The notes under the pieces are model-generated. The model saw nothing but the letters and a program-made list of their open reading frames with translations. It had not been told where the DNA came from and ran no database searches. Below are positions 1-64,000 of a stretch of DNA of 64,000 bases, piece by piece. Made by a program: the position numbers and the translations under genes. The first letter of the stretch is position 1. Each line of letters begins with the position of its first letter. Location: the sequence record OM728297.1. One strand, 5' to 3'.

Positions 1-50
1 ATTATATTTTTTGATACGGTTAATAATATTATTAATTCATTTTTCAATTA

Positions 51-58
51 TATATTAT
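51..58 (+). promoter_or_regulatory. Putative phage early promoter motif TATATTAT
   Basis: Same octamer precedes several + strand operon starts in this window; resembles the early promoter motif of phiKZ/AR9-type virion RNAP. Confidence 0.45.
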
Positions 59-97
59 AAAGATGTAAGTAAATTTCTAAATAGGAGGATAATTATA

Positions 98-301
98 ATG
101 TCAGAAAAACAGCCAGTAACTATTACTTTTACTGAATTTAGTGAAGAAGATTCAACAAAAACATTACTAGTGGGCGTAACAAGTGATGGAAAAAGAGAAA
201 GTGAGATTTTTAATAGTCTTATTTTTCCTACATTTAACAGAATGAGAGCTGAAAAGAAAATTATTAATAAATTAAAATTTAGAAGAAAGTTTATGCTATA
301 A
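98..301 (+). CDS. Hypothetical protein (67 aa; start moved from 11 to ATG 98)
   Basis: AGGAGG at 83-88 precedes ATG 98. Confidence 0.7.
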   Translation: MSEKQPVTITFTEFSEEDSTKTLLVGVTSDGKRESEIFNSLIFPTFNRMRAEKKIINKLKFRRKFML

Positions 302-407
302 TATAAATATTAATTCTCATTAAAATAAAAGAAATCAACTAATAAATAATTAAGGGTAAAAGGAGAGATACTTTTATTAAAAGGAATTATGGAGAGGGGA
401 AAATCTC

Positions 408-1520
408 TTGAAGAATAATGAATTATATGGTTTAGTAATAGCAGATATTCACTTTGGGAAAAAAGATGATGTTAAATTATATGAGGAATTAAAGAAATAT
501 TTCATAAGTAAAATAGATAAAGAAAAAGAAGATATTGATTACATCATTATATCTGGGGATTTATTTGATAGGATTCTTAGAATGAATGAAATAGGAAGTA
601 CTTTATGTATCAAATTTATTTTAGAATTAGTTGATTTATCATTAAAATATAATTTTAAATTAAGATTACTAAAAGGAACTAAGACACATGATTTCAACCA
701 ATTAAGTAACTTTAAATACATTGAAGCTAAACATTATCCAAGATTCAGAATTATAGAAACAGTTGAAGAGGAAGAAATTTTTCCAGATACATTCTTCTTG
801 TATATGCCTGAAGAATACGTAGAGAACCAAGAAGAATACTATGATAAATATTTTAATCTAGAAGAAGATGCTAAATATGATATGATTTTCTTTCATGGTA
901 CATTTGACTTTGTAGGATTTATCCCAGACATTGAATCTGAAAGACATGTTAAGAATGCACCTGTTTATGATTCAGACAGAATTGCAGATTTAGTATATGG
1001 GAAAGCAATTGGTGGTCATATTCATACTCGTAATATTTACAAAAATAAAATTGAATATACTAGTTCATTTAGTAGATTCTGCTTTGGAGAAGAAAAACCA
1101 AAAGGATTTGTAGAGGTATTTTATAATCAAGAAACATTAGAGTGTAGAACCAAATTTATTGAGAATGAAGATGCTCCTACATACGTCACATTTAATATGG
1201 ATGACATTAAGGGAGATAATTTAGAAGATAAATTAAAAATTATTGGGGAACTAAAGAAAGAGTATGACCATGTTAGAATCATAGCAAAAGACATTAATGA
1301 TGAAGATGTATCAGCCATGAAAAGTTTAGTAAGTCAGGATAGTGATGTTAAGCTTGATATTAAGAGAAAAGATATTGAAGATAAAGTTGACGAAGAATAT
1401 ATGTTTATTATTAATAGAGAGTATGATCTAACAACTACTACTCAAAAATATATTCAGTTAAAATATGGTATTAATCTCACTCTTGATACTATCAATAAAG
1501 CTATTATGGAGGAAAAATAA
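408..1520 (+). CDS. sbcD: SbcD/Mre11-like (T4 gp47-like) recombination nuclease, metallophosphoesterase fold
   Basis: Motifs DIHFG, GDLFD, GTKTHD, FHGTF, GHIH, YTSSFSRFCFGE. Confidence 0.85.
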   Translation: MKNNELYGLVIADIHFGKKDDVKLYEELKKYFISKIDKEKEDIDYIIISGDLFDRILRMNEIGSTLCIKFILELVDLSLKYNFKLRLLKGTKTHDFNQLSNFKYIEAKHYPRFRIIETVEEEEIFPDTFFLYMPEEYVENQEEYYDKYFNLEEDAKYDMIFFHGTFDFVGFIPDIESERHVKNAPVYDSDRIADLVYGKAIGGHIHTRNIYKNKIEYTSSFSRFCFGEEKPKGFVEVFYNQETLECRTKFIENEDAPTYVTFNMDDIKGDNLEDKLKIIGELKKEYDHVRIIAKDINDEDVSAMKSLVSQDSDVKLDIKRKDIEDKVDEEYMFIINREYDLTTTTQKYIQLKYGINLTLDTINKAIMEEK

Positions 1521-1999
1521 TGAAAAAATCTAAAATGAATAAACTGTTAAATGAAATTGAAAAAGAAGGATTATTGATTAAAGGTTTTCATAATGGGATT
1601 CCAAATGATATTGTAGTAAAAAATAAGCATGCGGAAAAGGTAAAATCTAAACACTTTACAGAATACGATTATATTCTTGGTCATGTGCCTCATTCATTAG
1701 AACACATTGGAAATTTAGATTATGAGATTGTATTTATTGCTATTGAAAGCATTGCATTTAAATTAAACAGTGAGATGCAAAAAAGATTACATGACTATGC
1801 TTCTGAATTATTACTAAATAATGAAGAAATTGACGCTAAAGAATTTATTAAGAATGTTAAGAAGTGGAAAATTCCTAGTTATATTAAAACAGGTCTATTT
1901 AGTGAAATTGATAATTGGAAAAAGAGTATTATTGATGAACTTAGGAATATTGTAACGATTCTCCATAAAGAAAAAAATATGATAAGTGAGCAATTGTAA
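1520..1999 (+). CDS. Hypothetical protein
   Basis: 159-aa ORF translationally coupled to upstream gene, GGAGG upstream. Confidence 0.75.
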   Translation: MKKSKMNKLLNEIEKEGLLIKGFHNGIPNDIVVKNKHAEKVKSKHFTEYDYILGHVPHSLEHIGNLDYEIVFIAIESIAFKLNSEMQKRLHDYASELLLNNEEIDAKEFIKNVKKWKIPSYIKTGLFSEIDNWKKSIIDELRNIVTILHKEKNMISEQL

Positions 2000-2000
2000 A

Positions 2001-2549
2001 ATGAAGATAAATAATGATACAACTGTTTGTTTTACTGCTCATAGACCACATCTATTGTATGGGTATAATAAAAAAACCTCTGGTAATCAAAAGATTATCA
2101 GAGGTTTATATAATGAAATTGTTAGACATATTAAAGAATATGGAATAGATACCTTTATAACAGGAATGGCTCTAGGTGGGGATACTTGGGCGGCAGAGAT
2201 AGTTTTAAAACTTAAAAGTGAATATCCGAATATAAAACTAGTATGTGCAATTCCTTGTTTTCGTCAGGAAATAAAATGGAAAGAATATGATCGAATGTTT
2301 TATCATGCTATATTAGATAGAAGTGATTATGTTCACTATGTGTCCAAAAAGGAATATACTAAAAAATGCATGTGGAATAGAGATAAGTGGATGGTTAATA
2401 ATTCTAAATATGTAATAGCAGTATATAATGGCGAACCTTGGACTGGAACTGGACTTACATATAATTATGCTGTTAAAAAGAATAGAATTATTACTAGAAT
2501 AGATCCTTATAAACTAGGAGGTTTCTTTAATGGATACAAAAATTATTGA
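2001..2549 (+). CDS. YpsA/DUF1273-like SLOG-family protein
   Basis: FTAHRP, FITGMALGGDTWAAE, AIPC, RDKWMV, GTGLTYNYA motifs typical of YpsA/SLOG. Confidence 0.8.
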   Translation: MKINNDTTVCFTAHRPHLLYGYNKKTSGNQKIIRGLYNEIVRHIKEYGIDTFITGMALGGDTWAAEIVLKLKSEYPNIKLVCAIPCFRQEIKWKEYDRMFYHAILDRSDYVHYVSKKEYTKKCMWNRDKWMVNNSKYVIAVYNGEPWTGTGLTYNYAVKKNRIITRIDPYKLGGFFNGYKNY

Positions 2550-3222
2550 TAAGATTAAAAAAGCGCTTGCATTAGCCAATGATGCTCCAAATGACGAAGA
2601 GGCACAAGCCGCAATGCTTGCAGTACAAAGATTAATGGTAAAACATAATATTTCCATGAAAGATGTAGAATTAAAAGATAATTCTGAGAAGAAAGTAGTG
2701 CAAGATGATAAAGTAATTGAACCTACAGGTAGAATTTCTTGGTGGAAAAAACAATTATCTGCTATTATAGCTAAGAATTTTAAGTGTGAAGCATTGATAT
2801 CAAAATATGCAAAAAATAAATCATCTATAACATTTCTAGGTTTAGAGGAAGATGTTATTATTGCTAAAAGTGTATTTCAATATGCAGAAAAAGTTATTGA
2901 TAAATTTGCTAAGAGTTATGTTGGAAAAGTATATAGGTCAGGTAAAAGTACTGTAGGTGTTAGAAATATATTTATCAATGGTTTCTTAGTAGGTTTAAAT
3001 GAAAAATTTGAAGAACAAAAGAATGAAAATAATTGGGGATTAGTTCTAGTAAAAGATTCTCTAGTAGTTCAAACACTTGAGAAGATGAATTTAAGGAAAC
3101 ATTCAAGTTCTGGTATTAAACCTAAGTTTGCTAATGATAGCGAAGCATGGGAAGCTGGAAATAAAAAAGGTAAGAGTTTTGCAGATACACAAAAAAGAAA
3201 AGGAATTGAGAGTAATGAGTAA
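2530..3222 (+). CDS. DUF2786-domain protein
   Basis: N-terminal IIDKIKKALALA-x5-EEAQAAM-x3-QRLMVKHNI signature. Confidence 0.75.
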   Translation: MDTKIIDKIKKALALANDAPNDEEAQAAMLAVQRLMVKHNISMKDVELKDNSEKKVVQDDKVIEPTGRISWWKKQLSAIIAKNFKCEALISKYAKNKSSITFLGLEEDVIIAKSVFQYAEKVIDKFAKSYVGKVYRSGKSTVGVRNIFINGFLVGLNEKFEEQKNENNWGLVLVKDSLVVQTLEKMNLRKHSSSGIKPKFANDSEAWEAGNKKGKSFADTQKRKGIESNE

Positions 3223-3484
3223 AGAAGAAATACTTCAACTTGTAGCTAGAGATACATTAAATATCTATAAGGGTAATAACCCTAATTATGCTTTGAAGAT
3301 AGTTACTAAGAATGTTGTAACTCATATTCTATTAATTAATAAAGAAACGGCAGAAATATATAGAGAATTCTTAACGAATTCAGGAATGATCACATCACTT
3401 ATTGATCTTAGTGAATATAATTGGGAAGATAATCCGAATAATTATACTATGAGCCAACCAATACAATTAAATAATTTAGGTTAA
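3215..3484 (+). CDS. Hypothetical protein (89 aa; ATG 3215)
   Basis: ORF overlapping the upstream stop; the track start at 3128 lies deep inside the previous gene. Confidence 0.6.
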   Translation: MSKEEILQLVARDTLNIYKGNNPNYALKIVTKNVVTHILLINKETAEIYREFLTNSGMITSLIDLSEYNWEDNPNNYTMSQPIQLNNLG

Positions 3485-3581
3485 TATTCCTATCAAATTT
3501 TATTATCAGAAATAAAAAAGAGAAAATAACAACAGATGAACATACAAGTGTATAACACCGAGCGTAGAGGAGAATGGTAGG

Positions 3582-4323
3582 ATGTATTTCAAGAAGAAAA
3601 GTGGTAAAAAGAAAGATATAGAAGTTGTTGAACTCCCTATTAATATAGAGATGTTTGATTCTATTATTCAATATACATTGTCTGATAACCCATTAATTAC
3701 TAAGAAATCTCTTATCAATTTAAGAAAATTAATTAATTTTATTGATATCAGATCCTATAGTGAAGATTTTTCAAGAATGTTAAGAATAGAATTACTCAAG
3801 AAGATTTTAGAAGGGGAATTGGATCAAAATATTTATAGAGATGCACTTCTTAAAGAATATTGCATAAAAGAATTACCTCATTACTCAAAGGATTTACTTG
3901 AATTATTTGAGTCTGGTTATTTTGATGAACCTCTATCTAATGATGATATTACGTTTATTAATAAATTTGTAGAAGAAAATTTAACGTATATCCATCTAAG
4001 AAGACATTCACCTGACTTAGAAATGGCTTTACAGCAATTAAGAGCTAGTGATTCTAGTAATCTTCGGTCGATTAATAATACATTAGAGAGAATTGTTGGG
4101 GAATTAAATAAAGATATTAAATCTGCCAAGGCTGTTAATCAATATGCCGCAATGGATTTTAATATTAACGGAAATACTGCTGATTCAGTAGTAAGAGCAA
4201 CTATTGAGGAATATAAGAAACCAAATAACCATTTGAAATTAGGTATTAAAAATTTTAATAAGATGCTTGATGGTGGGGCTGAGAATGGTCGAGTTTATTT
4301 AATCTTTGGTCTGCCTAAAGGGT
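3582..4323 (+). CDS. dnaB: Replicative SF4/DnaB-like helicase, exon 1
   Basis: Frame ends at GRVYLIFGLPKG; joining T4323 to 5290 restores the Walker A GLPKGFKSG; spliced product 561 aa. Confidence 0.85.
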
Positions 4324-5289
4324 TGATTTGAGCCCCTTCATACAGTAATGTATGTCGAAAACCTCTTTAACTGCTGGAAGTTCCAATTTATTAATTGGAT
4401 AATCAGCATCGAAGCATTAATTATCATACTCCATAATAACAATTAAGGAGTTGTTTTTATGGAAAAGGAAATATGGAAAGATATATCCAATTATGAAGGT
4501 TATTATAAAGTAAGTAACTTTGGTCGTATAAAAAGTTTAGAAAGAACTATTATACAAACTAATGGTCATCCAATGACAATAAAAGAAAAAATAATGAATG
4601 GTCATTTTCATAAGGATGGTTATAAACAAGTAGAATTAAGGAAAGATAATAAAAGAAAGACTTTCTTTATTCATAGACTTGTAGCCGAAACTTTTATAAA
4701 TGAAAAAAGAGATGATCAAGATCAAGTAAATCACAAGAATGGTAAGAAGGATGATAATCACTATTTAAATTTAGAATGGTGTACTGGGAAGGAAAATGTA
4801 ATACACTCTCATGAAAATAATCTAATAAATAAAGATGAAGAATATTATTTAAGATTAAATGAACATGCTAGAAAAATGAGAGAGAAAAGAAGGAAAAAAG
4901 TATTACAAATTCACCCAGAAGATAATAGTATTATCAAAGAATTTAATTCTTTATCAGAAGCCGCTAAATTTCATAATGGTGATCCTTCATTCTTATCTAA
5001 AGTATTAAAAGGAAAGAGAAAAACCTTCAAAGGATTTAAATGGAGATATGATAATTAATGAACGTTCAACGACTATCCGAAAGCAATCTTAAGATTGTGA
5101 GTAGCCTTGAAATAGGCAATAGGAGTACGGCTCAAGCGATTGGAGTGGGTGAGAATCCCTTAAATGGAAATGGGAGGTATCCTATTAATTAATAGGATAA
5201 TGATATAGTCTCGACTTCTACGTATATATAAAGGTAGAGCAGTTCATAAGAGAACGCAGTAGATGTAGCGAATCTACTGGAAGACACCG
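4324..5289 (+). mobile_element. Group I intron (966 nt) in helicase gene
   Basis: Exon ends in U and intron ends in G; P1 GGGU/GCCC(4332-4335); P element AACUGCUGGAAG; Q element AAUCAGCA; P7 GACUA(5071-5075)/UAGUC(5206-5210); 3' P9 hairpins. Confidence 0.9.
4459..5058 (+). CDS. Intron-encoded NUMOD4-HNH homing endonuclease
   Basis: EIWKDI..YEGYYKVSNFGRIKS (NUMOD4), HRLVAETF..VNHKNG.K.DN...NLEWCT..EN (HNH), C-terminal NUMOD1-like HTH. Confidence 0.92.
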   Translation: MEKEIWKDISNYEGYYKVSNFGRIKSLERTIIQTNGHPMTIKEKIMNGHFHKDGYKQVELRKDNKRKTFFIHRLVAETFINEKRDDQDQVNHKNGKKDDNHYLNLEWCTGKENVIHSHENNLINKDEEYYLRLNEHARKMREKRRKKVLQIHPEDNSIIKEFNSLSEAAKFHNGDPSFLSKVLKGKRKTFKGFKWRYDN

Positions 5290-6233
5290 TTAAATCCGGG
5301 ACTTTATTAAACATCGCAATATGGGTTTGTAAATATAATAGAGAGATTGTTACAAAAGATAAAACTAAAAAACCATGTGTTTTATATGTAACGCAAGAAA
5401 ATAGTATTCGAGAAACTCTTCAAAGAATATTTGTTCATAGTACTGGTAGTAATATTGAGAACTATACTGAAGAAGAAGCTCTACGAATTATTAGAGAAGA
5501 AGTGATCGGTGTAGATGAAAATGGTGAAGCGCCTATTGATCTCTTTATTAAATACCGTCCTAATAAATCAATTAGTACTTCTGATTTAGATACTATGTGT
5601 GATGATTTAGAATTAGAAGGATATGAAGTAGTTTGTCTTATTCAAGATTATACTAAGCGTATTAGATCATCAAGCTATAATCCTTCTGATCTTAGACTTG
5701 AACTCGGTTCGGTGGTTGATGATTTTACCGTTATTGCTAAGACTAGAAATATTCCTGTTATTTCAGCTGGACAGTTGAATAGGGAAGCATATCGTATACT
5801 AGAAACTTCATTAGAAAAAGGTAAAAGCAATATTGGTAAGAATCTGAATGCATCACATATTGGAGAATCTGCTTTAATGCTGGAAAATACTGATTATGGC
5901 GTAATTGTTAATAAAGAGGAATTTGAAGGTGTTGAGTACCTTACATTTAAATTGATAGCATCTCGTGCTAAGAAACCATCAATAACTTATTTTGCACATC
6001 CATTTGAAAAAGGTAATGGATTACGATTAATAGATGATATTCATTTAGCAAAATCATTATCAGAAGATAAAATTGGTGGAGATAAATTTAAAGAGTTTAA
6101 TCCTAATAAGGCAAGGGAAAATAAGGGATCATTCTTTAATAATAACAATGTCAATCAGCCAGAATTTCCTCCGGTAGATTTAAAAGTTGAAGCAAATAAT
6201 GGTATTGAAAAGGATAGTGGAATTCCATTCTAA
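5290..6233 (+). CDS. dnaB: Replicative SF4/DnaB-like helicase, exon 2
   Basis: Open frame from 5290: KSGTLLNIA..LYVTQENS..IQDYTKRI (Walker B region)..SAGQLNR. Confidence 0.85.
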
Positions 6234-6243
6234 AGGAGAAAAT

Positions 6244-6954
6244 ATGTCACTACTACCTAAAATATTTCTTAAAATATCTATTCTTATACCTCTTTTAACT
6301 TCATCAATAGTAAGTACTGAAACTGTGTTAACTAAGTATTTTCCCAATTTGAGTATTAATACTCAAATTGGGATATTTATAATTAACGTTATATTATCCA
6401 TGACTGTAAATATTTTAATATTGGAAGAATATGTTAAAAAAAGATTAAAGGAGGAAATAAAAATGAATCAGAAAAAAAGAGATAAAATCCTTGATGATAT
6501 TAAAGAACTAGTAACAGATGAAAAAATTTTGCAAGAAGAAAATGAGACTCTAAGAGATCTAAAAACTTTTTCTAAATTTCATAGTGAAATGATGAGTCGT
6601 TTTCATAGCGAATATATTGATTTAGATAAACCTCATAGAAAGCATGAGAATGTTATAGATTTTATTGAAGAATTTACTAACGATTATTTTAAATATCCAT
6701 ATGAAAGACCAATTATGCCAGAAAAAATATATGTAGAAGTTTTAGAAGATATTTTTGATTATGATGATGAAATAGCATTTAAAAAAGGAGAGAAATATAC
6801 AGCATGGGCTAATACAACTAGTAGGCAATATATACTTAAAGTAGATGACATTCAAATGCCTATAGGTGAATATGCTTCTGATCAAGAAGTTATTATATAT
6901 TATAAAGATAAATTGAAGTTAGATGGTATTTCACAAAATGGATTTGCATTTTAA
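6244..6954 (+). CDS. Hypothetical protein with hydrophobic N-terminus; possible second in-frame start at 6463
   Basis: AAGGAG before ATG 6244; AAGGAGG before in-frame ATG 6463. Confidence 0.65.
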   Translation: MSLLPKIFLKISILIPLLTSSIVSTETVLTKYFPNLSINTQIGIFIINVILSMTVNILILEEYVKKRLKEEIKMNQKKRDKILDDIKELVTDEKILQEENETLRDLKTFSKFHSEMMSRFHSEYIDLDKPHRKHENVIDFIEEFTNDYFKYPYERPIMPEKIYVEVLEDIFDYDDEIAFKKGEKYTAWANTTSRQYILKVDDIQMPIGEYASDQEVIIYYKDKLKLDGISQNGFAF

Positions 6955-6955
6955 C

Positions 6956-7000
6956 AAAATAACCATAGACATAATTATGTCTATGGTTATTTTTTTTTTT
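6956..7000. terminator. Bidirectional terminator; 38-bp perfect palindrome (6956-6993) plus T-run
   Basis: aaaataaccatagacataa|ttatgtctatggttatttt between convergent genes. Confidence 0.8.
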
Positions 7001-9546
7001 CAATAAGAAATTTCAATATCTGTATATTCAACATCTGATTGATCAAAGATACTGAATCCAAAACTACCTTCCAATAATGGAGAATCAGTATCAGTAAAAT
7101 CTACAATTGGATATCCACCAACTCTGTCATAAACTCTAATTCTATTATGGTACATCATAATAAAAATACAATTATTTTCATCACTTAGATAAGTCTGTTC
7201 AGTAGTTGATAATAATTTTCCTCTTACTTTATGCAATCCATCTGACGAAATATCTATCTCAGAATATTTAGGAGAGATTTTATATAAACCAGATAACATA
7301 GGATAAACTATTCCTTTGTCTATATTTTTTCTTCTTATAGTATATAGATAATATTCATCCTCACCTTGCATTCTAAAGATTACTCCTAGATTTCCTTGAT
7401 GATATTTACTTCCTTTTACCATAACTTTTAAACGATAATCAGATAAACCTCTATCATCGCCAGTAAAATAATAATTATTTAGACCTGAAGAATAATCATT
7501 TAAAATAACACTATTAGTTGTTCCTTTCCAATCAGTGGAAGAAGGAATTAAAATAGATCCTTTATTATCTACTAATCCCCAGTCTGGATTATTATATTTA
7601 TCTGGTAATGATTTTATATTAAAGAATGCTTTTCCATTTCCATTAAAATGTTTATATACAACTAATAGATCTACAATCTCTTCCTTAGTAGCAATAATAT
7701 CTTTAGTATAAATATCATCAATACCAGATGATTTCTCAAGAATTAGTTCATCGTTCATATAAATTTGTATAACATCATCTCTATTTCCCTGAATCATATA
7801 TTTAGTATTTGGAACTAATTTTAATTTAGAATATTGTCTAATTGTATAATTTATTCCTTGTGGGATGAAACCATTAATTGGATTTATATCATCATAAGAA
7901 AAATTATTATCATTTAAATATTCTTGAGTAAAAATAAACTCTTCATTAATGTCATAAAAAACATTTAAAATGGTATTCTTTTGTTCATTTTTACTTAAAT
8001 TGCCATCAGGAGAAAATGCAAATGAAGATTCATTAATATTTTTATATTGTGTATCATTTGAGCCTTTAAATAATAATTGTAGATAAGATGACGGTTGCTC
8101 AATCATATCATACTGAAGTTTAAATTTATGCCATCTATTTCCTGATAACTTAATCTTTGCTGAATCATATAAAACAGGTTGGACTTTTAGTTGAGAAATA
8201 TTCACTTCACCATTCAATAGTTCATTATATATTGGTTTTCTCTCAACTGGGAAATCAATAGTGACATTTTTAAGTGTCTTACCTTTAATAAATGTAACAA
8301 TTATAACAGAGTCTGTAAAATTAGCATTATTATTAAAATAAGCATACTCTTTATTATTTTCAAATATAATTTTAGTATTATCTGTATATTCAACTGTTAC
8401 TGATGCACCTGAAAATAATAAGTTTCCATTATCAATTGATTTATAAGTTGTTGTAATAGCTAGATCTCTATATGTCTTAATTAATGAAACATCAAGATTA
8501 ACTTTAGCAATATTAGAACCCTTTTCTTGTTTTTCATATACTTTTTTTAGAATATTTTTACCTTCATTGTCCTTGATTAACTCTCCATCCAATACATCCC
8601 AACCATCAGTACTACCAGTTTTGAAATCTGAATTTTTTGTTTGTGTTTCAAAAATATTCTCATTAATTGTAAAATTTTCACCAAGAGTATTGATTACTTG
8701 TTTATCATCAATATTTAATTTACAGTTACCCATTACAATGGGTTTAAACTCATATTCATCTTCATTATCAATAAAAATATAACCTTCAAAGAGTTGTCGA
8801 TAATTTTTTCCAAAACTTATAGGAAAACCTGTATCACAATTATCGTCCAATCTTAATTTATTAGACACAATTGTATTGGTTAACATTGCATATTTACCAG
8901 TATTATCTGTTATCTTATAGATTTTCTTTAATAATTTACCTCTCATAATTGGAGAATATATATCTTTAAAATTATTAACAAAGTCTGTAATAGTAGTAAG
9001 TTTCTTTGGTTTTTCAGGTGGATTTAATGGGCTAATCTTTTTATCATATCGACTTGATAAAATTCTTTTACTTGGTTGATTTAAATCTCTGACAGTCTCT
9101 CTTTCCAATACTGTTGGATTAGACATATTATTTATTGAATTTTTTTCTTTTTCAATAATATCATTAAACACACTTAAATAAGATGGATCAAATATAATAA
9201 TATTATTTTTATTAAATTCATCAGGACGAGTCATATTATTAATAAATAACAATAAGTACCATAGATCAGTTGTTTCATACAATAAATAGCTTATATATTC
9301 CGGTCTATAAAAGTATTTATCTTCAATAGTATATGTCATATAATACTGCTTGAAAATATGTTCATATTTTCTTAAAAAATTCATTCCAAATTTAATCTTA
9401 TTATCAAATACATAATAACTGCTGATGTTATCAAGGGTAATTTTATTACCCTTGGAATGCGTAATAGAAGTTCTCATGTCAGCGGCAGAACTACTGTTTA
9501 TTGAATTATCATCCATTAGAATTAGTAAGTCATTATCTACTATCAT
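7000..9546 (-). CDS. Baseplate wedge (T4 gp53/LysM-like) protein extended with PA14-like and lectin-like domains
   Basis: YFYRPEYISYLLYETTDLWYLLLFINNM (gp53/LysM-like); two PA14-like segments; C-terminal GVIFRMQ..YYLY..GSFGF beta-sandwich. Confidence 0.6.
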   Translation of the reverse strand: MIVDNDLLILMDDNSINSSSAADMRTSITHSKGNKITLDNISSYYVFDNKIKFGMNFLRKYEHIFKQYYMTYTIEDKYFYRPEYISYLLYETTDLWYLLLFINNMTRPDEFNKNNIIIFDPSYLSVFNDIIEKEKNSINNMSNPTVLERETVRDLNQPSKRILSSRYDKKISPLNPPEKPKKLTTITDFVNNFKDIYSPIMRGKLLKKIYKITDNTGKYAMLTNTIVSNKLRLDDNCDTGFPISFGKNYRQLFEGYIFIDNEDEYEFKPIVMGNCKLNIDDKQVINTLGENFTINENIFETQTKNSDFKTGSTDGWDVLDGELIKDNEGKNILKKVYEKQEKGSNIAKVNLDVSLIKTYRDLAITTTYKSIDNGNLLFSGASVTVEYTDNTKIIFENNKEYAYFNNNANFTDSVIIVTFIKGKTLKNVTIDFPVERKPIYNELLNGEVNISQLKVQPVLYDSAKIKLSGNRWHKFKLQYDMIEQPSSYLQLLFKGSNDTQYKNINESSFAFSPDGNLSKNEQKNTILNVFYDINEEFIFTQEYLNDNNFSYDDINPINGFIPQGINYTIRQYSKLKLVPNTKYMIQGNRDDVIQIYMNDELILEKSSGIDDIYTKDIIATKEEIVDLLVVYKHFNGNGKAFFNIKSLPDKYNNPDWGLVDNKGSILIPSSTDWKGTTNSVILNDYSSGLNNYYFTGDDRGLSDYRLKVMVKGSKYHQGNLGVIFRMQGEDEYYLYTIRRKNIDKGIVYPMLSGLYKISPKYSEIDISSDGLHKVRGKLLSTTEQTYLSDENNCIFIMMYHNRIRVYDRVGGYPIVDFTDTDSPLLEGSFGFSIFDQSDVEYTDIEISY

Positions 9547-9557
9547 TAATTACACCT

Positions 9558-10130
9558 CTATTTCTTTTTGTATTTGTCAATATTGCTTTTAATTGTTTGA
9601 AAGTCAAAATATTTTGCTTTCACATACTTATATTCAAGTGTTGAATATTTTAAGTTTTCTTCCCATGATTCTTCAAGACAATCATCTATATATTTTACTC
9701 TAGTAAAATCTAACTCATAAGTCCTTAGAAGAGGTGTAATGACTTTATCACATAGATGTTCAGCTAGTCTATTTTCAATAGTATTGACTGAAAAATCATC
9801 CCCAATAACAATCAATATACTATTTAAATACTTATACTCAATAACTCCTGCTGATACTAAATCCTCAATAAAATAACTAGGTTGAAAATCTGCAATTCCT
9901 TTAAATACTGCATAATCTCTATCTAAATATTCTTCAAAATAATGGCAAGGCAATGCTGGTTTCTTTAAGTCCTCAATAAAATATTTTTGCCAAATTCCCC
10001 AAGTATACTTATTAGTACTTTGGATTACAGAGGGATCAATATAAACTTTTTCCATTAAATTTCTTGCATGAGTTATAATAATATATTCAGTTTTACGTCT
10101 AAATCTCCTATAGTTACGAATAATATACAC
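9558..10130 (-). CDS. Putative amidase_2/PGRP-fold-like structural-operon protein
   Basis: GTG start after GGAGG; YIIITH..CHYF..GI..NSILIVIGDDFS pattern loosely resembles Zn-amidase fold. Confidence 0.4.
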   Translation of the reverse strand: MYIIRNYRRFRRKTEYIIITHARNLMEKVYIDPSVIQSTNKYTWGIWQKYFIEDLKKPALPCHYFEEYLDRDYAVFKGIADFQPSYFIEDLVSAGVIEYKYLNSILIVIGDDFSVNTIENRLAEHLCDKVITPLLRTYELDFTRVKYIDDCLEESWEENLKYSTLEYKYVKAKYFDFQTIKSNIDKYKKK

Positions 10131-10145
10131 TTAGATATCCTCCTA

Positions 10146-12101
10146 TCAAGCAATCGTTCCTGTAGAATCTCTCCAATTTTTTCCATCATACCATAATGGT
10201 TTCTTTAGATTCTTATCATAAATCTGCATACCTATAAATAGATTTTTTGTTGGGCGATTACTTGTATCATATGAATCATTATTTCTTCCTGAAATTATTA
10301 ATTTAATTCCATTAACATCTGTGTAAAATAATTTTCTTGTCTGTAAATTAATGAGAAATTTACCTGCTCCAAAATCTTTTATTGTACTTCTACTAGTTTG
10401 TATGATCCATTTATAATTCACAAATTTCCAAACATCATTATTTCTAATATCATAAATAAGATTATTATTAACTGCAAAATATAAATCACTAAATGTTGTT
10501 TCATTTTGGGAATAACATGAGAATCCATATTGTTGTGCGCCTATAAATTTTTTAAGAATATCCAATGATGTTAACTCAATTTCTAAAATAGATTCCTCAA
10601 GTAGAGTTTTACTGTTAAATAAAGATGTTAATGCCTGAATTTTATTTCCTTCACGTCTAATACTTATTTTAGTACCATTCGGTATATCTTTCCATGCTCC
10701 AGTAGTATCATTGATATTCTTAAAGGCAAGTACCTTTTCATCTGATCTTCCATAATTATAAACTAATGCCCATTGATAATTTACTCCATTAACTTGGACA
10801 TGTCCTTGGTCGTTGTTTCTTACTCTTATTGCTGATATTGTATACTCTCTTCCACTAGAATCAGTCGTAAATGCAGCAATTAAACCAATAGTATCATCAT
10901 CTCCATTAGTTGATGAGAGTACTGCTTCATGAACAAAGTTATCATATTTTTCATGACTAACAAAACCTATATATGTGCTAGAATTTACAGTACATTTAAT
11001 ACTATCACTAGTGTCATTATAACTCCATTTGGTGATTTCATCAGTAGACGCTGGCTGATCCTCTGATTTCTTAGAATGAGAAAATCTTTGCCATTCATTG
11101 TATATTTCTTTAAAAGTAACTTCCTTTCCTTTAGCATCAATTAATTCTTGATCATTTTCAATAAAATTTCCTTCATGTAATGTATAATCCAAGGTAACAT
11201 CACTAGAGTTGTTAGATGAAATAAAATAAGATTGACCTTCTTTTCCAATAGGCTTATTTTCTAAATCATCCCAAGTTCTAGGATCTCCCTTTTCTCCTTT
11301 TTCACCTCGTTCGCCTTGTTCACCCTTCTCCCCTTGTTCACCTTTCTCTCCGGGAATTCCATCCATTCCTGCTGGTCCTGGTTCTCCCCTTGGACCAGGA
11401 TCACCTCTCTCACCTTTTTCACCCCTTTTTCCTTGCTCTCCTTTTTCACCTCGTTCGCCTTGTTCACCTTTCTCTCCTGTTTCTCCCTTCTCACCTTTCT
11501 CCCCCTGTTCTCCTTTTTCACCTCGTTCGCCTTGTTTACCATCTTTTCCTTTCATATCAATTTCCTCTCCATCCTTAAGAAAAGTTATACCTTCAGGACA
11601 GATTCTAATTTGATATGAATCGTTAGTAATATAGAAGCATTTATTACTCTTATTATATATGAGAGAAAATTCATCAATAATATTTAAAATATTAAATTTA
11701 TTGCTTTCTTCTCTGAGAGATTTAGTGAATTTATTATCACTGATATCCCCATAAATATTATAGTTAAGATAATATGCTCTTTGAGGATCACCATCTAAAA
11801 ATACAACAACAACATGTTCTCCTTTTTCTGGTATTATAAGTTGCTGATTTTTAATTAATGGCTTACATACAATCCCATTAATAGTTTTAACAGATGTTTT
11901 TGTTATATCATTTCCAATTATATTTGTATTCTTTATATTCTCATTTGCAATTAATATATTATCTTTTTCATTTATACTTATAAATAGTTTAGGTATATAT
12001 ACAATAATTGAGTTATCGTCATTACTTTCCATAACGATTCCATCAAAAACTCCTTCAAAATTTGCATTTGTTAATAAGTTATTCTCAAATACATCTAGCA
12101 T
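10146..12101 (-). CDS. gp5/VgrG-type OB-fold protein fused to collagen-like repeat, lectin-like domain and tail-fibre C-terminal motif
   Basis: N-terminal [31 protein letters not shown]; 30 Gly-X-Y triplets; C-terminal [28 protein letters not shown]. Confidence 0.65.
11280..11549 (-). repeat. Collagen-like (Gly-X-Y)30 coding repeat
   Basis: [12 protein letters not shown] ... GDP, 270 nt. Confidence 0.95.
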
Positions 12102-12120
12102 TATTAAATTCCTCCTTCTC

Positions 12121-12132
12121 TAAGTAATTGTT
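12121..12132 (-). promoter_or_regulatory. Putative late promoter AACA-N6-TA
   Basis: AACAattactTA on minus strand just upstream of the SD of the 12101 structural operon. Confidence 0.7.
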
Positions 12133-12157
12133 CAAAGTTTATTTAAAAAATGAAATT

Positions 12158-12165
12158 TATATTAT
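12158..12165 (+). promoter_or_regulatory. Putative early promoter TATATTAT
   Basis: Upstream of the operon starting at 12206. Confidence 0.5.
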
Positions 12166-12205
12166 AATAAAGATAAAAATATAATAAATAAATGGAGGAA
12201 GAACA

Positions 12206-12841
12206 ATGATTTGTGTAATTGACAAGGTTGATAGTGAATGGAGTAAAAAAGCAAAATATGCAATCTTTCATTGTTTGAGAACTTTACAAAAAAATAAAAT
12301 GATAGATTATCTTTATATGAAAAGGGTAGATTCTGTTATTTTAAGAAATAGAATGGATAATGAAAAAGAAACTTTACAGGGATACTATGAATTTCATAAA
12401 AAAAGAATCACAATTATTCTGGATAGTAAATTTTTACTTACAGAAGGTGATATAATATATACATTCCTTCATGAATTAGGGCATCATTTTTGTGGTGAAC
12501 ATACTTTCTTTAACCAAGATTACAATCCAAATAAAATGAATATAGAATATTGTGAAGAAGAATTAAAAGCTGATAGTTTGGCAAGAATATTATTAGTTAA
12601 GTTCTTTGATAGAAACATTTTTAAGGATATTATTGAAAATGTAGATAATAGAATAAGCTTCTTTAAAAGAAAGTATAAATCGCTTAAGAACCCAAATATA
12701 TGGAAAAAAGTTATATCAAATGATCCTTGGGTTTCTTTTACAATGAATTATAGTGTTAAGAAAGAAAATCCAACATATAGTATTAGTTTTGACAATAAGA
12801 ATATTAATCCAACTTCATTTTCAACGAGACTTATATCTTAA
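12206..12841 (+). CDS. ImmA/IrrE-like HExxH metallopeptidase-domain protein
   Basis: YTFLHELGHH..EELKADSLA. Confidence 0.6.
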   Translation: MICVIDKVDSEWSKKAKYAIFHCLRTLQKNKMIDYLYMKRVDSVILRNRMDNEKETLQGYYEFHKKRITIILDSKFLLTEGDIIYTFLHELGHHFCGEHTFFNQDYNPNKMNIEYCEEELKADSLARILLVKFFDRNIFKDIIENVDNRISFFKRKYKSLKNPNIWKKVISNDPWVSFTMNYSVKKENPTYSISFDNKNINPTSFSTRLIS

Positions 12842-12853
12842 AGGAGAAGTATT

Positions 12854-13018
12854 ATGATTAGATTAACAAAAGGAAAGTTGCAAAAAGTAATCAATCAACA
12901 TCCTAGTTGGACAATAAATGAAATAGCAGATGAACTAGATGTAAGTGAATCAACTATTAGGAGATGTATTAAGAGTTTTAATATCGATTATAAGAATAAG
13001 AGAAGAGGTAGTCTATGA
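12854..13018 (+). CDS. Small single-HTH protein (54 aa, absent from ORF track), HPxWT family
   Basis: AAGGAG SD; MIRLTKGKLQKVINQHPSWTINEIADELDVSESTIRRCIKSFNIDYKNKRRGSL. Confidence 0.8.
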   Translation: MIRLTKGKLQKVINQHPSWTINEIADELDVSESTIRRCIKSFNIDYKNKRRGSL

Positions 13019-13464
13019 CAGAAGAATATTCACATCATACTCTTTATCGGGAATCACATCTTTCATTTTCATTACTTAAAGAGATTCTATCAGAAAATGA
13101 TGAAACATTAGAACTAAAAGATGATAAAATATTTCTTTCAGGAATACCATTAAGAGATAATTATGATAAGATGCTCTTAGTATATAGTGACTCTTCTAAA
13201 AAGTTAAGAAGAAAAAATAAAAAGAAATATGACTATTTTAATGCTTTTAAAAATCAAGAGCATAATGAATGTATTATTCACTTTCTAACCCTAGCAGATA
13301 ATAATATTGATTGTATCGAAATTGAAGAGATGAATGATAAATTTTCAGTAAAATTTAAAAATATTGATAACAAGGTATTGAAAGAAAGGGTATCTGAATG
13401 TAATATAAATGATAAAAATAAAATAATAATGGATATGTTACTTAAATATTATAATATTATTTAA
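13015..13464 (+). CDS. Hypothetical protein
   Basis: ATGA overlap with upstream gene, GAGG SD. Confidence 0.7.
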   Translation: MTEEYSHHTLYRESHLSFSLLKEILSENDETLELKDDKIFLSGIPLRDNYDKMLLVYSDSSKKLRRKNKKKYDYFNAFKNQEHNECIIHFLTLADNNIDCIEIEEMNDKFSVKFKNIDNKVLKERVSECNINDKNKIIMDMLLKYYNII

Positions 13465-13493
13465 GATTAGATAGAGAGAAGAGGAGAGACAAA

Positions 13494-14711
13494 TTGGCTG
13501 ATATAACTCTTACGGATAAACAGAATAAAGCTAAAAATGAATGTCTTGATTGGTACTTTGGTAGGGAGACCAACGGTAAAGATCCAGACAGAATATTCAC
13601 TATTGCAGGATTAGCAGGTACAGGAAAATCAACATTAGTTAAATTTATAATTGAAGAGATAGGTTTAGATGTTGATGAGGTAGTATTTATTGCATATACA
13701 GGAATGGCGGCAAATGTTCTAACACGAAAGGGAAATGTAGGTGCTAGCACTATTCACAAATTTATCTATCATGCTATTCCTGTTAAAGATCCAGAAACAG
13801 GTGAAGTCCTTAAATTTATATTCAAGTTAAAAGAAAAAGATGAAATGGATGATAAAATTAAATTAGTTGTAATTGATGAAGTGTCAATGGTAGATACAGG
13901 AATGCTTAACGAAGTACACTCTTTTGGTATTAGGACAATGGCTCTTGGAGATCCAGGGCAATTGCCACCTGTCGGCAATAGTGGTAATACTCTATTGAAA
14001 AATCCAGATGTTTTTCTTGATGAGATCATGAGACAAGCATTAGATAATCCAATTATCTATCTATCAATGTTAGCAAGAGAGGGAAAATTTATATCATATG
14101 GAACTCATGGAGATAGAGTACAAGTAATTAGAAGACATGAGTTATATAAAGACATGTTTTTAGGTGCAGATCAAATAATTGCTGGCTATAATGAAACAGT
14201 GCAGAATATAAATGCTTATCATAGACGATTTATATTGGGAATAGAAAATCCATTTCCTATTGTGGGAGATAAAATTATTTGTGGGAAAAATCAATGGGAA
14301 CACACTATTTATGAAGATAATTTAGAGGTTTCATTAGTAAATGGTCTTATAGGTAGAATAGAATCTATTGAAAATCAAAAAAGATCTGCTACATATAAGA
14401 TAAGTTTTAGACCAGAATTCTTTAAAGAAGAGAAATTCCCTAAATTATATATGAATAAGATTCCTTTTATGAATGAAAAGGTAAGGGAATCATTTGATGA
14501 AAAATCTCTTTATGTATTTAGAAAGAAAATTATTGAAACTTATGGTATTAGTGAATTTAAATTTGGATATGCCATTAGTTGCCATAAAAGCCAAGGTTCT
14601 GAATTTGATAATGTACTATTGTTTGAGGAAAGATTAAATAAGAAATTTCATAAAAATTGGTTATACACAGGAATTACTAGAGCAAAAGAAAAATTAATTT
14701 TAGTTAGATAG
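13494..14711 (+). CDS. RecD/Dda-like SF1B helicase
   Basis: GLAGTGKST, VIDEVSM, GDPGQLPPV, EIMRQ, FGYAISCHKSQGSEF, YTGITRAK. Confidence 0.9.
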   Translation: MADITLTDKQNKAKNECLDWYFGRETNGKDPDRIFTIAGLAGTGKSTLVKFIIEEIGLDVDEVVFIAYTGMAANVLTRKGNVGASTIHKFIYHAIPVKDPETGEVLKFIFKLKEKDEMDDKIKLVVIDEVSMVDTGMLNEVHSFGIRTMALGDPGQLPPVGNSGNTLLKNPDVFLDEIMRQALDNPIIYLSMLAREGKFISYGTHGDRVQVIRRHELYKDMFLGADQIIAGYNETVQNINAYHRRFILGIENPFPIVGDKIICGKNQWEHTIYEDNLEVSLVNGLIGRIESIENQKRSATYKISFRPEFFKEEKFPKLYMNKIPFMNEKVRESFDEKSLYVFRKKIIETYGISEFKFGYAISCHKSQGSEFDNVLLFEERLNKKFHKNWLYTGITRAKEKLILVR

Positions 14712-14758
14712 GTAATTATGAATACTAGAAAATTAGAGAAATAAGGGGAGAATTTATA

Positions 14759-15493
14759 ATGACTAATTGGGTGATCAGTGATCCACATTTTGGACACAAA
14801 GGTATTTTAAAATATGAGGAAATTAGAGATTTCAATAATACTGATGAAATGGATGAAGCTATTATCAAAAATTTCAATGATACTGTATCTGAAGGTGATA
14901 CAGTATTTTGGCTTGGAGATATGTTTTTCTGTAAGACAGAAAGAATGAAATATATTGTAGATAAGCTTAAGAAGACTAGAAATATTCTTGTTCTTGGTAA
15001 TCATGATAATGGTGTTTCAAAAACTAAATTTAAACGTTTTGGATTTATGCCTTATAGAATGTATCAATATAAAGATCTTATTCTTACTCATGAACCACTC
15101 AGTGAAGTTAATCTTAAGATTCTTTCTGAATATGGTATTACTAAAAATATCCATGGACATGTTCATAGTAATATTGAAGGTATGAATCAAGATAAATATA
15201 AATGTGTAAGTATTGAATGTACGGATCTGAAGCCAATTAATATTGATAGTCTATCTAGTATTAATCCATTCTTTGAATATAATATTAAATTTAATGTCAC
15301 TAATGCATTTGGAATGATTTGTCTTCCACTTTATAAAATACCTTCGGAAAAAGAATTAAGTATTGATGAAGTTAAAGAAATGGCAATAAATCTTCTTAAT
15401 AAACAAGAGAATGACTATGTTATTAATGAGATTAAAATTACGAAGAAAGTACTATTAGATACTGAAATTACTCTGCTGAGAGGAGCTAGATAA
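14759..15493 (+). CDS. Calcineurin-like metallophosphoesterase
   Basis: SDPHFGH, GDMFF, GNHD, THEP, HGHVH. Confidence 0.85.
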   Translation: MTNWVISDPHFGHKGILKYEEIRDFNNTDEMDEAIIKNFNDTVSEGDTVFWLGDMFFCKTERMKYIVDKLKKTRNILVLGNHDNGVSKTKFKRFGFMPYRMYQYKDLILTHEPLSEVNLKILSEYGITKNIHGHVHSNIEGMNQDKYKCVSIECTDLKPINIDSLSSINPFFEYNIKFNVTNAFGMICLPLYKIPSEKELSIDEVKEMAINLLNKQENDYVINEIKITKKVLLDTEITLLRGAR

Positions 15494-15495
15494 AC

Positions 15496-15819
15496 ATGGA
15501 CAATGATATTATGAAAGTGTATTATAAGGAAAATAAAGAGGAATTATTAGAATGTGCAAAAGAATCTCTTCTCACTGCAAATGAAGCTGAAAAATCTCTT
15601 AAAGAAAGAGAAAATAATGAATTTTATTGCCCTAATGAAAATGAATTCGATAAGGTAAGTAAAGAAGAATTTAACAGTTATTTAATGAATAAAGATTATC
15701 GAATGCGACCAGTATCAATAGATAGAGAATTATATATTGATAACAATAAGAATACTGTTATAGCAGTTAGATTTCTCTCAATGTATGATAATCCTGAAAG
15801 ATATATTATCTTAAGATAG
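15496..15819 (+). CDS. Hypothetical protein
   Basis: 107-aa ORF with AGGAG SD. Confidence 0.7.
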   Translation: MDNDIMKVYYKENKEELLECAKESLLTANEAEKSLKERENNEFYCPNENEFDKVSKEEFNSYLMNKDYRMRPVSIDRELYIDNNKNTVIAVRFLSMYDNPERYIILR

Positions 15820-15822
15820 GTT

Positions 15823-15864
15823 AAATAACTCTCTTCAAATAATTAATGAAGAGAGTTATTTTTT
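15823..15864. terminator. Bidirectional intrinsic terminator
   Basis: 15-bp stem aaataactctcttca/tgaagagagttattt between convergent genes. Confidence 0.8.
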
Positions 15865-16509
15865 TTAGCGTTTAAATACATGATGACCAATAACTGTAAC
15901 AGTTGGTCTATTATCTAACCATCTACTTGTTGCTGTTGAAGGATTATAAAAATAAAGTGAACCTTGTCCGTTTCCTCCAATATTAAATGCTTCATTTACC
16001 GCTCTTACAGACTCAGAATCAGCTGATTTGTAAATAGAACCATTTGAAACTGGAGAAAATTGACCACTTTCATAAATAACTCCTTGAATAGAATTCGGGA
16101 ATTGATCATTATTCACACGATTTAAAACGACTTTAGCAACTTCTACTTTACCAGCATAAGGTTCACTTTCAGCTTCTGCTCTAACTAATCTAGCTAATAA
16201 ATCTCTATCACTAGATGGTGCTTTAACTTCCGATGAAGTAGTTTGCTTTGACTGTTTAGTATTTTTAACTGTAGGTTTAGAAACAGATTCACCTTTAGCT
16301 GGGATAATAATATTTTGACCAATCAAAATTAAATCATCCCATTTATTATTTGCTTTTCTTAGTTCATAAAGTGTGATACCATTTGTTTGACTTATTCCCC
16401 AAAGCGTTTCTCCTTTTTGAACTGTATGATTTGTAGCCGCATATGCTTTATTTGCCAATAATACGGGGATGGCTAATAAGAATGCTAAAACTATTAAAGC
16501 CTTCTTCAT
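15865..16509 (-). CDS. Secreted LysM + SleB/CwlJ-like (Hydrolase_2) cell-wall hydrolase
   Basis: Signal peptide MKKALIVLAFLLAIPVLLANKAYA; LysM HTVQKGETLWGIS; LLARLVRAEAESEPYAGKVEVAKVVLNRV..QFSPV..LYFYNP..IGHHVF. Confidence 0.9.
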   Translation of the reverse strand: MKKALIVLAFLLAIPVLLANKAYAATNHTVQKGETLWGISQTNGITLYELRKANNKWDDLILIGQNIIIPAKGESVSKPTVKNTKQSKQTTSSEVKAPSSDRDLLARLVRAEAESEPYAGKVEVAKVVLNRVNNDQFPNSIQGVIYESGQFSPVSNGSIYKSADSESVRAVNEAFNIGGNGQGSLYFYNPSTATSRWLDNRPTVTVIGHHVFKR

Positions 16510-16544
16510 GTATATCATCTCCTTAATTATTATGATATTTTGTT

Positions 16545-16556
16545 TAATTCAATGTT
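16545..16556 (-). promoter_or_regulatory. Putative late promoter AACA-N6-TA
   Basis: AACAttgaatTA upstream of the LysM-SleB gene. Confidence 0.55.
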
Positions 16557-16614
16557 ATAAAAACTACTCATTTTGTATGGATCTTAGAAATTTTTAAGAA
16601 GGGATATAAAGAAA

Positions 16615-16776
16615 TTGAATTACTTTTCAAATAGAAATATTGATGATATTATAAATGAAAACAACACAAGTAAGAAAATATTTTTAAGTGATAAAGAGAA
16701 GATATTAATGAAAGCAGGGAAAAATCCTGTAAAAATTAATTATAGAAAAATTAAGAAGAAAAAAAGAAAAGGTTAA
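16615..16776 (+). CDS. Small basic hypothetical protein (53 aa, TTG start, absent from ORF track)
   Basis: GAAGGGA upstream; MNYFSNRNIDD...YRKIKKKKRKG. Confidence 0.45.
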   Translation: MNYFSNRNIDDIINENNTSKKIFLSDKEKILMKAGKNPVKINYRKIKKKKRKG

Positions 16777-16786
16777 CAGTAAATTA
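16775..16786 (+). promoter_or_regulatory. Putative late promoter AACA-N6-TA
   Basis: AACAgtaaatTA upstream of 16815. Confidence 0.5.
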
Positions 16787-16814
16787 AGATATAAAATTAT
16801 AAGGAGAAGACATT

Positions 16815-17537
16815 ATGCTTAATTTTATTGGTACTGGAAGTGCATTTAATACTAAACTTGGAAATAACTCTGCTTTTATTAAAAAGGATAAAACCTTATT
16901 TCTAATTGATTGTGGCAGTACAACATTCAGTCGAATACAAGAAGCTAAATTATTAGATAATATTGAGAAAATAGTAGTACTTCTAACTCATACTCATCCT
17001 GATCATGTAGGTTCTCTGGGAGACTTAATCTTATATGGTTACTATTCAATGGGAAAATTAGGAGAACCAAATGTTACTGTTTATGCACCTAATCTATTAA
17101 GAATTGAGAATCTACTTTGGTCACAAGGAATTTCAACAAAAACATATAATTTAGTTCAATTTTTTGATAAACGTTTTATAAGATTCGGTGATCAAGATAT
17201 TGGTTTAATTGCATTAGAAGCTGAACATGTTTTAGAATTGAATTGTTTTAGCTATATTATCACATATAATGACAAAACAATATATTACAGTGGAGATTCA
17301 AATAAAATCCCTAATCAGATCATTAAAATGCTAGAAAATGGCGAGATTGATATATTCTATCAAGATACATGTAAAGCAGATTATTCTGGAAATGTCCACT
17401 TATCATTAAAGAAATTAAAATCACTTATCAAACCAGAATATAGAGATAAAGTGTATTGTATGCATCTTGATAATGATTTTATTGAAGAAGAAGCATGGGA
17501 TTTAGGTTTTAAGGTAGTTGAATCGATAATTAACTAG
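16815..17537 (+). CDS. MBL-fold metallo-hydrolase, Apyc1 (anti-Pycsar)/RNase Z-like
   Basis: GTGSAF, NNSA, LIDCG, THTHPDH, EHV, YSGD, NVHLSL, VYCMH. Confidence 0.8.
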   Translation: MLNFIGTGSAFNTKLGNNSAFIKKDKTLFLIDCGSTTFSRIQEAKLLDNIEKIVVLLTHTHPDHVGSLGDLILYGYYSMGKLGEPNVTVYAPNLLRIENLLWSQGISTKTYNLVQFFDKRFIRFGDQDIGLIALEAEHVLELNCFSYIITYNDKTIYYSGDSNKIPNQIIKMLENGEIDIFYQDTCKADYSGNVHLSLKKLKSLIKPEYRDKVYCMHLDNDFIEEEAWDLGFKVVESIIN

Positions 17538-17549
17538 GAGGAATTTATT

Positions 17550-17813
17550 ATGACGGTAGATGCAATTAATAAGTATATTAAACCATATCTTGCAGAAAAT
17601 ATTGAAAAGGATGCAGTATTCCATATTCAAACGACTAGTGTAAACTATTTTTATACATCACGAATGGAAGATATTCAATTTGATGATACAACTGAAATTA
17701 TGTCATTTAGAGATGTTGATAGCCGAGTGCTTTTTCACATAGATTATAGCGATATTAATATTGTTGCTAGAAAAGATAAGGCAAATGATTTTAATTTAGC
17801 AATTTATTCATAA
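17550..17813 (+). CDS. Hypothetical protein
   Basis: 87-aa ORF with AGGAGG SD. Confidence 0.7.
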   Translation: MTVDAINKYIKPYLAENIEKDAVFHIQTTSVNYFYTSRMEDIQFDDTTEIMSFRDVDSRVLFHIDYSDINIVARKDKANDFNLAIYS

Positions 17814-17816
17814 TTA

Positions 17817-17846
17817 TAATACCATAAGGGAAACCTTATGGTATTA
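17817..17846 (+). terminator. Intrinsic terminator with GAAA loop
   Basis: taataccataagg GAAA ccttatggtatta. Confidence 0.75.
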
Positions 17847-17912
17847 TTTATTTAACTAAAATTGAAAATGAATAACAAAAATATGATTGAAATTTGACCT
17901 ATTTTATAAATT

Positions 17913-17920
17913 TATATTAT
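17913..17920 (+). promoter_or_regulatory. Putative early promoter TATATTAT
   Basis: After a terminator, before AGGAG/ATG 17956. Confidence 0.5.
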
Positions 17921-17955
17921 TATATAGATTAAATATTAAAATAGGAGATGAAAAA

Positions 17956-18438
17956 ATGACTAAAAAATTCTTTCCAATAGTTGAGAAAAGAATTGACGCT
18001 CAACCACCTCATAAAAAAGGTATACAGTATTCAGTTGCAATTGGTTATGACACCGATATTCAAGAAAAAACAATTAAAGTTAGACTAGTTGAAAATGGAA
18101 AAGTTTTAGGTAGAGTATCACCATCATATCCAGCTGAAAATGATGATTTTCAAAATGTTATGAATGCTATTAAAGAGATAAAAGAAATGTTATCAAATAT
18201 GAGTAAACAATATTCTTCACATGATTTAGTTATTGGCGATTTAATCAAGTTAAATGATGATAACATCGTTTGGAAAGTTCAACAGATAAAAAATTTCGCA
18301 ATTTATTTAAAAAATTCAAACAAAAATGACAAAAGAGTTTCAAGAGTTATAACAACAATTGATTATTTTAATACAGAGCCGATTAAAAAATGGCAAGAGC
18401 AACTTGAAGAAATTGGTTTTGAATATTTATCTGAATAA
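17956..18438 (+). CDS. Hypothetical protein (ATG 17956)
   Basis: AGGAG SD before ATG 17956. Confidence 0.7.
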   Translation: MTKKFFPIVEKRIDAQPPHKKGIQYSVAIGYDTDIQEKTIKVRLVENGKVLGRVSPSYPAENDDFQNVMNAIKEIKEMLSNMSKQYSSHDLVIGDLIKLNDDNIVWKVQQIKNFAIYLKNSNKNDKRVSRVITTIDYFNTEPIKKWQEQLEEIGFEYLSE

Positions 18439-18495
18439 AATGCTGATTTTATAAAAATTATATATATAATACAATGAAAAATGGGGGAATACTAG

Positions 18496-20799
18496 ATGGT
18501 AAAGACTAAAGTGAAAAATCAATATAGTGATGAATCAATTGATCTTTTAGAGGGATTAGAAGGTATCAGAACACGTTTTGACATGTATGTAGGTGGAAAG
18601 GATTCAGCGGCATTTCATCTTGTAAAAGAAGTAGTGGACAACTCTATTGATGAAGCGATTAATGGATATTGCACTAATATTAATATTACATATGATGAAA
18701 AACTCAATCAAATTTCAATTGAAGATAATGGTCGTGGTCTTCCTACCGGTATTAATAAGAAGACTAAAAAACCTACAATTGAAGTACTTTTTACTTATAT
18801 GCATGCAGGTGGAAAATTTAATAAGGATAGCTTTAAAGTATCAGGCGGTAAGAATGGTATTGGTTTAAAAGCAGTTAATGCTCTTTCAAGTTTCCTATTG
18901 GTTGAGTCATTTCATAATGGCGAACACTATTCAATGGAATTTTCTAAAGGAAAAATCGTCAAATCATTAAATAAACTTGGAAATACTACAAAACGTGGTA
19001 CAAAAATTACATTTATACCTGATGATGAAATTTTAAAACAATTTGCCAAAATTGATCAATCTCTATTAAAAGAGGAATTAAACAAGAGAGCATATATCAA
19101 TGCTGGTCTTGAAATTAACTTAAAAATTGGTAAAGAGAAAACTACTTTTAAACATGATAACGGAATTATTGACTATCTTAATGATATTAATACAGATCAA
19201 ATTAATGAACCAATCAATTTTGAATTTACTGATAAAAAGGGAAATATTTATGAAGTAGTATTTAACTATGCTAATGAATCAGGAGAAAATATTAAATCAT
19301 TTGTTAATGGTATTTCAACAAGTAAAGGTACTCATGAACAAGGCTTTAAAACAGGACTAACAGTAGCACTACTTGAATTTATTAAAGAAAATAATTTATT
19401 ACCTAAAAAGTTAGAAAAACTAGAAATTAAGGGTGATGATATTCGAGAAGGCTTATATTCTATTATTAGTCTTAAACTCTTAGAACCAGAATTCCGAGGA
19501 CAAGTAAAAGATGAATTAAGTAATAGTGAAGTACTTGGGGAATTGAAGAAGGCTACTCATGAAAAGACAAAAGATTGGTTATCAAAAAATATTGATATTG
19601 GTAAAAAGATTGCAAATCGTATTATTGCATTTGCAAAGGGTAGAAAAGAAGCTAATGCAATTAAAGACAAGATTGTAAAAGTAAATGGTAATTCTTCTGG
19701 TTTATCATTTAAATCTGATTTCCCTGACTGCGATAGTAGAGATATTACAAAAAACGAAATTATTGTTATTGAGGGAAATTCAGCTGGAGGTAGTGTACGT
19801 AATGCTAGAATTTCAGAAATCCAAGCTGTATTCCCATTACGTGGTAAACCATTAAATGCATATGGGTTAACTCATGCTAGAATTCTAGCAAATAAAGAAT
19901 TTAAAGAACTAATTAAAGTAATTTTTGGGACGACTGATATTAAGAATATTAGTTATGATAATATTAGATATGGTAAAATTATTATTTTGGCAGATGCCGA
20001 TGATGATGGATACCATATTACTATGTTGCTTCTTGCATTTCTATATGAGCATTTTCCTAAATTAATTGAGGATGGAAGAGTATATATTGCACTCTCCCCA
20101 TTATATCGTGTTAGAAAAAATAAATCCGATAAATATCTTTATTTCAAGAATGATAAAGAGTATGATAAATTTGTAATTAAAGAGATTGGAAAGAAATATA
20201 AACTTGATCCAATTTCTCTTAGTAAATTCATTACAAACGGAAAGAAATATACAAGTTTATTTGATAGTATTAGACATAGATATAATATTGACATTGATGT
20301 ATTAAATATTATTGAAAATCATATGAGTGTAAATAATGATATTCGCACTAAAGATATTGTCTCAGATCTAAAAGATATTGATCTAGCAGTTACAAAAGAA
20401 GGAAAAGATCTTAAAGTAGAAGGTTTATACAGAGATACTTGGCATAAGCTCATTATTAATGATGAATTTACTAAACATATTGAAGAACTTTCAGCGGTAT
20501 TTAATGATTTAGACGTAGTAACAATTGAAGATGCAAAAGATGGTCATATTGTAAAAGAAGATGAATATATTTATAATGCATTAAACTTTTTAAATAATTC
20601 AATTACTTTTGTCAGAAACCGTTTTAAAGGATTAGGAGAAGCAGATGCTAATGAGTTATTTGAGACTACTCTTGATCCAAAGAAAAGAGATTTAGTTCAA
20701 GTCAATATTAATGATTTTGAATCTACAGATGAGATCAATAAGATTCTATTTGGGAATAATGCTGATTTACGCAAAATGTTTATTGATAAATATTTGTAA
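18496..20799 (+). CDS. gyrB: DNA gyrase/type IIA topoisomerase subunit B
   Basis: EVVDNSIDE, DNGRG, HAGGKF, SGGKNGIG, EGNSAGG, PLRGK, DADDDG, RFKGLGE. Confidence 0.95.
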   Translation: MVKTKVKNQYSDESIDLLEGLEGIRTRFDMYVGGKDSAAFHLVKEVVDNSIDEAINGYCTNINITYDEKLNQISIEDNGRGLPTGINKKTKKPTIEVLFTYMHAGGKFNKDSFKVSGGKNGIGLKAVNALSSFLLVESFHNGEHYSMEFSKGKIVKSLNKLGNTTKRGTKITFIPDDEILKQFAKIDQSLLKEELNKRAYINAGLEINLKIGKEKTTFKHDNGIIDYLNDINTDQINEPINFEFTDKKGNIYEVVFNYANESGENIKSFVNGISTSKGTHEQGFKTGLTVALLEFIKENNLLPKKLEKLEIKGDDIREGLYSIISLKLLEPEFRGQVKDELSNSEVLGELKKATHEKTKDWLSKNIDIGKKIANRIIAFAKGRKEANAIKDKIVKVNGNSSGLSFKSDFPDCDSRDITKNEIIVIEGNSAGGSVRNARISEIQAVFPLRGKPLNAYGLTHARILANKEFKELIKVIFGTTDIKNISYDNIRYGKIIILADADDDGYHITMLLLAFLYEHFPKLIEDGRVYIALSPLYRVRKNKSDKYLYFKNDKEYDKFVIKEIGKKYKLDPISLSKFITNGKKYTSLFDSIRHRYNIDIDVLNIIENHMSVNNDIRTKDIVSDLKDIDLAVTKEGKDLKVEGLYRDTWHKLIINDEFTKHIEELSAVFNDLDVVTIEDAKDGHIVKEDEYIYNALNFLNNSITFVRNRFKGLGEADANELFETTLDPKKRDLVQVNINDFESTDEINKILFGNNADLRKMFIDKYL

Positions 20800-20828
20800 A
20801 ATTACTATTTCATTTAGGAGGAGAAATA

Positions 20829-21473
20829 ATGGCAGATATTAAATTAGTTGATAAAGATACTGATTTATCTAATTTAAAACCAATTGGTTGGGATTTGAAG
20901 ATTAATGGAGTAGATTTTGACGTATATCGAATTAATGGATATAATCATTCTATTGGTGGTAAATGGGGAGAAAACTGTTATTGGGCTTGTCCTTCCAATG
21001 AGAAACCAACTTATGAAAATCTTATTCAGTTTAGTGGTGATGCTCCTACTTGGGGTGTTACATTTGACAGAATCAATTATGTTAAAACTAAATGGGATGA
21101 AACATCAGTTAATGCTAATGGTAATTGTTGGATAACTCGTAATGGTCAAAAATTTTATAGAATAAATGCACGTTATTTAGATTATGGATTAGCAACTGCA
21201 CAGCATGTACTAGTGAAACTATTAGAAGATTGTCCACTTGATTTGCATATGAGAAACTGGAAAGAAAAAGCCATTGGTTATAAGATTTGGTATAATAATC
21301 AACCAGCCAAAATAACTGATATTACTAGTGATAATGAACTTTGGATTGTACCAGATGGTATTTCAAAATTTGAAGCACCCAAGCATTATAAAGATCCTGA
21401 AGATTATTTGGATTATGAGGATGGAATGCTTGTTGATTTACTATCACCAAATATTTATTGGTTCAGAGATTAA
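20829..21473 (+). CDS. Hypothetical protein
   Basis: 214-aa ORF with AGGAGG SD. Confidence 0.75.
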   Translation: MADIKLVDKDTDLSNLKPIGWDLKINGVDFDVYRINGYNHSIGGKWGENCYWACPSNEKPTYENLIQFSGDAPTWGVTFDRINYVKTKWDETSVNANGNCWITRNGQKFYRINARYLDYGLATAQHVLVKLLEDCPLDLHMRNWKEKAIGYKIWYNNQPAKITDITSDNELWIVPDGISKFEAPKHYKDPEDYLDYEDGMLVDLLSPNIYWFRD

Positions 21474-21477
21474 AAAT

Positions 21478-21514
21478 AATAACAACCTTACCTATTATTG
21501 GTAAGGTTGTTATT
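21478..21514 (+). terminator. Intrinsic terminator
   Basis: 15-bp stem aataacaaccttacc/ggtaaggttgttatt. Confidence 0.75.
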
Positions 21515-21534
21515 TCTATTAACAGGAGGTTATT

Positions 21535-22332
21535 ATGAATAATATTAATAAAGCTAAAGTAATTGCCGCAGGTTCATCAATTCTTATTACCATTAGTCTT
21601 ACTACATCAACAGTTACATATAACTATATGAATAAAAAGATTGAAACAAAAGAAAGTGAAGTTACTGAATTAAGAGATAGTTTTAAAAATCTGAAAAAAG
21701 AAAAAGTTAATTTAGAAAAAGAAAATAAAGATTTTTCAAGTAATAATAAAAATCTTGATAATAAAGTTAAAGAACTAAAGAAATCAAAAGAAGAACTAGA
21801 TAAAAAGAATGCTGAGGTTTCAGAAGAAAATAAAGAATTAAAGAAGTTTATTGAACATGTACAAAAATTGCCTCAATGGACTGAACAAGATGTAACTCAA
21901 ACATCTAATACTAGTAAGGTTGGATTGAAAATTGCTCTAAAAGATACTGGGTTAGATGGTCTTGAAGAATCATTTATTGAAGCTGAAAATAAGTATGGCA
22001 TTAATGCTATCTTTTTAACATCATTAGTAGCACAAGAGAGTGGTTGGGGAACTTCAGATAGAGCAAAGAGAGATAATAATCTTTCCGGTTATGCAGTTTA
22101 TAGTGATTCAAGTAAAGGAAAATCATTTGCTAGTAAACATGATAGTATAATGAGTACAGCAAAATTATTAAAGGAAAATTATGTAAAAGAAGGAAGAAAA
22201 GACATTTATTCAATAAATGATAAATATACACCCGTAAATGGTCATGATTGGGCGAATAATATAATTAGAATTGCAAATAAATTAGTTAAAAAAGCGAATG
22301 TTAACCAATATATTAAAGGACAAAAAATCTAG
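21535..22332 (+). CDS. Membrane-anchored coiled-coil + GH73-like glucosaminidase
   Basis: N-terminal hydrophobic helix, coiled coil, KYGINAIFLTSLVAQESGWG..NNLSGY..KY...WANN. Confidence 0.75.
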   Translation: MNNINKAKVIAAGSSILITISLTTSTVTYNYMNKKIETKESEVTELRDSFKNLKKEKVNLEKENKDFSSNNKNLDNKVKELKKSKEELDKKNAEVSEENKELKKFIEHVQKLPQWTEQDVTQTSNTSKVGLKIALKDTGLDGLEESFIEAENKYGINAIFLTSLVAQESGWGTSDRAKRDNNLSGYAVYSDSSKGKSFASKHDSIMSTAKLLKENYVKEGRKDIYSINDKYTPVNGHDWANNIIRIANKLVKKANVNQYIKGQKI

Positions 22333-22341
22333 GAGTACTAT

Positions 22342-22923
22342 ATGGATGAAAATCTTTTAAATAATTTACAAGAGTTAATTGAAAAGCATTCTAAGTCAAA
22401 TGAAATAGAAGTTGTTAAAATGATAATAGATGAATTAATAAGCAGGTATAATTTAGACATGCATTATATAAAAATAAAACAAAAGATATCTCTAGAAGAA
22501 GTAATTAAAAAGCACCCTGAATGGACACAATCAAAAATTGCTGATCATTTAAATATACCCAAATCAACTGTAAGTTATTTAATTCAGAGATACAATTTAA
22601 ATTATAAATCTAAGAAGAGTAATAAAAAAGTAAAAAAGATCAATAATATATCTAAGAGAGATATATTAAATATAATTATGGCTCATCCTGAATGGACACA
22701 ATCAAAAATTGCTGATCATTTAGGAATATCACGAAGTAAACTCAATTCTTTAATAAGTCTATATAATATCAAACAAACTGAGATTAAAAATAATTACTAT
22801 CTATCAATGCTAAGAAAGATAATTAAAGAACATCCTGAATGGACTAAAAGTAGATTATGTATTGAGTTAAATATTAGTCAAACTAAATTAAATAATTTAA
22901 TTAGTAAGCTATCTGACAAATAG
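22342..22923 (+). CDS. Tandem HTH protein (3 HPEWT units)
   Basis: HPEWTQSKIADHL twice plus HPEWTKSRLCIEL. Confidence 0.8.
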   Translation: MDENLLNNLQELIEKHSKSNEIEVVKMIIDELISRYNLDMHYIKIKQKISLEEVIKKHPEWTQSKIADHLNIPKSTVSYLIQRYNLNYKSKKSNKKVKKINNISKRDILNIIMAHPEWTQSKIADHLGISRSKLNSLISLYNIKQTEIKNNYYLSMLRKIIKEHPEWTKSRLCIELNISQTKLNNLISKLSDK

Positions 22924-22948
22924 TATAAACGTCTAAGGAGTTTTAATT

Positions 22949-23299
22949 ATGAATAAAAGATATAATAAAAATGAACAGCTTGCAAATGAGTTAAGAGATT
23001 TTATTATTAAAAATGAATTTACAAATGTTCGAATCTACTTTAATAATAAAGCATATGACTGGTACAGTTCTAGTAAAGAACTAATTTTAATTAATAATAT
23101 TAGACCAACAGAATATTTTCCGACTGCAAATAATAAAACTGTTTCAATGAGTTTTGAAGGAAATCTATATTATCCTATGAACTTCGGTGATAATGATAAT
23201 GACTTTACCACCTATAATACAATTAAAAGTATTTTTAAGAGATATGGTTATTATTTTGAATTTGGAGATGCATGGAATCTAACTGCCTACGATTTATAA
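22949..23299 (+). CDS. Hypothetical protein
   Basis: 116-aa ORF with AAGGAG SD. Confidence 0.7.
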   Translation: MNKRYNKNEQLANELRDFIIKNEFTNVRIYFNNKAYDWYSSSKELILINNIRPTEYFPTANNKTVSMSFEGNLYYPMNFGDNDNDFTTYNTIKSIFKRYGYYFEFGDAWNLTAYDL

Positions 23300-23316
23300 A
23301 AGGAGAAAGAATAATA

Positions 23317-24261
23317 ATGGGTAAAAAGATTAATAAAGAAATATTAGAAGAAATAATTAAAGAAAATCCTGATTGGACACAAAGAGAAATAGCTGATCAT
23401 CTAAATTTATCTATATCTTATATTGGGCAGTTAATAAAAAAATATAATATTGATTATAAAGATAAAAATATAAATTACACCATAAAAGAAGAATTAACAA
23501 AAATTATAAATGAACATCCCGATTGGTCGCAAAGAGAAATAGCTGAACACTTAGGGACAGAAAAATCTCATGTGAGTCAATTAATTAAAAAGTATAATAT
23601 TGATTACACTATAAAAAAGAAGAATAAAAAAATAATTATTTCAAAAGAAAAATTAATTGAAATCATTAATGAACACCCTGATTGGACACAAAAACAAATA
23701 GCTGATCATTTAGGAGTTGTAGAATCCTATATCGGTAGGCTAATAAGAAAGTATAATATAATATATGTTAAAAAAGGAAATCAAAGCAGGAATAAATTTA
23801 TGGAAAAAAATTTAATTTCACAATATTTTATGAATGAAGAAATTATGGTAGATTTATTATTTTCAGTAATTAAGAATAATAATGAATTAAATCAAAAAGA
23901 AATAGCTGATCTATTAGTAAAAAGATTAATTAATGAATATAATCTAAATTATAAATTAAAAACTATAACTAAAGATGATTTATTGGATGTAATTAAAGAA
24001 CATCCTGACTGGACACAAAAACAAATAGCTGATCATTTCCTAGCTCTTCCAAATACAATTAATTCTATACTAGTAAGAAATAACATCAATCAAAAAGAAA
24101 TTAGAGAAGAATATATGGTTGAAAAATTAAAAGAATTAATTAAAGAGCATCCTGACTGGACTCAAGCTCAATTAGCTGAACCATTAGGAATTACAAAAAC
24201 ATATGTAAGGAATTTAATTATTAAATATAAATTAGAATATAATAAGAAGAAATTAAAATAA
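23317..24261 (+). CDS. Tandem HTH protein (5 full + 1 degenerate HPDWT units)
   Basis: Repeated (H/N)PDW(T/S)Qx(E/Q)IA(D/E)HL..LI.KYNI.Y; AAGGAG before ATG 23317. Confidence 0.8.
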   Translation: MGKKINKEILEEIIKENPDWTQREIADHLNLSISYIGQLIKKYNIDYKDKNINYTIKEELTKIINEHPDWSQREIAEHLGTEKSHVSQLIKKYNIDYTIKKKNKKIIISKEKLIEIINEHPDWTQKQIADHLGVVESYIGRLIRKYNIIYVKKGNQSRNKFMEKNLISQYFMNEEIMVDLLFSVIKNNNELNQKEIADLLVKRLINEYNLNYKLKTITKDDLLDVIKEHPDWTQKQIADHFLALPNTINSILVRNNINQKEIREEYMVEKLKELIKEHPDWTQAQLAEPLGITKTYVRNLIIKYKLEYNKKKLK

Positions 24262-24271
24262 CTTTAAAGTT

Positions 24272-24279
24272 TATATTAT
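24272..24279 (+). promoter_or_regulatory. Putative early promoter TATATTAT
   Basis: Upstream of the AAA-VWA-paralog operon. Confidence 0.5.
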
Positions 24280-24335
24280 AAAAATGTAATAAACTAGATA
24301 AATAATTGGGAATAGAAATGGAGAGAGAAATTATT

Positions 24336-25535
24336 ATGAAAATGTCAAATTTAATCAAAGCAATCGATATTACAGTTCAATCAGGTTCAGTACCTATGGT
24401 TATGGGTCACAGTGGTATTGGAAAATCAAGTATTGCAAAAATCTATGCAGACTTAATTCAAGAAAGAGAAAATAAAGATGTAGTATATGTTGAGTTATTT
24501 GGTTCTGTTCTTAAAGAAGGTGAATTAACTGGTATGCCAATTAATATCACTAAAAACTATAGCGGAGAAGAATTAAATGTAACAACATATACTATTCATA
24601 CTGCAATTAGAAAACTATGGGAAGCAAATGAGGCAGGTAAAATCCCACTATTATTCTTAGATGAATTAAACCGTTCTGATATTGCAGTACAACAAGAGTT
24701 AATGCAATTAATTCTTACGAAGCAAATTAATGGAAATCCATTACCAGAAAATACTATTATGATTGCGGCAGGAAATCCAGATTCTGAAGATGATGATGGA
24801 ATTGACTATCAAGTAAATACTATGAACTATGCTTTAAGAGATCGTTTTACTGATCTTCATTTAGAAGTAGACTCTGACGAATGGATTAAATGGGCGTTGC
24901 AACAAGTATCATTTTATGATAATGATGACAATCTAATTAAAACAGATTCTATGATCCACAAGAATATTATTGAGTTTATCACAAATGATCCTCTTCAGTT
25001 ACATATCATTAATGCTGAAAATGAAGGTAAAAATCCAACTCCTCGTGCTTGGGAAAGAACTTCTGATGCATATAGATATTTTGAAGAGAATTATGATATG
25101 GAAGACAGTGATAATAAGAGAGCTTTCTGGGGAGTAGTAGAAGGAAACCTTGGGAAAAATACTGCTATTGCATTTAGAAGTTTTATTGAAGAAAATTCTA
25201 AACCAATGATTAATCCTAAGACTATTATTAATAATAAAGATTTATCTAAAGATACAAAGCTAATCGAAAAAATTAAAAATGAAACTATGGCAAGACAAAA
25301 TCTATTAACTCGCTATGTATATATTCATATTGGTAATAATATCGATAAATTTAAAGAAAAAGAGTTAAATAACTTTATTACTTATCTTGATATTATTCCT
25401 GAAGAACTGCTAATGATGGCAATTAGTGAGATTAAGAGAAATCCTAATGATAACATTAGTTCTATTTTTGAAATTTTAAAAACTAATCAAACTTTTATTC
25501 AAAAGTTTGTTAATATCATTCAAAATTTAAAATAA
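24336..25535 (+). CDS. MoxR-type AAA+ ATPase
   Basis: GHSGIGKSS, LFLDELNRS, AAGNP, ALRDRF, TPRAWER. Confidence 0.9.
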   Translation: MKMSNLIKAIDITVQSGSVPMVMGHSGIGKSSIAKIYADLIQERENKDVVYVELFGSVLKEGELTGMPINITKNYSGEELNVTTYTIHTAIRKLWEANEAGKIPLLFLDELNRSDIAVQQELMQLILTKQINGNPLPENTIMIAAGNPDSEDDDGIDYQVNTMNYALRDRFTDLHLEVDSDEWIKWALQQVSFYDNDDNLIKTDSMIHKNIIEFITNDPLQLHIINAENEGKNPTPRAWERTSDAYRYFEENYDMEDSDNKRAFWGVVEGNLGKNTAIAFRSFIEENSKPMINPKTIINNKDLSKDTKLIEKIKNETMARQNLLTRYVYIHIGNNIDKFKEKELNNFITYLDIIPEELLMMAISEIKRNPNDNISSIFEILKTNQTFIQKFVNIIQNLK

Positions 25536-25559
25536 TAGATATAAAAAGGGGAAGTAAAA

Positions 25560-26984
25560 ATGACTATTCTTAATAGTGATAATAAAAATGAAATTTATGA
25601 GTATCTAAAATCAGTATATATTAAAGCAGATGCTCCTTCAGTTCAAGTCTCAGAAAATAATCAAAAGTTAATAGAGAGATATTTCTCTCTATTAACTACT
25701 TCCCTGATCTTAAATGATCGGGATGGAGATAGTAGATTCTATGCTTATTTTTTGTCTTCTGTTAAAAGAACTATTATTCACGATCAGTATTTTGCTCCTG
25801 CCGCAGTATATTATGATGATAATAGAATGACATTTGTGTTATTACTAAATCCATATAAATTATTCTTATTTGAACAAGATGAGATCGTTGCTGTACTAAT
25901 GCATGAATTGCTTCATGTTGCAAATAGCCATATCTATAGACACAAAGTTTTATCTACTAGATATAATAAACTTGACATGCAAAAAGTTAATATTGCAATG
26001 GATTGTGCAATTAATCAGTTTATTAAAAATTTACCTAATGGTGCAATTACACTTAAATCAGTTAAAGAAATGACCGGAGTAAAGAATATTAGATCTAAAG
26101 CAAATTTTGAATATTACTTAGAATTATTATTAAAGAGTAAGAAAGCCAATAAAAATAAGAAATCTGATGGTCAAAGTTCAAAAGATTCAGAAGATCCTAA
26201 TGAATTAAATGATAATGATGTTGATTCTGATGGAAATCTAACCGAAAGTGGTAAAGAAAAAAGATTATCACAATCAAGAAATCATGCTCATGATAAATGG
26301 GATGAAATTGAATCTAGTAAAACAGTAGAGAAAGAGATGTCAGAGAAATTAAAAGATATTCTTCAAGATATTAAAAATAGAAATAGAGGTAATCTTCCTA
26401 ATAATATGGAAGGTATCTTACAATCATTATTAGGTAAACAAGAAATCGCATGGCAAAAAATATTTAAAAATATGATCGGTGGATTAAAGGTTCCATTTAA
26501 AAGAACTCCCATGCGTAGAAGTAGAAGACAACCTGATAGACCTGATGTACTGGGAAGGATCTCGGACAGAGAATGTAAAGTTGCAGTTGCTTTGGATATG
26601 TCAGGATCAATGACAAATGAAGAATTAGCATGGTCACTTAATGAAGTAATTGGTTTATTAAAAGGGAAGAAATCAACTGTTACTATCATTCATTTTGATT
26701 CAGAGGTTGGAACTGTTTATGATGTTAGAAAAAAGAATGATATTAAATTTAAAAGAGACAAAAATGGCGGTACAGAATTTTCACCTGTTATTAGCTATGT
26801 AAATAAAAATTTACCAAAAACAGATGTACTAGTAGTCTTTACTGATGGCTTTGGTGAATATGAATTATTAGAAAAACCAAATTGTCAAATGTTATGGATT
26901 ATTACAAGAGGAAATGAATTGTCCGTTCGAAAACCATATGGTAAAGTAAGACGTAATAATTATAAGGAGGAAAGAGATGAATAA
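25560..26984 (+). CDS. DUF2201-type metallopeptidase-like (HExxH) + VWA domain protein
   Basis: VLMHELLH..NIAMDCAINQ; MIDAS DMSGS, FDSEV, GGTEF, VFTDG. Confidence 0.88.
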   Translation: MTILNSDNKNEIYEYLKSVYIKADAPSVQVSENNQKLIERYFSLLTTSLILNDRDGDSRFYAYFLSSVKRTIIHDQYFAPAAVYYDDNRMTFVLLLNPYKLFLFEQDEIVAVLMHELLHVANSHIYRHKVLSTRYNKLDMQKVNIAMDCAINQFIKNLPNGAITLKSVKEMTGVKNIRSKANFEYYLELLLKSKKANKNKKSDGQSSKDSEDPNELNDNDVDSDGNLTESGKEKRLSQSRNHAHDKWDEIESSKTVEKEMSEKLKDILQDIKNRNRGNLPNNMEGILQSLLGKQEIAWQKIFKNMIGGLKVPFKRTPMRRSRRQPDRPDVLGRISDRECKVAVALDMSGSMTNEELAWSLNEVIGLLKGKKSTVTIIHFDSEVGTVYDVRKKNDIKFKRDKNGGTEFSPVISYVNKNLPKTDVLVVFTDGFGEYELLEKPNCQMLWIITRGNELSVRKPYGKVRRNNYKEERDE

Positions 26985-27657
26985 TTGGTTACATACTAGA
27001 ACGATAAGTGATGATGATACTATCATCACTTATCCTTTCATTTGTATTAGTGATCCTTATAGTGGTTTCGGTAATTCTAGAGAGCTTGAAAATATGTTTG
27101 ACCTTTTCAGAGAATTTTTAAAGAGAAAAGGATATGCACTTAAATTTGATAAAGGATATAGTAAAGAATCAATTTCTAAATATTTTGAATTCCGATTAGA
27201 AGACTTTAAAGAAAGATTACCTAAAATTATTGATAGTCTTAAAGGAAGATATTTAATTTTTGAGGAGTTTGGATATTATAGAGAAAACAAGGGGAATTTT
27301 CGTTTAGCATATCTTCTATCAGAATATAAAAATATACATAAAGATTTTTTCAATATTTTAATTCCCACTACCATTTCCCTTAGAAATGATTCAGATATTA
27401 ATAAATTTATTAATAATTTTTTAAGTAAATTTAAGGAATCATTATTTAAGGCTATTCTATATATGATTGAATATTTTGAAAGTAATAATCTGTTGAATTA
27501 CTTAGAATCAATAGAGAAATACATTCTGATTAACGGTTTAAGACAATATGTTGATTATGATAAATATGCATATTTATATGAAAATGATCCTAAATTTAAA
27601 AATAGTCTAGAAAGAGTAAGAAAATATGAAGCAATGAATTCATTAGAATCATTATAA
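26977..27657 (+). CDS. Paralog family A member 1 (short form)
   Basis: C-terminal KFKESLFKAILYMIEYF..YENDPKFKNSLERVRKYEAMNSLESL. Confidence 0.85.
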   Translation: MNNWLHTRTISDDDTIITYPFICISDPYSGFGNSRELENMFDLFREFLKRKGYALKFDKGYSKESISKYFEFRLEDFKERLPKIIDSLKGRYLIFEEFGYYRENKGNFRLAYLLSEYKNIHKDFFNILIPTTISLRNDSDINKFINNFLSKFKESLFKAILYMIEYFESNNLLNYLESIEKYILINGLRQYVDYDKYAYLYENDPKFKNSLERVRKYEAMNSLESL

Positions 27658-27667
27658 GGAGGATAAA

Positions 27668-28366
27668 ATGAGTAAAGAAATAAAAATTAATTGGATGGAT
27701 GAAAAGATATTAAAAACAAATACAAATATTATTGATTTTCCTTTTGTTAAAAATTTTGATATTTACCACGGACATTTAGCTGTTAGATCACTTTATTCTG
27801 AATATTGTAATATAATAACTCTAATTGATCAAGATAATTATAAAAAAATAGAAATTGGTGATTCTTATCAAAGACTTAATGACATCTATTCAGAAGAAGA
27901 ACTACTAGAAGGATACTTTGAAAGTTTATTAGAAACATTTAAAAGAAAATTTCCTAAATTCATTGAAGAATTAGAAGGTGGTTTTGATTCATATAGAGAT
28001 TATGGAAACTTTAGATTGAGTTATTTATTGACTGAATACAGTGATGATTGTAAAAATACATTTAATAGTTTAACTTATTGTTATGCTTTTACTAGGGAGG
28101 TTACTATTTATTACTCTACTGATCTATTTAAAGAGAATTTTAGAAAATTAATGTTTAAAGCAATTCTATATATGATTGAGTATTTAGAAAATAATAAGTT
28201 ATTTACATATCTCGAATCAGTAGAAAGATATTTTCTGTTAGAAAATTTAAGAACTTATATTAACTATGAAGAAAATTGGTATTTATACGAAAATGATCCT
28301 AAGTTTAAAAATAGTCTAGAAAGAGTAAGAAAATATGAAGCTATGAATATATTAAATGAATTATAG
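27668..28366 (+). CDS. Paralog family A member 2 (short form)
   Basis: FKAILYMIEYL..YENDPKFKNSLERVRKYEAMNILNEL. Confidence 0.85.
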   Translation: MSKEIKINWMDEKILKTNTNIIDFPFVKNFDIYHGHLAVRSLYSEYCNIITLIDQDNYKKIEIGDSYQRLNDIYSEEELLEGYFESLLETFKRKFPKFIEELEGGFDSYRDYGNFRLSYLLTEYSDDCKNTFNSLTYCYAFTREVTIYYSTDLFKENFRKLMFKAILYMIEYLENNKLFTYLESVERYFLLENLRTYINYEENWYLYENDPKFKNSLERVRKYEAMNILNEL

Positions 28367-28377
28367 GAGGTAATTTT

Positions 28378-29523
28378 TTGATAAAGGATTTTGAAGAATA
28401 CTATCAGGAATTATATAGAAATGTACATTTAATTTTAAGAAATAATAAATATTATATAGATAGTAATAAAACTCAATTTGATCAAAAGTGTATTGATGTG
28501 TTTAATAGTTTAAATGAAGCAAAATATTTGTTTCAAGAAAATAACAGGAATTATATTGATTATAAATTCTTTAAAAGATTGTTAATAGATGGATATATGG
28601 AAAATAATAAAACAAAAGAATTCTTTTTATTATGCGTAATCATATTAAATAAGATTGATAATTTGCTACCTGTAACTCAATCAGTAATCCTTCCAAAGAT
28701 GTTAACAATATTAGAGAAGCTTGATGAAGAATATGGAAGCGATATCTATATATTTATAATGACAAAATTAAAAGAAACATTTATTAAAATTTCAAGTAAT
28801 ATTATCAATAAAGATTTTATCTATAAACAAATTCAAGATTATCCAATGTCTGCTAAATTTATTTATAGTAAACCTGTTGAATTGGAGTTAGATTTGGATC
28901 TAGAGAGACCCGATATTGATTTGATGACATTTAAACATAATAGAAGCAATATATTTTTACCAACAAGCAATATATTCAAAATGTTAGAAATGGATTATAT
29001 TCTTTATTGTAATGACTTAGAATTAAATAATAAAGATAAGATGGATTATTATTTTGAAATACTATATAATGATTATTTAAAGAGAAGGAATTTATTTCCT
29101 TTTGATAAGATAACGTTCAAAAATCCTAAGTATTATAAAAAATTAATGCCCACAACAGGTCTATATGATGGATGGAGTTTTATTCGTTTATTTGATAATA
29201 TCGGAATAGAAGACCAAATTCATTCATATTTCTTTAATGCGGTATTAAATATAGTAAAACCTACTACTATACCTAAAAATTATGATTATTTTTCTTTTAA
29301 GTATAAAGAATTATTCAATAAAATAATATTATTTAATTTGAGTTTATATAAAGAACAGGATAAAAAATGTAATGTATTTAAAATTGAAAAATATCTTTCC
29401 AATGAGTATTTCAGTAATTTTATATGGTATGATATTTTTAGTGAATATTATGAGAGAGATCATATGGATAGTGTAAAAAGAATAAGGGAATATAGAGCAA
29501 CATCTTTACTTGATTCTTTATAA
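28378..29523 (+). CDS. Paralog family A member 3
   Basis: RPDIDL, NKDKMDYYFEIL, YFSFKYKELF, SVKRIREYRATSLLDSL. Confidence 0.85.
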   Translation: MIKDFEEYYQELYRNVHLILRNNKYYIDSNKTQFDQKCIDVFNSLNEAKYLFQENNRNYIDYKFFKRLLIDGYMENNKTKEFFLLCVIILNKIDNLLPVTQSVILPKMLTILEKLDEEYGSDIYIFIMTKLKETFIKISSNIINKDFIYKQIQDYPMSAKFIYSKPVELELDLDLERPDIDLMTFKHNRSNIFLPTSNIFKMLEMDYILYCNDLELNNKDKMDYYFEILYNDYLKRRNLFPFDKITFKNPKYYKKLMPTTGLYDGWSFIRLFDNIGIEDQIHSYFFNAVLNIVKPTTIPKNYDYFSFKYKELFNKIILFNLSLYKEQDKKCNVFKIEKYLSNEYFSNFIWYDIFSEYYERDHMDSVKRIREYRATSLLDSL

Positions 29524-29539
29524 TAAGGAGAAAGCTAAT

Positions 29540-30769
29540 ATGATTGATAAATTAAATAAACTTGGATTTAAGTTAGATATAGACAATGAAGCTTTATTAA
29601 TAGAAGATGATTTTGTACAAAATCATCTTCCATCACATATTTATGATGTATATAAAGAGTTAGATAAAGGCTATCGCTACCAACCAAATAAAGTTATAGA
29701 TTATATTAATAGACGTATGTTTTGTTTAAGAGACGATCAATTAATCTATAATTGGGAATTTCATGAGAAGCTTTGTGCTTTTCCTAGAGGATCAAGTTGG
29801 ATTACTGAAAGATATGAACCAAGAATTACTATAATTAGTTTAATAATATTAAATAAATTAATTGAAAATAATATAAAATTTAAGATAGAGTTTCCTAAAT
29901 CCCTTAGACAAACTGATACAGGTAAAATTATACATGAGTGTTATTATAAGCTTTGCAATATTAATACTATAAAAGTAATGAAATCAAGCATAGACTATAA
30001 ACTTATTTTTAAACAAGATCTCGCACCAATATATCGTAAAGTATTAGTATATTTATTTAATAATAAAGAGAATAGAGATTACTTTTATAATTACTATGAT
30101 GTTCAGATCCCATCTAGAGATAATTCAGTATATATCAGTTTTTCTAAAAATGATTTATTATTCGGATTTAATAGACCTGATATTGATATTTTAAATATTA
30201 AATTCTTAATGCAAGACTCACTTGTTGATGGTGGAATTACTCTTGATCTTAAAACTGATTATGACATATTTTATGATGATGAGGAGTTAAATAATAAAGA
30301 AAAAATTAATTCTTATTTTCAAGAATTATATGATGATTTTAAAATAAGAATGAAATCTAATTTTTATACGGCTTACAATCCATTGGGTTATGATGATTCT
30401 TTTTTGTATAAATATACTTTTAATGTCGATAATAGTTCATTACGTTTATTATTAAATAAAGAAGACTATAGAAATTTTTTACTAAGTTTCAAGTTCATTA
30501 ATCGACATGAAAAGTCTTTAGGGAATATTTCATATTTTGATTATAAATTTAAAGAAACTATATGTCGTATAATAATTTATACTATGGAATATCAAAGGGA
30601 AAATAAAAATACAATATTATTAAATAGGATTGAAAAATTCTTAGCAAATGATGCATTTGAGAAGTATTTACACTTTAAACACTTTAAAGAAAAATTAGGT
30701 TGGCAGAATGAAGAAAGTGAAAGAAGAATAATAGAATATAATGCAATTGATAAATTAGAATCATTGTAG
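29540..30769 (+). CDS. Paralog family A member 4 (ATG 29540)
   Basis: RPDIDIL, NKEKINSYFQEL, YFDYKFKETI, SERRIIEYNAIDKLESL. Confidence 0.85.
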   Translation: MIDKLNKLGFKLDIDNEALLIEDDFVQNHLPSHIYDVYKELDKGYRYQPNKVIDYINRRMFCLRDDQLIYNWEFHEKLCAFPRGSSWITERYEPRITIISLIILNKLIENNIKFKIEFPKSLRQTDTGKIIHECYYKLCNINTIKVMKSSIDYKLIFKQDLAPIYRKVLVYLFNNKENRDYFYNYYDVQIPSRDNSVYISFSKNDLLFGFNRPDIDILNIKFLMQDSLVDGGITLDLKTDYDIFYDDEELNNKEKINSYFQELYDDFKIRMKSNFYTAYNPLGYDDSFLYKYTFNVDNSSLRLLLNKEDYRNFLLSFKFINRHEKSLGNISYFDYKFKETICRIIIYTMEYQRENKNTILLNRIEKFLANDAFEKYLHFKHFKEKLGWQNEESERRIIEYNAIDKLESL

Positions 30770-30781
30770 GAGGTTATTATA

Positions 30782-31933
30782 TTGAGTGTTATTGAATCTT
30801 TAAAAGAATTATTATTAGATGTTGATGAAGATAATAATATAATTATAATGGAAGATAATGACTTAGTTAGCAATGAATGTACAGTTAGTATGTTAAATGA
30901 TATAAATAAAGAAAGAAAATTTCTTTTTGTAGAAAATGATACTGTATACTTTGATGCATCATTCATAATATTTAATGTTTGGTCTTATAAGAAAAATCAA
31001 GCAATTAATAGTTATTTTCATTTTAATCATACTGAATTTGCTAATTATGTTGTTAGTAGTATTATTAAAAAATTAATAGACAGCGATCACATAACTTTAG
31101 ATATCATTTCAGATAAATTAGATCAAATGACCTTATTAAAATCAGGATTAAGAGTATATCCAGATGATGAAGACTATTCAATGTTAAAAACTATTAATAG
31201 TGTTGGATATGAGTTAGCAAGTTATATTTACGATCATGAATTTATTAAGAGATCTCTTGATAAGTCACCTATAGATGATGGTTATAGATCAGCTGATCAA
31301 TCAGTATTTAGTAAACCCACAATACATGAATCTAAATTAAATTTAACTAGACCGGATTTAGATATTCTCTATTTTCCTTTAATTAAGGATTTTAAGACAA
31401 ACTCAGCATCTATAACTTTAATGCAAGATTATAGGTTATTATTTAATGATCCAAAATTAGAAAAAGAAGAATTAATTAATGAATACTTTAAAGATATTCT
31501 AGAAGACACTAAAAAGAGATTAACGGTTGTTAAAGAACAAAGGGTATATAAGCATGAATTAAATTCATTTTATATTCATTTAATTCAATTAGTTAGAGGT
31601 AAAGTTACTAAAACTAGAAAAAATAAAATAAATAAACAATTATCAACTTCTAGAGCAAGATTCTTTGGGAAAAAAGAGAATTATTTTGAGGGAAAATTTA
31701 GGGAAACAATTTTTAAAATAGTACTCTTTATGATTGAATATTTTGAAAAAGAAAATTTAGAGAAAAAATTAGAATCAATTGAAAAAGCATTTTCTTTAAA
31801 AATATTTAAGAATTATATTGGTTATTATGAATATGATGATATTCGAATAAGTTATTTGAATGATGATAAATTTGCTAAAAGCAGAGAAAGAATATCTAGA
31901 TATGAAGCAGAAGAACTCTTAGAACAACTTTAA
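30782..31933 (+). CDS. Paralog family A member 5
   Basis: RPDLDILYFP, KEELINEYFKDI, YFEGKFRETIFK, SRERISRYEAEELLEQL. Confidence 0.85.
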   Translation: MSVIESLKELLLDVDEDNNIIIMEDNDLVSNECTVSMLNDINKERKFLFVENDTVYFDASFIIFNVWSYKKNQAINSYFHFNHTEFANYVVSSIIKKLIDSDHITLDIISDKLDQMTLLKSGLRVYPDDEDYSMLKTINSVGYELASYIYDHEFIKRSLDKSPIDDGYRSADQSVFSKPTIHESKLNLTRPDLDILYFPLIKDFKTNSASITLMQDYRLLFNDPKLEKEELINEYFKDILEDTKKRLTVVKEQRVYKHELNSFYIHLIQLVRGKVTKTRKNKINKQLSTSRARFFGKKENYFEGKFRETIFKIVLFMIEYFEKENLEKKLESIEKAFSLKIFKNYIGYYEYDDIRISYLNDDKFAKSRERISRYEAEELLEQL

Positions 31934-31934
31934 T

Positions 31935-31970
31935 TTAGAATGATATCCTTTTTATAGGATATCATTCTAA
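31935..31970. terminator. Bidirectional terminator
   Basis: 15-bp stem ttagaatgatatcct/aggatatcattctaa between convergent genes. Confidence 0.8.
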
Positions 31971-31977
31971 TAATTTT

Positions 31978-32424
31978 TTATACTGCGTCTTCATCAATAA
32001 CTACTTCTCTGTCAGTCTTAGTTACTTTTTGTAATATCCAAGTAGGAAAAGTAAGTTCATGAATACCAGTGAAAGTTTGTCTATGATGTTTTAAACATAA
32101 TACAATTAAATTTCTAATATCATCTACAGTTGTAATAGGTACTTCATTTAATTTTTTTCCATATCCGTAAATATCAAACAACTCTACGAGTTCTTTTAAT
32201 TTATCATAGTCACAGACATTTTGCATAGACCAACTACATAGGAAATGATGAACTTCTAAATGTTCAGTGTTTTCACATATCCAACACTTATAATGACCAT
32301 CTTCTTTTAATCTTTTTTTAGATTTTCTAAACGTAGATGATTCTTTTCTTTCTTCATGTTCAGGAATTAAAACACTTTCTTTTAATGTAGTTCTATCAAT
32401 ATGTTCTGCGATTATTTTACTCAT
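31978..32424 (-). CDS. HNH-like Zn-binding protein, inverted within family A array
   Basis: CWIC..LEVHH..NLIVLCLKHH..GIH pattern (HNH/beta-beta-alpha-Me like). Confidence 0.6.
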   Translation of the reverse strand: MSKIIAEHIDRTTLKESVLIPEHEERKESSTFRKSKKRLKEDGHYKCWICENTEHLEVHHFLCSWSMQNVCDYDKLKELVELFDIYGYGKKLNEVPITTVDDIRNLIVLCLKHHRQTFTGIHELTFPTWILQKVTKTDREVVIDEDAV

Positions 32425-32444
32425 ATTACCACCCCTTCTAGCTA

Positions 32445-32456
32445 TATTATTATGTT
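32445..32456 (-). promoter_or_regulatory. Putative late promoter AACA-N6-TA
   Basis: AACAtaataaTA upstream of the SD of the HNH-like gene. Confidence 0.6.
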
Positions 32457-32468
32457 TAAAAAAATTTA

Positions 32469-32492
32469 AAAATATATATTATACTTTTGATA
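32469..32492 (+). promoter_or_regulatory. Putative strong early promoter (24-bp copy also at 60872-60895)
   Basis: aaaatatatattatacttttgata, identical at two operon starts. Confidence 0.65.
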
Positions 32493-32529
32493 CTAAATAA
32501 TTTGAGAAATAATATTAGGAGGACTATTT

Positions 32530-33867
32530 ATGACAGATACTCAAAAACTAATTGAATTGGGTTTTGATTTTGATTCACATGGAGTATTTATTTTTAATGA
32601 TTCTTATTTATTTAAAGAACACATATATTCAAGAAATGAGGAAATTGGCAAGCTTTTTCGTGATTATTATAGTACTTCTGAAACGATAAATCCATTTGAC
32701 TTTTTACATGAACTCAACCAAAAACATAAGTTTTTATATCTGCATGGAAATAAAATAGTTTATAAATTATCATTTTATGGTTTAGATTGCATGCCTATTC
32801 AAAGCCCTAGTTTCCTAGAAATTGAACTTAAAATTCATCATGATTTATATAATGCTGTATTAAGAGATTCAAATACAGATGATATTTATAAGTCTAAATC
32901 ATCTTCTCTTTGGTATGCAGGTGCAAGAATACAGAATGACAGTATTTTTAGAGGGAATAGATATCTTGCTACCACTGTATTAACAGAGGTATTGAATATA
33001 TTCATGGAGAACAATATTGAGATTTGTTTAAAAATGGATATAACTCATAATCAATTAGTTTATCCTGATATGATTAGGAGAGAATTTACTCATAATTCTA
33101 GGCTACCAAATGGTCGTATAAATCCAGTTAAGAAACTATTAAAAAATATGTATACTTTAGATTTTATTAAAAGATACTATAATAATTATGAAAGTCTACC
33201 ATCATTAAATGATGAAGAGTATAAAGATTCTTTTTCAGCCTATCATAAATGGAGAAAACATGAAATTTATTTATATCCTAGAATGAATCGTCCTGATATT
33301 GATCTCCTGACATTTTCATTAATAGACGCAACAAAAGTTTCAACTAACTCAAATTCACTTTTTAGTGACTTTCTTCTAATTACTAACGAGCTAACTAATG
33401 AAAATATTGATTCTTATTTTAATGAATTGATTAATGATGCCAAAATTAGATTTTATAAATTATTTTCAATTAAAAATACAATTGCTGCAGATATAACTAA
33501 TTTTTGTTTATTTGAGATGGTATTAGTAAATTGTGATAAATATATTACAGATTTTATTATTGATAACACTCCTGTTGGACAAAAAGAACCAATTACAAAA
33601 CTTACTGGGATTGAAGAATATTTTAATAAGAAACTTAGGGAATCATTATTTAAGATATTATTTCATATGATCAATACACTCTATTCTAATAATGAAATTG
33701 AATATGCTAATAGATTAGAAAATTATCTATCTTATGATTCATATAAAAATTTATTTTTATTTGATGAATCTAAAGAGGTCAAAGATATAATTAATAGTAA
33801 TGGGTTTTCCAGAAGTATGAAGAAAATTAAAGAATATGAGGCAATTAATATAATGGAATCATTATAA
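32530..33867 (+). CDS. Paralog family A member 6
   Basis: RPDIDLL, NENIDSYFNEL, YFNKKLRESLFK, SMKKIKEYEAINIMESL. Confidence 0.85.
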   Translation: MTDTQKLIELGFDFDSHGVFIFNDSYLFKEHIYSRNEEIGKLFRDYYSTSETINPFDFLHELNQKHKFLYLHGNKIVYKLSFYGLDCMPIQSPSFLEIELKIHHDLYNAVLRDSNTDDIYKSKSSSLWYAGARIQNDSIFRGNRYLATTVLTEVLNIFMENNIEICLKMDITHNQLVYPDMIRREFTHNSRLPNGRINPVKKLLKNMYTLDFIKRYYNNYESLPSLNDEEYKDSFSAYHKWRKHEIYLYPRMNRPDIDLLTFSLIDATKVSTNSNSLFSDFLLITNELTNENIDSYFNELINDAKIRFYKLFSIKNTIAADITNFCLFEMVLVNCDKYITDFIIDNTPVGQKEPITKLTGIEEYFNKKLRESLFKILFHMINTLYSNNEIEYANRLENYLSYDSYKNLFLFDESKEVKDIINSNGFSRSMKKIKEYEAINIMESL

Positions 33868-33883
33868 ATATGGAGGATAAGAA

Positions 33884-35113
33884 ATGGATATAAAAAAAGA
33901 ATTAGAAAAATTAGGAATTGTATTAAAAAAGGATGAAACTTCTTCAAAAAATAGTTATAATTTATATATGACTAAGGATGCAGAAGAAAAACTTATCCCA
34001 TATCATGAAAGACTTATCATAGAGAGATTAAATACTCCTTTTACCCTTTATCAAACTGATTCAGGACAACATATATTTAAACTGCACTTATTTAAGTTAA
34101 TTGATAATAAAATAATAATAGATATTGAAAAATTATCTATACAAACAGAATATTCTAACTTGGAATATATGGAGATTCTTATATTTCTCTCTGTAACAGA
34201 AAAATTATTAGACTATAATTTTCCTTTGTCATTTGGAAATAATTTATTTCGTAATTATGTCTTAAACTCATATTGTATGAGTGAGAATCTAATTGAAGAA
34301 AATTTAAATAATATCATTAAGTATCAAAGTAATGATTTACTTAATGATAATGATGACGCAACACTAGAATACTATATTGACATGCGTGTATCTATAATTA
34401 GATCTAAAGTTGTTAGAAGATGTTATAACCTAGATTATTGTACTAAAAATAGATTTATTTCAAATCCAGTTTATAGATATTTTAATGATATAAATAATGA
34501 AAAAATAAATTTATATCGTCCTGATTTAAATCTTTTTTATGTTCCATTCGCTAATGTTAATTTTGGAAATTCTCATATTTCAGGGTTATTATTAGATTAC
34601 ATCATTTTAAATAATGATCAAAAATTTGAAGCTAAAGATAAGATTGATAAGTATTTTGATGAGTTAGTAGATGATTTTAAAAAAAGATTAGAATCAGATC
34701 CATCAAAATTATTTGAGAATTTGTCAACTCGTAGTCGTGGTCCATACTATAATATAACATTTAGTCTTACTTATGAGGCTAATTTTATTAAGACAAAATT
34801 AAATCACTCTCCTGTTAACCAACATCCTTTAAATAAAAAAAGAAATAAAAAAGGTGTTTATGGTATTGATTACTTTGATAGTAAACTGAGGGAATCTTTA
34901 TTTAAAGTTATTACAATTTTAATAAAACATTTTGAAACTTTAAATCAAAGCTCATTCTTAGAGAAAATGGAAAAGACATTAGCTACTAATGAAATACAAA
35001 ATTATATTGGTTATAATGTTTATCCAGAATTATATCTTAATAATCCACAATTCAAAAATAGTTTAAAAAGAGTTAGACAATATGAAGCATTAAGAATATT
35101 AGATACTATTTGA
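33884..35113 (+). CDS. Paralog family A member 7
   Basis: RPDLNLFYVP, KDKIDKYFDEL, HPL, YFDSKLRESLFK, NNPQFKNSLKRVRQYEALRILDTI. Confidence 0.85.
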   Translation: MDIKKELEKLGIVLKKDETSSKNSYNLYMTKDAEEKLIPYHERLIIERLNTPFTLYQTDSGQHIFKLHLFKLIDNKIIIDIEKLSIQTEYSNLEYMEILIFLSVTEKLLDYNFPLSFGNNLFRNYVLNSYCMSENLIEENLNNIIKYQSNDLLNDNDDATLEYYIDMRVSIIRSKVVRRCYNLDYCTKNRFISNPVYRYFNDINNEKINLYRPDLNLFYVPFANVNFGNSHISGLLLDYIILNNDQKFEAKDKIDKYFDELVDDFKKRLESDPSKLFENLSTRSRGPYYNITFSLTYEANFIKTKLNHSPVNQHPLNKKRNKKGVYGIDYFDSKLRESLFKVITILIKHFETLNQSSFLEKMEKTLATNEIQNYIGYNVYPELYLNNPQFKNSLKRVRQYEALRILDTI

Positions 35114-35123
35114 GGAGATAAAT

Positions 35124-36356
35124 ATGATTAAAATTGAAGAAAGATTAAAACAGTATAAAATTAATATTAGAAATAATCAACTTTATTTGAGTGAAGATAG
35201 TGCTAAATATATTTTAGATAGAAAATTATTAGATTATTATAATTATATATTAAATGAATCTAGTAAAAGGGAATATTTATTTAAATTTAGTCTTACTGCC
35301 CGTGGAATAAGAATTGATAATGATAATAAAATAATTGTTGAACCTAATCTTATAGTATATCAAAAACACTGGGGATGGACAAATCCACCTGAAATTAATA
35401 CAATAATTAAAGTACTAATTATAAGTGAATTAGTAAATAAGTTAATGGATGAAGGTTATAAAGTATTTTTAGGTAATAATACATCAAAGGAAAGAAATCT
35501 TGAATTATTTAGGTGGATGCAAAGTCAATATAATAAAATGCACAAATTATCTGGTATTGATAATTCTTTAAATGCTAGAGAAGTATTTAAAGACATATCT
35601 GAGTATTTACATATTTCAACTAGAATGCTAAGTGATAGAATTCTCAGGAATAGTTATACTAAGGAATATGTAATTAATGCGAGACCCGCTAAGGCTTTTA
35701 GACCGCCATATACATTATTCAATATCTGCTTTCATGATTTGGAGCTAGATTCTAAATTGAATAGATTAGATCTTGACTTATACTATATACCTTTTATTAA
35801 AGATATTATTAATAATCAATTTGGTATTGCATTAATGAAAGACTATGTTCTTTTAAATAATGATAGAGAGCTTGAAAATTTTGATAAGATAGATAAATAT
35901 TTTGATGAACTATTACAAGATGCAGAAACAAGATTACCGATAATATCTAATATTGAAATTAAAACTAAATCTACAGCAAGTGTATATTTTCAGCTAATTG
36001 ATATTAAAGATATAAGACAAGTTACAATTATTAAAAGAATAAAATCAAAATATAAAGTAACTTCTAGGAACAAACATCCATTATCAAAATATAAAACCTT
36101 AGAAGGTTCTCAATATTTTAGTGCAAAATTGAGAGAATCACAATTTAAAGCGCTATTATTAATGATAGAATATTTTGAAAAACATTGCAATCAAAATGAT
36201 TTAGCTAGAGCAGAAAAAATATTATCACTTAAAGAAGTCCAGAATTATCTTGGCTATGAACACTATAAGCATTTATATGAAAATAATCCAAAATTTAAAG
36301 ATAGTTTTAAGAGAGTAAAAGATTTAGAAGCTATTGAATTATTAGAGAATCTATAA
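35124..36356 (+). CDS. Paralog family A member 8
   Basis: RLDLDLYYIP, DKIDKYFDEL, HPL, YFSAKLRESQFK, YENNPKFKDSFKRVKDLEAIELLENL. Confidence 0.85.
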   Translation: MIKIEERLKQYKINIRNNQLYLSEDSAKYILDRKLLDYYNYILNESSKREYLFKFSLTARGIRIDNDNKIIVEPNLIVYQKHWGWTNPPEINTIIKVLIISELVNKLMDEGYKVFLGNNTSKERNLELFRWMQSQYNKMHKLSGIDNSLNAREVFKDISEYLHISTRMLSDRILRNSYTKEYVINARPAKAFRPPYTLFNICFHDLELDSKLNRLDLDLYYIPFIKDIINNQFGIALMKDYVLLNNDRELENFDKIDKYFDELLQDAETRLPIISNIEIKTKSTASVYFQLIDIKDIRQVTIIKRIKSKYKVTSRNKHPLSKYKTLEGSQYFSAKLRESQFKALLLMIEYFEKHCNQNDLARAEKILSLKEVQNYLGYEHYKHLYENNPKFKDSFKRVKDLEAIELLENL

Positions 36357-36370
36357 TTGGGGGATTTTAA

Positions 36371-37516
36371 ATGTCTGAATTTAATTTAATGGAAAATGTG
36401 ATTGAAGTAATAGAGGTTCCAAGTGGTAGTAAATCTGGTTTATTCCCAAGAAAGAGAGAATCTGGTTTTGATAAAATATTAAGGCAAGAAATTGTACCAG
36501 CTCAAAAGAATCATCTTGATACAATTATAAAACGAATGAAAGCAATAGGCTATGATAAAATTGCTGTACTTAACACAAATATTCAATTTTATTGGGAGAT
36601 AACTACAGTCGAATATCCTTTTAATAATGATAATCAGCTACATATAACATTAGTTAATAAAGAAAATACTATTGAATATTTAAGTTTAGTAAATCTTAAA
36701 TCTGGTTTTTTCTCAGATAGAAAATTTAATAACCTAACAAAGAGACTCCAAGATTCAGAAGAAGATATTGGAAAGATTATGAGAGCATATATAGAATATA
36801 ATTTACCATATTACTTTTCAAGAAATTATGAGAAATATGAAAAGGAGAATGAAGAAATGAAAAAAGAAAATAATGAAGTTAGTAATAAAATTAATAATAA
36901 AGAGGTAAATATCCTACTAGCTCCGTTAGTAAAGGATTTCTTAGGAACAATTGGTAGTATTGCAATATTAAGAAATTTTAGTGAGTATTATGAAGACAAG
37001 TATATTGAGGATAAAGATAAAGTTGATAAATATTTTAATGAATTAATTGATGATGTAAAAACGTTATTAAAAACTAAAAATGATATCACATTAATTGATC
37101 CTAATCCAAAAAATAATAAGTATATTAATCTTGTTAAAATTATGAAAGGAGAAGAATTAGTATTTAAGAATATTAAAAGAAGCCTATCAATTAATAGAAA
37201 TAGTAAACATCCTTTATTAAGAAGTGAGCTTGAACCACTCCATTCAGAGTATTTTGAAGGAAAATACAGAGAGTATATTTTTAGAACAATGCTTGTGTTA
37301 ATTGAATTCTTTGAGAATAGTTTCAAGGAAAATCCAATGGCAACTAAACATTCTGAATTTCTTAACAATATTGAAAAAGCTTTATCTAAAGACGAAATAA
37401 AAGAATATGTTGGTTATGATTTGTTTAAATCTGATTATGAGAATAATCCTATCTTTGAAGAAAGCTTAAAGCGTGTTAAAGGACATTCAGCTGTTGATAT
37501 ATTAGAATCCCTATAA
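36371..37516 (+). CDS. Paralog family A member 9
   Basis: KDKVDKYFNEL, HPL, YFEGKYREYIF, YENNPIFEESLKRVKGHSAVDILESL. Confidence 0.85.
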   Translation: MSEFNLMENVIEVIEVPSGSKSGLFPRKRESGFDKILRQEIVPAQKNHLDTIIKRMKAIGYDKIAVLNTNIQFYWEITTVEYPFNNDNQLHITLVNKENTIEYLSLVNLKSGFFSDRKFNNLTKRLQDSEEDIGKIMRAYIEYNLPYYFSRNYEKYEKENEEMKKENNEVSNKINNKEVNILLAPLVKDFLGTIGSIAILRNFSEYYEDKYIEDKDKVDKYFNELIDDVKTLLKTKNDITLIDPNPKNNKYINLVKIMKGEELVFKNIKRSLSINRNSKHPLLRSELEPLHSEYFEGKYREYIFRTMLVLIEFFENSFKENPMATKHSEFLNNIEKALSKDEIKEYVGYDLFKSDYENNPIFEESLKRVKGHSAVDILESL

Positions 37517-37532
37517 TAAATTCCTCTAAATC

Positions 37533-37569
37533 TGACAATACTATAGTTTGCTATACTATAGTATTGTCA
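37533..37569 (+). terminator. Hairpin ending family A array
   Basis: 15-bp stem tgacaatactatagt/actatagtattgtca; weak U-tract. Confidence 0.6.
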
Positions 37570-37626
37570 TTACAAAAACTAAGAATTAACAACATGAAGA
37601 TGACATCACTTAAGGAGGAATTTATC

Positions 37627-38076
37627 ATGAAAAAAAGATGTAATAATATTCATTGTATTGATAATAGTATTACAGAAACTGATTTACAAAAATGTTGGTA
37701 TTGTAATTCTGATCTAACTATAGTTGGTAAACCTATTGATCTAGATATTGGTCAGAAAATTTATGTTAACGAGCAGAATCATTTCTTAGGGGTATCAGAA
37801 GGCAATTTAATCGAATGTGAAATTACTAAGATTAATAAATCTGTATTTTATGCTAAAGAAAAAAATAAAGATTATGAATATAGATTTAATCGAAAAACTT
37901 TTACAGGAAAAGGTGTTCATGTAGGAAGTAAATTAACTGCTTATTTAACAGTAGATCAATTTAATAAGGAAATGGATTACCAAAAAGAAAGAGATGAATT
38001 ATTGGTTAAAATTAAAAAAAGATTAGATGAATTAAATTTAGAAACATTAAAGGATGTAAATAATTTTATTAAGTAA
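37627..38076 (+). CDS. Hypothetical protein with N-terminal Cys cluster (ATG 37627)
   Basis: AAGGAGG SD; CxxxxC..CxxC. Confidence 0.7.
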   Translation: MKKRCNNIHCIDNSITETDLQKCWYCNSDLTIVGKPIDLDIGQKIYVNEQNHFLGVSEGNLIECEITKINKSVFYAKEKNKDYEYRFNRKTFTGKGVHVGSKLTAYLTVDQFNKEMDYQKERDELLVKIKKRLDELNLETLKDVNNFIK

Positions 38077-38093
38077 AAAGGAGATATATTTGA

Positions 38094-38504
38094 ATGAGTA
38101 TTAAAGAGTCATATGAAGGAACTGTAAAGAGAAAAGTAGTATTAACAAAAACAATGTCAGATATTCTTCAAGAACAATTAAGATATGCATTTAATAAGTA
38201 TAATGGTGGTACAGAAATGCAAATATCTCGTCTAATTAATATCAGACTAAATATAATGACTATGAGTAATGTAGATGAAGCATTCAATAATCATTTTTCA
38301 CCTTTATTAGACTTACCAGTACATGATTATATCAGTTGCCTTATTAATGGATACGAAGTTTCTTATTCTCCTGAAGAAAGATTAATTGAGAAGCTTAAAC
38401 AGGAAAAATTAGACTGTGAAACAGATGCAGAAAAGGAATCATTTGATGTTGCAATTGAACATGTACAAGAAATATTTAAAATGTCTCCCTTATATAAGGT
38501 TTAA
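38094..38504 (+). CDS. Hypothetical protein
   Basis: 136-aa ORF with AAGGAG SD. Confidence 0.7.
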   Translation: MSIKESYEGTVKRKVVLTKTMSDILQEQLRYAFNKYNGGTEMQISRLINIRLNIMTMSNVDEAFNNHFSPLLDLPVHDYISCLINGYEVSYSPEERLIEKLKQEKLDCETDAEKESFDVAIEHVQEIFKMSPLYKV

Positions 38505-38564
38505 AAAGAAAAATAAATAGATATTATAATAATGAGAAAATAGATATTAAGGGAGAGAGAAACA

Positions 38565-39080
38565 ATGACAATGACAAAACCACTTAAAGAGAAAACACTG
38601 AGTAATATGCTAGGAAAGCTTTTCAATGAAGAATTTGAACTTACTAAAGAGCAACATGCATTATATGAAAGACTTAAAGAGATTGAAGCACGTAAAGAAG
38701 AGATTTTAAATGAGAGAGATATCCTTCAAGGATTAGGGGAAAAAGAAGATTTAGACTTTGTTAGTGTGGATACTGAAACTACCACTACAACTAGAGTTAC
38801 ATTTGATAGAGATGAGAAAATTCAGTCAGTTGAGATTAAAGAAGAAAAGAAAGAAAAACGTACTAGAATGTCTCAATCTGAGAAAATGAAAGCTATTGAT
38901 ACATTAAAAGAGATTATGGAGCAATATGGTCGCCCTATGAAGCTAAGTGATATTATTGAAGAATTAGCTAACCATGGTTATGAATGGAATAAAGTACAAT
39001 CTGCACGTAAGTTCATTACAGATTCAGGTATTTTAGATTCACCTTGTCGTGGTATGTATCAATTAATTAGAAAATTTTAA
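38565..39080 (+). CDS. Rok-like coiled-coil + winged-helix DNA-binding protein
   Basis: LFNE..QHALYERLKEIE coiled coil; C-terminal PMKLSDIIEEL..SPCRGMYQL resembles Bacillus Rok (KPYRGQY) as recalled. Confidence 0.55.
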   Translation: MTMTKPLKEKTLSNMLGKLFNEEFELTKEQHALYERLKEIEARKEEILNERDILQGLGEKEDLDFVSVDTETTTTTRVTFDRDEKIQSVEIKEEKKEKRTRMSQSEKMKAIDTLKEIMEQYGRPMKLSDIIEELANHGYEWNKVQSARKFITDSGILDSPCRGMYQLIRKF

Positions 39081-39109
39081 TAAGAGATTAACTATTTGGG
39101 AATAAAAAA

Positions 39110-39147
39110 TCAATCAACCATTATTGAATCTAATAATGGTTGATTGA
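39110..39147 (+). terminator. Hairpin/terminator
   Basis: 16-bp stem tcaatcaaccattatt/aataatggttgattga. Confidence 0.6.
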
Positions 39148-39172
39148 ATCTTAATTTGAGAGGTTGATTAAA

Positions 39173-39784
39173 ATGGATAAAAATTTATTAAAAACATGCT
39201 TAGATGAAATTGAACATCATAAAGGTATGTTAATGGCTGAAAATGAGATTAGTGATGTTGAACTTAAGGAATTAGAATACATAAAATATGCTTTAGAGAG
39301 AGAAAATGAAGTAGATACTATCATTATATTAAATGCTGTTTGTAGTATTACTAATTCAAGTGATCTGCATGATTATGTTATGTATCTTTTAGAATTAATT
39401 CATAATGATGATGATATTTCTATTAAAAATATCTGTAAATGGCTAAAACATGAAGTAAGTAAAAAGGGAGTTGTTGGTTCTCTAAGTAAATTTTCTTTTC
39501 AACCATTTAATGAATTCCTTCAATGTTTAAAAGAAAATGATGAAGTGGGAGAAGAAGATATTGAATTTGCTGAAGGGTTTGTCAATGATGCAAACTATGT
39601 AATTAGAGCATCTTTATTTGATGGTGACTTTACAGGAGTAGAATTGTTTGTAAATATTTCTCCTTCAAGTGATGACATCAAAACGTTTAATGATATTACT
39701 GATCCAGCGTTATATGAAACAACAGAAAAAGAAGCTATTGAATGGTTAGAAGAATTAGGTACAGTTTATGACATATTAGATTAA
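39173..39784 (+). CDS. Hypothetical acidic protein
   Basis: GAGAGG SD before ATG 39173. Confidence 0.7.
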   Translation: MDKNLLKTCLDEIEHHKGMLMAENEISDVELKELEYIKYALERENEVDTIIILNAVCSITNSSDLHDYVMYLLELIHNDDDISIKNICKWLKHEVSKKGVVGSLSKFSFQPFNEFLQCLKENDEVGEEDIEFAEGFVNDANYVIRASLFDGDFTGVELFVNISPSSDDIKTFNDITDPALYETTEKEAIEWLEELGTVYDILD

Positions 39785-39796
39785 ATATAAGGGAGA

Positions 39797-39997
39797 GTGA
39801 TTTCTTTGAAACTCCATCAACAAGAAATTAAAATTGGAGATATTAAAATTCTTAAGAAAGATATTGACACACTTTTTTGTATTATTGAAAAGGGAGATAA
39901 AGTAGAAGTTATGGGAATTGGAGAAAGAGGTTATGATATTAAAGAAGTAATAACTGGTGCTAGAGCTATTGAATGTGGATTTGATATATTCGAATAA
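39797..39997 (+). CDS. Small hypothetical protein
   Basis: GTG start after GGGAG, 66 aa. Confidence 0.65.
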   Translation: MISLKLHQQEIKIGDIKILKKDIDTLFCIIEKGDKVEVMGIGERGYDIKEVITGARAIECGFDIFE

Positions 39998-40001
39998 AAC
40001 T

Positions 40002-40039
40002 ATATAAGTAGTAGGAAATTAATTTCCTACTACTTATAT
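40002..40039. terminator. 38-bp perfect palindrome (probable terminator)
   Basis: atataagtagtaggaaatt|aatttcctactacttatat. Confidence 0.6.
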
Positions 40040-40080
40040 TAATAATAATAAAAACTAAAATTTTTTATAAGGTGATTATT

Positions 40081-40986
40081 ATGCTAATGACAAAATCTTT
40101 TAAAAATATACACCTAATTAAATGGGATATCTACGCAGTTCTTAAAACACATGATAAAATATTAGATATACTATCGAATAGAGTAAATTATCAGAAAGTA
40201 TACATTGAAACAATTTATACTGAATCTGGAATCCAAGTAGTACAAAAATTAACTAATGATACATACAATATATCTAAAAATAGTCTCCCTCTTTTATCTT
40301 ATGGAGAAGCCAAGTTTAGTAAAGATGCAATGGATATGATAGTAAATAATTTTATGAATAGTTATAATTTAAAAACTCAAGATGAATATAATGAATATAA
40401 AGAAATGCTCTTAAATAATGGGAATAATGAAGTTACAGTTGTTATAAATACATCTAATATTGTATTACAGACAAATCACATTTCTGATGAAGAAATAGAT
40501 CGTGCTAAAAAACATCTAATTTCTAATCATGATTTTTATGAATCTAAAAAATTGTGTGATGTGTGTGGTAAAAGATCTAATAATATATCTGATAAAAATA
40601 GATTCGGTATAGGTAAAAGTTATTATTATTGTGATGATCATAGAGTTAAAGAATTATATAGGAATAAAAGTATAATAAATAACCAGATTTTATCATATAA
40701 TGGAAAAAATAAAATTAATCTTGGAGCTAAACCTACTTGTGATGTATGTAAAGGAAGTTTATTCACCTCTATATACACTGATCAATTTTATTTATTATAT
40801 GATGACACAAAAGTATGTAATAATTGCGTCATTCATGGCTATATAGAAAAAAATTTATTAAATCAACATGGACATAGATGTGAAAACTGTCGTGGACAAG
40901 GATATATTAGGGATTACAAACTCTATAAAGTAGATTGTGCTTATTGTCAAGGAACAGGTTGGATTAAGAAGGAGAATAGTAAATGA
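40081..40986 (+). CDS. Paralog family B (HLIxW) member 1 with C-terminal DnaJ-type Zn fingers
   Basis: HLIKWD; DEYNEYKEMLLNN; CENCRGQG..CAYCQGTG. Confidence 0.75.
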   Translation: MLMTKSFKNIHLIKWDIYAVLKTHDKILDILSNRVNYQKVYIETIYTESGIQVVQKLTNDTYNISKNSLPLLSYGEAKFSKDAMDMIVNNFMNSYNLKTQDEYNEYKEMLLNNGNNEVTVVINTSNIVLQTNHISDEEIDRAKKHLISNHDFYESKKLCDVCGKRSNNISDKNRFGIGKSYYYCDDHRVKELYRNKSIINNQILSYNGKNKINLGAKPTCDVCKGSLFTSIYTDQFYLLYDDTKVCNNCVIHGYIEKNLLNQHGHRCENCRGQGYIRDYKLYKVDCAYCQGTGWIKKENSK

Positions 40987-41885
40987 GGGATCTACATTTA
41001 ATTAAATGGTCATTAGCAGGAATGATTAGATTTGAAGATTCATGTCTTCCTCAATTTGATAAAACTTATGAAATTATTTTTACTGATGGTTATGTAGAAT
41101 TAGTTTATAAACGAAAAAATAATTTTATTACATTTAAAGTACCTGTTGGAATTAAATATGGGAAACCTTATCTTTCTAATGAATTAAAAAAAGAAATACA
41201 AGAAAGAACTATTACTTATTATTATAAATATGTTAATTGTCTAAAAAGAGATGAATATTTAGATTATATGAATAAATATCTACAAAATAAAAATAATAAA
41301 GTAGCTATTTTAAGAGATTCTAAAAAGTTAAAAGTATATGCTAATTATGAAATATCTGAGAAAGAGTTTCTAAATATTAGAAGGGAAAGAGTGAAAATTA
41401 AGGATTTTCTTGAAGAGAATATATGCGAAGTCTGTGGTTCAAGAAACTCATTAACTAGATTCAATAGACACAATTTATGCACTAAACACTCAATACAAGT
41501 TGAATTTAAAGAATATCATAGTTTAGAAGATTTAATTAAGGAAAATAATAAATTAAAATGCCATTGCTGTAATGAAGATATTTTAAAAACTGATCTTTAT
41601 ATGAAACAAGATAAAGAAGCGAAAGAAAATATCGCATCGCCAATATTCACAATATTTCATAATACGGATCCACTGGATAAAGATTTATATTATTGTGATC
41701 AATGTAAAAGAAAGTTTAATGATAAAATAGTTGAAAATATTGTTAAACGGTCAGAAATATGTAAATGTAAGGAGTGTAATGGAAAAGGTTATACACGAAA
41801 TTATTATGTAGAAAAAGAATTCTGTGAAAAATGCAATGGCAAAGGATGGGTTAAGAAGAAGGGAGTAAATAATGAAGTACAATAA
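40983..41885 (+). CDS. Paralog family B member 2 with C-terminal DnaJ-type Zn fingers
   Basis: HLIKWS; YEIIFTDGYVEL; DEYLDY..NKVAI; CKECNGKG..CEKCNGKG. Confidence 0.75.
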   Translation: MRDLHLIKWSLAGMIRFEDSCLPQFDKTYEIIFTDGYVELVYKRKNNFITFKVPVGIKYGKPYLSNELKKEIQERTITYYYKYVNCLKRDEYLDYMNKYLQNKNNKVAILRDSKKLKVYANYEISEKEFLNIRRERVKIKDFLEENICEVCGSRNSLTRFNRHNLCTKHSIQVEFKEYHSLEDLIKENNKLKCHCCNEDILKTDLYMKQDKEAKENIASPIFTIFHNTDPLDKDLYYCDQCKRKFNDKIVENIVKRSEICKCKECNGKGYTRNYYVEKEFCEKCNGKGWVKKKGVNNEVQ

Positions 41886-42318
41886 TGCTTTAGATAGATG
41901 GAGACATTTAATTATTTGGGATTTTGAAGATGTTATGAAATTTGATTCAAAAATACCAAAGAGTATTAAATATAATCATCAAGTCACTGACTTAATAATT
42001 CTGTATGAAGTAGTTCTAGCGGAAGAGTATATTGAGTTTATCTATAAAACCAATGATAAATTTAGATTATCAAAAATTATTCCACCTATTAAGAATAATA
42101 AAATAAAATATACAGAGGATTTCTATGATAGAATGTTAGCATGTACTCATCCTTTTTATACTGTTCCTAATACTAAAATATTGATCGAAGATGAATATGA
42201 TAAGTATAGATTAGAACTTATGAATAATTTAAAAAATAAAGTTATATTATTATCATATAACTCAGAAAGGATGAAAGTATATACAAATTATAAACTATCA
42301 GGATTGGAGGAGATTTAG
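41872..42318 (+). CDS. Paralog family B member 3
   Basis: HLIIWD; YEVVLAEEYIEF; DEYDKY..NNLKNKVIL. Confidence 0.75.
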   Translation: MKYNNALDRWRHLIIWDFEDVMKFDSKIPKSIKYNHQVTDLIILYEVVLAEEYIEFIYKTNDKFRLSKIIPPIKNNKIKYTEDFYDRMLACTHPFYTVPNTKILIEDEYDKYRLELMNNLKNKVILLSYNSERMKVYTNYKLSGLEEI

Positions 42319-42855
42319 ATTAAAGCAGAGTTTTTAGACCTTATAGATGATCTAATTATAATAAATAATAGGGAAGATCATCTAATTGATTGGAATCGTC
42401 AAGATATGATAGAAGCAGAAGAATTAATACTTCATCATATTGCAATTCCGAGTTATGCAGTTAATTGGAGACCAATTGTAGAATGGAAATTACTTCACTC
42501 AAATAATAATCCAGTGGAGAAAGATTATCAATTGCGTAGATTAATAAATAATAAAATATATAAATATTATGGTATGATATTTACCGAAGAGTATATTAAA
42601 ATTATTATTCAATGTGATAAAATATTTAGAATGTATAATATTACACCATCTATAATGTATCATGGTAAAGCAATTATTACAGATGAATTAGGAGAACATG
42701 CATTTGATAAGTTATGTGATTTAGAGAAAGGTAATTTAAAAAAATCTATGATCCTTAGAGAAAATGTAATAGAAAAGTATATCTATAATTTATTAAAAAG
42801 AAAAGAAAAAATTGCATTTTTAAATTATAAATCTTCATTTACAAAAAATTATTAG
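42319..42855 (+). CDS. Paralog family B member 4 (probable ATT start at 42319; first ATG 42406)
   Basis: GGAGG 42306-42310; in-frame extension contains HLIDW; YGMIFTEEYIKI. Confidence 0.7.
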   Translation: MKAEFLDLIDDLIIINNREDHLIDWNRQDMIEAEELILHHIAIPSYAVNWRPIVEWKLLHSNNNPVEKDYQLRRLINNKIYKYYGMIFTEEYIKIIIQCDKIFRMYNITPSIMYHGKAIITDELGEHAFDKLCDLEKGNLKKSMILRENVIEKYIYNLLKRKEKIAFLNYKSSFTKNY

Positions 42856-42866
42856 GAGGTAGAAAA

Positions 42867-43076
42867 ATGGATGATCGTGATAGGTGTATTAAATGTGGGA
42901 ATAGATATGGATTTGCAATGGGTACATGTATAAGTTGTGGATGGAATGATGTATCAAATGAATGGACAAAAATAACAGTAGATCCAAATTATCTTCCTAA
43001 AAAATTAAGAAAGGTGTTGATTAAAATTCATGAATCAAACGTTGGAAAATTTAAAGACGCCGAATGGAAAAAATAG
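42867..43076 (+). CDS. Small Zn-ribbon protein
   Basis: CIKC..CISC; AGGAGG SD. Confidence 0.7.
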   Translation: MDDRDRCIKCGNRYGFAMGTCISCGWNDVSNEWTKITVDPNYLPKKLRKVLIKIHESNVGKFKDAEWKK

Positions 43077-43656
43077 ATTGGACTTCAAAGCAAGAAAACA
43101 CCTTGTAATGTGGGACACTTATAGTATTTGTGCATTAGATCGAAGTATTCGAGGTATATCGAATATAACAGATGCACCAGATATCTATAGAAATTATACA
43201 CAGATTGAGCATATATATCATGAAATAATTCTATCGGAAGAAAAAATTGAATTAATTTGTTCAAATAAGAATAATATTAATATATATGATATTATTGATG
43301 TATTTCCTGCTATTAATACTCTTAACCCAGCAAATAAACCAATTATTGATTATGAACTTGTTAATCAAATTAAGAATAAAATGTATAAGTATTATAATAA
43401 TGAAGAGAATTCTAGTAAAATTTCTAGGGAGAAATATACTAAGTATAGAGAAGAAAGATTAAATAATCATGATGAAAGGATTGCAGTAGTAGGATATAAA
43501 TTGCTTTTTAAGGAAAAGAAGGTATTATTAAAATCAAATTTCTTTATTGATGGGTTATGCTATTCAGAGGATAATATAAAACGAATAGATGATGATAAAT
43601 TAATCATTAGTTATGATATTACACAACTAATGATTAGTGAGAAGAATTATATTTAA
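43030..43656 (+). CDS. Paralog family B member 5 (start may be TTG 43078)
   Basis: HLVMWD; YHEIILSEEKIEL; EKYTKY..LNN..ERIAV. Confidence 0.7.
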   Translation: MNQTLENLKTPNGKNRLDFKARKHLVMWDTYSICALDRSIRGISNITDAPDIYRNYTQIEHIYHEIILSEEKIELICSNKNNINIYDIIDVFPAINTLNPANKPIIDYELVNQIKNKMYKYYNNEENSSKISREKYTKYREERLNNHDERIAVVGYKLLFKEKKVLLKSNFFIDGLCYSEDNIKRIDDDKLIISYDITQLMISEKNYI

Positions 43657-43680
43657 AAATACATGTAAAGGATGATGAAA

Positions 43681-43890
43681 ATGGCAATTATTAAGAAAGA
43701 TTATGAAACTATTCAAACTGAAAATGCTACTGAATATTATGATGAAGTTCTAAAGGAACGTGCTATTCCAGATCCTCGTGATGGATTAAAACCTATTCAC
43801 CGTAGAATTTTATGGGGCATGCATGTACATAAATGGGAGTCAAATAAACCACATGTTAAGTCAGCAAAAATTACGGGGAGCATTATTGGT
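43681..43890 (+). CDS. gyrA: DNA gyrase subunit A, exon 1
   Basis: RAIPDPRDGLKPIHRRILWGM..KSAKITGSIIG. Confidence 0.9.
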
Positions 43891-45176
43891 AAACAGTAGT
43901 TTCATTGCCTATCAGGGTTATATTTTACTCCAAAAGGAGTGGAGTATATTGGCAGCAAGATATTATTTAAGAACTATAAGCGAAGATTACAGCAAAGCAT
44001 ATCAAAGGGTTAAAAGAGAAGGAAAAAAACCAACAACTATTGCTAAGGAAATGAATTTAGATAAAGGAAAATTATTAAGAATAATTAAGAATGGAATTAT
44101 AGAAGTAAATAATATTCTTCTAGAAAATAATGATGCTTACAAGCATTATGAGAATGCTATTGAATACTATTTAGAAAAAAGATGCTCTTTAGAAGAAATA
44201 AATAGAGAATTTGGTATAAAAGATTCTATTTTTAAAAGAAATATTAAAGAAATCTTTGGTATTGAGCCATTAGATAATAGAATTTCATTCAATAGAAATA
44301 TCTTCCATAATATTGATACAAAAGAAAAAGCATATTGGTTGGGATTCATTCTTGCTGATGGTGGGATTTATAAAAATGAACTAAGAATTAAATTAGGTGA
44401 AAAAGATTTAAATCATTTACACAAGTTCTGTGATTTTGTTGGTCTTGATTACTCCTTTATTAAAAAAGAAGTTCATTCAACTACTAAAAATAATCTTTAT
44501 AAAGTCGTCTTATCATCTAATGAAATTGTCTTGGATTTAAACGAAAAAGGAATCATTCAGAACAAGACAACTAAAGAGGAACCTTTTTATAATATCAATG
44601 AAGAACTTCTCTCTGATTATATAAGAGGAATAATTGATGGCGATGGTTATATACGAAAAGATTATATTAGTATAGGATTAGTTGGTAGTCAGAAACTTTT
44701 AACCTTTGTTCAAGATGTTTTTAAACAGTATTTAGATATTGAACCAAATAAATTAATGAAACATGAGAAAATATTTAGAATCGCTTATTACAGAAAAGAA
44801 CATTTAGAAAAGATATTAGAATATCTATATAAAGATAGTAAAATATACCTTGATAGAAAATATAACTTAGCAATGAAATTCTTGCCGTCTTAAGTGGTAA
44901 CATTTAAGATTATTAGTGGGGGATTAAGCTGGAAGGGTTTAGTTATCCTAATCAGAGTCCGAAGGATGGATGTAACAGTTCATTCAGGCGCAACGCATAG
45001 ATACTGAAACTTTACCTTGATAAAGAATATAATGTATCCACGAGACCCCACTAACCATCTATTGTGAAATACATGGTTAAAAAGATATGCTATGCTGAGT
45101 TGGAAATGACCAACTGATGAAAATGAGGGAAACCTCCAGAGCATAGGATAAAAAGCCTATGGTTAATAACTAACAG
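43891..45176 (+). mobile_element. Group I intron (1286 nt) in gyrA
   Basis: Exon ends U43890 and intron ends G45176; P3 ttagtgggg(44913-21)/ccccactaa(45046-54); P7 GCAUA(44995-99)/UAUGC(45086-90); P9 hairpins; splicing restores IIG-EYHPHG in frame. Confidence 0.9.
43949..44893 (+). CDS. Intron-encoded LAGLIDADG homing endonuclease with N-terminal HTH-like region (TTG start 43949)
   Basis: KAYWLGFILADG and DYIRGIIDGDGYI motifs; AAGGAG upstream. Confidence 0.9.
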   Translation: MAARYYLRTISEDYSKAYQRVKREGKKPTTIAKEMNLDKGKLLRIIKNGIIEVNNILLENNDAYKHYENAIEYYLEKRCSLEEINREFGIKDSIFKRNIKEIFGIEPLDNRISFNRNIFHNIDTKEKAYWLGFILADGGIYKNELRIKLGEKDLNHLHKFCDFVGLDYSFIKKEVHSTTKNNLYKVVLSSNEIVLDLNEKGIIQNKTTKEEPFYNINEELLSDYIRGIIDGDGYIRKDYISIGLVGSQKLLTFVQDVFKQYLDIEPNKLMKHEKIFRIAYYRKEHLEKILEYLYKDSKIYLDRKYNLAMKFLPS

Positions 45177-47387
45177 GAATATCATCCCCACGGAAATGCA
45201 AGCGTATATGAAGCACTAGTAAAAATGTATCAACCTTGGTATGTCAATAAAAGCCTTATTGATGCTCATGGGAATTTCGGCTCAATGTATGGGGATCCAG
45301 CCGCCGCTGAACGTTATAGTGAAGCTAGAATTCATAAATTTGCAGAAGAGGTTTTACTATCAAATATTAATAAAAACATTGTTGATTTTGTTCCAAACTT
45401 TGATAATACTTTAGAAGAACCAATAGTTTTACCTTCTATTCTTCCAATGATATTAGTTAATGGTAGTCTCGGTATTGCCGCTGGTTATGCAACTAATCAG
45501 CATCCACATAATATTAATGAAGTTATTGATGAGACTATTAAGTATATTAAGGATAATAATTATCAGATCAAGCTATTACCAGATTACCCAACTGGTGGAG
45601 TAATTATTAATAAAAGGCAAGTAGAAGAAGCATATACTACTGGTAAATCAAAAGCTATTATTAGAGCAAGAATTACCAAAAATGAAAAGAAACATGAATT
45701 AGTTATTAGCGAGATTCCATATCTAAAAACATCTGATAAACTAATTGAATCTATTCAAAATGTAGCTAATGATAGGATTGAGAAAGGTAATAAAATTCCT
45801 AAGAAGATTGAAGGAATTAAAAATATTAAGAACCTTTCAGAAAAAGGTAAAATTAATATTATTATTGAAGTAAAGAAAGGCTATGAGCTAGATTTAATTG
45901 AAAATCAATTATATAAATATACTAATTGTCAATTTACTCTACCAATGGACTTTAATGGAGTAATAGATAAGAAGTTTATTAACTTTACTAACGTCAACCA
46001 AATTGTTGCAGAATGGTTAAATTTCCGTATTGTTACTCTTAGACGTTTATTTACAAATGATCTTAAAGATGCTAAGAAGAGAATTCATATTATTGATGGG
46101 TTACTTACTGCGTTAGGTACTAATCTAGATCGTTTGTTAGATATTATCAGAACTAGTAAAAGTAGATCACAAATGGTTGAAACTATTGTAAAAGAATTTA
46201 AAATTGAAGAAGATCAAGCTGAATATATTGTAAATATGAAATTATATCGTATTAACAATATTGAAATTGATCAATTAAAAAAAGAAAGAAAAGACTTAGA
46301 AAAGAAATATAACGATACGGTATTATATTTTAAAGATGATAATAAGATTAATGAGTATATTATCTCTGAACTTGAAAATGCTAAGAAAAAGTTTGGTTGT
46401 GAACGAAAAACAACTGTTCTAGATTTAAATATAGAAGATATTAATAATAAAGAAAATCTTATTATTGACAGCAACCATACTTTCATTTGTACTAATCGTT
46501 ATATTAAGAAATTAAATAATACTATCAAAGTTCAAAAACGTGGTGGTAAAGGAAATAGTATTGGTAAGATTAAATCTGATGATAATCCAATTACTATTTT
46601 TAATGCGAATAATAAGGATAATATTCTTATTTTTACGAATGCAGGAAAAGTTTATTCAAGAAAAGCTTATGAGATTGAAGGTTGTGAAATCCAATCATAT
46701 GGCTATAATCTAAATGGTATTATTAAAGATGAAACTCTAACAAATGTCCTTGCAATGACAGATGATGAGATGAATAATGAAAATATCAAAATTGCAATTG
46801 GTACTAGATTGAATAAAATTAAACTAGTAGATGTAGCAGAATTTAAGAATATTTATCAATCTGGTATTATTGCAACTAAATTAAATGATGGTGATAGTGT
46901 TATCTTTGCTCAAAAAGTAGATATGAAAGGAAAGAATTCTATTATTGCTTGTACTAATACAGGAGCAACAATTAATATGTCACTTGACTCTATCCCAGTA
47001 GTTCTTCGCCCTACATTTGGTTCTAACATTTTTGACAATTCTATTATCAATAAAGGAGATTATATTGCTGGTATTGATCTAGTAACAGAAGAAGTATCAC
47101 ATGCTTTCTTTATCAGTAAAAAAGGATTGGGAAAACGAGTTGAAATCTCTGAGTTCCCTGAACAAATCCGTGGTGGTAAAGGTCGAATTGGAATTAGAGC
47201 AAAAGAAAATGATGAAATTGTGAGAATTGTTTCTGTTAAACCAGATTCTGATTTAACCATTATTAGTAATACTAGTATTATTGGAATGGACATTGATGAA
47301 GTAAGTGTATTACTCCGTCCAGCATTTGGTAACACTATTAAGAAATTAAATAAAGATGAGATTATTTTGGGAGCAACCGCTATTTAA
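45177..47387 (+). CDS. gyrA: DNA gyrase subunit A, exon 2
   Basis: YHPHG, GNFGS, catalytic RYSEAR, NGSLGIAAG, GyrA-box QKRGGKG, C-terminal beta-pinwheel repeats; spliced product 806 aa. Confidence 0.93.
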   Translation, partial: EYHPHGNASVYEALVKMYQPWYVNKSLIDAHGNFGSMYGDPAAAERYSEARIHKFAEEVLLSNINKNIVDFVPNFDNTLEEPIVLPSILPMILVNGSLGIAAGYATNQHPHNINEVIDETIKYIKDNNYQIKLLPDYPTGGVIINKRQVEEAYTTGKSKAIIRARITKNEKKHELVISEIPYLKTSDKLIESIQNVANDRIEKGNKIPKKIEGIKNIKNLSEKGKINIIIEVKKGYELDLIENQLYKYTNCQFTLPMDFNGVIDKKFINFTNVNQIVAEWLNFRIVTLRRLFTNDLKDAKKRIHIIDGLLTALGTNLDRLLDIIRTSKSRSQMVETIVKEFKIEEDQAEYIVNMKLYRINNIEIDQLKKERKDLEKKYNDTVLYFKDDNKINEYIISELENAKKKFGCERKTTVLDLNIEDINNKENLIIDSNHTFICTNRYIKKLNNTIKVQKRGGKGNSIGKIKSDDNPITIFNANNKDNILIFTNAGKVYSRKAYEIEGCEIQSYGYNLNGIIKDETLTNVLAMTDDEMNNENIKIAIGTRLNKIKLVDVAEFKNIYQSGIIATKLNDGDSVIFAQKVDMKGKNSIIACTNTGATINMSLDSIPVVLRPTFGSNIFDNSIINKGDYIAGIDLVTEEVSHAFFISKKGLGKRVEISEFPEQIRGGKGRIGIRAKENDEIVRIVSVKPDSDLTIISNTSIIGMDIDEVSVLLRPAFGNTIKKLNKDEIILGATAI

Positions 47388-47390
47388 TTA

Positions 47391-47416
47391 GGGAAGACTA
47401 ATAGTCTTCTCTTTTA
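47391..47416 (+). terminator. Intrinsic terminator after gyrA
   Basis: gggaagacta-a-tagtcttctc followed by T-run. Confidence 0.6.
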
Positions 47417-47440
47417 TTATATTGGAGGGAGAATTAATAT

Positions 47441-47923
47441 ATGTATATAAGTACACTTAAAAAAGGTCAAACATATTCTAAAGGTGAAAAATCATGGATA
47501 GCTAATTATAACATTGGAACAATCAGTTTTATGAATTTAAGTAATCAAGATATTCGAGAATTAGAAGAAGCAGGTATCTTAACTAAAGTTAAAGCAGTAC
47601 CTCATCAAATAAATATTTGGTATGAAAATGAATTAGTTAAAACATTTAGTGCTAAGATTTCAAAAGAAAATATAGAGGAATCTCTTAAGAGAATTTACAA
47701 AGAAAATTTATTAAAACTAGGTGTACGATTAAAGGATACAGCTACTTATAATTTCCATAAACAAGATCAACTTGTATCAGTTAATACTGATCATACACAT
47801 AATATTGAATTTACTGCTATTCCAATTCGTGATTTTAATTCAGTAAAATTTGTTATAGAAAATGAATATGAATCTTATAATAAAGAACATATGATTTCTC
47901 TAGCAACTCATGAAATTGAATAA
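47441..47923 (+). CDS. Hypothetical protein
   Basis: 160-aa ORF, GGAGG upstream. Confidence 0.7.
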   Translation: MYISTLKKGQTYSKGEKSWIANYNIGTISFMNLSNQDIRELEEAGILTKVKAVPHQINIWYENELVKTFSAKISKENIEESLKRIYKENLLKLGVRLKDTATYNFHKQDQLVSVNTDHTHNIEFTAIPIRDFNSVKFVIENEYESYNKEHMISLATHEIE

Positions 47924-47940
47924 TAAATTATAAAGGATAA

Positions 47941-48417
47941 ATGGGGGAAACTAAAATGATTCAAAAATTAATTAGTGGAGATTTCTTAAATAAAAAATTG
48001 GTATCTATCTCAAATATTCAACCGTATAATGTTCTTAATGAATATCTTGATAGAGAAAGTGTTTATGATGATTATCCTGTGGTAAGAAATAAAGGTGAAA
48101 TTGGTTTTACTGCAAAAGAGAGTGTTACATTTAAATTTGAGAATGATGTATGCTTAAACGTATTTGCCTTTTCAAGTGATGATCCAAAAATGGATTATAG
48201 TGTAACTGACTATAACGAAAATGATATCAGTATTAATTCACTAATTGGTAAGAAAATTAAGACATTTAGACAAATTGGGGAACAGGAATTTATTCTTATT
48301 TTTGAAGATAAATTAGAGGTTTATGTGGGAATTGATGATGGCATGTTAAATTGGGAAATTACTAAAGATGGTTCTTACTTTATAGAAAGAGATAAAGATT
48401 TGCTTGTTGCTAATTAA
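47941..48417 (+). CDS. Hypothetical protein
   Basis: 158-aa ORF. Confidence 0.7.
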   Translation: MGETKMIQKLISGDFLNKKLVSISNIQPYNVLNEYLDRESVYDDYPVVRNKGEIGFTAKESVTFKFENDVCLNVFAFSSDDPKMDYSVTDYNENDISINSLIGKKIKTFRQIGEQEFILIFEDKLEVYVGIDDGMLNWEITKDGSYFIERDKDLLVAN

Positions 48418-48486
48418 ACGTATTAAAATGATTAACTAAACATATATTATCTTCCTGATATTAACGAAATATTAGGAGGATAATAT

Positions 48487-48678
48487 ATGAAAAATTTTGA
48501 GAGTTTCTTTGTAAAGATATTACTATTAGTTTCAACATTCTTTTTGTCTATTTTTGCATATTATTATATGGATTCTGGAAAAGAGCTTATTACAGTATTA
48601 CTTATATATCTCCCATTTGCTTTTGCAGTTTTATGGTCTGAAATAGTAAATTATTATAAAAATAAAAAACCGTATTAA
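48487..48678 (+). CDS. Small two-TM membrane protein
   Basis: AGGAGG SD, two hydrophobic segments, TATATTAT at 48443. Confidence 0.7.
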   Translation: MKNFESFFVKILLLVSTFFLSIFAYYYMDSGKELITVLLIYLPFAFAVLWSEIVNYYKNKKPY

Positions 48679-48740
48679 ACTGATCAAGCAAATATATATT
48701 ATAATTGTGATATAATTAAAAATAAAGGGAGAGATATATA

Positions 48741-48929
48741 ATGATTGAAAGTTTACAGAGAAAATTTAAATGGTTCAAAATAATAATGACTATTAGTACT
48801 ATTATTGGACTATTTATAGTATTAGGGATCCTATTTAGATTTGTATTAGCAATATTATTTTCTAAATTATTTTGGATGGCTTTGATTATTGGATTCTTAG
48901 TATATGTGATTACTAAAAGTAAAAAATAA
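48741..48929 (+). CDS. Small two-TM membrane protein
   Basis: Two hydrophobic segments, TATATTAT at 48695. Confidence 0.7.
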   Translation: MIESLQRKFKWFKIIMTISTIIGLFIVLGILFRFVLAILFSKLFWMALIIGFLVYVITKSKK

Positions 48930-48946
48930 AAGTTATATAAAGGAGA

Positions 48947-49327
48947 ATGAATAAAATGAACTCAAGTAATTATGCGGTAGTAAGAGATTTAGAAAAAGAA
49001 GAGATTTTAATTGAAGAGAGAAAGATAAAAATTGAAAATTTCTTGAGTAACTTATATAATTATGCATTCTTATCATTAATTGTAATTACAGTTATTATTT
49101 GTTCTTGGAAGATGATTGATAACCATAATATCAATGTGCAATTTAATGATGCAAAGAAAGAAGAGATTGTGATTCAAAATGGGGAAACATTATGGACAAT
49201 TGTTGATAAAACTAATTTCCAAAATGATTTAGATAAAGAAACTATTATCAGAAAAATTAGGGAAATAAATAATATGTCTACTAGTGATATTGTTGCTGGA
49301 GAAACTTTAGTTATTCCAGTTAAATAA
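48947..49327 (+). CDS. YneA-like single-TM protein with C-terminal LysM domain
   Basis: TM AFLSLIVITVIICSW, then IVIQNGETLWTI..INNMSTSDIVAGETLVIP. Confidence 0.7.
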   Translation: MNKMNSSNYAVVRDLEKEEILIEERKIKIENFLSNLYNYAFLSLIVITVIICSWKMIDNHNINVQFNDAKKEEIVIQNGETLWTIVDKTNFQNDLDKETIIRKIREINNMSTSDIVAGETLVIPVK

Positions 49328-49353
49328 TAAATAAAATATGGGAGTGTTGTACT

Positions 49354-49731
49354 ATGAAGCAAACAATTTTTAGCATTCAGGGGCATTCAAATTATATAGA
49401 TAATGGGGTTAATATTCCTCTTTCCTATGATGGAGATTTTGGAGGTAAGGATTTTGAACTTCAATTATTTGGTACAGCTCTCAATATTATATTAAATAAA
49501 GATTATAATTTTACACAATATCTAGAGTACATTGAACATTTTTCAGAGGATACTGAAATTAGTAAATTCTTTAACTCAAATGTGAATGATATTAAATCTT
49601 TAGTATTTCCTTGGAAGGGTAATGAGATTAGATTTGAAGTTTCTTTAGTAGGTGGAAGAATTTATTATTCAATTGGTTTAAATGGTAAGTCATATGGATT
49701 AGAAATAGAAGAAGTAGTAACAAATAATTAG
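49354..49731 (+). CDS. Hypothetical protein
   Basis: 125-aa ORF with GGGAG SD. Confidence 0.7.
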   Translation: MKQTIFSIQGHSNYIDNGVNIPLSYDGDFGGKDFELQLFGTALNIILNKDYNFTQYLEYIEHFSEDTEISKFFNSNVNDIKSLVFPWKGNEIRFEVSLVGGRIYYSIGLNGKSYGLEIEEVVTNN

Positions 49732-49733
49732 AT

Positions 49734-49770
49734 AATAATGAGAGCATGGGCTCTCATTATTTTTTTTTTT
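49734..49770. terminator. Bidirectional terminator
   Basis: ataatgagagc atgg gctctcattat plus T-run between convergent genes. Confidence 0.8.
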
Positions 49771-51046
49771 ATATTTTTATAATTTCATCATCACTTACAC
49801 TAGACATTGCCTTATCTTTAAGATCACCTAACTTTAAAAATTTATGGACATTTTTAATATTTTTTATATTTAATGTATCACTATTTAAAAGATTATCTAT
49901 TTCATTAAGATGTCTCTTTATTTCATCTTTTTGTTGTTTAGATAATTCTTTGTTATTCTTTAATTCACTATCTAATTTTTTATACATAAAAATAATTCTC
50001 TTATAAATAGTTGGGTGTGGATCAAAAAAATATGCTATTAAACTTGTTTGCATTTCAAATAGATTTAAATAACCAAGTAATACATTTTCTTTTTTTGATC
50101 CATAGGGAATATTAGCTAATGCTGTAGTTAAATTTGTTCCATAACCATAGATTACTGCAAAATTATCTGCAAACTTTTCAGCATCATAAGATTTATATCT
50201 TACATTATCTGCAAGTAAAAATAGGTTTGTTACGATTTTACTTGGAAAGGAGCTAATATTCGTTCTTATATTATTTACCATGTTCACACCAGTCATAATT
50301 GGTATTTCATCTATAATAGTTTTATTAATCTTTGATAGTTTTGAATACACTTTATAAGAAATGTCGAAATTATTTACCTTCTTTTCAATTATAGATGCTT
50401 TTTTAGGTGAAAATAATGAAACAGTTGATATAACAACCTGATAAAAAGATTTTAAAAAATAGTTACTAAATGCAATTAAAAATTTATTATCCATTTTCTT
50501 TTTTTCTTTTTTACTTTTAGAAATATAAGTAACAGACTTAGAGAATTGTTTCATTATTGAATATATTGTACTAATTACTCCAAATGCCCGACTAATGTAT
50601 CTAGATGCATCAATAGTTTTAGTTAGATAAAAGAATTCATGTCCTATTTCATGAAGCAAGACTGCAATTATTTCCTCTTCTGTCTTTTCTCTTATTAAAT
50701 AAGAACTCATTCGTATAATGACCTCTTTATCTATTTTCCTTTTAAACCTAAAACCAGTATTAGTTTTTATAATACTATAATATTTCTCATCTTTTTTGAA
50801 TTCATTAAAACTAAGGAAAGATGTTACACTTGCACTTAATACGCCTTCTTCTGGTGTGATCATTAAATTAATATTTTTAATATTAAATAAGTTACCAATT
50901 TTTTTCTCAATTAGTTCTATCTCATCACATTTATTCGGATTCATACCTTTTTTCATTTTATTCTTCAATGAAGTTAAATATGTTTCAACTTCAATTAGAG
51001 TTTTATTTTTACCAAAGTAAGACTCCAATAGCAATGTCCTAACCAT
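49769..51046 (-). CDS. M48-like HExxH zinc metallopeptidase-domain protein, probably virion-associated
   Basis: AVLLHEIGHE, EKFADNFAVIYGYG..L..AL, HPTIYKRI; late promoter motif upstream. Confidence 0.65.
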   Translation of the reverse strand: MVRTLLLESYFGKNKTLIEVETYLTSLKNKMKKGMNPNKCDEIELIEKKIGNLFNIKNINLMITPEEGVLSASVTSFLSFNEFKKDEKYYSIIKTNTGFRFKRKIDKEVIIRMSSYLIREKTEEEIIAVLLHEIGHEFFYLTKTIDASRYISRAFGVISTIYSIMKQFSKSVTYISKSKKEKKKMDNKFLIAFSNYFLKSFYQVVISTVSLFSPKKASIIEKKVNNFDISYKVYSKLSKINKTIIDEIPIMTGVNMVNNIRTNISSFPSKIVTNLFLLADNVRYKSYDAEKFADNFAVIYGYGTNLTTALANIPYGSKKENVLLGYLNLFEMQTSLIAYFFDPHPTIYKRIIFMYKKLDSELKNNKELSKQQKDEIKRHLNEIDNLLNSDTLNIKNIKNVHKFLKLGDLKDKAMSSVSDDEIIKI

Positions 51047-51074
51047 CTAAAAACCCCCTTAACATTTAATATCT

Positions 51075-51115
51075 TAATAAAATGTTTCCTAATATACATA
51101 GTAAACATTTTATTA
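51075..51115. promoter_or_regulatory. Divergent pair of identical late promoters AACAttttatTA (51075-51086 minus, 51104-51115 plus)
   Basis: Identical 12-mers in inverted orientation between divergent genes. Confidence 0.7.
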
Positions 51116-51142
51116 TAAACTGACAGGAGAGGAAGAAGTTTT

Positions 51143-52303
51143 ATGAATCACACTGTGATAAAAGATAACTTAGAAAAAGCTATTCATGTTGCTTTATCTG
51201 ATAAACATAATACTGACAAATTGAATCATATAGTTAAGAAATATATAGATCACAATAACCAAATATTATATGCAAATGCTCCATTACAACGACTTTATTT
51301 CTCTGATACTGATAGAAATCATATTTTTGAATTAACAGGAGTGAAGAAAAATTATATTGGGGAAATCATAAAGAAAGTTGATATGATTAAAAGTTCATGG
51401 AAAATTGTTAATAATCCATTCAATATTCTAATGGCAATGATTATCAGACAGTATTCTATTGATAAGAAAGAAGAGTCATTAAATAATTCTCTCCTTTACC
51501 TAACTCTTTCGCTTTATAGCTCGCTACATTATAAGTACTTTCAGTATATTCCGAATGAGAATGTTATGAATTATACAATTAATAACTTAAATAATAAATT
51601 TTTATTTAAACAGTATGGTGTAGTAATTAAAGCACTATTTCATACAGCTAATAAAACGTTAGAAAAATATGAAAAAGATTTAAAAAGAGGTAATGATGAA
51701 GATATAGTTAACTTTTTAATGTTTCTTCAGACACGTTTAAATAACTTAATGAAAAATTTTACTAGTGAATATATGAAGAATTATAAGAGTAAAAAGTATT
51801 TGAATACTGAAAAGGATAATACAGATGAAGATAATTTTTATGAAACTGATAATGTTTCATTAATGATATCTCGTCTAACTAGTCAAACGACTAATAAGTT
51901 TTATTCAGGAGATTTAAATGATAAGCTAATTAGAGTTTCATCTAAATTTAGTGATGTAAGTCCTATCACACTTAAATATGCTTTAGAAAGTATTAAAAAG
52001 AATGAGCGAGAAAAAGTTGAAAGCCTTATTCAATCTATTCTACAAGTATATTTGATTGACGGAAAGAATAGTTATGAAAGTATAGCTTCTCAGAGGTTTA
52101 TTGCATATTGTATATCCATATATTCTAAGAGTAATACAAAAGATGTGAATATTCTGAGAATTAAAAAACTCCTTGACTATTTTCTTAAGAATAATAGTAA
52201 TAAATACAGTGAAACTGAGAGGGAAGCTACTAGAATCAGTTATAGAAAAGCATTTTATATGTATATTGTATTATTTATCCAGCAAAATCAATTAAAACAC
52301 TAA
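51143..52303 (+). CDS. Hypothetical late (probably structural) protein
   Basis: 386 aa, late promoter upstream, terminator downstream. Confidence 0.7.
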   Translation: MNHTVIKDNLEKAIHVALSDKHNTDKLNHIVKKYIDHNNQILYANAPLQRLYFSDTDRNHIFELTGVKKNYIGEIIKKVDMIKSSWKIVNNPFNILMAMIIRQYSIDKKEESLNNSLLYLTLSLYSSLHYKYFQYIPNENVMNYTINNLNNKFLFKQYGVVIKALFHTANKTLEKYEKDLKRGNDEDIVNFLMFLQTRLNNLMKNFTSEYMKNYKSKKYLNTEKDNTDEDNFYETDNVSLMISRLTSQTTNKFYSGDLNDKLIRVSSKFSDVSPITLKYALESIKKNEREKVESLIQSILQVYLIDGKNSYESIASQRFIAYCISIYSKSNTKDVNILRIKKLLDYFLKNNSNKYSETEREATRISYRKAFYMYIVLFIQQNQLKH

Positions 52304-52306
52304 AAG

Positions 52307-52340
52307 GTAATTACTGTCAATCCAATTTGACAGTAATTAC
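52307..52340 (+). terminator. Intrinsic terminator
   Basis: 14-bp stem gtaattactgtcaa/ttgacagtaattac. Confidence 0.7.
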
Positions 52341-52352
52341 TTATTTCTCTTG

Positions 52353-52364
52353 AACATTACTATA
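52353..52364 (+). promoter_or_regulatory. Putative late promoter AACA-N6-TA
   Basis: AACAttactaTA at head of the 52389-60850 operon. Confidence 0.7.
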
Positions 52365-52388
52365 TAATTAATAAAGGAGTTGAAGAAT

Positions 52389-52730
52389 ATGCCAAGTAAT
52401 ACAGCTAAGGGATGGGAAGACCAATTATCATGGGATGATTCAACAAGTACAGATGGTGGTTCTTCCTCTATTACAATTGCACCTGAAGAACCAGTACAGC
52501 TTATCAGAGATCCAGAAACAAATCAAGTTACTAAGGTAGTTTATGGAAACATGTCTCGGATGATGGAAGGAGAACCTGTTGTCATGTGGTCAGAAGAAAT
52601 TCTTCGTGATGAGGAAACTGGTCAAGTAATTGGTATTAGAACTGTTAGACCTAATGGAACCTCTACAGTTGAAACTATTCTTCGTGATGAAAATGGCATG
52701 TTTCTTGGTACAGAATTGAAATATGAATAG
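52389..52730 (+). CDS. Hypothetical acidic beta-rich protein (late module gene 1)
   Basis: AAAGGAG before ATG 52389. Confidence 0.75.
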   Translation: MPSNTAKGWEDQLSWDDSTSTDGGSSSITIAPEEPVQLIRDPETNQVTKVVYGNMSRMMEGEPVVMWSEEILRDEETGQVIGIRTVRPNGTSTVETILRDENGMFLGTELKYE

Positions 52731-52742
52731 AGGTGATATAAG

Positions 52743-53444
52743 TTGGGTTTACCAAGTTTAATTATAAACTTTGAAGAGATTAAGGATCCAATTATTAGAG
52801 CTATTAATGAAGCAGCAATTTCAGTATCAGTTGGTGATGTAACTCTAGATTCTTCTTCTATTACAATTGATACAACTGAAATTGAAAAGTCTTTAGATGA
52901 TATCCTATCTAAATTAGGAACTGTTGATAGTAATGTTAGATTAGTTCAGGATGCTAGTAAAAATATTCTTAATAGTTTAATTGCTCATGATAATAATCTT
53001 AAAAATTCAATGGATCAATTAGGAACTAAACTTGACAATATATTAAGTACAACTACGAATATGTTTAATATATTAGAAGAAATTAAGAAACAATTGGCAA
53101 CTGAAGGAAATCAAAGAGCTATTGGATACTCACTTGCAGTTCCAAGTGTAGCTGGTAGTTACACAAAAGTTTTTACTAGTGATAAAGATACTATTTTAAC
53201 TGGGATAACTATCTCTCAATCAGCATGGAATAACAATGATAAATGGTCTCTAAAAATTGGTGATTTTATTATGTTTGATAGAATTTATACTAAAAATCGT
53301 GGAGAGCATAAAGAATTAAAGAAATTCTTTCCAGTACCAGCTAATACACCAATAACATTTCAATTTGATAATACTAGTAGTGCCAATAGTAAATATGTAT
53401 GGTTTGATATCGACTATATTGAAATTGATAAACCTACAGTTTGA
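52743..53444 (+). CDS. MGLPS-family protein 1 (coiled coil + C-terminal beta-sandwich)
   Basis: MGLPSLIIN..QSAW..DKWSL..VPANTPITF..WFDIDY. Confidence 0.8.
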   Translation: MGLPSLIINFEEIKDPIIRAINEAAISVSVGDVTLDSSSITIDTTEIEKSLDDILSKLGTVDSNVRLVQDASKNILNSLIAHDNNLKNSMDQLGTKLDNILSTTTNMFNILEEIKKQLATEGNQRAIGYSLAVPSVAGSYTKVFTSDKDTILTGITISQSAWNNNDKWSLKIGDFIMFDRIYTKNRGEHKELKKFFPVPANTPITFQFDNTSSANSKYVWFDIDYIEIDKPTV

Positions 53445-53460
53445 TTAGGAGGTAACTTAA

Positions 53461-54153
53461 ATGGGGCTTCCTTCTTATATAATAAACTATAATGACTCTG
53501 CAAAATATATTCAGGAGGCTATTAGAGATGCTAGATTATCTTTATCCATAAGTGATGTTAATATGGATAAAGTCACTGAAGCTATATTAAATACTTCAGT
53601 AGTTGAAGGCAAATTAAGCTCGATAGTTGATATAAATGATGTTATTAATCAGACTATTTCTAATTTATCATCCGATATTGAAAATATATCTGACTTCATT
53701 ATTACAACAAGTGAAGAAAATAAAGAAATAATAAATCAAATTGAAACTAAATTAAAATCTCAGTTAGATATTACAAAAAGTATTAAAGATACAGTATCTG
53801 GCATAGCTGATAAGCTAAGTCCTCAAGGAGAACAAAGAATTAAAGGCTTCTATGAATATGTTCCTCCTATAAGAGAAGATTTTATATTAGAGTTTATACA
53901 GAACAGAGATATTGAACTAACAGCAATTTCTATGTCCCAAATAGGTTGGAAATATGAAGATACCTATGATTTAATAGTTGGTGAAGATATTATATTTAGT
54001 AATATCTCTACAAAAGAAGTTGCCCAAAAAAAGAAATTTAATAAAGGACTAAAAGTACCTGCTAATACTTCTATAAAATTTATTCTTCATAATAATAGTG
54101 GTAATAGTAGACAGATGTGGTTAGATATAGAATATTTAATAAAACCACAATAA
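53461..54153 (+). CDS. MGLPS-family protein 2
   Basis: MGLPSYIIN..QIGW..DTYDL..VPANTSIKF..WLDIEY. Confidence 0.8.
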   Translation: MGLPSYIINYNDSAKYIQEAIRDARLSLSISDVNMDKVTEAILNTSVVEGKLSSIVDINDVINQTISNLSSDIENISDFIITTSEENKEIINQIETKLKSQLDITKSIKDTVSGIADKLSPQGEQRIKGFYEYVPPIREDFILEFIQNRDIELTAISMSQIGWKYEDTYDLIVGEDIIFSNISTKEVAQKKKFNKGLKVPANTSIKFILHNNSGNSRQMWLDIEYLIKPQ

Positions 54154-54170
54154 GGAGGTTTATTCATTAA

Positions 54171-54857
54171 ATGGGAATGCCTTCTCATATTATTAATCGT
54201 GAAGATCTAGAACAAATAATTATTCAGGCTCTTAATTCTAACAGTTTAAAAGTCAATTTAACAGGTTTAAAACTTCCAGAGACAGTTATTTCAGGAAATA
54301 CAGAAGGTATTGAAACCGGAATGAAATCAATATTAGATGCATTGAATACACAGTCTCAGAATGCTCAAGATTTATTTATGTCTGTCAGTAACTTATTAGC
54401 GAATACTACTATAGTTGAGGACTTATATATTGACAGATTATATGATTTGTCATTATTAGTTTCAAAATTAATTGCTGAAGAATTAGAGATAAATGAATTA
54501 TTAAATAAAATAAAAGATTATTTATCTCTAAAAGGAATTGATAAGTCAGTTAGTATTCGTAAAGATATTCCAAGTGTTAATGGAACCTACTATTTGAATT
54601 GTAAAGTTTCTGAAGAATCAAATATAACTAAAATTACAAGTTTTCAAAATCAATATGATTTTTCAGACTGTTGGGATTTAAGAGTTAATGGAGTAACTGT
54701 GTTTGAAAATGTTTTTTCTAAGGGAATTGAACAAAGAAAATATTTTTCTTCACCTTTAAAAGTTATTCCTACTGATAGAGTTGAATTCTTATTTTATAAT
54801 AATAGTGGAAAACAAAAAACTATATATTATGATATTGATTTTCTCACTATTAGCTAA
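54171..54857 (+). CDS. MGLPS-family protein 3
   Basis: MGMPSHIIN..DCWDL..F.FYNNSG..YDIDF. Confidence 0.8.
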   Translation: MGMPSHIINREDLEQIIIQALNSNSLKVNLTGLKLPETVISGNTEGIETGMKSILDALNTQSQNAQDLFMSVSNLLANTTIVEDLYIDRLYDLSLLVSKLIAEELEINELLNKIKDYLSLKGIDKSVSIRKDIPSVNGTYYLNCKVSEESNITKITSFQNQYDFSDCWDLRVNGVTVFENVFSKGIEQRKYFSSPLKVIPTDRVEFLFYNNSGKQKTIYYDIDFLTIS

Positions 54858-54887
54858 TTTCCTAGCTAAATAATACCCCATTAATGG

Positions 54888-54931
54888 AAGGAGGAAGTTA
54901 CTACTATTATAATAGTAGTAGCAAAAATAAT
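54888..54931 (+). promoter_or_regulatory. SD (AAGGAGG 54888-94) separated from ATG 54932 by a 26-nt hairpin (54897-54922)
   Basis: gttactactatt|at|aatagtagtagc stem; no other SD near ATG 54932. Confidence 0.55.
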
Positions 54932-55975
54932 ATGGCTTTAGTAGATTACAATCTTAGAAGCAATGATAAGTTCTACTACACAGAGGGTTCTACTTCTGTC
55001 GGTGATCTTATTAAAAATGTAGCCAATGAATTTGTTACAAAAGCTGGAACTGAGTATGCATGGACATTAGAATCACCATCAGCTATTTCTAGTGTTACAA
55101 ATAAGGTAATATTATCTACAACAACTTCATTTGGAAAAACTTTCTATTTAAAAATCTTTAGACCAGAGACTACAGATGCAAATAATGTAGTCTCAGTTCC
55201 ACTTACTTATGTAAATATGGCAATCGGCACTGAATTTAATGCTGAAACTGAGGATTTAGTAGAAGGTAAGGTATCACCAGTAACTAAATTATCTTGGTAT
55301 AAAGATGATATTGATCCAAGTATCAAGTCATGGCTACCAGTTTCATATTGGATGAATATTACAAAAGATGCAGTTAACCTTGTATTCCGTGGAGATCCAT
55401 CTGCTGATAATTATCCATATAAAAAATTCTTGGTAGGTTATGCATATATTGGTGCAGTTACACCATTAGAAGATGGTCAATCACCAGATGTAGAATATAA
55501 CTTTGGTATTACTACTTCTTCTGCAAGCGAACCATTAATGAGCAATGCTTATGGACCAAGAACTGGTACAGGAATCACTGATATCTTGATGGTAGCAAAC
55601 AAAATTGGTATGCCATATCAACCACACTATCCATCATTCTATGGTTCTAATCAGTTTATGGATAAGATGAATATTGAGGGTTCACGTTGGAACAATCAAA
55701 AACATCAATTTTCAGATATTACTGTTACTCACTCTATTGATATGGAACGTGGTAAAATGCAGAATATCCTAGTTGGTGATAATTCAGCTCTTTATGATAA
55801 TGATAAACTTGTATACAAAGAAGGTACTACAGAACAATTAACTTATAAGAAATTCCAGATTTCCGCACCTTATAGTTTCCTAAACAATAGTTCTAATACA
55901 CAATATTGTATTGCGATTAGATGCTATAATCCAGATGGTATTTCAAAAGTTGAAGATGGTACTACTGCTAGTTAA
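54932..55975 (+). CDS. Uncharacterised late-module protein (ATG 54932)
   Basis: FYYTEG..LSWYK..WLPVSYW..RGDPSAD..ANKIGMPYQPHYP..DMERGKM; the track's 16-aa N-terminal extension is the SD/hairpin. Confidence 0.8.
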   Translation: MALVDYNLRSNDKFYYTEGSTSVGDLIKNVANEFVTKAGTEYAWTLESPSAISSVTNKVILSTTTSFGKTFYLKIFRPETTDANNVVSVPLTYVNMAIGTEFNAETEDLVEGKVSPVTKLSWYKDDIDPSIKSWLPVSYWMNITKDAVNLVFRGDPSADNYPYKKFLVGYAYIGAVTPLEDGQSPDVEYNFGITTSSASEPLMSNAYGPRTGTGITDILMVANKIGMPYQPHYPSFYGSNQFMDKMNIEGSRWNNQKHQFSDITVTHSIDMERGKMQNILVGDNSALYDNDKLVYKEGTTEQLTYKKFQISAPYSFLNNSSNTQYCIAIRCYNPDGISKVEDGTTAS

Positions 55976-55999
55976 TTAACAAGGGAGAGGATGTAGACT

Positions 56000-58579
56000 A
56001 TGTTTTTGCAAAGATTTTCATTTAAAACTGGTCTACCTCTATTTGCCCATAGATTTCGTTATACATTTAAGGCTTATTTAATTAATGGCTCATCAGTTTT
56101 TTTAAAAATTGATGAGTCTCCTAAAAAAATAGTTAAAAATAAAAATTTATCTATTCTTAAGTCAATTCATAATCTCTATTTAAATAAAAAAGAGGTTTTA
56201 TTAGATTTTTTTGTTAAGGAATTAGATAAAACAGCAAAGTCTACTAAAAAATTAACCGTACCTAATAAATTAATAGACAAAAAAATTGATAAATATACAG
56301 TAGAAATTCTTAATAAAAGGATTTATACTGTAGAAAAAAATAACTTAAATGTATATAAGACGAATTCTTTACTGGACTATATAGAGATGGATAAAAATAA
56401 ATTAAGAAAAACATCTCATAACATTAGTACCATTAATAGTATAAACATTAATGGTATTACATATGAGATATATATTCCAAATAATAATTTAACAGTTTCT
56501 TCTGATAAGAGAAAAATAATTTATAATACAATTAGTACTTTATTAGAGACTAAGTATAGATTCGTTAACACAGAGGGAAATTATTTTCAGATTAGCAATG
56601 AATCCATGAAGGAATTAAATCTTGAGAGTGATTTAATTGAATTATATAGAAATAACAAAAATCATATTAATGTATATAATACTATTAATACTCTTGTAAA
56701 GAATAACTATATATTAGACTTAGCAACTTTATCCATTAAATTAGGAGATGAAAATGTTAGATCTATTAATATAAATAATATTATATATGATATTTATAAA
56801 AATTCATTGCATCAGATCAAAAAAGATACTCAAAAAGTTCATCATTTAGATACAATTGTTATAAAGGATATTAATAAGAATTCTGATACTCTTGGATTAG
56901 TTAAGAGAGTTATTAGAAGTGGAAATAATATTAATACTGTTAACACTCTTAGTAAAGATGGAGATAAAAATATCTCTAAATTATTTAATGGGTGGAAGTT
57001 TATTAGAAAGGAACCTACTTGGGAAATAAGTAAACCTAGTAATAGTTTTAATATAAATAAAGATACAATTAAAGATATAACTGTAAATAATGAAAAAGTA
57101 TATTTTAAAAAGACAACTATGATGGATACATCTTTTAAGTTTCTAGTCTATTCATTGTTAGATATTTCAAAAGTGAATATTGATTATAATACTAAGATTT
57201 CTTTTTTACAGTCAATCTCAAGAAAGGATTTATCATTAGTTAGGAATGATTATTACTTACATCCAATTAATGAAAAAGATATTTTTAATTTCACTTTCAT
57301 TGATTATCTTGAAAAAATAAATAAACAAAATTTATTTATTGATGTAAATGATAATTTCTTAATAAATAATAGTTCCAAATCAGTTACAGCGACAAGTAAT
57401 AATCAATATTTATTTAAATCAGATCTTAAGAATATTATTAATGACTCAAATATATCCAAGTACTATAGTCCTAATACAGTAAGGGATATAAATAAAATTA
57501 ATAAAACTTTTGATTTGGGTAAGCATTATAAATTCATGAGTAATCCTATCCATAAAGATTTTAATTTAAATATAAAACAACCAGAGGGTTTATTTGAAAC
57601 ACTATCTAATTATTATTTGAATATTGATAATGGAGATAATTTTATTTTTATTCCTAATAGTGAGTTCCTGAGTAATTTTGAAAATAAAATTATTAGTGTA
57701 AATTATAATAATTATAATTTATTTAAAAGTGAATTACCAAATATTACAAATAATTATAATTACTCATTAGATAAGTTAAACTATATTAAGATAGATAAAA
57801 GAAAATTTATATCAGTTAAAGATATATTAAATCCCAATATTGATATAAATATTGTCAAAAAACAACTAAGACTAATCGAAGATAAAAGATTAGATAAGTT
57901 TAAATATGTTGATTCAGTGAATTTTCTTACATTAAATAAACGCTGGTGGTTTATAAAACCAACTAATCCAAAAACAAGAATAAATATTCCATCTATTGAC
58001 TATCCTTATGAAAATAAACCAGTAATGGATATAAAAGAGCATCCTATTCAAGCATTTAAAGATTTAGGCACTAATGATATTGATGTCAGTATTGAGATTT
58101 TACTTGAATTAGTCAATATTGTTATGCATTGGTGGCATCACTCGTATAATGAACTTTATAGAGGTCTAGGTGATGAGTCTATTATTGGTATTATGAATGT
58201 ATTAAATGAATGGTGGAATCTAGAATCTTCTCAAAATCAAGTTAATGACGATAAGACTAACAAAGAATATGAACGAGTTTTTAGATGGATTAGATGGGAA
58301 GCTGAAAAGGTATACTTTGATTTCAAGAAAGACTACCAAAACAATTTAATATATAACGGTAATTATTATATGGAGATATTTACCAAAAATCTTTTAGAAT
58401 ATATTGAATTTCACCACTATATGATTGTGCCTATTTATAAATCTTTAGATCGAATGGATATTATGAGGGCAATAATGGATGATGATCCACAGGGAGATAT
58501 TATGATTGAACTCCCTGATAAAAATAAAGGTGAAAGAGATTATATTATTGATTCTGAAGATAGTAATTATCTCTTGTAA
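56000..58579 (+). CDS. Large fibre-like protein with 17-aa repeats and Trp-rich C-terminal domain
   Basis: Asn/Ile/Lys-rich shaft; KRWWF..SIEILLELVNI..FRWIRWEAEKVYF. Confidence 0.7.
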   Translation: MFLQRFSFKTGLPLFAHRFRYTFKAYLINGSSVFLKIDESPKKIVKNKNLSILKSIHNLYLNKKEVLLDFFVKELDKTAKSTKKLTVPNKLIDKKIDKYTVEILNKRIYTVEKNNLNVYKTNSLLDYIEMDKNKLRKTSHNISTINSININGITYEIYIPNNNLTVSSDKRKIIYNTISTLLETKYRFVNTEGNYFQISNESMKELNLESDLIELYRNNKNHINVYNTINTLVKNNYILDLATLSIKLGDENVRSININNIIYDIYKNSLHQIKKDTQKVHHLDTIVIKDINKNSDTLGLVKRVIRSGNNINTVNTLSKDGDKNISKLFNGWKFIRKEPTWEISKPSNSFNINKDTIKDITVNNEKVYFKKTTMMDTSFKFLVYSLLDISKVNIDYNTKISFLQSISRKDLSLVRNDYYLHPINEKDIFNFTFIDYLEKINKQNLFIDVNDNFLINNSSKSVTATSNNQYLFKSDLKNIINDSNISKYYSPNTVRDINKINKTFDLGKHYKFMSNPIHKDFNLNIKQPEGLFETLSNYYLNIDNGDNFIFIPNSEFLSNFENKIISVNYNNYNLFKSELPNITNNYNYSLDKLNYIKIDKRKFISVKDILNPNIDINIVKKQLRLIEDKRLDKFKYVDSVNFLTLNKRWWFIKPTNPKTRINIPSIDYPYENKPVMDIKEHPIQAFKDLGTNDIDVSIEILLELVNIVMHWWHHSYNELYRGLGDESIIGIMNVLNEWWNLESSQNQVNDDKTNKEYERVFRWIRWEAEKVYFDFKKDYQNNLIYNGNYYMEIFTKNLLEYIEFHHYMIVPIYKSLDRMDIMRAIMDDDPQGDIMIELPDKNKGERDYIIDSEDSNYLL

Positions 58580-58596
58580 ATTAGGGAGGAAAAAAT

Positions 58597-58872
58597 ATGG
58601 CAACAACTACTGGTCCAACTTATAATTCTGTAGGAAGTACTAGTTCTTCTTTTAAACAACCAAGACAAAAAATGTGGGGAGTTTTTAGCCGTCCAAACTC
58701 ACAGGACGGAGCAAAATATTGGGAATTGACTTTGCTGACCAACAGTCTTCAAGAAGCTAAGGAAAAAGTTAATGATTGGTTAAAAAATCCACCAACTGGT
58801 CAATATGCTCAAGCTGGATTGAATAACATCATTCTTTGCGAAGTTGTTCCTGTTGATATGGAAGTAATTTAA
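58597..58872 (+). CDS. PRQKMWG-family protein 1
   Basis: FKQPRQKMWGVF..TNSLQEAKEKVNDWL..AGLNNII..EVVP. Confidence 0.8.
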   Translation: MATTTGPTYNSVGSTSSSFKQPRQKMWGVFSRPNSQDGAKYWELTLLTNSLQEAKEKVNDWLKNPPTGQYAQAGLNNIILCEVVPVDMEVI

Positions 58873-58893
58873 CTTTAATAGGAGGAATTTAGT

Positions 58894-59493
58894 ATGGGCA
58901 GATTTGATCCAGTTACTTATAAGTCACTGGCTAATGAAGATAATACATTTAATAGATTGCGTCAAAAGACATGGGGAGTCTTTATTGTTAGTGAATATAA
59001 AGAAACAGATGGAGAACCAGTTCCAGTTAATGCATCTTCAATGAAAGAAGAATATACATTATTTGGAATCGAAAGTTCGAATTTAGCAAAAAGAGATTAT
59101 TCTATTAAGGATTATGATCCAAATGCAATTATTCCAAAAACTGGTCCAGAAGGTGAAGAAATTAAAACAATTCTTAATGTTTCTATTCTTAAAGATGGAG
59201 CAACCAAACTAGGAACTAAAAGAATTCTTGATGGTTCAATTTTTAAAGATAATCAACCCTATTATGCTGATAGTGATCTATTGTATGATAATGTTAAAAT
59301 CTATTACTACTATTCAAAGGTAAAAGATTATTCATGGAATCTCGTATTACTAACAAAAAGTCTTCAAGAAGCTAAAGATAAGGTAAATGATTGGTTGCGT
59401 TTACCTGAGATTGGTAGTAATTATCCATTAGCTGGTATAAATAGTATAATGATTACAGAAATAGTACCTTCTGACAGTATAATTGAATTATAG
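58894..59493 (+). CDS. PRQKMWG-family protein 2 (with ~110-aa insertion)
   Basis: LRQKTWGVF..[insert]..TKSLQEAKDKVNDWL..AGINSIMITEIVP. Confidence 0.8.
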   Translation: MGRFDPVTYKSLANEDNTFNRLRQKTWGVFIVSEYKETDGEPVPVNASSMKEEYTLFGIESSNLAKRDYSIKDYDPNAIIPKTGPEGEEIKTILNVSILKDGATKLGTKRILDGSIFKDNQPYYADSDLLYDNVKIYYYYSKVKDYSWNLVLLTKSLQEAKDKVNDWLRLPEIGSNYPLAGINSIMITEIVPSDSIIEL

Positions 59494-59505
59494 GGAGGGA
59501 TATAG

Positions 59506-59775
59506 ATGGAATATTCTACAGTTGAATACAATGCTGTTTCAACAAGTAATAGTATTTTTAAACAACCTAGACAAAAAATGTGGGGAGTTTTTGTTGCAGT
59601 CAGTAAGACTGGTAACATTAATAAATGGAAACTAATTTATTTAAATAATGATTTTGATGGTGCAAAAGAAATCTTTAATGATTGGTTGCAAAATCCAAAA
59701 GATCCAAGTCTTGCAGGTATGGACAATATTATTATGACAGAAGTTCTTCCTGCTAATAGCTCTACGAGAAACTAA
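59506..59775 (+). CDS. PRQKMWG-family protein 3
   Basis: FKQPRQKMWGVF..AKEIFNDWL..AGMDNIIMTEVLP. Confidence 0.8.
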   Translation: MEYSTVEYNAVSTSNSIFKQPRQKMWGVFVAVSKTGNINKWKLIYLNNDFDGAKEIFNDWLQNPKDPSLAGMDNIIMTEVLPANSSTRN

Positions 59776-59813
59776 AAATGAATGTAATGGGGTATTTCCC
59801 ATTACATTCATTT
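59776..59813 (+). terminator. Intra-operon hairpin (partial terminator or mRNA stabiliser)
   Basis: 16-bp stem aaatgaatgtaatggg/cccattacattcattt, short U-tract. Confidence 0.55.
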
Positions 59814-59839
59814 AATTAAAGAAAGGAGTATTGTTATTT

Positions 59840-60850
59840 ATGAATCTTTTAAAGGTAAGAGATGGTAGATTGGAATTAGATAATTTCTATACTAACAGTG
59901 ACTTTGCTGATTTTTTAAATAAGGGTGGCACTCATAAGGATTTTGATGATAATTCTCTGTATATTGATACTAATGAAAGAATTGAAAGAACCCTAAATTA
60001 TAATAATTTTCTTATTGAAATTAAAAAAGAAAATTGGGAAGAATTAAATGATGATGAGAAATTTACATTTTATGTCGGTGATTCAGTAAATGAATATGGA
60101 ATAAGTGAAGACAAGGATGAACCCATTCAAAAACAATTTCAGAAGATCATTTATTCTGAGGGTTATGTTCAATGTTATGTATCAGATGATGGTAAATCAT
60201 GGCAGAATCTAGGAGGTGTCAGTACTTTAGGTGAAAATATTATTAAACAGGGGTTTCAAAAAATAAGTACAAAAAGCACAAAATTAATACATTATGCAGT
60301 CTATACTGATCCATTTTTAACTATTCAAAATTTTCCTGAAGGATACAGTGCTAAATTGTTTGATGAAACTAATACTTTAATTAAGGAAAGATTATTTGAT
60401 ATAAATAATGAAGCTAAAATATTTTTAGATTACAATATCAATGGTTATCTAGTAATATATGACTTAGAAGGTAATGAAGTAATAAGAACCGATCAAATGA
60501 ATTTTTCATATGGAAATACATTTGTAGCTTGTGATTATAAGTTAGAAATGATTTACAAAGATCAAGTACTTCCAAATGAAGAAGTGACTGAAATTGATAC
60601 TTACGGCTCTCCTCAATTAGTTACATTAAAGAATATTTCAGATAACCAGACATATAATAATTTAACTCTAACAACTGAAACTCTTAGTGATGATTTAATT
60701 GAATTAAGTCTAGATAATATTAATTTTAGTGAGTCAATTACTATTCCTGATATACTTCCAAATGAAGAAGTAGATATTTATATTAATATAAATCGAGGAA
60801 AGAAAACACCAACATTTTCATACAGAGAGTTTTTATTTAAAGTTATTTAA
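59840..60850 (+). CDS. Beta-rich late-module protein (lectin/adhesin-like)
   Basis: MNLLKVRDGRLELDNF..YVSDDGKSWQNLGG; AAAGGAG SD. Confidence 0.7.
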   Translation: MNLLKVRDGRLELDNFYTNSDFADFLNKGGTHKDFDDNSLYIDTNERIERTLNYNNFLIEIKKENWEELNDDEKFTFYVGDSVNEYGISEDKDEPIQKQFQKIIYSEGYVQCYVSDDGKSWQNLGGVSTLGENIIKQGFQKISTKSTKLIHYAVYTDPFLTIQNFPEGYSAKLFDETNTLIKERLFDINNEAKIFLDYNINGYLVIYDLEGNEVIRTDQMNFSYGNTFVACDYKLEMIYKDQVLPNEEVTEIDTYGSPQLVTLKNISDNQTYNNLTLTTETLSDDLIELSLDNINFSESITIPDILPNEEVDIYININRGKKTPTFSYREFLFKVI

Positions 60851-60856
60851 TAATAC

Positions 60857-60919
60857 GACTAATATGTTTTTAAAATATATATTATACTTTTGATATAATA
60901 TAATAAAAACATATTAGTC
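60857..60919 (+). promoter_or_regulatory. 15-bp inverted repeat enclosing an early promoter (60872-60895)
   Basis: gactaatatgttttt..33 nt containing TATATTAT..aaaaacatattagtc. Confidence 0.6.
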
Positions 60920-60945
60920 TTTTAGGAGGTATTTTTAAAAAAGTT

Positions 60946-61146
60946 ATGAAAAAAGATAACATTTTAAAGGAAAAGTTAAAAATTCGATGCCAGAGATGTG
61001 GAAATCTAGGAGCTAAAAGGAGGAGAACTAATACAAATTATATGGATGATGATAAAAACTTTGTTGTAGAATGTAATAATTGCTTTACATTAACTGAAGA
61101 GTATTGGGAAGAACAATGGGAGATTTATCAATCACTTAGAGGATAA
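60946..61146 (+). CDS. Small Zn-ribbon protein
   Basis: CQRC..CNNC. Confidence 0.7.
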   Translation: MKKDNILKEKLKIRCQRCGNLGAKRRRTNTNYMDDDKNFVVECNNCFTLTEEYWEEQWEIYQSLRG

Positions 61147-61152
61147 AAGGAG

Positions 61153-61785
61153 ATGTTTCATTTGGGAGCAAGAGCAATTAAAAAAGAAAAATATAATGAG
61201 AGTGTTAGACGATCATTTAGAAGTCATCTAAATAGTTTATTTGAAAGTGGATTTAAAAAAGATCCTGAAAATTTAGAATCACTTAAATTTGCGATTCATA
61301 TTGAGGATTTAATACTAAAGAGTAATTTTTATATTGATTATTATATTCCTAATAAGGGTTCTAATAAAGGTCAAATAATGAGAGCAGATGATATCTTAAA
61401 TAAAAAGAAAGGTATGACTCAAGATATTACCATTCTTGAAAAATATGGTCATCTTGTTTCAGATGATTTAAGTTTTAAAAGAATCAATAGATATAATTAT
61501 GGGAAAATTGCTTTTAATACTAATACATACGATATTGGTATTATTAGAGGTTATTATGATGATAATACTAAGACAAGAAAAAGATATAAAGTTGACTATT
61601 GTAGTGTTGGAGATAGTCTAACAATTAAGACAAGTGACTGGAACGAAGAATATTGTAAAGTTTATAATAGTAAAGATAAAATGATTCTTGGTGTTGAGGA
61701 TGAACTATCAATGCATCCAGAAATCAATAAAGTATTGGAACACTTAGATTTTAAAATGGGAATCTTAAAATATAGAGGAAAATAA
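61153..61785 (+). CDS. Hypothetical protein
   Basis: 210-aa ORF, AAGGAG upstream. Confidence 0.7.
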   Translation: MFHLGARAIKKEKYNESVRRSFRSHLNSLFESGFKKDPENLESLKFAIHIEDLILKSNFYIDYYIPNKGSNKGQIMRADDILNKKKGMTQDITILEKYGHLVSDDLSFKRINRYNYGKIAFNTNTYDIGIIRGYYDDNTKTRKRYKVDYCSVGDSLTIKTSDWNEEYCKVYNSKDKMILGVEDELSMHPEINKVLEHLDFKMGILKYRGK

Positions 61786-61805
61786 AAATTAGGAGATGAA
61801 CAACT

Positions 61806-62498
61806 ATGAAAAAACTTCTTATTCTAACAATTCTAGTTACATTATTAATTCCATTTAATACTATTGAAGCAAAATCTAAAATTAGTACTCCTTATGCAAC
61901 TGTTATGGATACAACACTAGTATTTGCTGATCCAAAGGGAAAATCTAGTCAAGGTACTGAATTTGTTTTATATGTAAAAAATAAAGGTAAATATGAAGAA
62001 TATGAATCAATTGAGACTTATAATGGGGAATCTTATAATTTTATTAATGTTAGAAGAAATGGTCAGTACGCTATTTCTATTAGAAAGAATGGTAAAGAGA
62101 GTAGTTTGAAAAAATTTAAGGTTACTAAATCTAAAGAAAAGGTAAAATTAAGTGGAGAAGTATTTGATACAAGAAGAGTTTATTCGCCTCTACATGTTAT
62201 TACTGATAGAAAGGGTAACTTTCATGTTGGATTCAATAAAAAGGTATCAAATAAAAATGTAAAAATTAAAATGTATACTCTTGAGAAAAATGGTAAAAGA
62301 AAATATAGAGGAACAAAAAGTATAAAGGGAAATAAACCACATAGAATTGATGCTAAATTTAATAAAACTAAAAAGTCAAGAAACTTTATTTTCACTTATA
62401 CTATCGGTAAGAAAGAAAGTGAGTACACATTCTTAACATACGATAAAGAAGGGAAGTACATCGATGAAGAATTTGTTTCTAAAAAAGGAAAGAGATAA
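61806..62498 (+). CDS. Basic exported protein with signal peptide
   Basis: MKKLLILTILVTLLIPFNTIEA, Lys-rich beta-strand-like body. Confidence 0.7.
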   Translation: MKKLLILTILVTLLIPFNTIEAKSKISTPYATVMDTTLVFADPKGKSSQGTEFVLYVKNKGKYEEYESIETYNGESYNFINVRRNGQYAISIRKNGKESSLKKFKVTKSKEKVKLSGEVFDTRRVYSPLHVITDRKGNFHVGFNKKVSNKNVKIKMYTLEKNGKRKYRGTKSIKGNKPHRIDAKFNKTKKSRNFIFTYTIGKKESEYTFLTYDKEGKYIDEEFVSKKGKR

Positions 62499-62708
62499 AT
62501 GAGTGCTAAAAATATTGTCAAATTTCTTAATAATATTATGATTATATTATCAGTGATTGGAGGGGTGTTAGCTATAGCACTCTTTATCGCTAACTTTATT
62601 AGTGAGGAAAGTTATTCATTTGTATCTACCCTCCTTATTGATTGGTTAGGTGTAATTTGCTTAGTTGCAGCATCTAATACAATCTTTTATTATATCATAT
62701 TGAGATAA
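62499..62708 (+). CDS. Small two-TM membrane protein
   Basis: Two hydrophobic helices. Confidence 0.7.
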   Translation: MSAKNIVKFLNNIMIILSVIGGVLAIALFIANFISEESYSFVSTLLIDWLGVICLVAASNTIFYYIILR

Positions 62709-62722
62709 TAAAGGAGAAGTGA

Positions 62723-63355
62723 TTGGTAATGGCAGACAAGTATCCAAGTTTTGAAGTATTAGCAGAGAATGAAAAAAGAGGTATTGATTATGATATCTTT
62801 GCTAGATTCAGCGCACTTAGAACCACAATTGTTTGCCCTCATGCTGGAGGAATTGAAGTTGGAACTAGTGAATTAGCTAGAAATACTGCTTTAACTGATT
62901 TCAATATTTATTTATTTGAAGGGTTAAAACCAACTAATAATAAGGATCTTCATATTACTAGTGCAAAATTTGATGAACCAACAGCATTAGAGATAATGAG
63001 TAAAAGTGAGTTTGCATTATCATATCACGGGTTTAAATCTGATGAAAAATATACGATTGTTGGTGGATCTAATGAAGAACTAAATAAAAATTTAGTTAAA
63101 AGGCTACAAAATGGAGGTTTTAATGCTGTTATAGCTACTGACCGTTTTGCAGGTGCTGATCCAAACAATATTGTTAATAGAACAACAACAGGAATTGGAG
63201 TTCAACTCGAACTAAGTACCACTCAGCGAAAAGCATTCTTCCTAAATAATGATTGGAGTAAAAATAATCGTATGAATTTCACTAATGAATTTAGACTTTA
63301 TGTGGCAATTGTAAGAGATTTTCTAAAATATAATGAAAATCAAAATGTTGCATAA
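62723..63355 (+). CDS. pghP: Poly-gamma-glutamate hydrolase (PghP family)
   Basis: PHAGGIEVGTSELA, FEGL..NNKDLHITSAKFDEP, SYHG, GADPNNIVNR, GVQLELS. Confidence 0.88.
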   Translation: MVMADKYPSFEVLAENEKRGIDYDIFARFSALRTTIVCPHAGGIEVGTSELARNTALTDFNIYLFEGLKPTNNKDLHITSAKFDEPTALEIMSKSEFALSYHGFKSDEKYTIVGGSNEELNKNLVKRLQNGGFNAVIATDRFAGADPNNIVNRTTTGIGVQLELSTTQRKAFFLNNDWSKNNRMNFTNEFRLYVAIVRDFLKYNENQNVA

Positions 63356-63357
63356 TT

Positions 63358-63400
63358 AAAATAAGACTATACCAATTATGGTATAGTCTTATTTTTTTTT
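63358..63400. terminator. Bidirectional terminator
   Basis: 17-bp stem aaaataagactatacca atta tggtatagtcttatttt. Confidence 0.8.
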
Positions 63401-64000
63401 AATAATGTACTTTAACCATATCATTTTTAATGATTAATGTTAAGTTATCTTTAGTAAAAGTGTAATTATTTTTCTTATCCAATTCTAACTTTTCCCACCA
63501 ACTACCAGTAAGAACTTTAGAGATCTTTTGTGTATTTAAGTCAATTGTTTGAGAAATAATAGATCTCTTAGTAACATCAAGAACATTATTTAGAGATTCT
63601 AATCTATCTTTATCAGTAATACTATCATTGTTCACAATTGCTTCACAGAATCTAATTGTATTTTTCATTGCTTCAGCAGGAGCATTTTTCTTTTTATCAT
63701 TTAAAACATCTTCAACTTTTGGAAGAGAAGACCATCCCTTTAAAGTAAATTCTAGTAAACGACTCATATAGAAATCATCAGGGTGAGATTCAGCAACTTC
63801 TCGTCCAATACCTTGATATTCTAGTCTAGAATTTAGACCATGTGCTTCTAATACTCGAATTTGATCAGCATTAAATTGTGCAAAATGTTCTGTCTTTTTC
63901 ATGTTATATGATTTATTTTTCAATTCATTGATATAATATTTAACCACTTTTTGTTTTGCTTTAAGAACATTAATGTCATGAACAATATTTAAAATATTCT
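63399..64000 (-). CDS. Hypothetical protein, 5'-truncated by window edge
   Basis: Frame stays open upstream of GTG 63947 to position 64000 (..NILNIVHDINVLKAKQKVVKYY..). Confidence 0.7.
   Translation of the reverse strand, partial: NILNIVHDINVLKAKQKVVKYYINELKNKSYNMKKTEHFAQFNADQIRVLEAHGLNSRLEYQGIGREVAESHPDDFYMSRLLEFTLKGWSSLPKVEDVLNDKKKNAPAEAMKNTIRFCEAIVNNDSITDKDRLESLNNVLDVTKRSIISQTIDLNTQKISKVLTGSWWEKLELDKKNNYTFTKDNLTLIIKNDMVKVHY

Follow-up and report, generated by a model that had tools for sequence, protein, structure and literature searches.

In the Bacillus jumbo phage vB_BsuM-Goe21 (AR9/PBS1 group), nine homologous genes, P1–P9, follow two genes that encode a MoxR-class AAA+ protein and a zincin (HExxH)–VWA protein (zVWA). 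The products of P1–P9 make up a single orphan family; they are soluble and cytoplasmic, built from a variable head joined to a constant part. The paralogs probably act on the host, and they perhaps do so through the MoxR–VWA pair. The window analysed comprises 64,000 nt of sequence record OM728297.1, and 11 of the 11 ORFs listed in a preliminary description of this DNA (the pair and nine paralogs) were present where it had placed them (Table 1). The run is not wholly co-directional as that description had it: a minus-strand HNH gene, a hairpin terminator and a second early promoter lie between P5 and P6. The block comprises two early transcription units, (i) MoxR, zVWA and P1–P5 and (ii) P6–P9. 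The HNH gene, with a weak Pfam match (HNH_2), interrupts the array and is outside the system. Other, unrelated paralog arrays lie nearby; such arrays are common in these phage genomes, in the same early regions.

Table 1. Features of the MoxR–zVWA block and its paralog array (window coordinates).
Feature	Position	Strand	Length (aa)	AR9 orthologue	Basis
Early (virion-RNAP) promoter 1	24267-24286	+			TATATTAT at 24272-24279; TSS = G 24286
MoxR-class AAA+ ATPase	24336-25535	+	399	g028	Pfam AAA_5; phrog_1297; Walker A/B
Zincin-like metallopeptidase fused to VWA (zVWA)	25560-26984	+	474	g029	Pfam DUF2201_N, DUF2201
P1, constant module only	26977-27657	+	226		Family alignment, family HMM
P2, constant module only	27668-28366	+	232		Family alignment, family HMM
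P3	28378-29523	+	381		Family alignment, family HMM
P4 (from TTG 29510)	29510-30769	+	419		Family alignment, family HMM
P5	30782-31933	+	383	g031	Family alignment, family HMM
Hairpin terminator closing transcription unit 1	31935-31970	+			15-bp stem, then T-run
HNH nuclease gene, free-standing	31978-32424	-			ORF; HNH annotation in AR9, PBS1, Internexus
Early promoter 2	32470-32489	+			TATATTAT at 32475-32482; TSS = G 32489
P6	32530-33867	+	445		Family alignment, family HMM
P7	33884-35113	+	409	g034	Family alignment, family HMM
P8	35124-36356	+	410	g035	Family alignment, family HMM
P9	36371-37516	+	381	g036	SPO1_gp41 head aa 3-140 + constant module

The motif TATATTAT, which had been noticed at the head of the run (24272), is embedded in a stretch that matches, letter for letter, the mapped early promoter of AR9 g028, entered as the experimentally mapped P028 primary TSS (Table S, PMC5312081). 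The AR9 record annotates an 'early promoter' at this site. Promoter 2 is identical in sequence to the mapped AR9 P033 TSS, and in AR9 early primary TSSs were located upstream of g028 and g033, with transcripts detected at 5 min (PMC5312081). The start of P1 overlaps the stop of zVWA by 8 nt in Goe21, as had been described; the overlap is also present in AR9, which suggests coupling, and is not kept in PBS1. Note that P4 most likely starts at ATG 29540 (409 aa), behind an AAGGAG site, rather than at TTG 29510; gene 209 of phage Internexus begins at the equivalent ATG.

The AAA+ protein matched Pfam AAA_5 (30.3 bits, cut-off 22) and the ATPase family phrog_1297 (E 4e-77), and it had no match to Pfam AAA_3. 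Walker A (GHSGIGKS, aa 24-31) and Walker B (LLFLDE, aa 105-110) motifs were read directly. The protein is 100% identical to AR9 g028, with a dN of about 0 for its gene among four phages, and its homologues in other phages carry the depositors' annotation MoxR/COG0714. The zVWA gene begins 24 nt downstream, and the same pairing occurs in phages BpSp and LPJP1. Thus, the AAA_5 score, the Walker motifs and the adjacent VWA partner support the original assignment as a MoxR ATPase. zVWA has the architecture of the DUF2201 zincin-VWA proteins (COG3864), with an N-terminal DUF2201_N metallopeptidase domain (58.5 bits, cut-off 23.2) and a C-terminal VWA-like DUF2201 domain (60.7 bits, cut-off 26.4). 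Six diverged phage homologues all keep, unchanged, its HExxHxxxxH motif (H115, E116, H119, H124) and its complete MIDAS (DxSxS..T..D: D346, S348, S350, T405, D429). These scores and residues agree with the earlier reading of an HExxH protein bearing a VWA domain with intact MIDAS, and the invariance suggests that the machine is probably active. A PDB sequence search returned no relative of either protein.

RavA–ViaA, CbbQ–CbbO, NorQ–NorD and the Rea1 MIDAS represent characterised AAA+/VWA pairings, whose clients are bound by the MIDAS through an acidic residue. The phage pair resembles them in combining an AAA_5/MoxR-class AAA+ protein with an intact-MIDAS VWA protein. These systems serve one dedicated client each (Rubisco, NOR and so on) and are devoid of a peptidase domain, whereas the phage zVWA carries a zincin domain.

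The nine paralogs (226-445 aa) proved mutually alignable and all carry the C-terminal motifs that had been quoted for them. A family HMM run on the 64-kb window retrieved exactly P1–P9 (E 1e-58 to 1e-108), the next match having an E of 0.0065. No Pfam match was obtained at E up to 1 for P1–P8 or for the C-terminal part of P9, a PDB sequence search found no match to the family, and Foldseek returned family members only and no known enzyme fold. The statement that the paralogs belong to no recognised family is thereby borne out, with the head of P9 as the exception.

The constant part opens with a P-x-h-D-h-h motif, short and extended, and continues as an all-alpha C-terminal module, which always terminates in [LMI]-x-x-[LI]-COOH. 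The AF2 model of P1 predicted an all-alpha constant module (pTM 0.80); the model of P7 (pLDDT 70.6, pTM 0.69) has an alpha/beta head, and the remainder is helical. The P-x-h-D-h-h motif has degenerated in P1, P2, P9 and part of the BpSp members; it is predicted to sit in a non-helical stretch of low confidence that links the head to the constant module. RPDxDL, which had been ascribed to the long members generally, is exact in P3–P7, but P8 reads RLDLDL and P9 lacks the motif. The proposal that conserved Glu residues act as MIDAS ligands is weakened by comparison with BpSp, whose members do not keep the Glu of YEA; only the Glu of IEK is nearly invariant.

The sequence RPD[IL]D[IL] looks like the hDhDh strand of minimal nucleotidyltransferases, and P1 gave a weak PADLOC match to AbiEii (E 1e-4). 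It is nevertheless hardly credible that the paralogs are divergent nucleotidyltransferase-like enzymes with RPDxDL as their DxD catalytic strand. The AbiEii match occurs in 1 of 14 members and only to its C-terminal helical, non-catalytic part. Pfam nucleotidyltransferase models gave no match at E up to 1, the upstream G[GS] motif is missing, the first Asp is missing in most BpSp members, and both Asp residues are missing in P1, P2 and P9. The AF2 models predict coil at the motif and no nucleotidyltransferase alpha/beta core, consistent with the Foldseek result. We rejected membership in the AbiEii or minimal nucleotidyltransferase families (no Pfam match, no fold, motif Asp not conserved).

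We next consider the heads. Residues 3-140 of P9 correspond to SPO1_gp41 (PF25749) over model positions 1-140 of 140 (257.9 bits, cut-off 27). The P9 head is 38% identical to SPO1 gp41; phmmer gave E 1.6e-24, and tblastn matched SPO1 gp41 and its relatives at E about 1e-19 to 1e-22. SPO1 gp41, from the host-takeover module of that phage, on its own cuts B. subtilis growth by 50% or more and is active as a free-standing 154-aa protein (PMC6873191). Like SPO1 gene 41, P9 is an early gene of a large B. subtilis phage, and its head is a full-length SPO1_gp41 domain. However, gp41 is free-standing in SPO1-like phages, lies in the terminal redundancy and occurs in genomes generally without MoxR–VWA, whereas in P9 the domain is fused to the constant module. 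The N-terminal regions of the family had been called dissimilar. This is true of the distinct P9 head, but homology to the other heads is detectable for those of P4, P6 and probably P5, and marginal for those of P3, P7 and P8. The modularity claimed for the family is thus partly right, in that most heads are diverged homologues and the P9 head is a separate domain. P1 and P2, described as nearly core only, indeed consist of the constant module without a head, and the AR9 g033 mini-protein is likewise a headless carrier of the constant part. P2 is the sister of P1 (tree support 99/100).

Expansion by gene accordion, as suggested in the preliminary description, is not supported, for the copies are old. 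The paralogs are 20–43% identical to one another, and their tree has the shape of a star, each branch measuring about 2 substitutions per site. The 97%-identical phages Goe21, AR9, PBS1 and Internexus differ by loss, not gain, of copies, through deletions at short repeats or conserved 3' ends. P2 is missing from AR9 and Internexus, and P3 is either gone or broken into fragments in AR9, PBS1 and Internexus. P6 is full length only in Goe21; in the other three an in-frame deletion of 32605-33751 leaves a 56-aa ORF in its place. Since near-identical phages lost different copies, the array is not a recent accordion. AR9, PBS1 and Internexus can dispense with P1–P4 and P6, as expected of host-directed accessory genes. 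The retained copies, P1 and P2 included, are under purifying selection (dN/dS 0.12-0.35; P5 0.12-0.17, P8 0.19-0.29).

These losses also bear on the idea that the block serves virion assembly, with the MoxR–vWA–peptidase as a morphogenetic chaperone and the paralogs as assembly factors or minor virion proteins. Such a role was put forward for the jumbo-phage MoxR/peptidase-vWA pair by Iyer et al. 2021 (PMC7824862). A morphogenetic chaperone role has been shown for the ATV tail. We consider this role very improbable here: the promoters are early, with transcripts at 5 min in AR9, four or five copies were lost without loss of viability, and one head is a host-takeover domain. In BpSp, gp079, gp083, gp084 and gp088-091 were not among the 23 proteins of a virion proteome of limited depth. 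A virion or assembly family was rejected on the early TSSs in AR9 and the absence of the family members gp079 and gp088-091 from this set.

An exhaustive profile search of 1.84 billion (1.84e9) representative proteins found the family solely in AR9-like phages and BpSp. In the Listeria phage LPJP1, the family HMM detected one full-length copy (E 4e-7), directly downstream of zVWA in the order MoxR, zVWA, family member. Five family members flank the MoxR–zVWA pair in BpSp, one of them upstream, with three unrelated genes between zVWA and the array. Adjacency to MoxR–VWA, the association on which the preliminary description was built, thus holds in 3 of 3 lineages (AR9-like, BpSp, LPJP1), all Bacillales jumbo phages. 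The pair, like zVWA itself, is present in some 240-400 phage records, of which almost all lack the paralog family; MoxR relatives were present in 81 phage records, almost none with the family, and the more distant MoxR/zVWA loci had no family member nearby. MoxR identity among the three family-bearing lineages is 61% and 42%, and drops to about 25% beyond them. The family-bearing clade shares synteny (gyrB ... HTH genes ... MoxR ... zVWA). Because the three lineages are mutually closest and syntenic, linkage is weak evidence of function and the adjacency may be inherited.

It is possible, at well under an even chance, that the paralogs form a host-takeover family of their own, expressed early and acting on host targets unaided, with a constant module for oligomerisation, stability or localisation and an adjacency that reflects inherited gene order. 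The widespread occurrence of the pair without paralogs, the confinement of the paralogs to one syntenic clade, the separate promoter of P6–P9, the other paralog arrays in the same early regions and the autonomy of the gp41 domain in SPO1 would all fit. However, adjacency to the pair persists down to 42% MoxR identity, even for the single copy of LPJP1, and holds while the paralogs diverged to about 20% identity, and the overlapping P1 start in Goe21 and AR9 suggests coupling.

We prefer, as quite possible though short of an even chance, a reading in which the phage encodes a 'ternary' MoxR–vWA machine, the paralog heads binding host proteins and the constant part docking. In this machine, for which we infer the paralog–MoxR/VWA contacts, the host targets and the proteolysis alike, each head would bind a different host protein, the VWA MIDAS or the AAA+ ring would capture the constant part, and ATP-driven remodelling and/or the zincin domain would inactivate or cut the bound protein. 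The headless P1, P2 and AR9 g033 mini-protein could be regulators or competitors. For the machine speak the joint transcription unit of P1–P5 with the pair, the P1/zVWA overlap, the position of the family next to the pair in all lineages, early expression, the gp41 head, purifying selection, and the precedent of bacterial MoxR–vWA ternary systems with conserved C-terminal and variable N-terminal domains (PMC7159879). Against it stand the many pairs without the family, the P6–P9 promoter, the action of gp41 alone in SPO1-like phages generally without the pair, the separation of zVWA from the array in BpSp, the loss of the overlap in PBS1, the frequency of paralog arrays and the non-conservation in BpSp of the acidic residues proposed earlier. 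That the paralogs form an interchangeable adaptor library serving the MoxR ring and zincin-VWA, their shared C-terminal part plugging into the MIDAS or the AAA+ ring, is rather unlikely.

Alternatively, the paralogs may be clients that are folded or assembled by MoxR–VWA, or cleaved by the zincin at the exposed P-x-h-D-h-h linker so that active heads such as gp41 are freed. The intact peptidase motif, the activity of free-standing 154-aa gp41 and the predicted location of a conserved motif in a low-confidence non-helical linker are compatible with this. We regard it as improbable: purifying selection maintains P1 and P2 although they lack any head that could be freed, and several members (P1, P2, P9 and some from BpSp) carry only a degenerate form of the motif.

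The closest known logic to the preferred ternary machine is that of the bacterial MoxR–vWA–VMAP ternary conflict systems (Kaur, Burroughs, Iyer & Aravind 2020; PMC7159879), in which the vWA protein is proposed to capture a partner peptide and MoxR to remodel the complex. The paralog family is no member of these. In both, MoxR AAA+ and vWA are encoded with a third protein that joins a conserved C-terminal domain to variable N-terminal domains (in VMAP a helical middle, also variable, is present as well), and VMAP systems often have peptidase domains appended. The presence here of such a core with a third gene of variable N-termini on a constant C-terminus is an architectural parallel only. VMAP systems belong to multicellular bacteria, whereas here a phage carries the genes, with early expression probably directed against the host. 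Here, a zincin serves as the peptidase and occupies the N-terminal end of the vWA protein, and the third component comprises 5-9 tandem paralogs per single MoxR–vWA pair. VMAP-C has an alpha+beta fold (about 7 strands, 6-7 helices); in contrast, the phage module is unrelated, predicted all-alpha (pTM 0.80) and without a Pfam match, on which grounds we rejected the paralogs as VMAP.

Poxvirus ankyrin/PRANC (F-box-like) host-range families likewise combine variable target-binding heads with a constant C-terminal piece, which docks on the SCF ligase. SPO1 Gp53 is a ClpC adaptor-like protein (PMC6873191). Both are alike by analogy in plugging a target-binding part into a degradative machine, and in the poxvirus families copy number varies among close relatives. 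However, they hijack a host machine (SCF ligase, ClpCP), whereas the candidate machine here would be phage-encoded, and they have no sequence or fold relationship to the phage paralogs.

If true, the adaptor library would be a viral counterpart of the bacterial MoxR–vWA–VMAP immune systems and of the poxvirus ANK/F-box host-range families, and one adaptor target could, for example, be the host protein on which SPO1 gp41 acts.

The 13.2-kb block holding the MoxR-type AAA+ ATPase gene (MoxR), the zincin-VWA gene (zVWA) and nine paralogs (P1-P9) matches Bacillus phage vB_BsuM-Goe21 (OM728297) with 100% identity and unchanged coordinates, and aligned to AR9, PBS1 and Internexus at ~97% identity across 70-72% of its length. 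All four belong to the genus Takahashivirus; they are jumbo phages with uracil-DNA and encode multisubunit RNA polymerases of their own. All ORFs of the preliminary description were found as described. The nine genes 3' of the pair align with one another (24-43% identity to P1) and have the C-terminal motifs reported for them in common, and P1 overlaps the VWA stop as noted, by 8 nt. Searching the 64-kb window with a family HMM recovered exactly P1-P9. The more likely start of P4 is the ATG at 29540. The block had been taken as a single co-directional run; the run is broken between P5 and P6 by a minus-strand HNH gene, a terminator and a second promoter. Pfam support for the HNH gene is weak (E 0.058), and the gene might promote local recombination.

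Features of the paralog block and its surroundings in Goe21 (window coordinates)
Feature	Position	Strand	Remark
Paralogous tandem helix-turn-helix (HTH) proteins, two	22342-22923 and 23272-24261		3-5 units; just upstream of the MoxR promoter
Early TSS 1	24286		Upstream sequence identical to the mapped AR9 primary early TSS before g028 (PMC5312081)
MoxR	24336-25535	plus	AAA+ ATPase gene
zVWA	25560-26984	plus	Zincin-VWA gene
P1-P9	26977-37516	plus	Nine paralogs, in order
Hairpin terminator	31935-31970		Beside the HNH gene, between P5 and P6
HNH nuclease gene, free-standing	31978-32424	minus	Between P5 and P6 in all four phages
Early TSS 2	32489		Upstream sequence identical to the mapped AR9 primary early TSS before g033 (PMC5312081)
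Further tandem paralog group, three members	40015-42315		Corresponds to AR9 genes annotated 'Zn finger protein of DnaJ family'
Further tandem paralog group, three members	52737-54854

In AR9, transcripts of g028-g036, which include the orthologues of MoxR (g028), zVWA (g029) and P7-P9 (g034-g036), were seen at 5 min and reached their maximum at 20 min (PMC5312081). The AR9 early promoters are transcribed by the injected virion RNA polymerase and require no new protein synthesis (PMC5312081). From this early transcription and the identity of the start sites, the block therefore comprises two early units, MoxR-zVWA-P1 to P5 and P6 to P9. A sigma-70 promoter scan gave no more matches than chance, in line with the phage's use of RNA polymerases of its own. 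A role of the block in virion assembly, as proposed by Iyer et al. 2021 (PMC7824862), is a less likely explanation: early expression fits it poorly, as does the absence of the family members of Bacillus pumilus phage BpSp from the 23 proteins identified in BpSp virions.

The G+C content of the window is ~22-30% throughout. At 6001-12000, GC and AT skew go negative, which suggests a minus-strand gene block within the otherwise plus-strand early region. Arrays of tandem paralogs are a regular feature of the early regions in these phages. BpSp has a separate tandem array of six members (locus L010, 14000-19310; 245-308 aa, mutual identity 28-43%) downstream of its block; it is unrelated to the P1-P9 family, with no match by BLASTP against the window ORFs. 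The HTH proteins are built on the unit HP[ED]WTQ..IA.HL...S.V..LI..YN and gave many Pfam HTH matches. Two HTH genes lie directly upstream of the BpSp MoxR as well. Note that a full-length orthologue of the 193-aa HTH gene at >=90% identity is absent from AR9, PBS1 and Internexus.

The MoxR protein scores above the Pfam AAA_5 threshold, and its Walker A and B motifs are canonical; zVWA does so for DUF2201_N (metallopeptidase) and DUF2201 (VWA), with the VWA domain at aa ~335-474. When zVWA was aligned with five diverged homologues from phages, both its HExxHxxxxH motif and its complete MIDAS (D346, S348, S350, T405 and D429) were invariant. Among the related phages, dN/dS is 0.08-0.13 for zVWA and ~0 for MoxR, with 0-1 non-synonymous versus 10-14 synonymous differences in MoxR across Goe21, AR9, PBS1 and Internexus. 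Thus, the constraint on MoxR is far stronger than on zVWA or the neighbouring genes. zVWA was found in 239-399 phage records and relatives of MoxR in 81. Homologues of zVWA are widely mislabelled 'HNH endonuclease', both in phrog_1314 and in many phage records of RefSeq, those of AR9 and PBS1 among them. Zincin-fused MoxR-VWA pairs occur in hundreds of large phages, and to our knowledge a client is known for none. The jumbo-phage MoxR/peptidase-vWA pair as such has been described previously (PMC7824862).

The paralogs have near-neutral pI and carry no hydrophobic segment. Their constant part starts at a short non-helical motif with the consensus P-x-h-D-h-h-x-h-P, runs on through four or five long helices separated by a variable loop, and ends in [LMI]-x-x-[LI] in all 15 known members. 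No 7-mer is conserved across the family. Moderately confident AlphaFold models predict an all-alpha P1 core (pTM 0.80) and, for P7 (pLDDT 70.6, pTM 0.69), an alpha/beta head of ~117 residues followed by helices. Foldseek against the PDB returned generic helical repeats and no fold (best E 0.16 for P7, 1.1 for the P1 core); in BFVD its matches were confined to members of the family, from AR9, PBS1 and BpSp.

The preliminary description had recognized no known family among the paralogs. This stands for P1-P8, which gave only noise in Pfam at E up to 1, but P9 carries a known Pfam domain. NCBIfam returned no match to the paralogs, PHROG only families of unknown function, and a sequence-profile search of the PDB only SarA (E 0.2), not a real match. 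The RPDxDL motif ascribed to the long members is exact in P3-P7 and in no other paralog. This motif and a weak PADLOC match raised a nucleotidyltransferase/AbiEii identity, which we rejected because only 1 of 14 members matches and the family does not conserve the Asp residues. That the paralogs are enzymes of some kind is less likely. The variable N-terminal heads are also less dissimilar than had been claimed: P4, P6 and probably P5 have heads homologous to the others, the homology is marginal for P3, P7 and P8, and P9 alone has a clearly foreign head.

Residues 3-140 of P9 match Pfam PF25749 (SPO1_gp41) with 257.9 bits, and the head shares 37-40% identity with gp41 from SPO1 and related phages. 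When all heads were compared with the SPO1 host-takeover proteins gp36-gp60, this was the sole match. A sub-threshold Pfam match of P9 to Tox-PLDMTX (E 0.078; 13.5 bits, cut-off 26.1) was treated as noise. Gene 41 is an early gene within the SPO1 host-takeover module, and gp41 expressed alone attenuated the growth of B. subtilis by 50% or more (PMC6873191). The gp41 identity of the P9 head is the best evidence that the heads may be host-directed modules on a common C-terminal piece. Ten Bacillus records matched the VWA pair, 8 of them Takahashivirus; SPO1-like phages generally lack the pair, so the gp41 domain can act without it.

Searched with a family profile, 1.84 billion representative proteins yielded 13 matches, three from BpSp and the rest from AR9-like phages; a word-based search for further members returned AR9-group proteins only. 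BpSp has five members (gp079 and gp088-091) around MoxR gp083 and zVWA gp084. In Listeria phage LPJP1, MoxR and zVWA are directly followed by a 396-aa gene that is a member (full-length match, E 4e-7, to an HMM that includes the BpSp members). In the sequence record, frameshifts break the LPJP1 MoxR and zVWA (locus L004, 7682-10509) into 2-3 pieces apiece, which were searched one by one, unjoined, while the downstream member is intact; these are either sequencing errors or pseudogenes. The pairs of Staphylococcus jumbo, Vibrio, Alteromonas and rV5-like phages have neither a family member nor a conserved third gene beside them. MoxR-seeded scans of viral and metagenome contigs added two more distant pair loci (MoxR 36% identity) without a member, and a scan of bacterial genomes found nothing. 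The family is confined to a clade with MoxR at least 42% identical to that of Goe21, beyond which identity drops to ~25%. Thus, comparing the AR9-like, BpSp and LPJP1 loci with the pair-only phages, the family has been seen only beside the pair.

We tentatively favour the reading that MoxR and zVWA would work together with the paralogs, as third components, in a phage-encoded 'ternary' MoxR-vWA machine, akin to the docking adaptors proposed earlier. The precedent is bacterial: in MoxR-vWA-VMAP systems, the pair is co-encoded with a third protein that has a conserved C-terminal and variable N-terminal domains, and the vWA is the proposed captor of a partner peptide (PMC7159879). In contrast to the alpha+beta VMAP-C, the phage constant module is predicted to be all-alpha and has no Pfam match; the paralogs are therefore not a VMAP. 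The main rival, which we rank slightly lower and likewise hold with reserve, is that the paralogs are an early family acting independently in host takeover, which lies next to the pair through inherited synteny. This reading is supported by the wide occurrence of the pair in the absence of the family, by the separate promoter of P6-P9 and by the presence of unrelated paralog arrays in the vicinity. That the paralogs are clients or pro-proteins of the machine is less likely.

Expansion by gene accordion had been suggested initially; the star-like family tree, with terminal branches of ~2 substitutions per site and P1+P2 as the sole strong pairing, shows that it was not a recent one. Instead, the ~97%-identical phages differ by loss: AR9, with five copies and a remnant against nine copies in Goe21, lacks P2-P4, Internexus P1-P3, and PBS1 most of P1, P3 and P4. 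AR9, PBS1 and Internexus share one identical in-frame deletion within P6 that leaves a 56-aa ORF (25 N-terminal and 31 C-terminal residues). A short direct repeat or the conserved 3' ends mark the deletion junctions, and AR9 g030 joins a P1 body to a P2-type C-terminus. The P6 remnant of AR9, g033 (locus L001, 8113-8283, equal to window 32530-32604 plus 33772-33867), keeps the conserved C-terminal helix end; its transcript is the most abundant of the block (RPKM 161/1364/474 at 5/20/40 min). The remnant ORF is annotated in PBS1 (gene 220); Internexus has the deletion and no ORF annotation. In place of P1-P3, Internexus (locus L002, 5665-5862) has a 65-aa ORF with a P2-like start, MNKEIKIN, then sequence absent from Goe21; this ORF may be the relic of another, unsampled paralog or reflect a rearrangement. 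Orthologues of retained paralogs show dN/dS of 0.12-0.35, with no sign of positive selection at this depth. Judged by these ratios, the retained paralogs are functional genes under purifying selection.

In the literature covered, we found no description of the paralog family, of its occurrence exclusively alongside the pair in jumbo phages of Bacillales, of differential paralog loss among PBS1-group isolates or of an SPO1_gp41 head fused to the family module. If the paralogs are partners, they would be the first candidate partners for zincin-fused MoxR-VWA pairs, in the genetically tractable host B. subtilis 168. A nine-member orphan family would then gain a function, the unexplained SPO1 host-takeover protein gp41 would be tied to a mechanism, and phages would share the ternary MoxR-vWA logic predicted for bacterial immunity. 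Even if the paralogs are an independent family, the copy subsets of Goe21, AR9, PBS1 and Internexus constitute a deletion series for studies of host range and host takeover.

Follow-up and report, generated by a model that had tools for sequence, protein, structure and literature searches.

Closest described systems

Corkscrew or curly tail fibres have been reported for PBS1, AR9, BpSp and 0305phi8-36, with three fibres each in PBS1 and 0305phi8-36. In 0305phi8-36, the products of ORF127-133 were found in virions by mass spectrometry, and two of them, ORF129 and ORF131, occur in high copy number in the virion and have been put forward as subunits of the curly fibres (Thomas 2007; Hardies 2007), an assignment made from copy number that has candidate status only. 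Another published candidate of the same phage, gp119, has no PBS1-type homologue. In BpSp, Gp133 has been proposed as a curly-fibre subunit (Yuan and Gao 2016). For AR9, both the late expression and the virion status of the genes discussed here are already published: all ten are late, and g057-g061 encode virion proteins identified by mass spectrometry.

Two further systems grip filaments of the host cell. In JBD30, gp47 and gp48 form three lateral arms embracing the type IV pilus (PDB 8rk3; Valentova et al. 2024), and in phage chi/YSD1 a single curled tail fibre wraps the flagellar filament to start infection. We found no homology between the chi/YSD1 system and the cassette described below, whose families match only Firmicute phages among phage records.

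A ten-gene block in phage Goe21

The DNA under study is that of Bacillus phage vB_BsuM-Goe21, of which AR9 and PBS1 are close relatives. Over the cassette, identity is 100% with Goe21 and 98.9% with AR9, whose gene names, g053-g062, are used here. All ten co-directional ORFs (10/10) are present at 52353-60850 of the window, that is, the whole stretch of 64,000 nucleotides analysed (Table 1), and they represent six protein families whose order is constant: g053, three MGLPS proteins, g057, g058, three PRQKMWG proteins, and g062. A first-pass annotation had described these ORFs as ten co-directional late genes comprising an acidic protein and two sets of three paralogues. The ORFs are all real and all ten are late in AR9, g053 is indeed acidic (pI 4.25), and both paralogue sets are upheld by BLASTP, with mutual matches of E 1e-18 to 1e-34 among g054, g055 and g056, and of E 1e-22 between g059 and g061, while g060 belongs to the same family and carries an insert of ~105 residues. 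The motifs quoted in that annotation are likewise real, and represent the most conserved portions of their families. For g057, the start at 54932 (347 aa) is that of the AR9 annotation, and homologues also begin there.

Table 1. Coordinates of the cassette genes and of the associated transcription signals in the window.
Feature	Position	Strand	Description
Hairpin terminator	52305..52342	+	16-bp stem, then T-rich tail; ends the g052 unit; upstream cassette boundary
Predicted late (nvRNAP) promoter of g053	52353..52364	+	AACA-N6-TA; intergenic, 25 nt before start codon
g053	52389..52730	+	ATG 52389 (corrected start); small acidic protein, 113 aa, pI 4.25; first cassette family
g054	52743..53444	+	MGLPS paralogue 1; BpSp gp130 is the orthologue
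g055	53461..54153	+	MGLPS paralogue 2
g056	54171..54857	+	MGLPS paralogue 3; internal late promoter 54211-54222; g057 promoter region ~54811-54830
g057	54884..55975	+	363 aa (start 54884) or 347 aa (ATG 54932); proposed major fibre subunit
g058	56000..58579	+	859 aa; repeats 1 to ~648, helical domain 649 to ~830; g059 late promoter 58340-58351
g059	58597..58872	+	PRQKMWG paralogue 1, 91 aa
g060	58894..59493	+	PRQKMWG paralogue 2, 199 aa, insert of ~105 residues; both ends match g059 and g061
g061	59506..59775	+	PRQKMWG paralogue 3, 89 aa
Strong hairpin between g061 and g062	59776..59813	+	17-bp stem, -23.1 kcal/mol, z -7.0
g062	59840..60850	+	ATG 59840 (corrected start); conserved acidic protein, 336 aa; weakly expressed
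Terminator-like inverted repeat	60857..60919	+	Closes the cassette; read from sequence
Early promoter of next gene	60873-60885	+	In loop of the closing inverted repeat; an early promoter is annotated here in AR9

Transcription signals

A late promoter had been placed at the head of the block. The genes are late and the consensus motif is present, AACATTACTATA at 52353-52364 matching the published AR9 late consensus AACA-N6-TA/G downstream of a 16-bp terminator hairpin; however, Table S3 of AR9 has no entry for a mapped g053 start site, and the motif by itself shows no enrichment in the window, with 92 matches where ~119 are expected. In AR9, RNA levels at the final time point are about nine times as high for g053 as for g052. 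The late start sites given in the same table fall within g056, ahead of g057, and within the 3' end of g058 (for g059). The sequences at AR9 start sites 45237 and 45844 (record positions) recur identically at the g056-internal and g057 promoters, and start site 49366 matches the promoter sequence at 58340-58351. Because late start sites are mapped at g056, g057 and g058 in AR9, the late block is served by several promoters, the first of which is a predicted one. The highest late RNA level within the block is reached by g061 in AR9, and a drop of about 30-fold follows from g061 to g062; the hairpin between these two genes is probably an attenuator or a 3'-end stabiliser.

Distribution and genomic context

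The first-pass annotation had also pointed to a syntenic cluster in Clostridium genomes, and a BLAST and synteny check shows that this cluster does exist. The full set of six families is found, identically ordered, in the C. tetani prophage phiCT19406A, in 20 Clostridiaceae genome loci (19 Clostridium and one Hathewaya) and in 47 IMG/VR loci, 35 of which have exactly one order. Its proteins are labelled 'hypothetical' there, as that annotation stated, and once 'Capsid protein', but the label 'cell adhesion' was not seen.

The cassette immediately follows the genes for the tape measure, a ~140-aa protein and a hub-like protein in ~70 Clostridium prophage loci; the hub-like protein matches phrog_1887 'tail protein' and weakly resembles a Gp44-like hub domain. 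Because of these neighbours, we assign the cassette to the position of distal-tail genes. Lysis genes flank it on the other side, and capsid genes are far off. In the jumbo phage the cassette stands alone, not beside tape-measure or tail-tip genes. The same order recurs in BpSp, where all ten genes are collinear, and partial cassettes are present in 0305phi8-36 (ORF128-132) and in siphophage Flasso. When 50,697 phage records were searched with g057, homologues were retrieved only from Takahashivirus (PBS1, AR9, Goe21, Internexus, BpSp), 0305phi8-36 and two C. tetani prophages; identity between the Bacillus and Clostridium proteins reaches ~63% over the best-matching segment.

These data agree with the proposal that the block is a swappable apparatus, as it sits on the unrelated backbones of phiKZ-related jumbo myoviruses, 0305phi8-36 and small siphoviruses; its role in adsorption is one that we infer. 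The suggested link of the Clostridium cluster to a virion appendage also holds, g057-g061 being virion proteins in AR9 and the prophage cassette occupying a distal-tail gene position. The function of the block, given as unknown, is not wholly so, since papers of 2007 and 2016 put forward homologues of g057 as subunits of curly fibres.

g057 and the JBD30 arm proteins

Homologues of g057 include BpSp Gp133 (63% identity; tblastn 7e-147), Clostridium prophage proteins (43-63%) and 0305phi8-36 ORF129 (tblastn 2e-20; family HMM 2e-43). The AF2 model of g057 (pLDDT 75.5) matches JBD30 gp47 throughout the chain (VIA: Z 16.7 and rmsd 3.6 A for 250 residues), the next match having a Z of 4.3. Foldseek places the model with both gp47 and gp48 (E 3.7e-6 and 4.8e-6), and the identity of the chains was confirmed. 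On this model, g057 shares the gp47/gp48 fold, a relationship that is new here. About one third of the invariant g057 columns (20/60) fall in or beside a low-confidence segment of the model, residues 224-276. A gp47/gp48-like fold is also common among ordinary siphophage 'virion structural proteins' of ~300 aa.

The JBD30 proteins are non-trimeric globular subunits that polymerise into three arms, and polymerisation is likewise proposed for g057. The two systems nevertheless differ in several respects. Sequence identity is ~14%, with no Pfam family in common. JBD30 has two paralogues that form heterodimers, three per arm, while the cassette has one g057-type gene: no second one was found, hhalign probabilities of g057 against g062 and against ct58 being <=0.2%. 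JBD30 also lacks the long repeat protein and the small abundant partners found in the cassette. Its arm genes adjoin tape-measure and tail-tip genes, as do the Clostridium and Flasso homologues but not the jumbo-phage cassette. Finally, the target of JBD30 is a pilus, and that of PBS1-type phages is the flagellum according to the literature.

g058, a long repeat protein

The ~640 N-terminal residues of g058 (1 to ~648) are made of degenerate 16-17-residue repeats (AF2 pLDDT ~30), and are followed by a conserved C-terminal domain (649 to ~830) that is confidently helical in AF2. Homologues vary in length from 609 to 1240 aa, and autocorrelation peaks at a lag of 16 or 17 in 28 out of 31. 0305phi8-36 ORF130 has the same position and the same 16-17-residue period, with no detectable sequence similarity to g058. 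ORF130 is longer (1073 aa) and pairs with longer fibres (~187 nm, against ~125 nm in PBS1; n=2). Because long degenerate repeats without a confident fold are combined with a conserved helical C-terminus, g058 as modelled fits a ruler or scaffold, a reading that is new here. Tape-measure and other ruler proteins are likewise long, variable in length, rich in low-complexity repeats, devoid of a confident fold on their own, and present in the virion. The analogy is functional only, as they have no sequence or Pfam relation to g058, and the prophages carry a separate true tape-measure protein upstream.

The smaller proteins

The AR9 Table S4 has an entry for g059 as a virion protein, while g053-g056 and g062 are without virion-protein annotation in the AR9 record. 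Homologues of g053 are found in BpSp (gp129, E 1e-40), C. tetani (gp51, 2e-8) and, weakly, Flasso (3e-4). In the MGLPS proteins, the motif at the N-terminus is followed by a helical middle part and then by a beta domain at the C-terminus, which in g055 matches ORF128, a low-copy virion protein of 0305phi8-36 (HMM E 1e-10), and Flasso proteins (2e-19). The PRQKMWG family is conserved in Clostridium prophages, and g059 has a marginal match to 0305phi8-36 ORF131 (E 0.05). g062 is 37% identical to its Clostridium orthologue and 40% to BpSp gp138, and matches 0305phi8-36 ORF132 (HMM E 2e-9); we propose that it is a tip, adaptor or assembly factor. Its earlier label, lectin-like, was not confirmed: the sole basis is the beta-sandwich, carbohydrate-binding-type Pfam families carried by atlas neighbours of g062, a weak lead only.

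The ORF126-134 module of 0305phi8-36 and its BpSp counterpart resemble the cassette in the order of the matching genes, virion products and three corkscrew fibres, ORF129 corresponding to g057, ORF128 to the C-terminal domain of the MGLPS proteins and ORF132 to g062. Differences are that ORF129 has 989 aa with large inserts, that the ORF131 match is marginal, and that ORF130 shares with g058 only its position and repeat period.

Nature of the encoded structure

That the cassette product is a distal-tail appendage of some kind appears very probable. A placement of its proteins on the head, as capsid decoration or vertex proteins, might be suggested by PHROG, which puts several families in 'head and packaging: virion structural protein', by the one homologue named 'Capsid protein' in UniRef, by the position of the 0305phi8-36 block just after the major head gene, and by a density on PBS1 pentons that has no assigned protein. 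However, the PHROG category is a generic label, the predicted fold of g057 is that of a baseplate fibre protein, and ~70 prophage loci place the block between tape-measure/hub and lysis genes, far from capsid genes, making a head location highly improbable. We also consider it unlikely that g058 is itself a classical elongated trimeric tail-fibre shaft with the other proteins as accessories, as its earlier description as fibre-like implied. No other protein of the block is as large, it is present in the virion, and its middle part is the most divergent between close relatives, as often in receptor-binding fibres. However, neither Pfam nor PHROG gives it a fibre domain, AF2 shows neither a beta-helix nor a coiled coil nor any other shaft fold (pLDDT ~30 over 648 residues), and no meaningful structural counterpart was found for the helical bundle that forms its conserved part (best Z 6.0).

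Among distal-tail structures, we favour, with some reserve, a mobile unit encoding polymeric corkscrew fibres, three per PBS1-type phage, that grip the flagellum. The sequenced phages reported to have such fibres are exactly PBS1, AR9, BpSp and 0305phi8-36, and all have g057 homologues. The cassette might instead encode another distal-tail structure, either short lateral arms on the baseplate, as in JBD30, or the short 'contraction' fibres on the sheath of PBS1, with the corkscrews encoded elsewhere. The arms of gp47/gp48 are indeed short (three heterodimers) and built from two paralogues; their fold occurs in ordinary siphophage structural proteins; PBS1 bears short fibres on its sheath that have no assigned genes; and corkscrews are not known for the small cassette-bearing Clostridium siphoprophages, of which we found no micrographs in the literature. 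Nor is use of the flagellum known for 0305phi8-36. However, the block is the only virion gene set found to be common, across unrelated backbones, to the four corkscrew phages; ORF129 and ORF131 are present in many copies, in keeping with a fibre size of 187 x 10 nm; and a long, length-variable repeat protein such as g058 is easier to reconcile with a long polymer than with an arm of six subunits. We therefore regard another distal-tail structure as a possible but rather doubtful alternative to corkscrew fibres.

For the corkscrew fibres, we infer the following architecture. Late transcripts would yield much g057 and small PRQKMWG protein (g059-g061), and less g058. The globular g057 subunit, with its gp47/gp48 fold, would polymerise head to tail, and residues 222-272, the most conserved and unfolded in the monomer model, may contact a neighbouring subunit or a partner. 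The ~35 degenerate 16-17-residue repeats of g058 would follow the polymer lengthwise and act as a ruler or scaffold, setting fibre length and perhaps pitch, and its helical C-terminal domain would anchor or cap the fibre. The three MGLPS proteins, with conserved N-terminus, helical stalk and beta domain, may join the fibres to the baseplate, and g062 and g053 may be low-copy tip, adaptor or assembly factors. The three corkscrew fibres so assembled would wrap the flagellar filament of the host.

Conservation of the cassette across phage lineages

The 8.5-kb stretch holding the ten genes is 100% identical, at equal coordinates, to Bacillus phage vB_BsuM-Goe21, and shares 98.9% identity with AR9, 97.7% with PBS1 and 89.5% with Internexus, all four being members of Takahashivirus, phiKZ-related jumbo myoviruses whose DNA carries uracil in place of thymine. 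PBS1-type phages are described in the literature as flagellotropic, with a baseplate bearing corkscrew tail fibres, typically three. All ten ORFs proposed in the first-pass annotation are present and correspond to AR9 g053-g062. The two sets that it took for paralogues, g054-g056 (the MGLPS family) and g059-g061 (the PRQKMWG family), are truly so, g060 being a PRQKMWG member with an insert of ~105 residues, and the protein described as acidic, g053, has a pI of 4.25. BpSp has a separate orthologue for each MGLPS and PRQKMWG paralogue, and the two triplications are therefore older than the split between PBS1 and BpSp. No significant Pfam family was found for any of the ten cassette proteins.

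By BLAST and family HMMs, we identified six families whose order is constant: g053, MGLPS, g057, g058, PRQKMWG and g062 (see the table, where pre50, ct50 and ct58 are families flanking the cassette in Clostridium prophages). Homologues of g057 are abundant in Clostridium genomes, including those of C. botulinum, C. sporogenes, C. tetani, C. cochlearium, C. ljungdahlii and C. tyrobutyricum, and nearly all are labelled hypothetical. In the prophages, the cassette follows genes for the tail tube, chaperones, the tape measure, a ~140-aa protein and a ~360-520-aa protein that matches phrog_1887 ('tail protein') and, weakly, the Gp44-like hub domain; downstream lie variable discoidin- or SPRY-type proteins and lysis genes. 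This is the place of distal-tail and adsorption genes. Literature searches returned no morphology for phiCT19406A.

Cassette homologues and sequence features (coordinates are those of the window)
Genome or feature	Position	Observation
BpSp		ten of ten genes, collinear
C. tetani prophage phiCT19406A	gp51-gp57	six families, in order
Clostridiaceae genomes (19 Clostridium, 1 Hathewaya)		20 loci, equal arrangement
IMG/VR contigs		47 loci; 35/47 exactly pre50-ct50-g053-MGL-MGL-g057-g058-g059-g062-ct58
0305phi8-36	ORF128, ORF129, ORF132	MGLPS C-domain (1e-10), g057 (2e-43), g062 (2e-9)
0305phi8-36	ORF131	marginal match to g059 family (0.05)
0305phi8-36	ORF130	g058 position; no sequence match; equal periodicity
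B. cereus siphophage Flasso		partial version, after tape measure
g052	51143-52303	basic 386-aa late protein
Predicted late promoter	52353-52364	agrees with published AR9 late consensus AACA-N6-TA/G
g053 preferred start	52389
Recurring AR9 start-site sequences	54211, ~54811-54830, 58340
g057 start, alternative	54884	ATG without Shine-Dalgarno
Shine-Dalgarno AAGGAGG	54888-54894	37 nt upstream of ATG 54932
Hairpin	54897-54922	11 bp, between Shine-Dalgarno and ATG 54932; -13.8 kcal/mol, z -2.8
g057 start, AR9-annotated	54932	ATG; homologues start at same point
Hairpin	59776-59813	between g061 and g062; 17-bp stem, -23.1 kcal/mol, z -7.0
g062 preferred start	59840
Terminator-like inverted repeat	60857-60919	cassette end
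Early promoter of next gene, AAATATATATTAT	60873-60885	in loop of the inverted repeat

The first-pass annotation had likened the block to a syntenic cluster in Clostridium genomes and suggested that it might be swappable. The conserved cassette in phiCT19406A, in the 20 Clostridiaceae loci and in the 47 IMG/VR loci shows that the first suggestion was correct. The second is reasonable, since one block is found in jumbo myoviruses related to phiKZ, in 0305phi8-36 and in ~45-kb siphoviruses. Across these backbones g057 reaches up to ~63% identity over the best-matching segment.

Several individual genomes deserve mention. Flasso (MZ357961, 29-36 kb of the record) carries a diverged cassette directly 3' of the tape measure, composed of pre50-like, hub-like and g053-like proteins, two MGLPS-domain proteins and a g057-like protein. 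On a 157-kb IMG/VR contig from a large uncultured phage, the full cassette follows ORFs of 1739 and 502 aa, with a g058 homologue of 1017 aa and a g053-like protein of 287 aa. Over 51143-60850, Internexus and Goe21 are 98-100% identical in g052-g057, 73% in g058 and 86-88% in g060-g062; a mosaic boundary lies within the cassette. The upstream neighbour g052 has a separate mapped late promoter and a separate terminator; a conserved copy is present in BpSp (61%) but missing from the Clostridium cassettes.

Transcription and translation signals

The AR9 expression table shows almost no RNA early from any of the ten genes and a steep increase at the last time sampled, g061 being the highest and g062 the lowest. 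A 16-bp terminator hairpin lies upstream of the predicted late promoter that heads the cassette; this motif is not enriched within the window, so that the match alone proves little, and g053 is not listed among the genes with late promoters mapped in AR9. The late start sites mapped in AR9 lie within g056, before g057 (non-consensus) and within the 3' end of g058 (for g059). The description of a late, self-contained module thus stands, and that of a single promoter falls.

AR9 RNA drops ~30-fold from g061 to g062, where a very stable hairpin separates the two genes; the structure fits this drop, and may act as an attenuator or a 3'-end stabiliser keeping the g062 level low. For g057, two starts can be considered. 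The hairpin preceding the AR9-annotated ATG would cut its effective Shine-Dalgarno spacing to ~11 nt, an arrangement resembling the bridged Shine-Dalgarno of T4 gene 38.

Virion proteins and published fibre candidates

Five of the ten products are virion proteins in AR9: g057, g058, g060 and g061 according to the GenBank annotation, and g059 according to Table S4 of the 2017 paper. The 0305phi8-36 virion contains gp129 and gp131 in high copy, and both have been proposed as subunits of its curly fibres; orfs 126-134, which include both, constitute an indel when compared with the related prophage BtI1. BpSp Gp133 has been put forward as a curly-fibre candidate because of its likeness to ORF129. 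PBS1-type phages lack a homologue of the third published candidate, 0305phi8-36 gp119, which was therefore dropped. No fibre genes are named in the 2022 review of flagellotropic phages, the tail-fibre gene is given as unknown in the BpSp proteome paper, and our literature searches found neither a structure nor a gene assignment for the PBS1/AR9 fibres.

A predicted baseplate-arm fold in g057

An AlphaFold2 model of g057 built from 30 homologues (mean pLDDT 75.5, pTM 0.79) was compared with 48,161 PDB representatives, and gave a lone match, 8rk3 chain c (Z 16.7; rmsd 3.6 A over 250 residues; next match Z 4.3), with which Foldseek agrees (E 4e-6). This chain is gp47 of phage JBD30, and a second Foldseek match agrees by length with gp48. 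JBD30 has three bent baseplate arms, each made of three gp47-gp48 heterodimers, which embrace the type IV pilus; it uses two paralogues, whereas the cassette holds one g057-type gene. Neither gp47 nor gp48 has a significant Pfam family, and profiles of g057, MGLPS, g062 and PRQKMWG gave nothing significant against PDB sequences. Among predicted viral structures, the g057 fold recurs in ORF129 of 0305phi8-36 and in many ~300-aa 'virion structural proteins'. Three further 0305phi8-36 proteins (A7KUT2, A7KUT3 and A7KUT4, 267-293 aa) show a g057/gp47-like fold (Foldseek E 1e-8 to 1e-9); judging by the accession order, these are probably ORF158-160, in the baseplate module of that phage.

Residues 222-272 of the g057 model have pLDDT below 50, yet 20 of the 60 invariant columns fall in residues 224-276, and because this segment is both poorly modelled and rich in invariant columns, it may be a contact surface that becomes ordered only upon assembly.

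A periodic protein, g058, and the remaining families

In the g058 model (31 homologues) only residues ~649-830 fold confidently, as a helical bundle with no meaningful structural match (Z <=6), while residues 1-648 have a pLDDT of ~30. N, I and K are abundant in the N-terminal part. Sequence autocorrelation peaks at a lag of 16 or 17 residues for 28 of the 31 family members (z up to 10) and likewise for ORF130, and family lengths range from 609 to 1240 aa. The Goe21 and Internexus proteins differ most in the repeat region (50-60% identity), although total length is constant at 859 aa. Although g058 had been described as fibre-like, such a profile is not that of a trimeric shaft, and a classical fibre shaft is an unlikely reading; the protein looks like an extended ruler or scaffold. 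By rough arithmetic, ~640 extended residues would span ~220 nm, and one repeat ~5-6 nm, comparable in size to a 40-kDa globule. Fibre length is ~125 nm along the axis in PBS1 and ~187 nm in 0305phi8-36, and the phage with the longer fibre has the longer counterpart, ORF130.

MGLPS proteins combine a conserved N-terminus, a helical middle that is longer in jumbo phages, and a C-terminal beta domain found on its own in ORF128, Flasso and phrog_5955; the ESM Atlas gave no lead. The weakly expressed g062 is conserved at 37-40% identity, and the 'lectin-like' label it had received goes back just to Atlas neighbours carrying beta-sandwich families (GH43_C2, CE2_N), a weak lead. No solved relative of MGLPS, g062 or PRQKMWG was detectable by sequence, and hhalign showed no relation between g057 and g062, g057 and ct58, or g053 and g059.

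What the cassette may build

The cassette very probably encodes a distal-tail appendage of some kind, and as the best reading we propose, with somewhat less assurance, that its products form the corkscrew fibres. The repeating subunit would be g057, with g058 serving as ruler or scaffold, the PRQKMWG proteins as abundant partners, the MGLPS proteins as baseplate adaptors, and g053 and g062 as low-copy or assembly factors. The single g057-type gene, against two paralogues in JBD30, is a weak point of this proposal. The main rival is another tail appendage, short arms or sheath fibres. A location in the head is unlikely for a block that in the prophages sits with the distal-tail genes.

A bolder version of the corkscrew-fibre reading, which we regard as rather improbable, is a fibre of an undescribed kind, a ruler-templated heteropolymer. 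In such a fibre, one g057 subunit, together with PRQKMWG proteins, would bind to every 16-17-residue repeat of g058, and repeat copy number would determine both the length and the pitch of the helical corkscrew gripping rotating flagella; this flagellum gripper would be a mobile module that has passed between jumbo myoviruses of Bacillus and siphoprophages of Clostridium. If this were true, the cassette prophages of C. botulinum, C. tetani and C. sporogenes would be flagellotropic.

The virion and late status of the AR9 proteins and the candidacy of g057 homologues for curly fibres are already published. As far as the searched literature shows, what is new is the six-family cassette and its constant location next to the hub across many Clostridium prophages, the predicted gp47/gp48 fold of g057 and the repeat-ruler character of g058. 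The search for the fibre genes is thereby narrowed to one ten-gene cassette, whose main subunit, g057, gains a solved structural relative in the pilus-embracing arms of JBD30, and in which g058 stands out as an unusual repeat protein and possible length ruler. A very common orphan block that adjoins the tail tip in Clostridium prophages also receives a working annotation, and its distribution suggests a mobile adsorption module passed among unrelated phage lineages.
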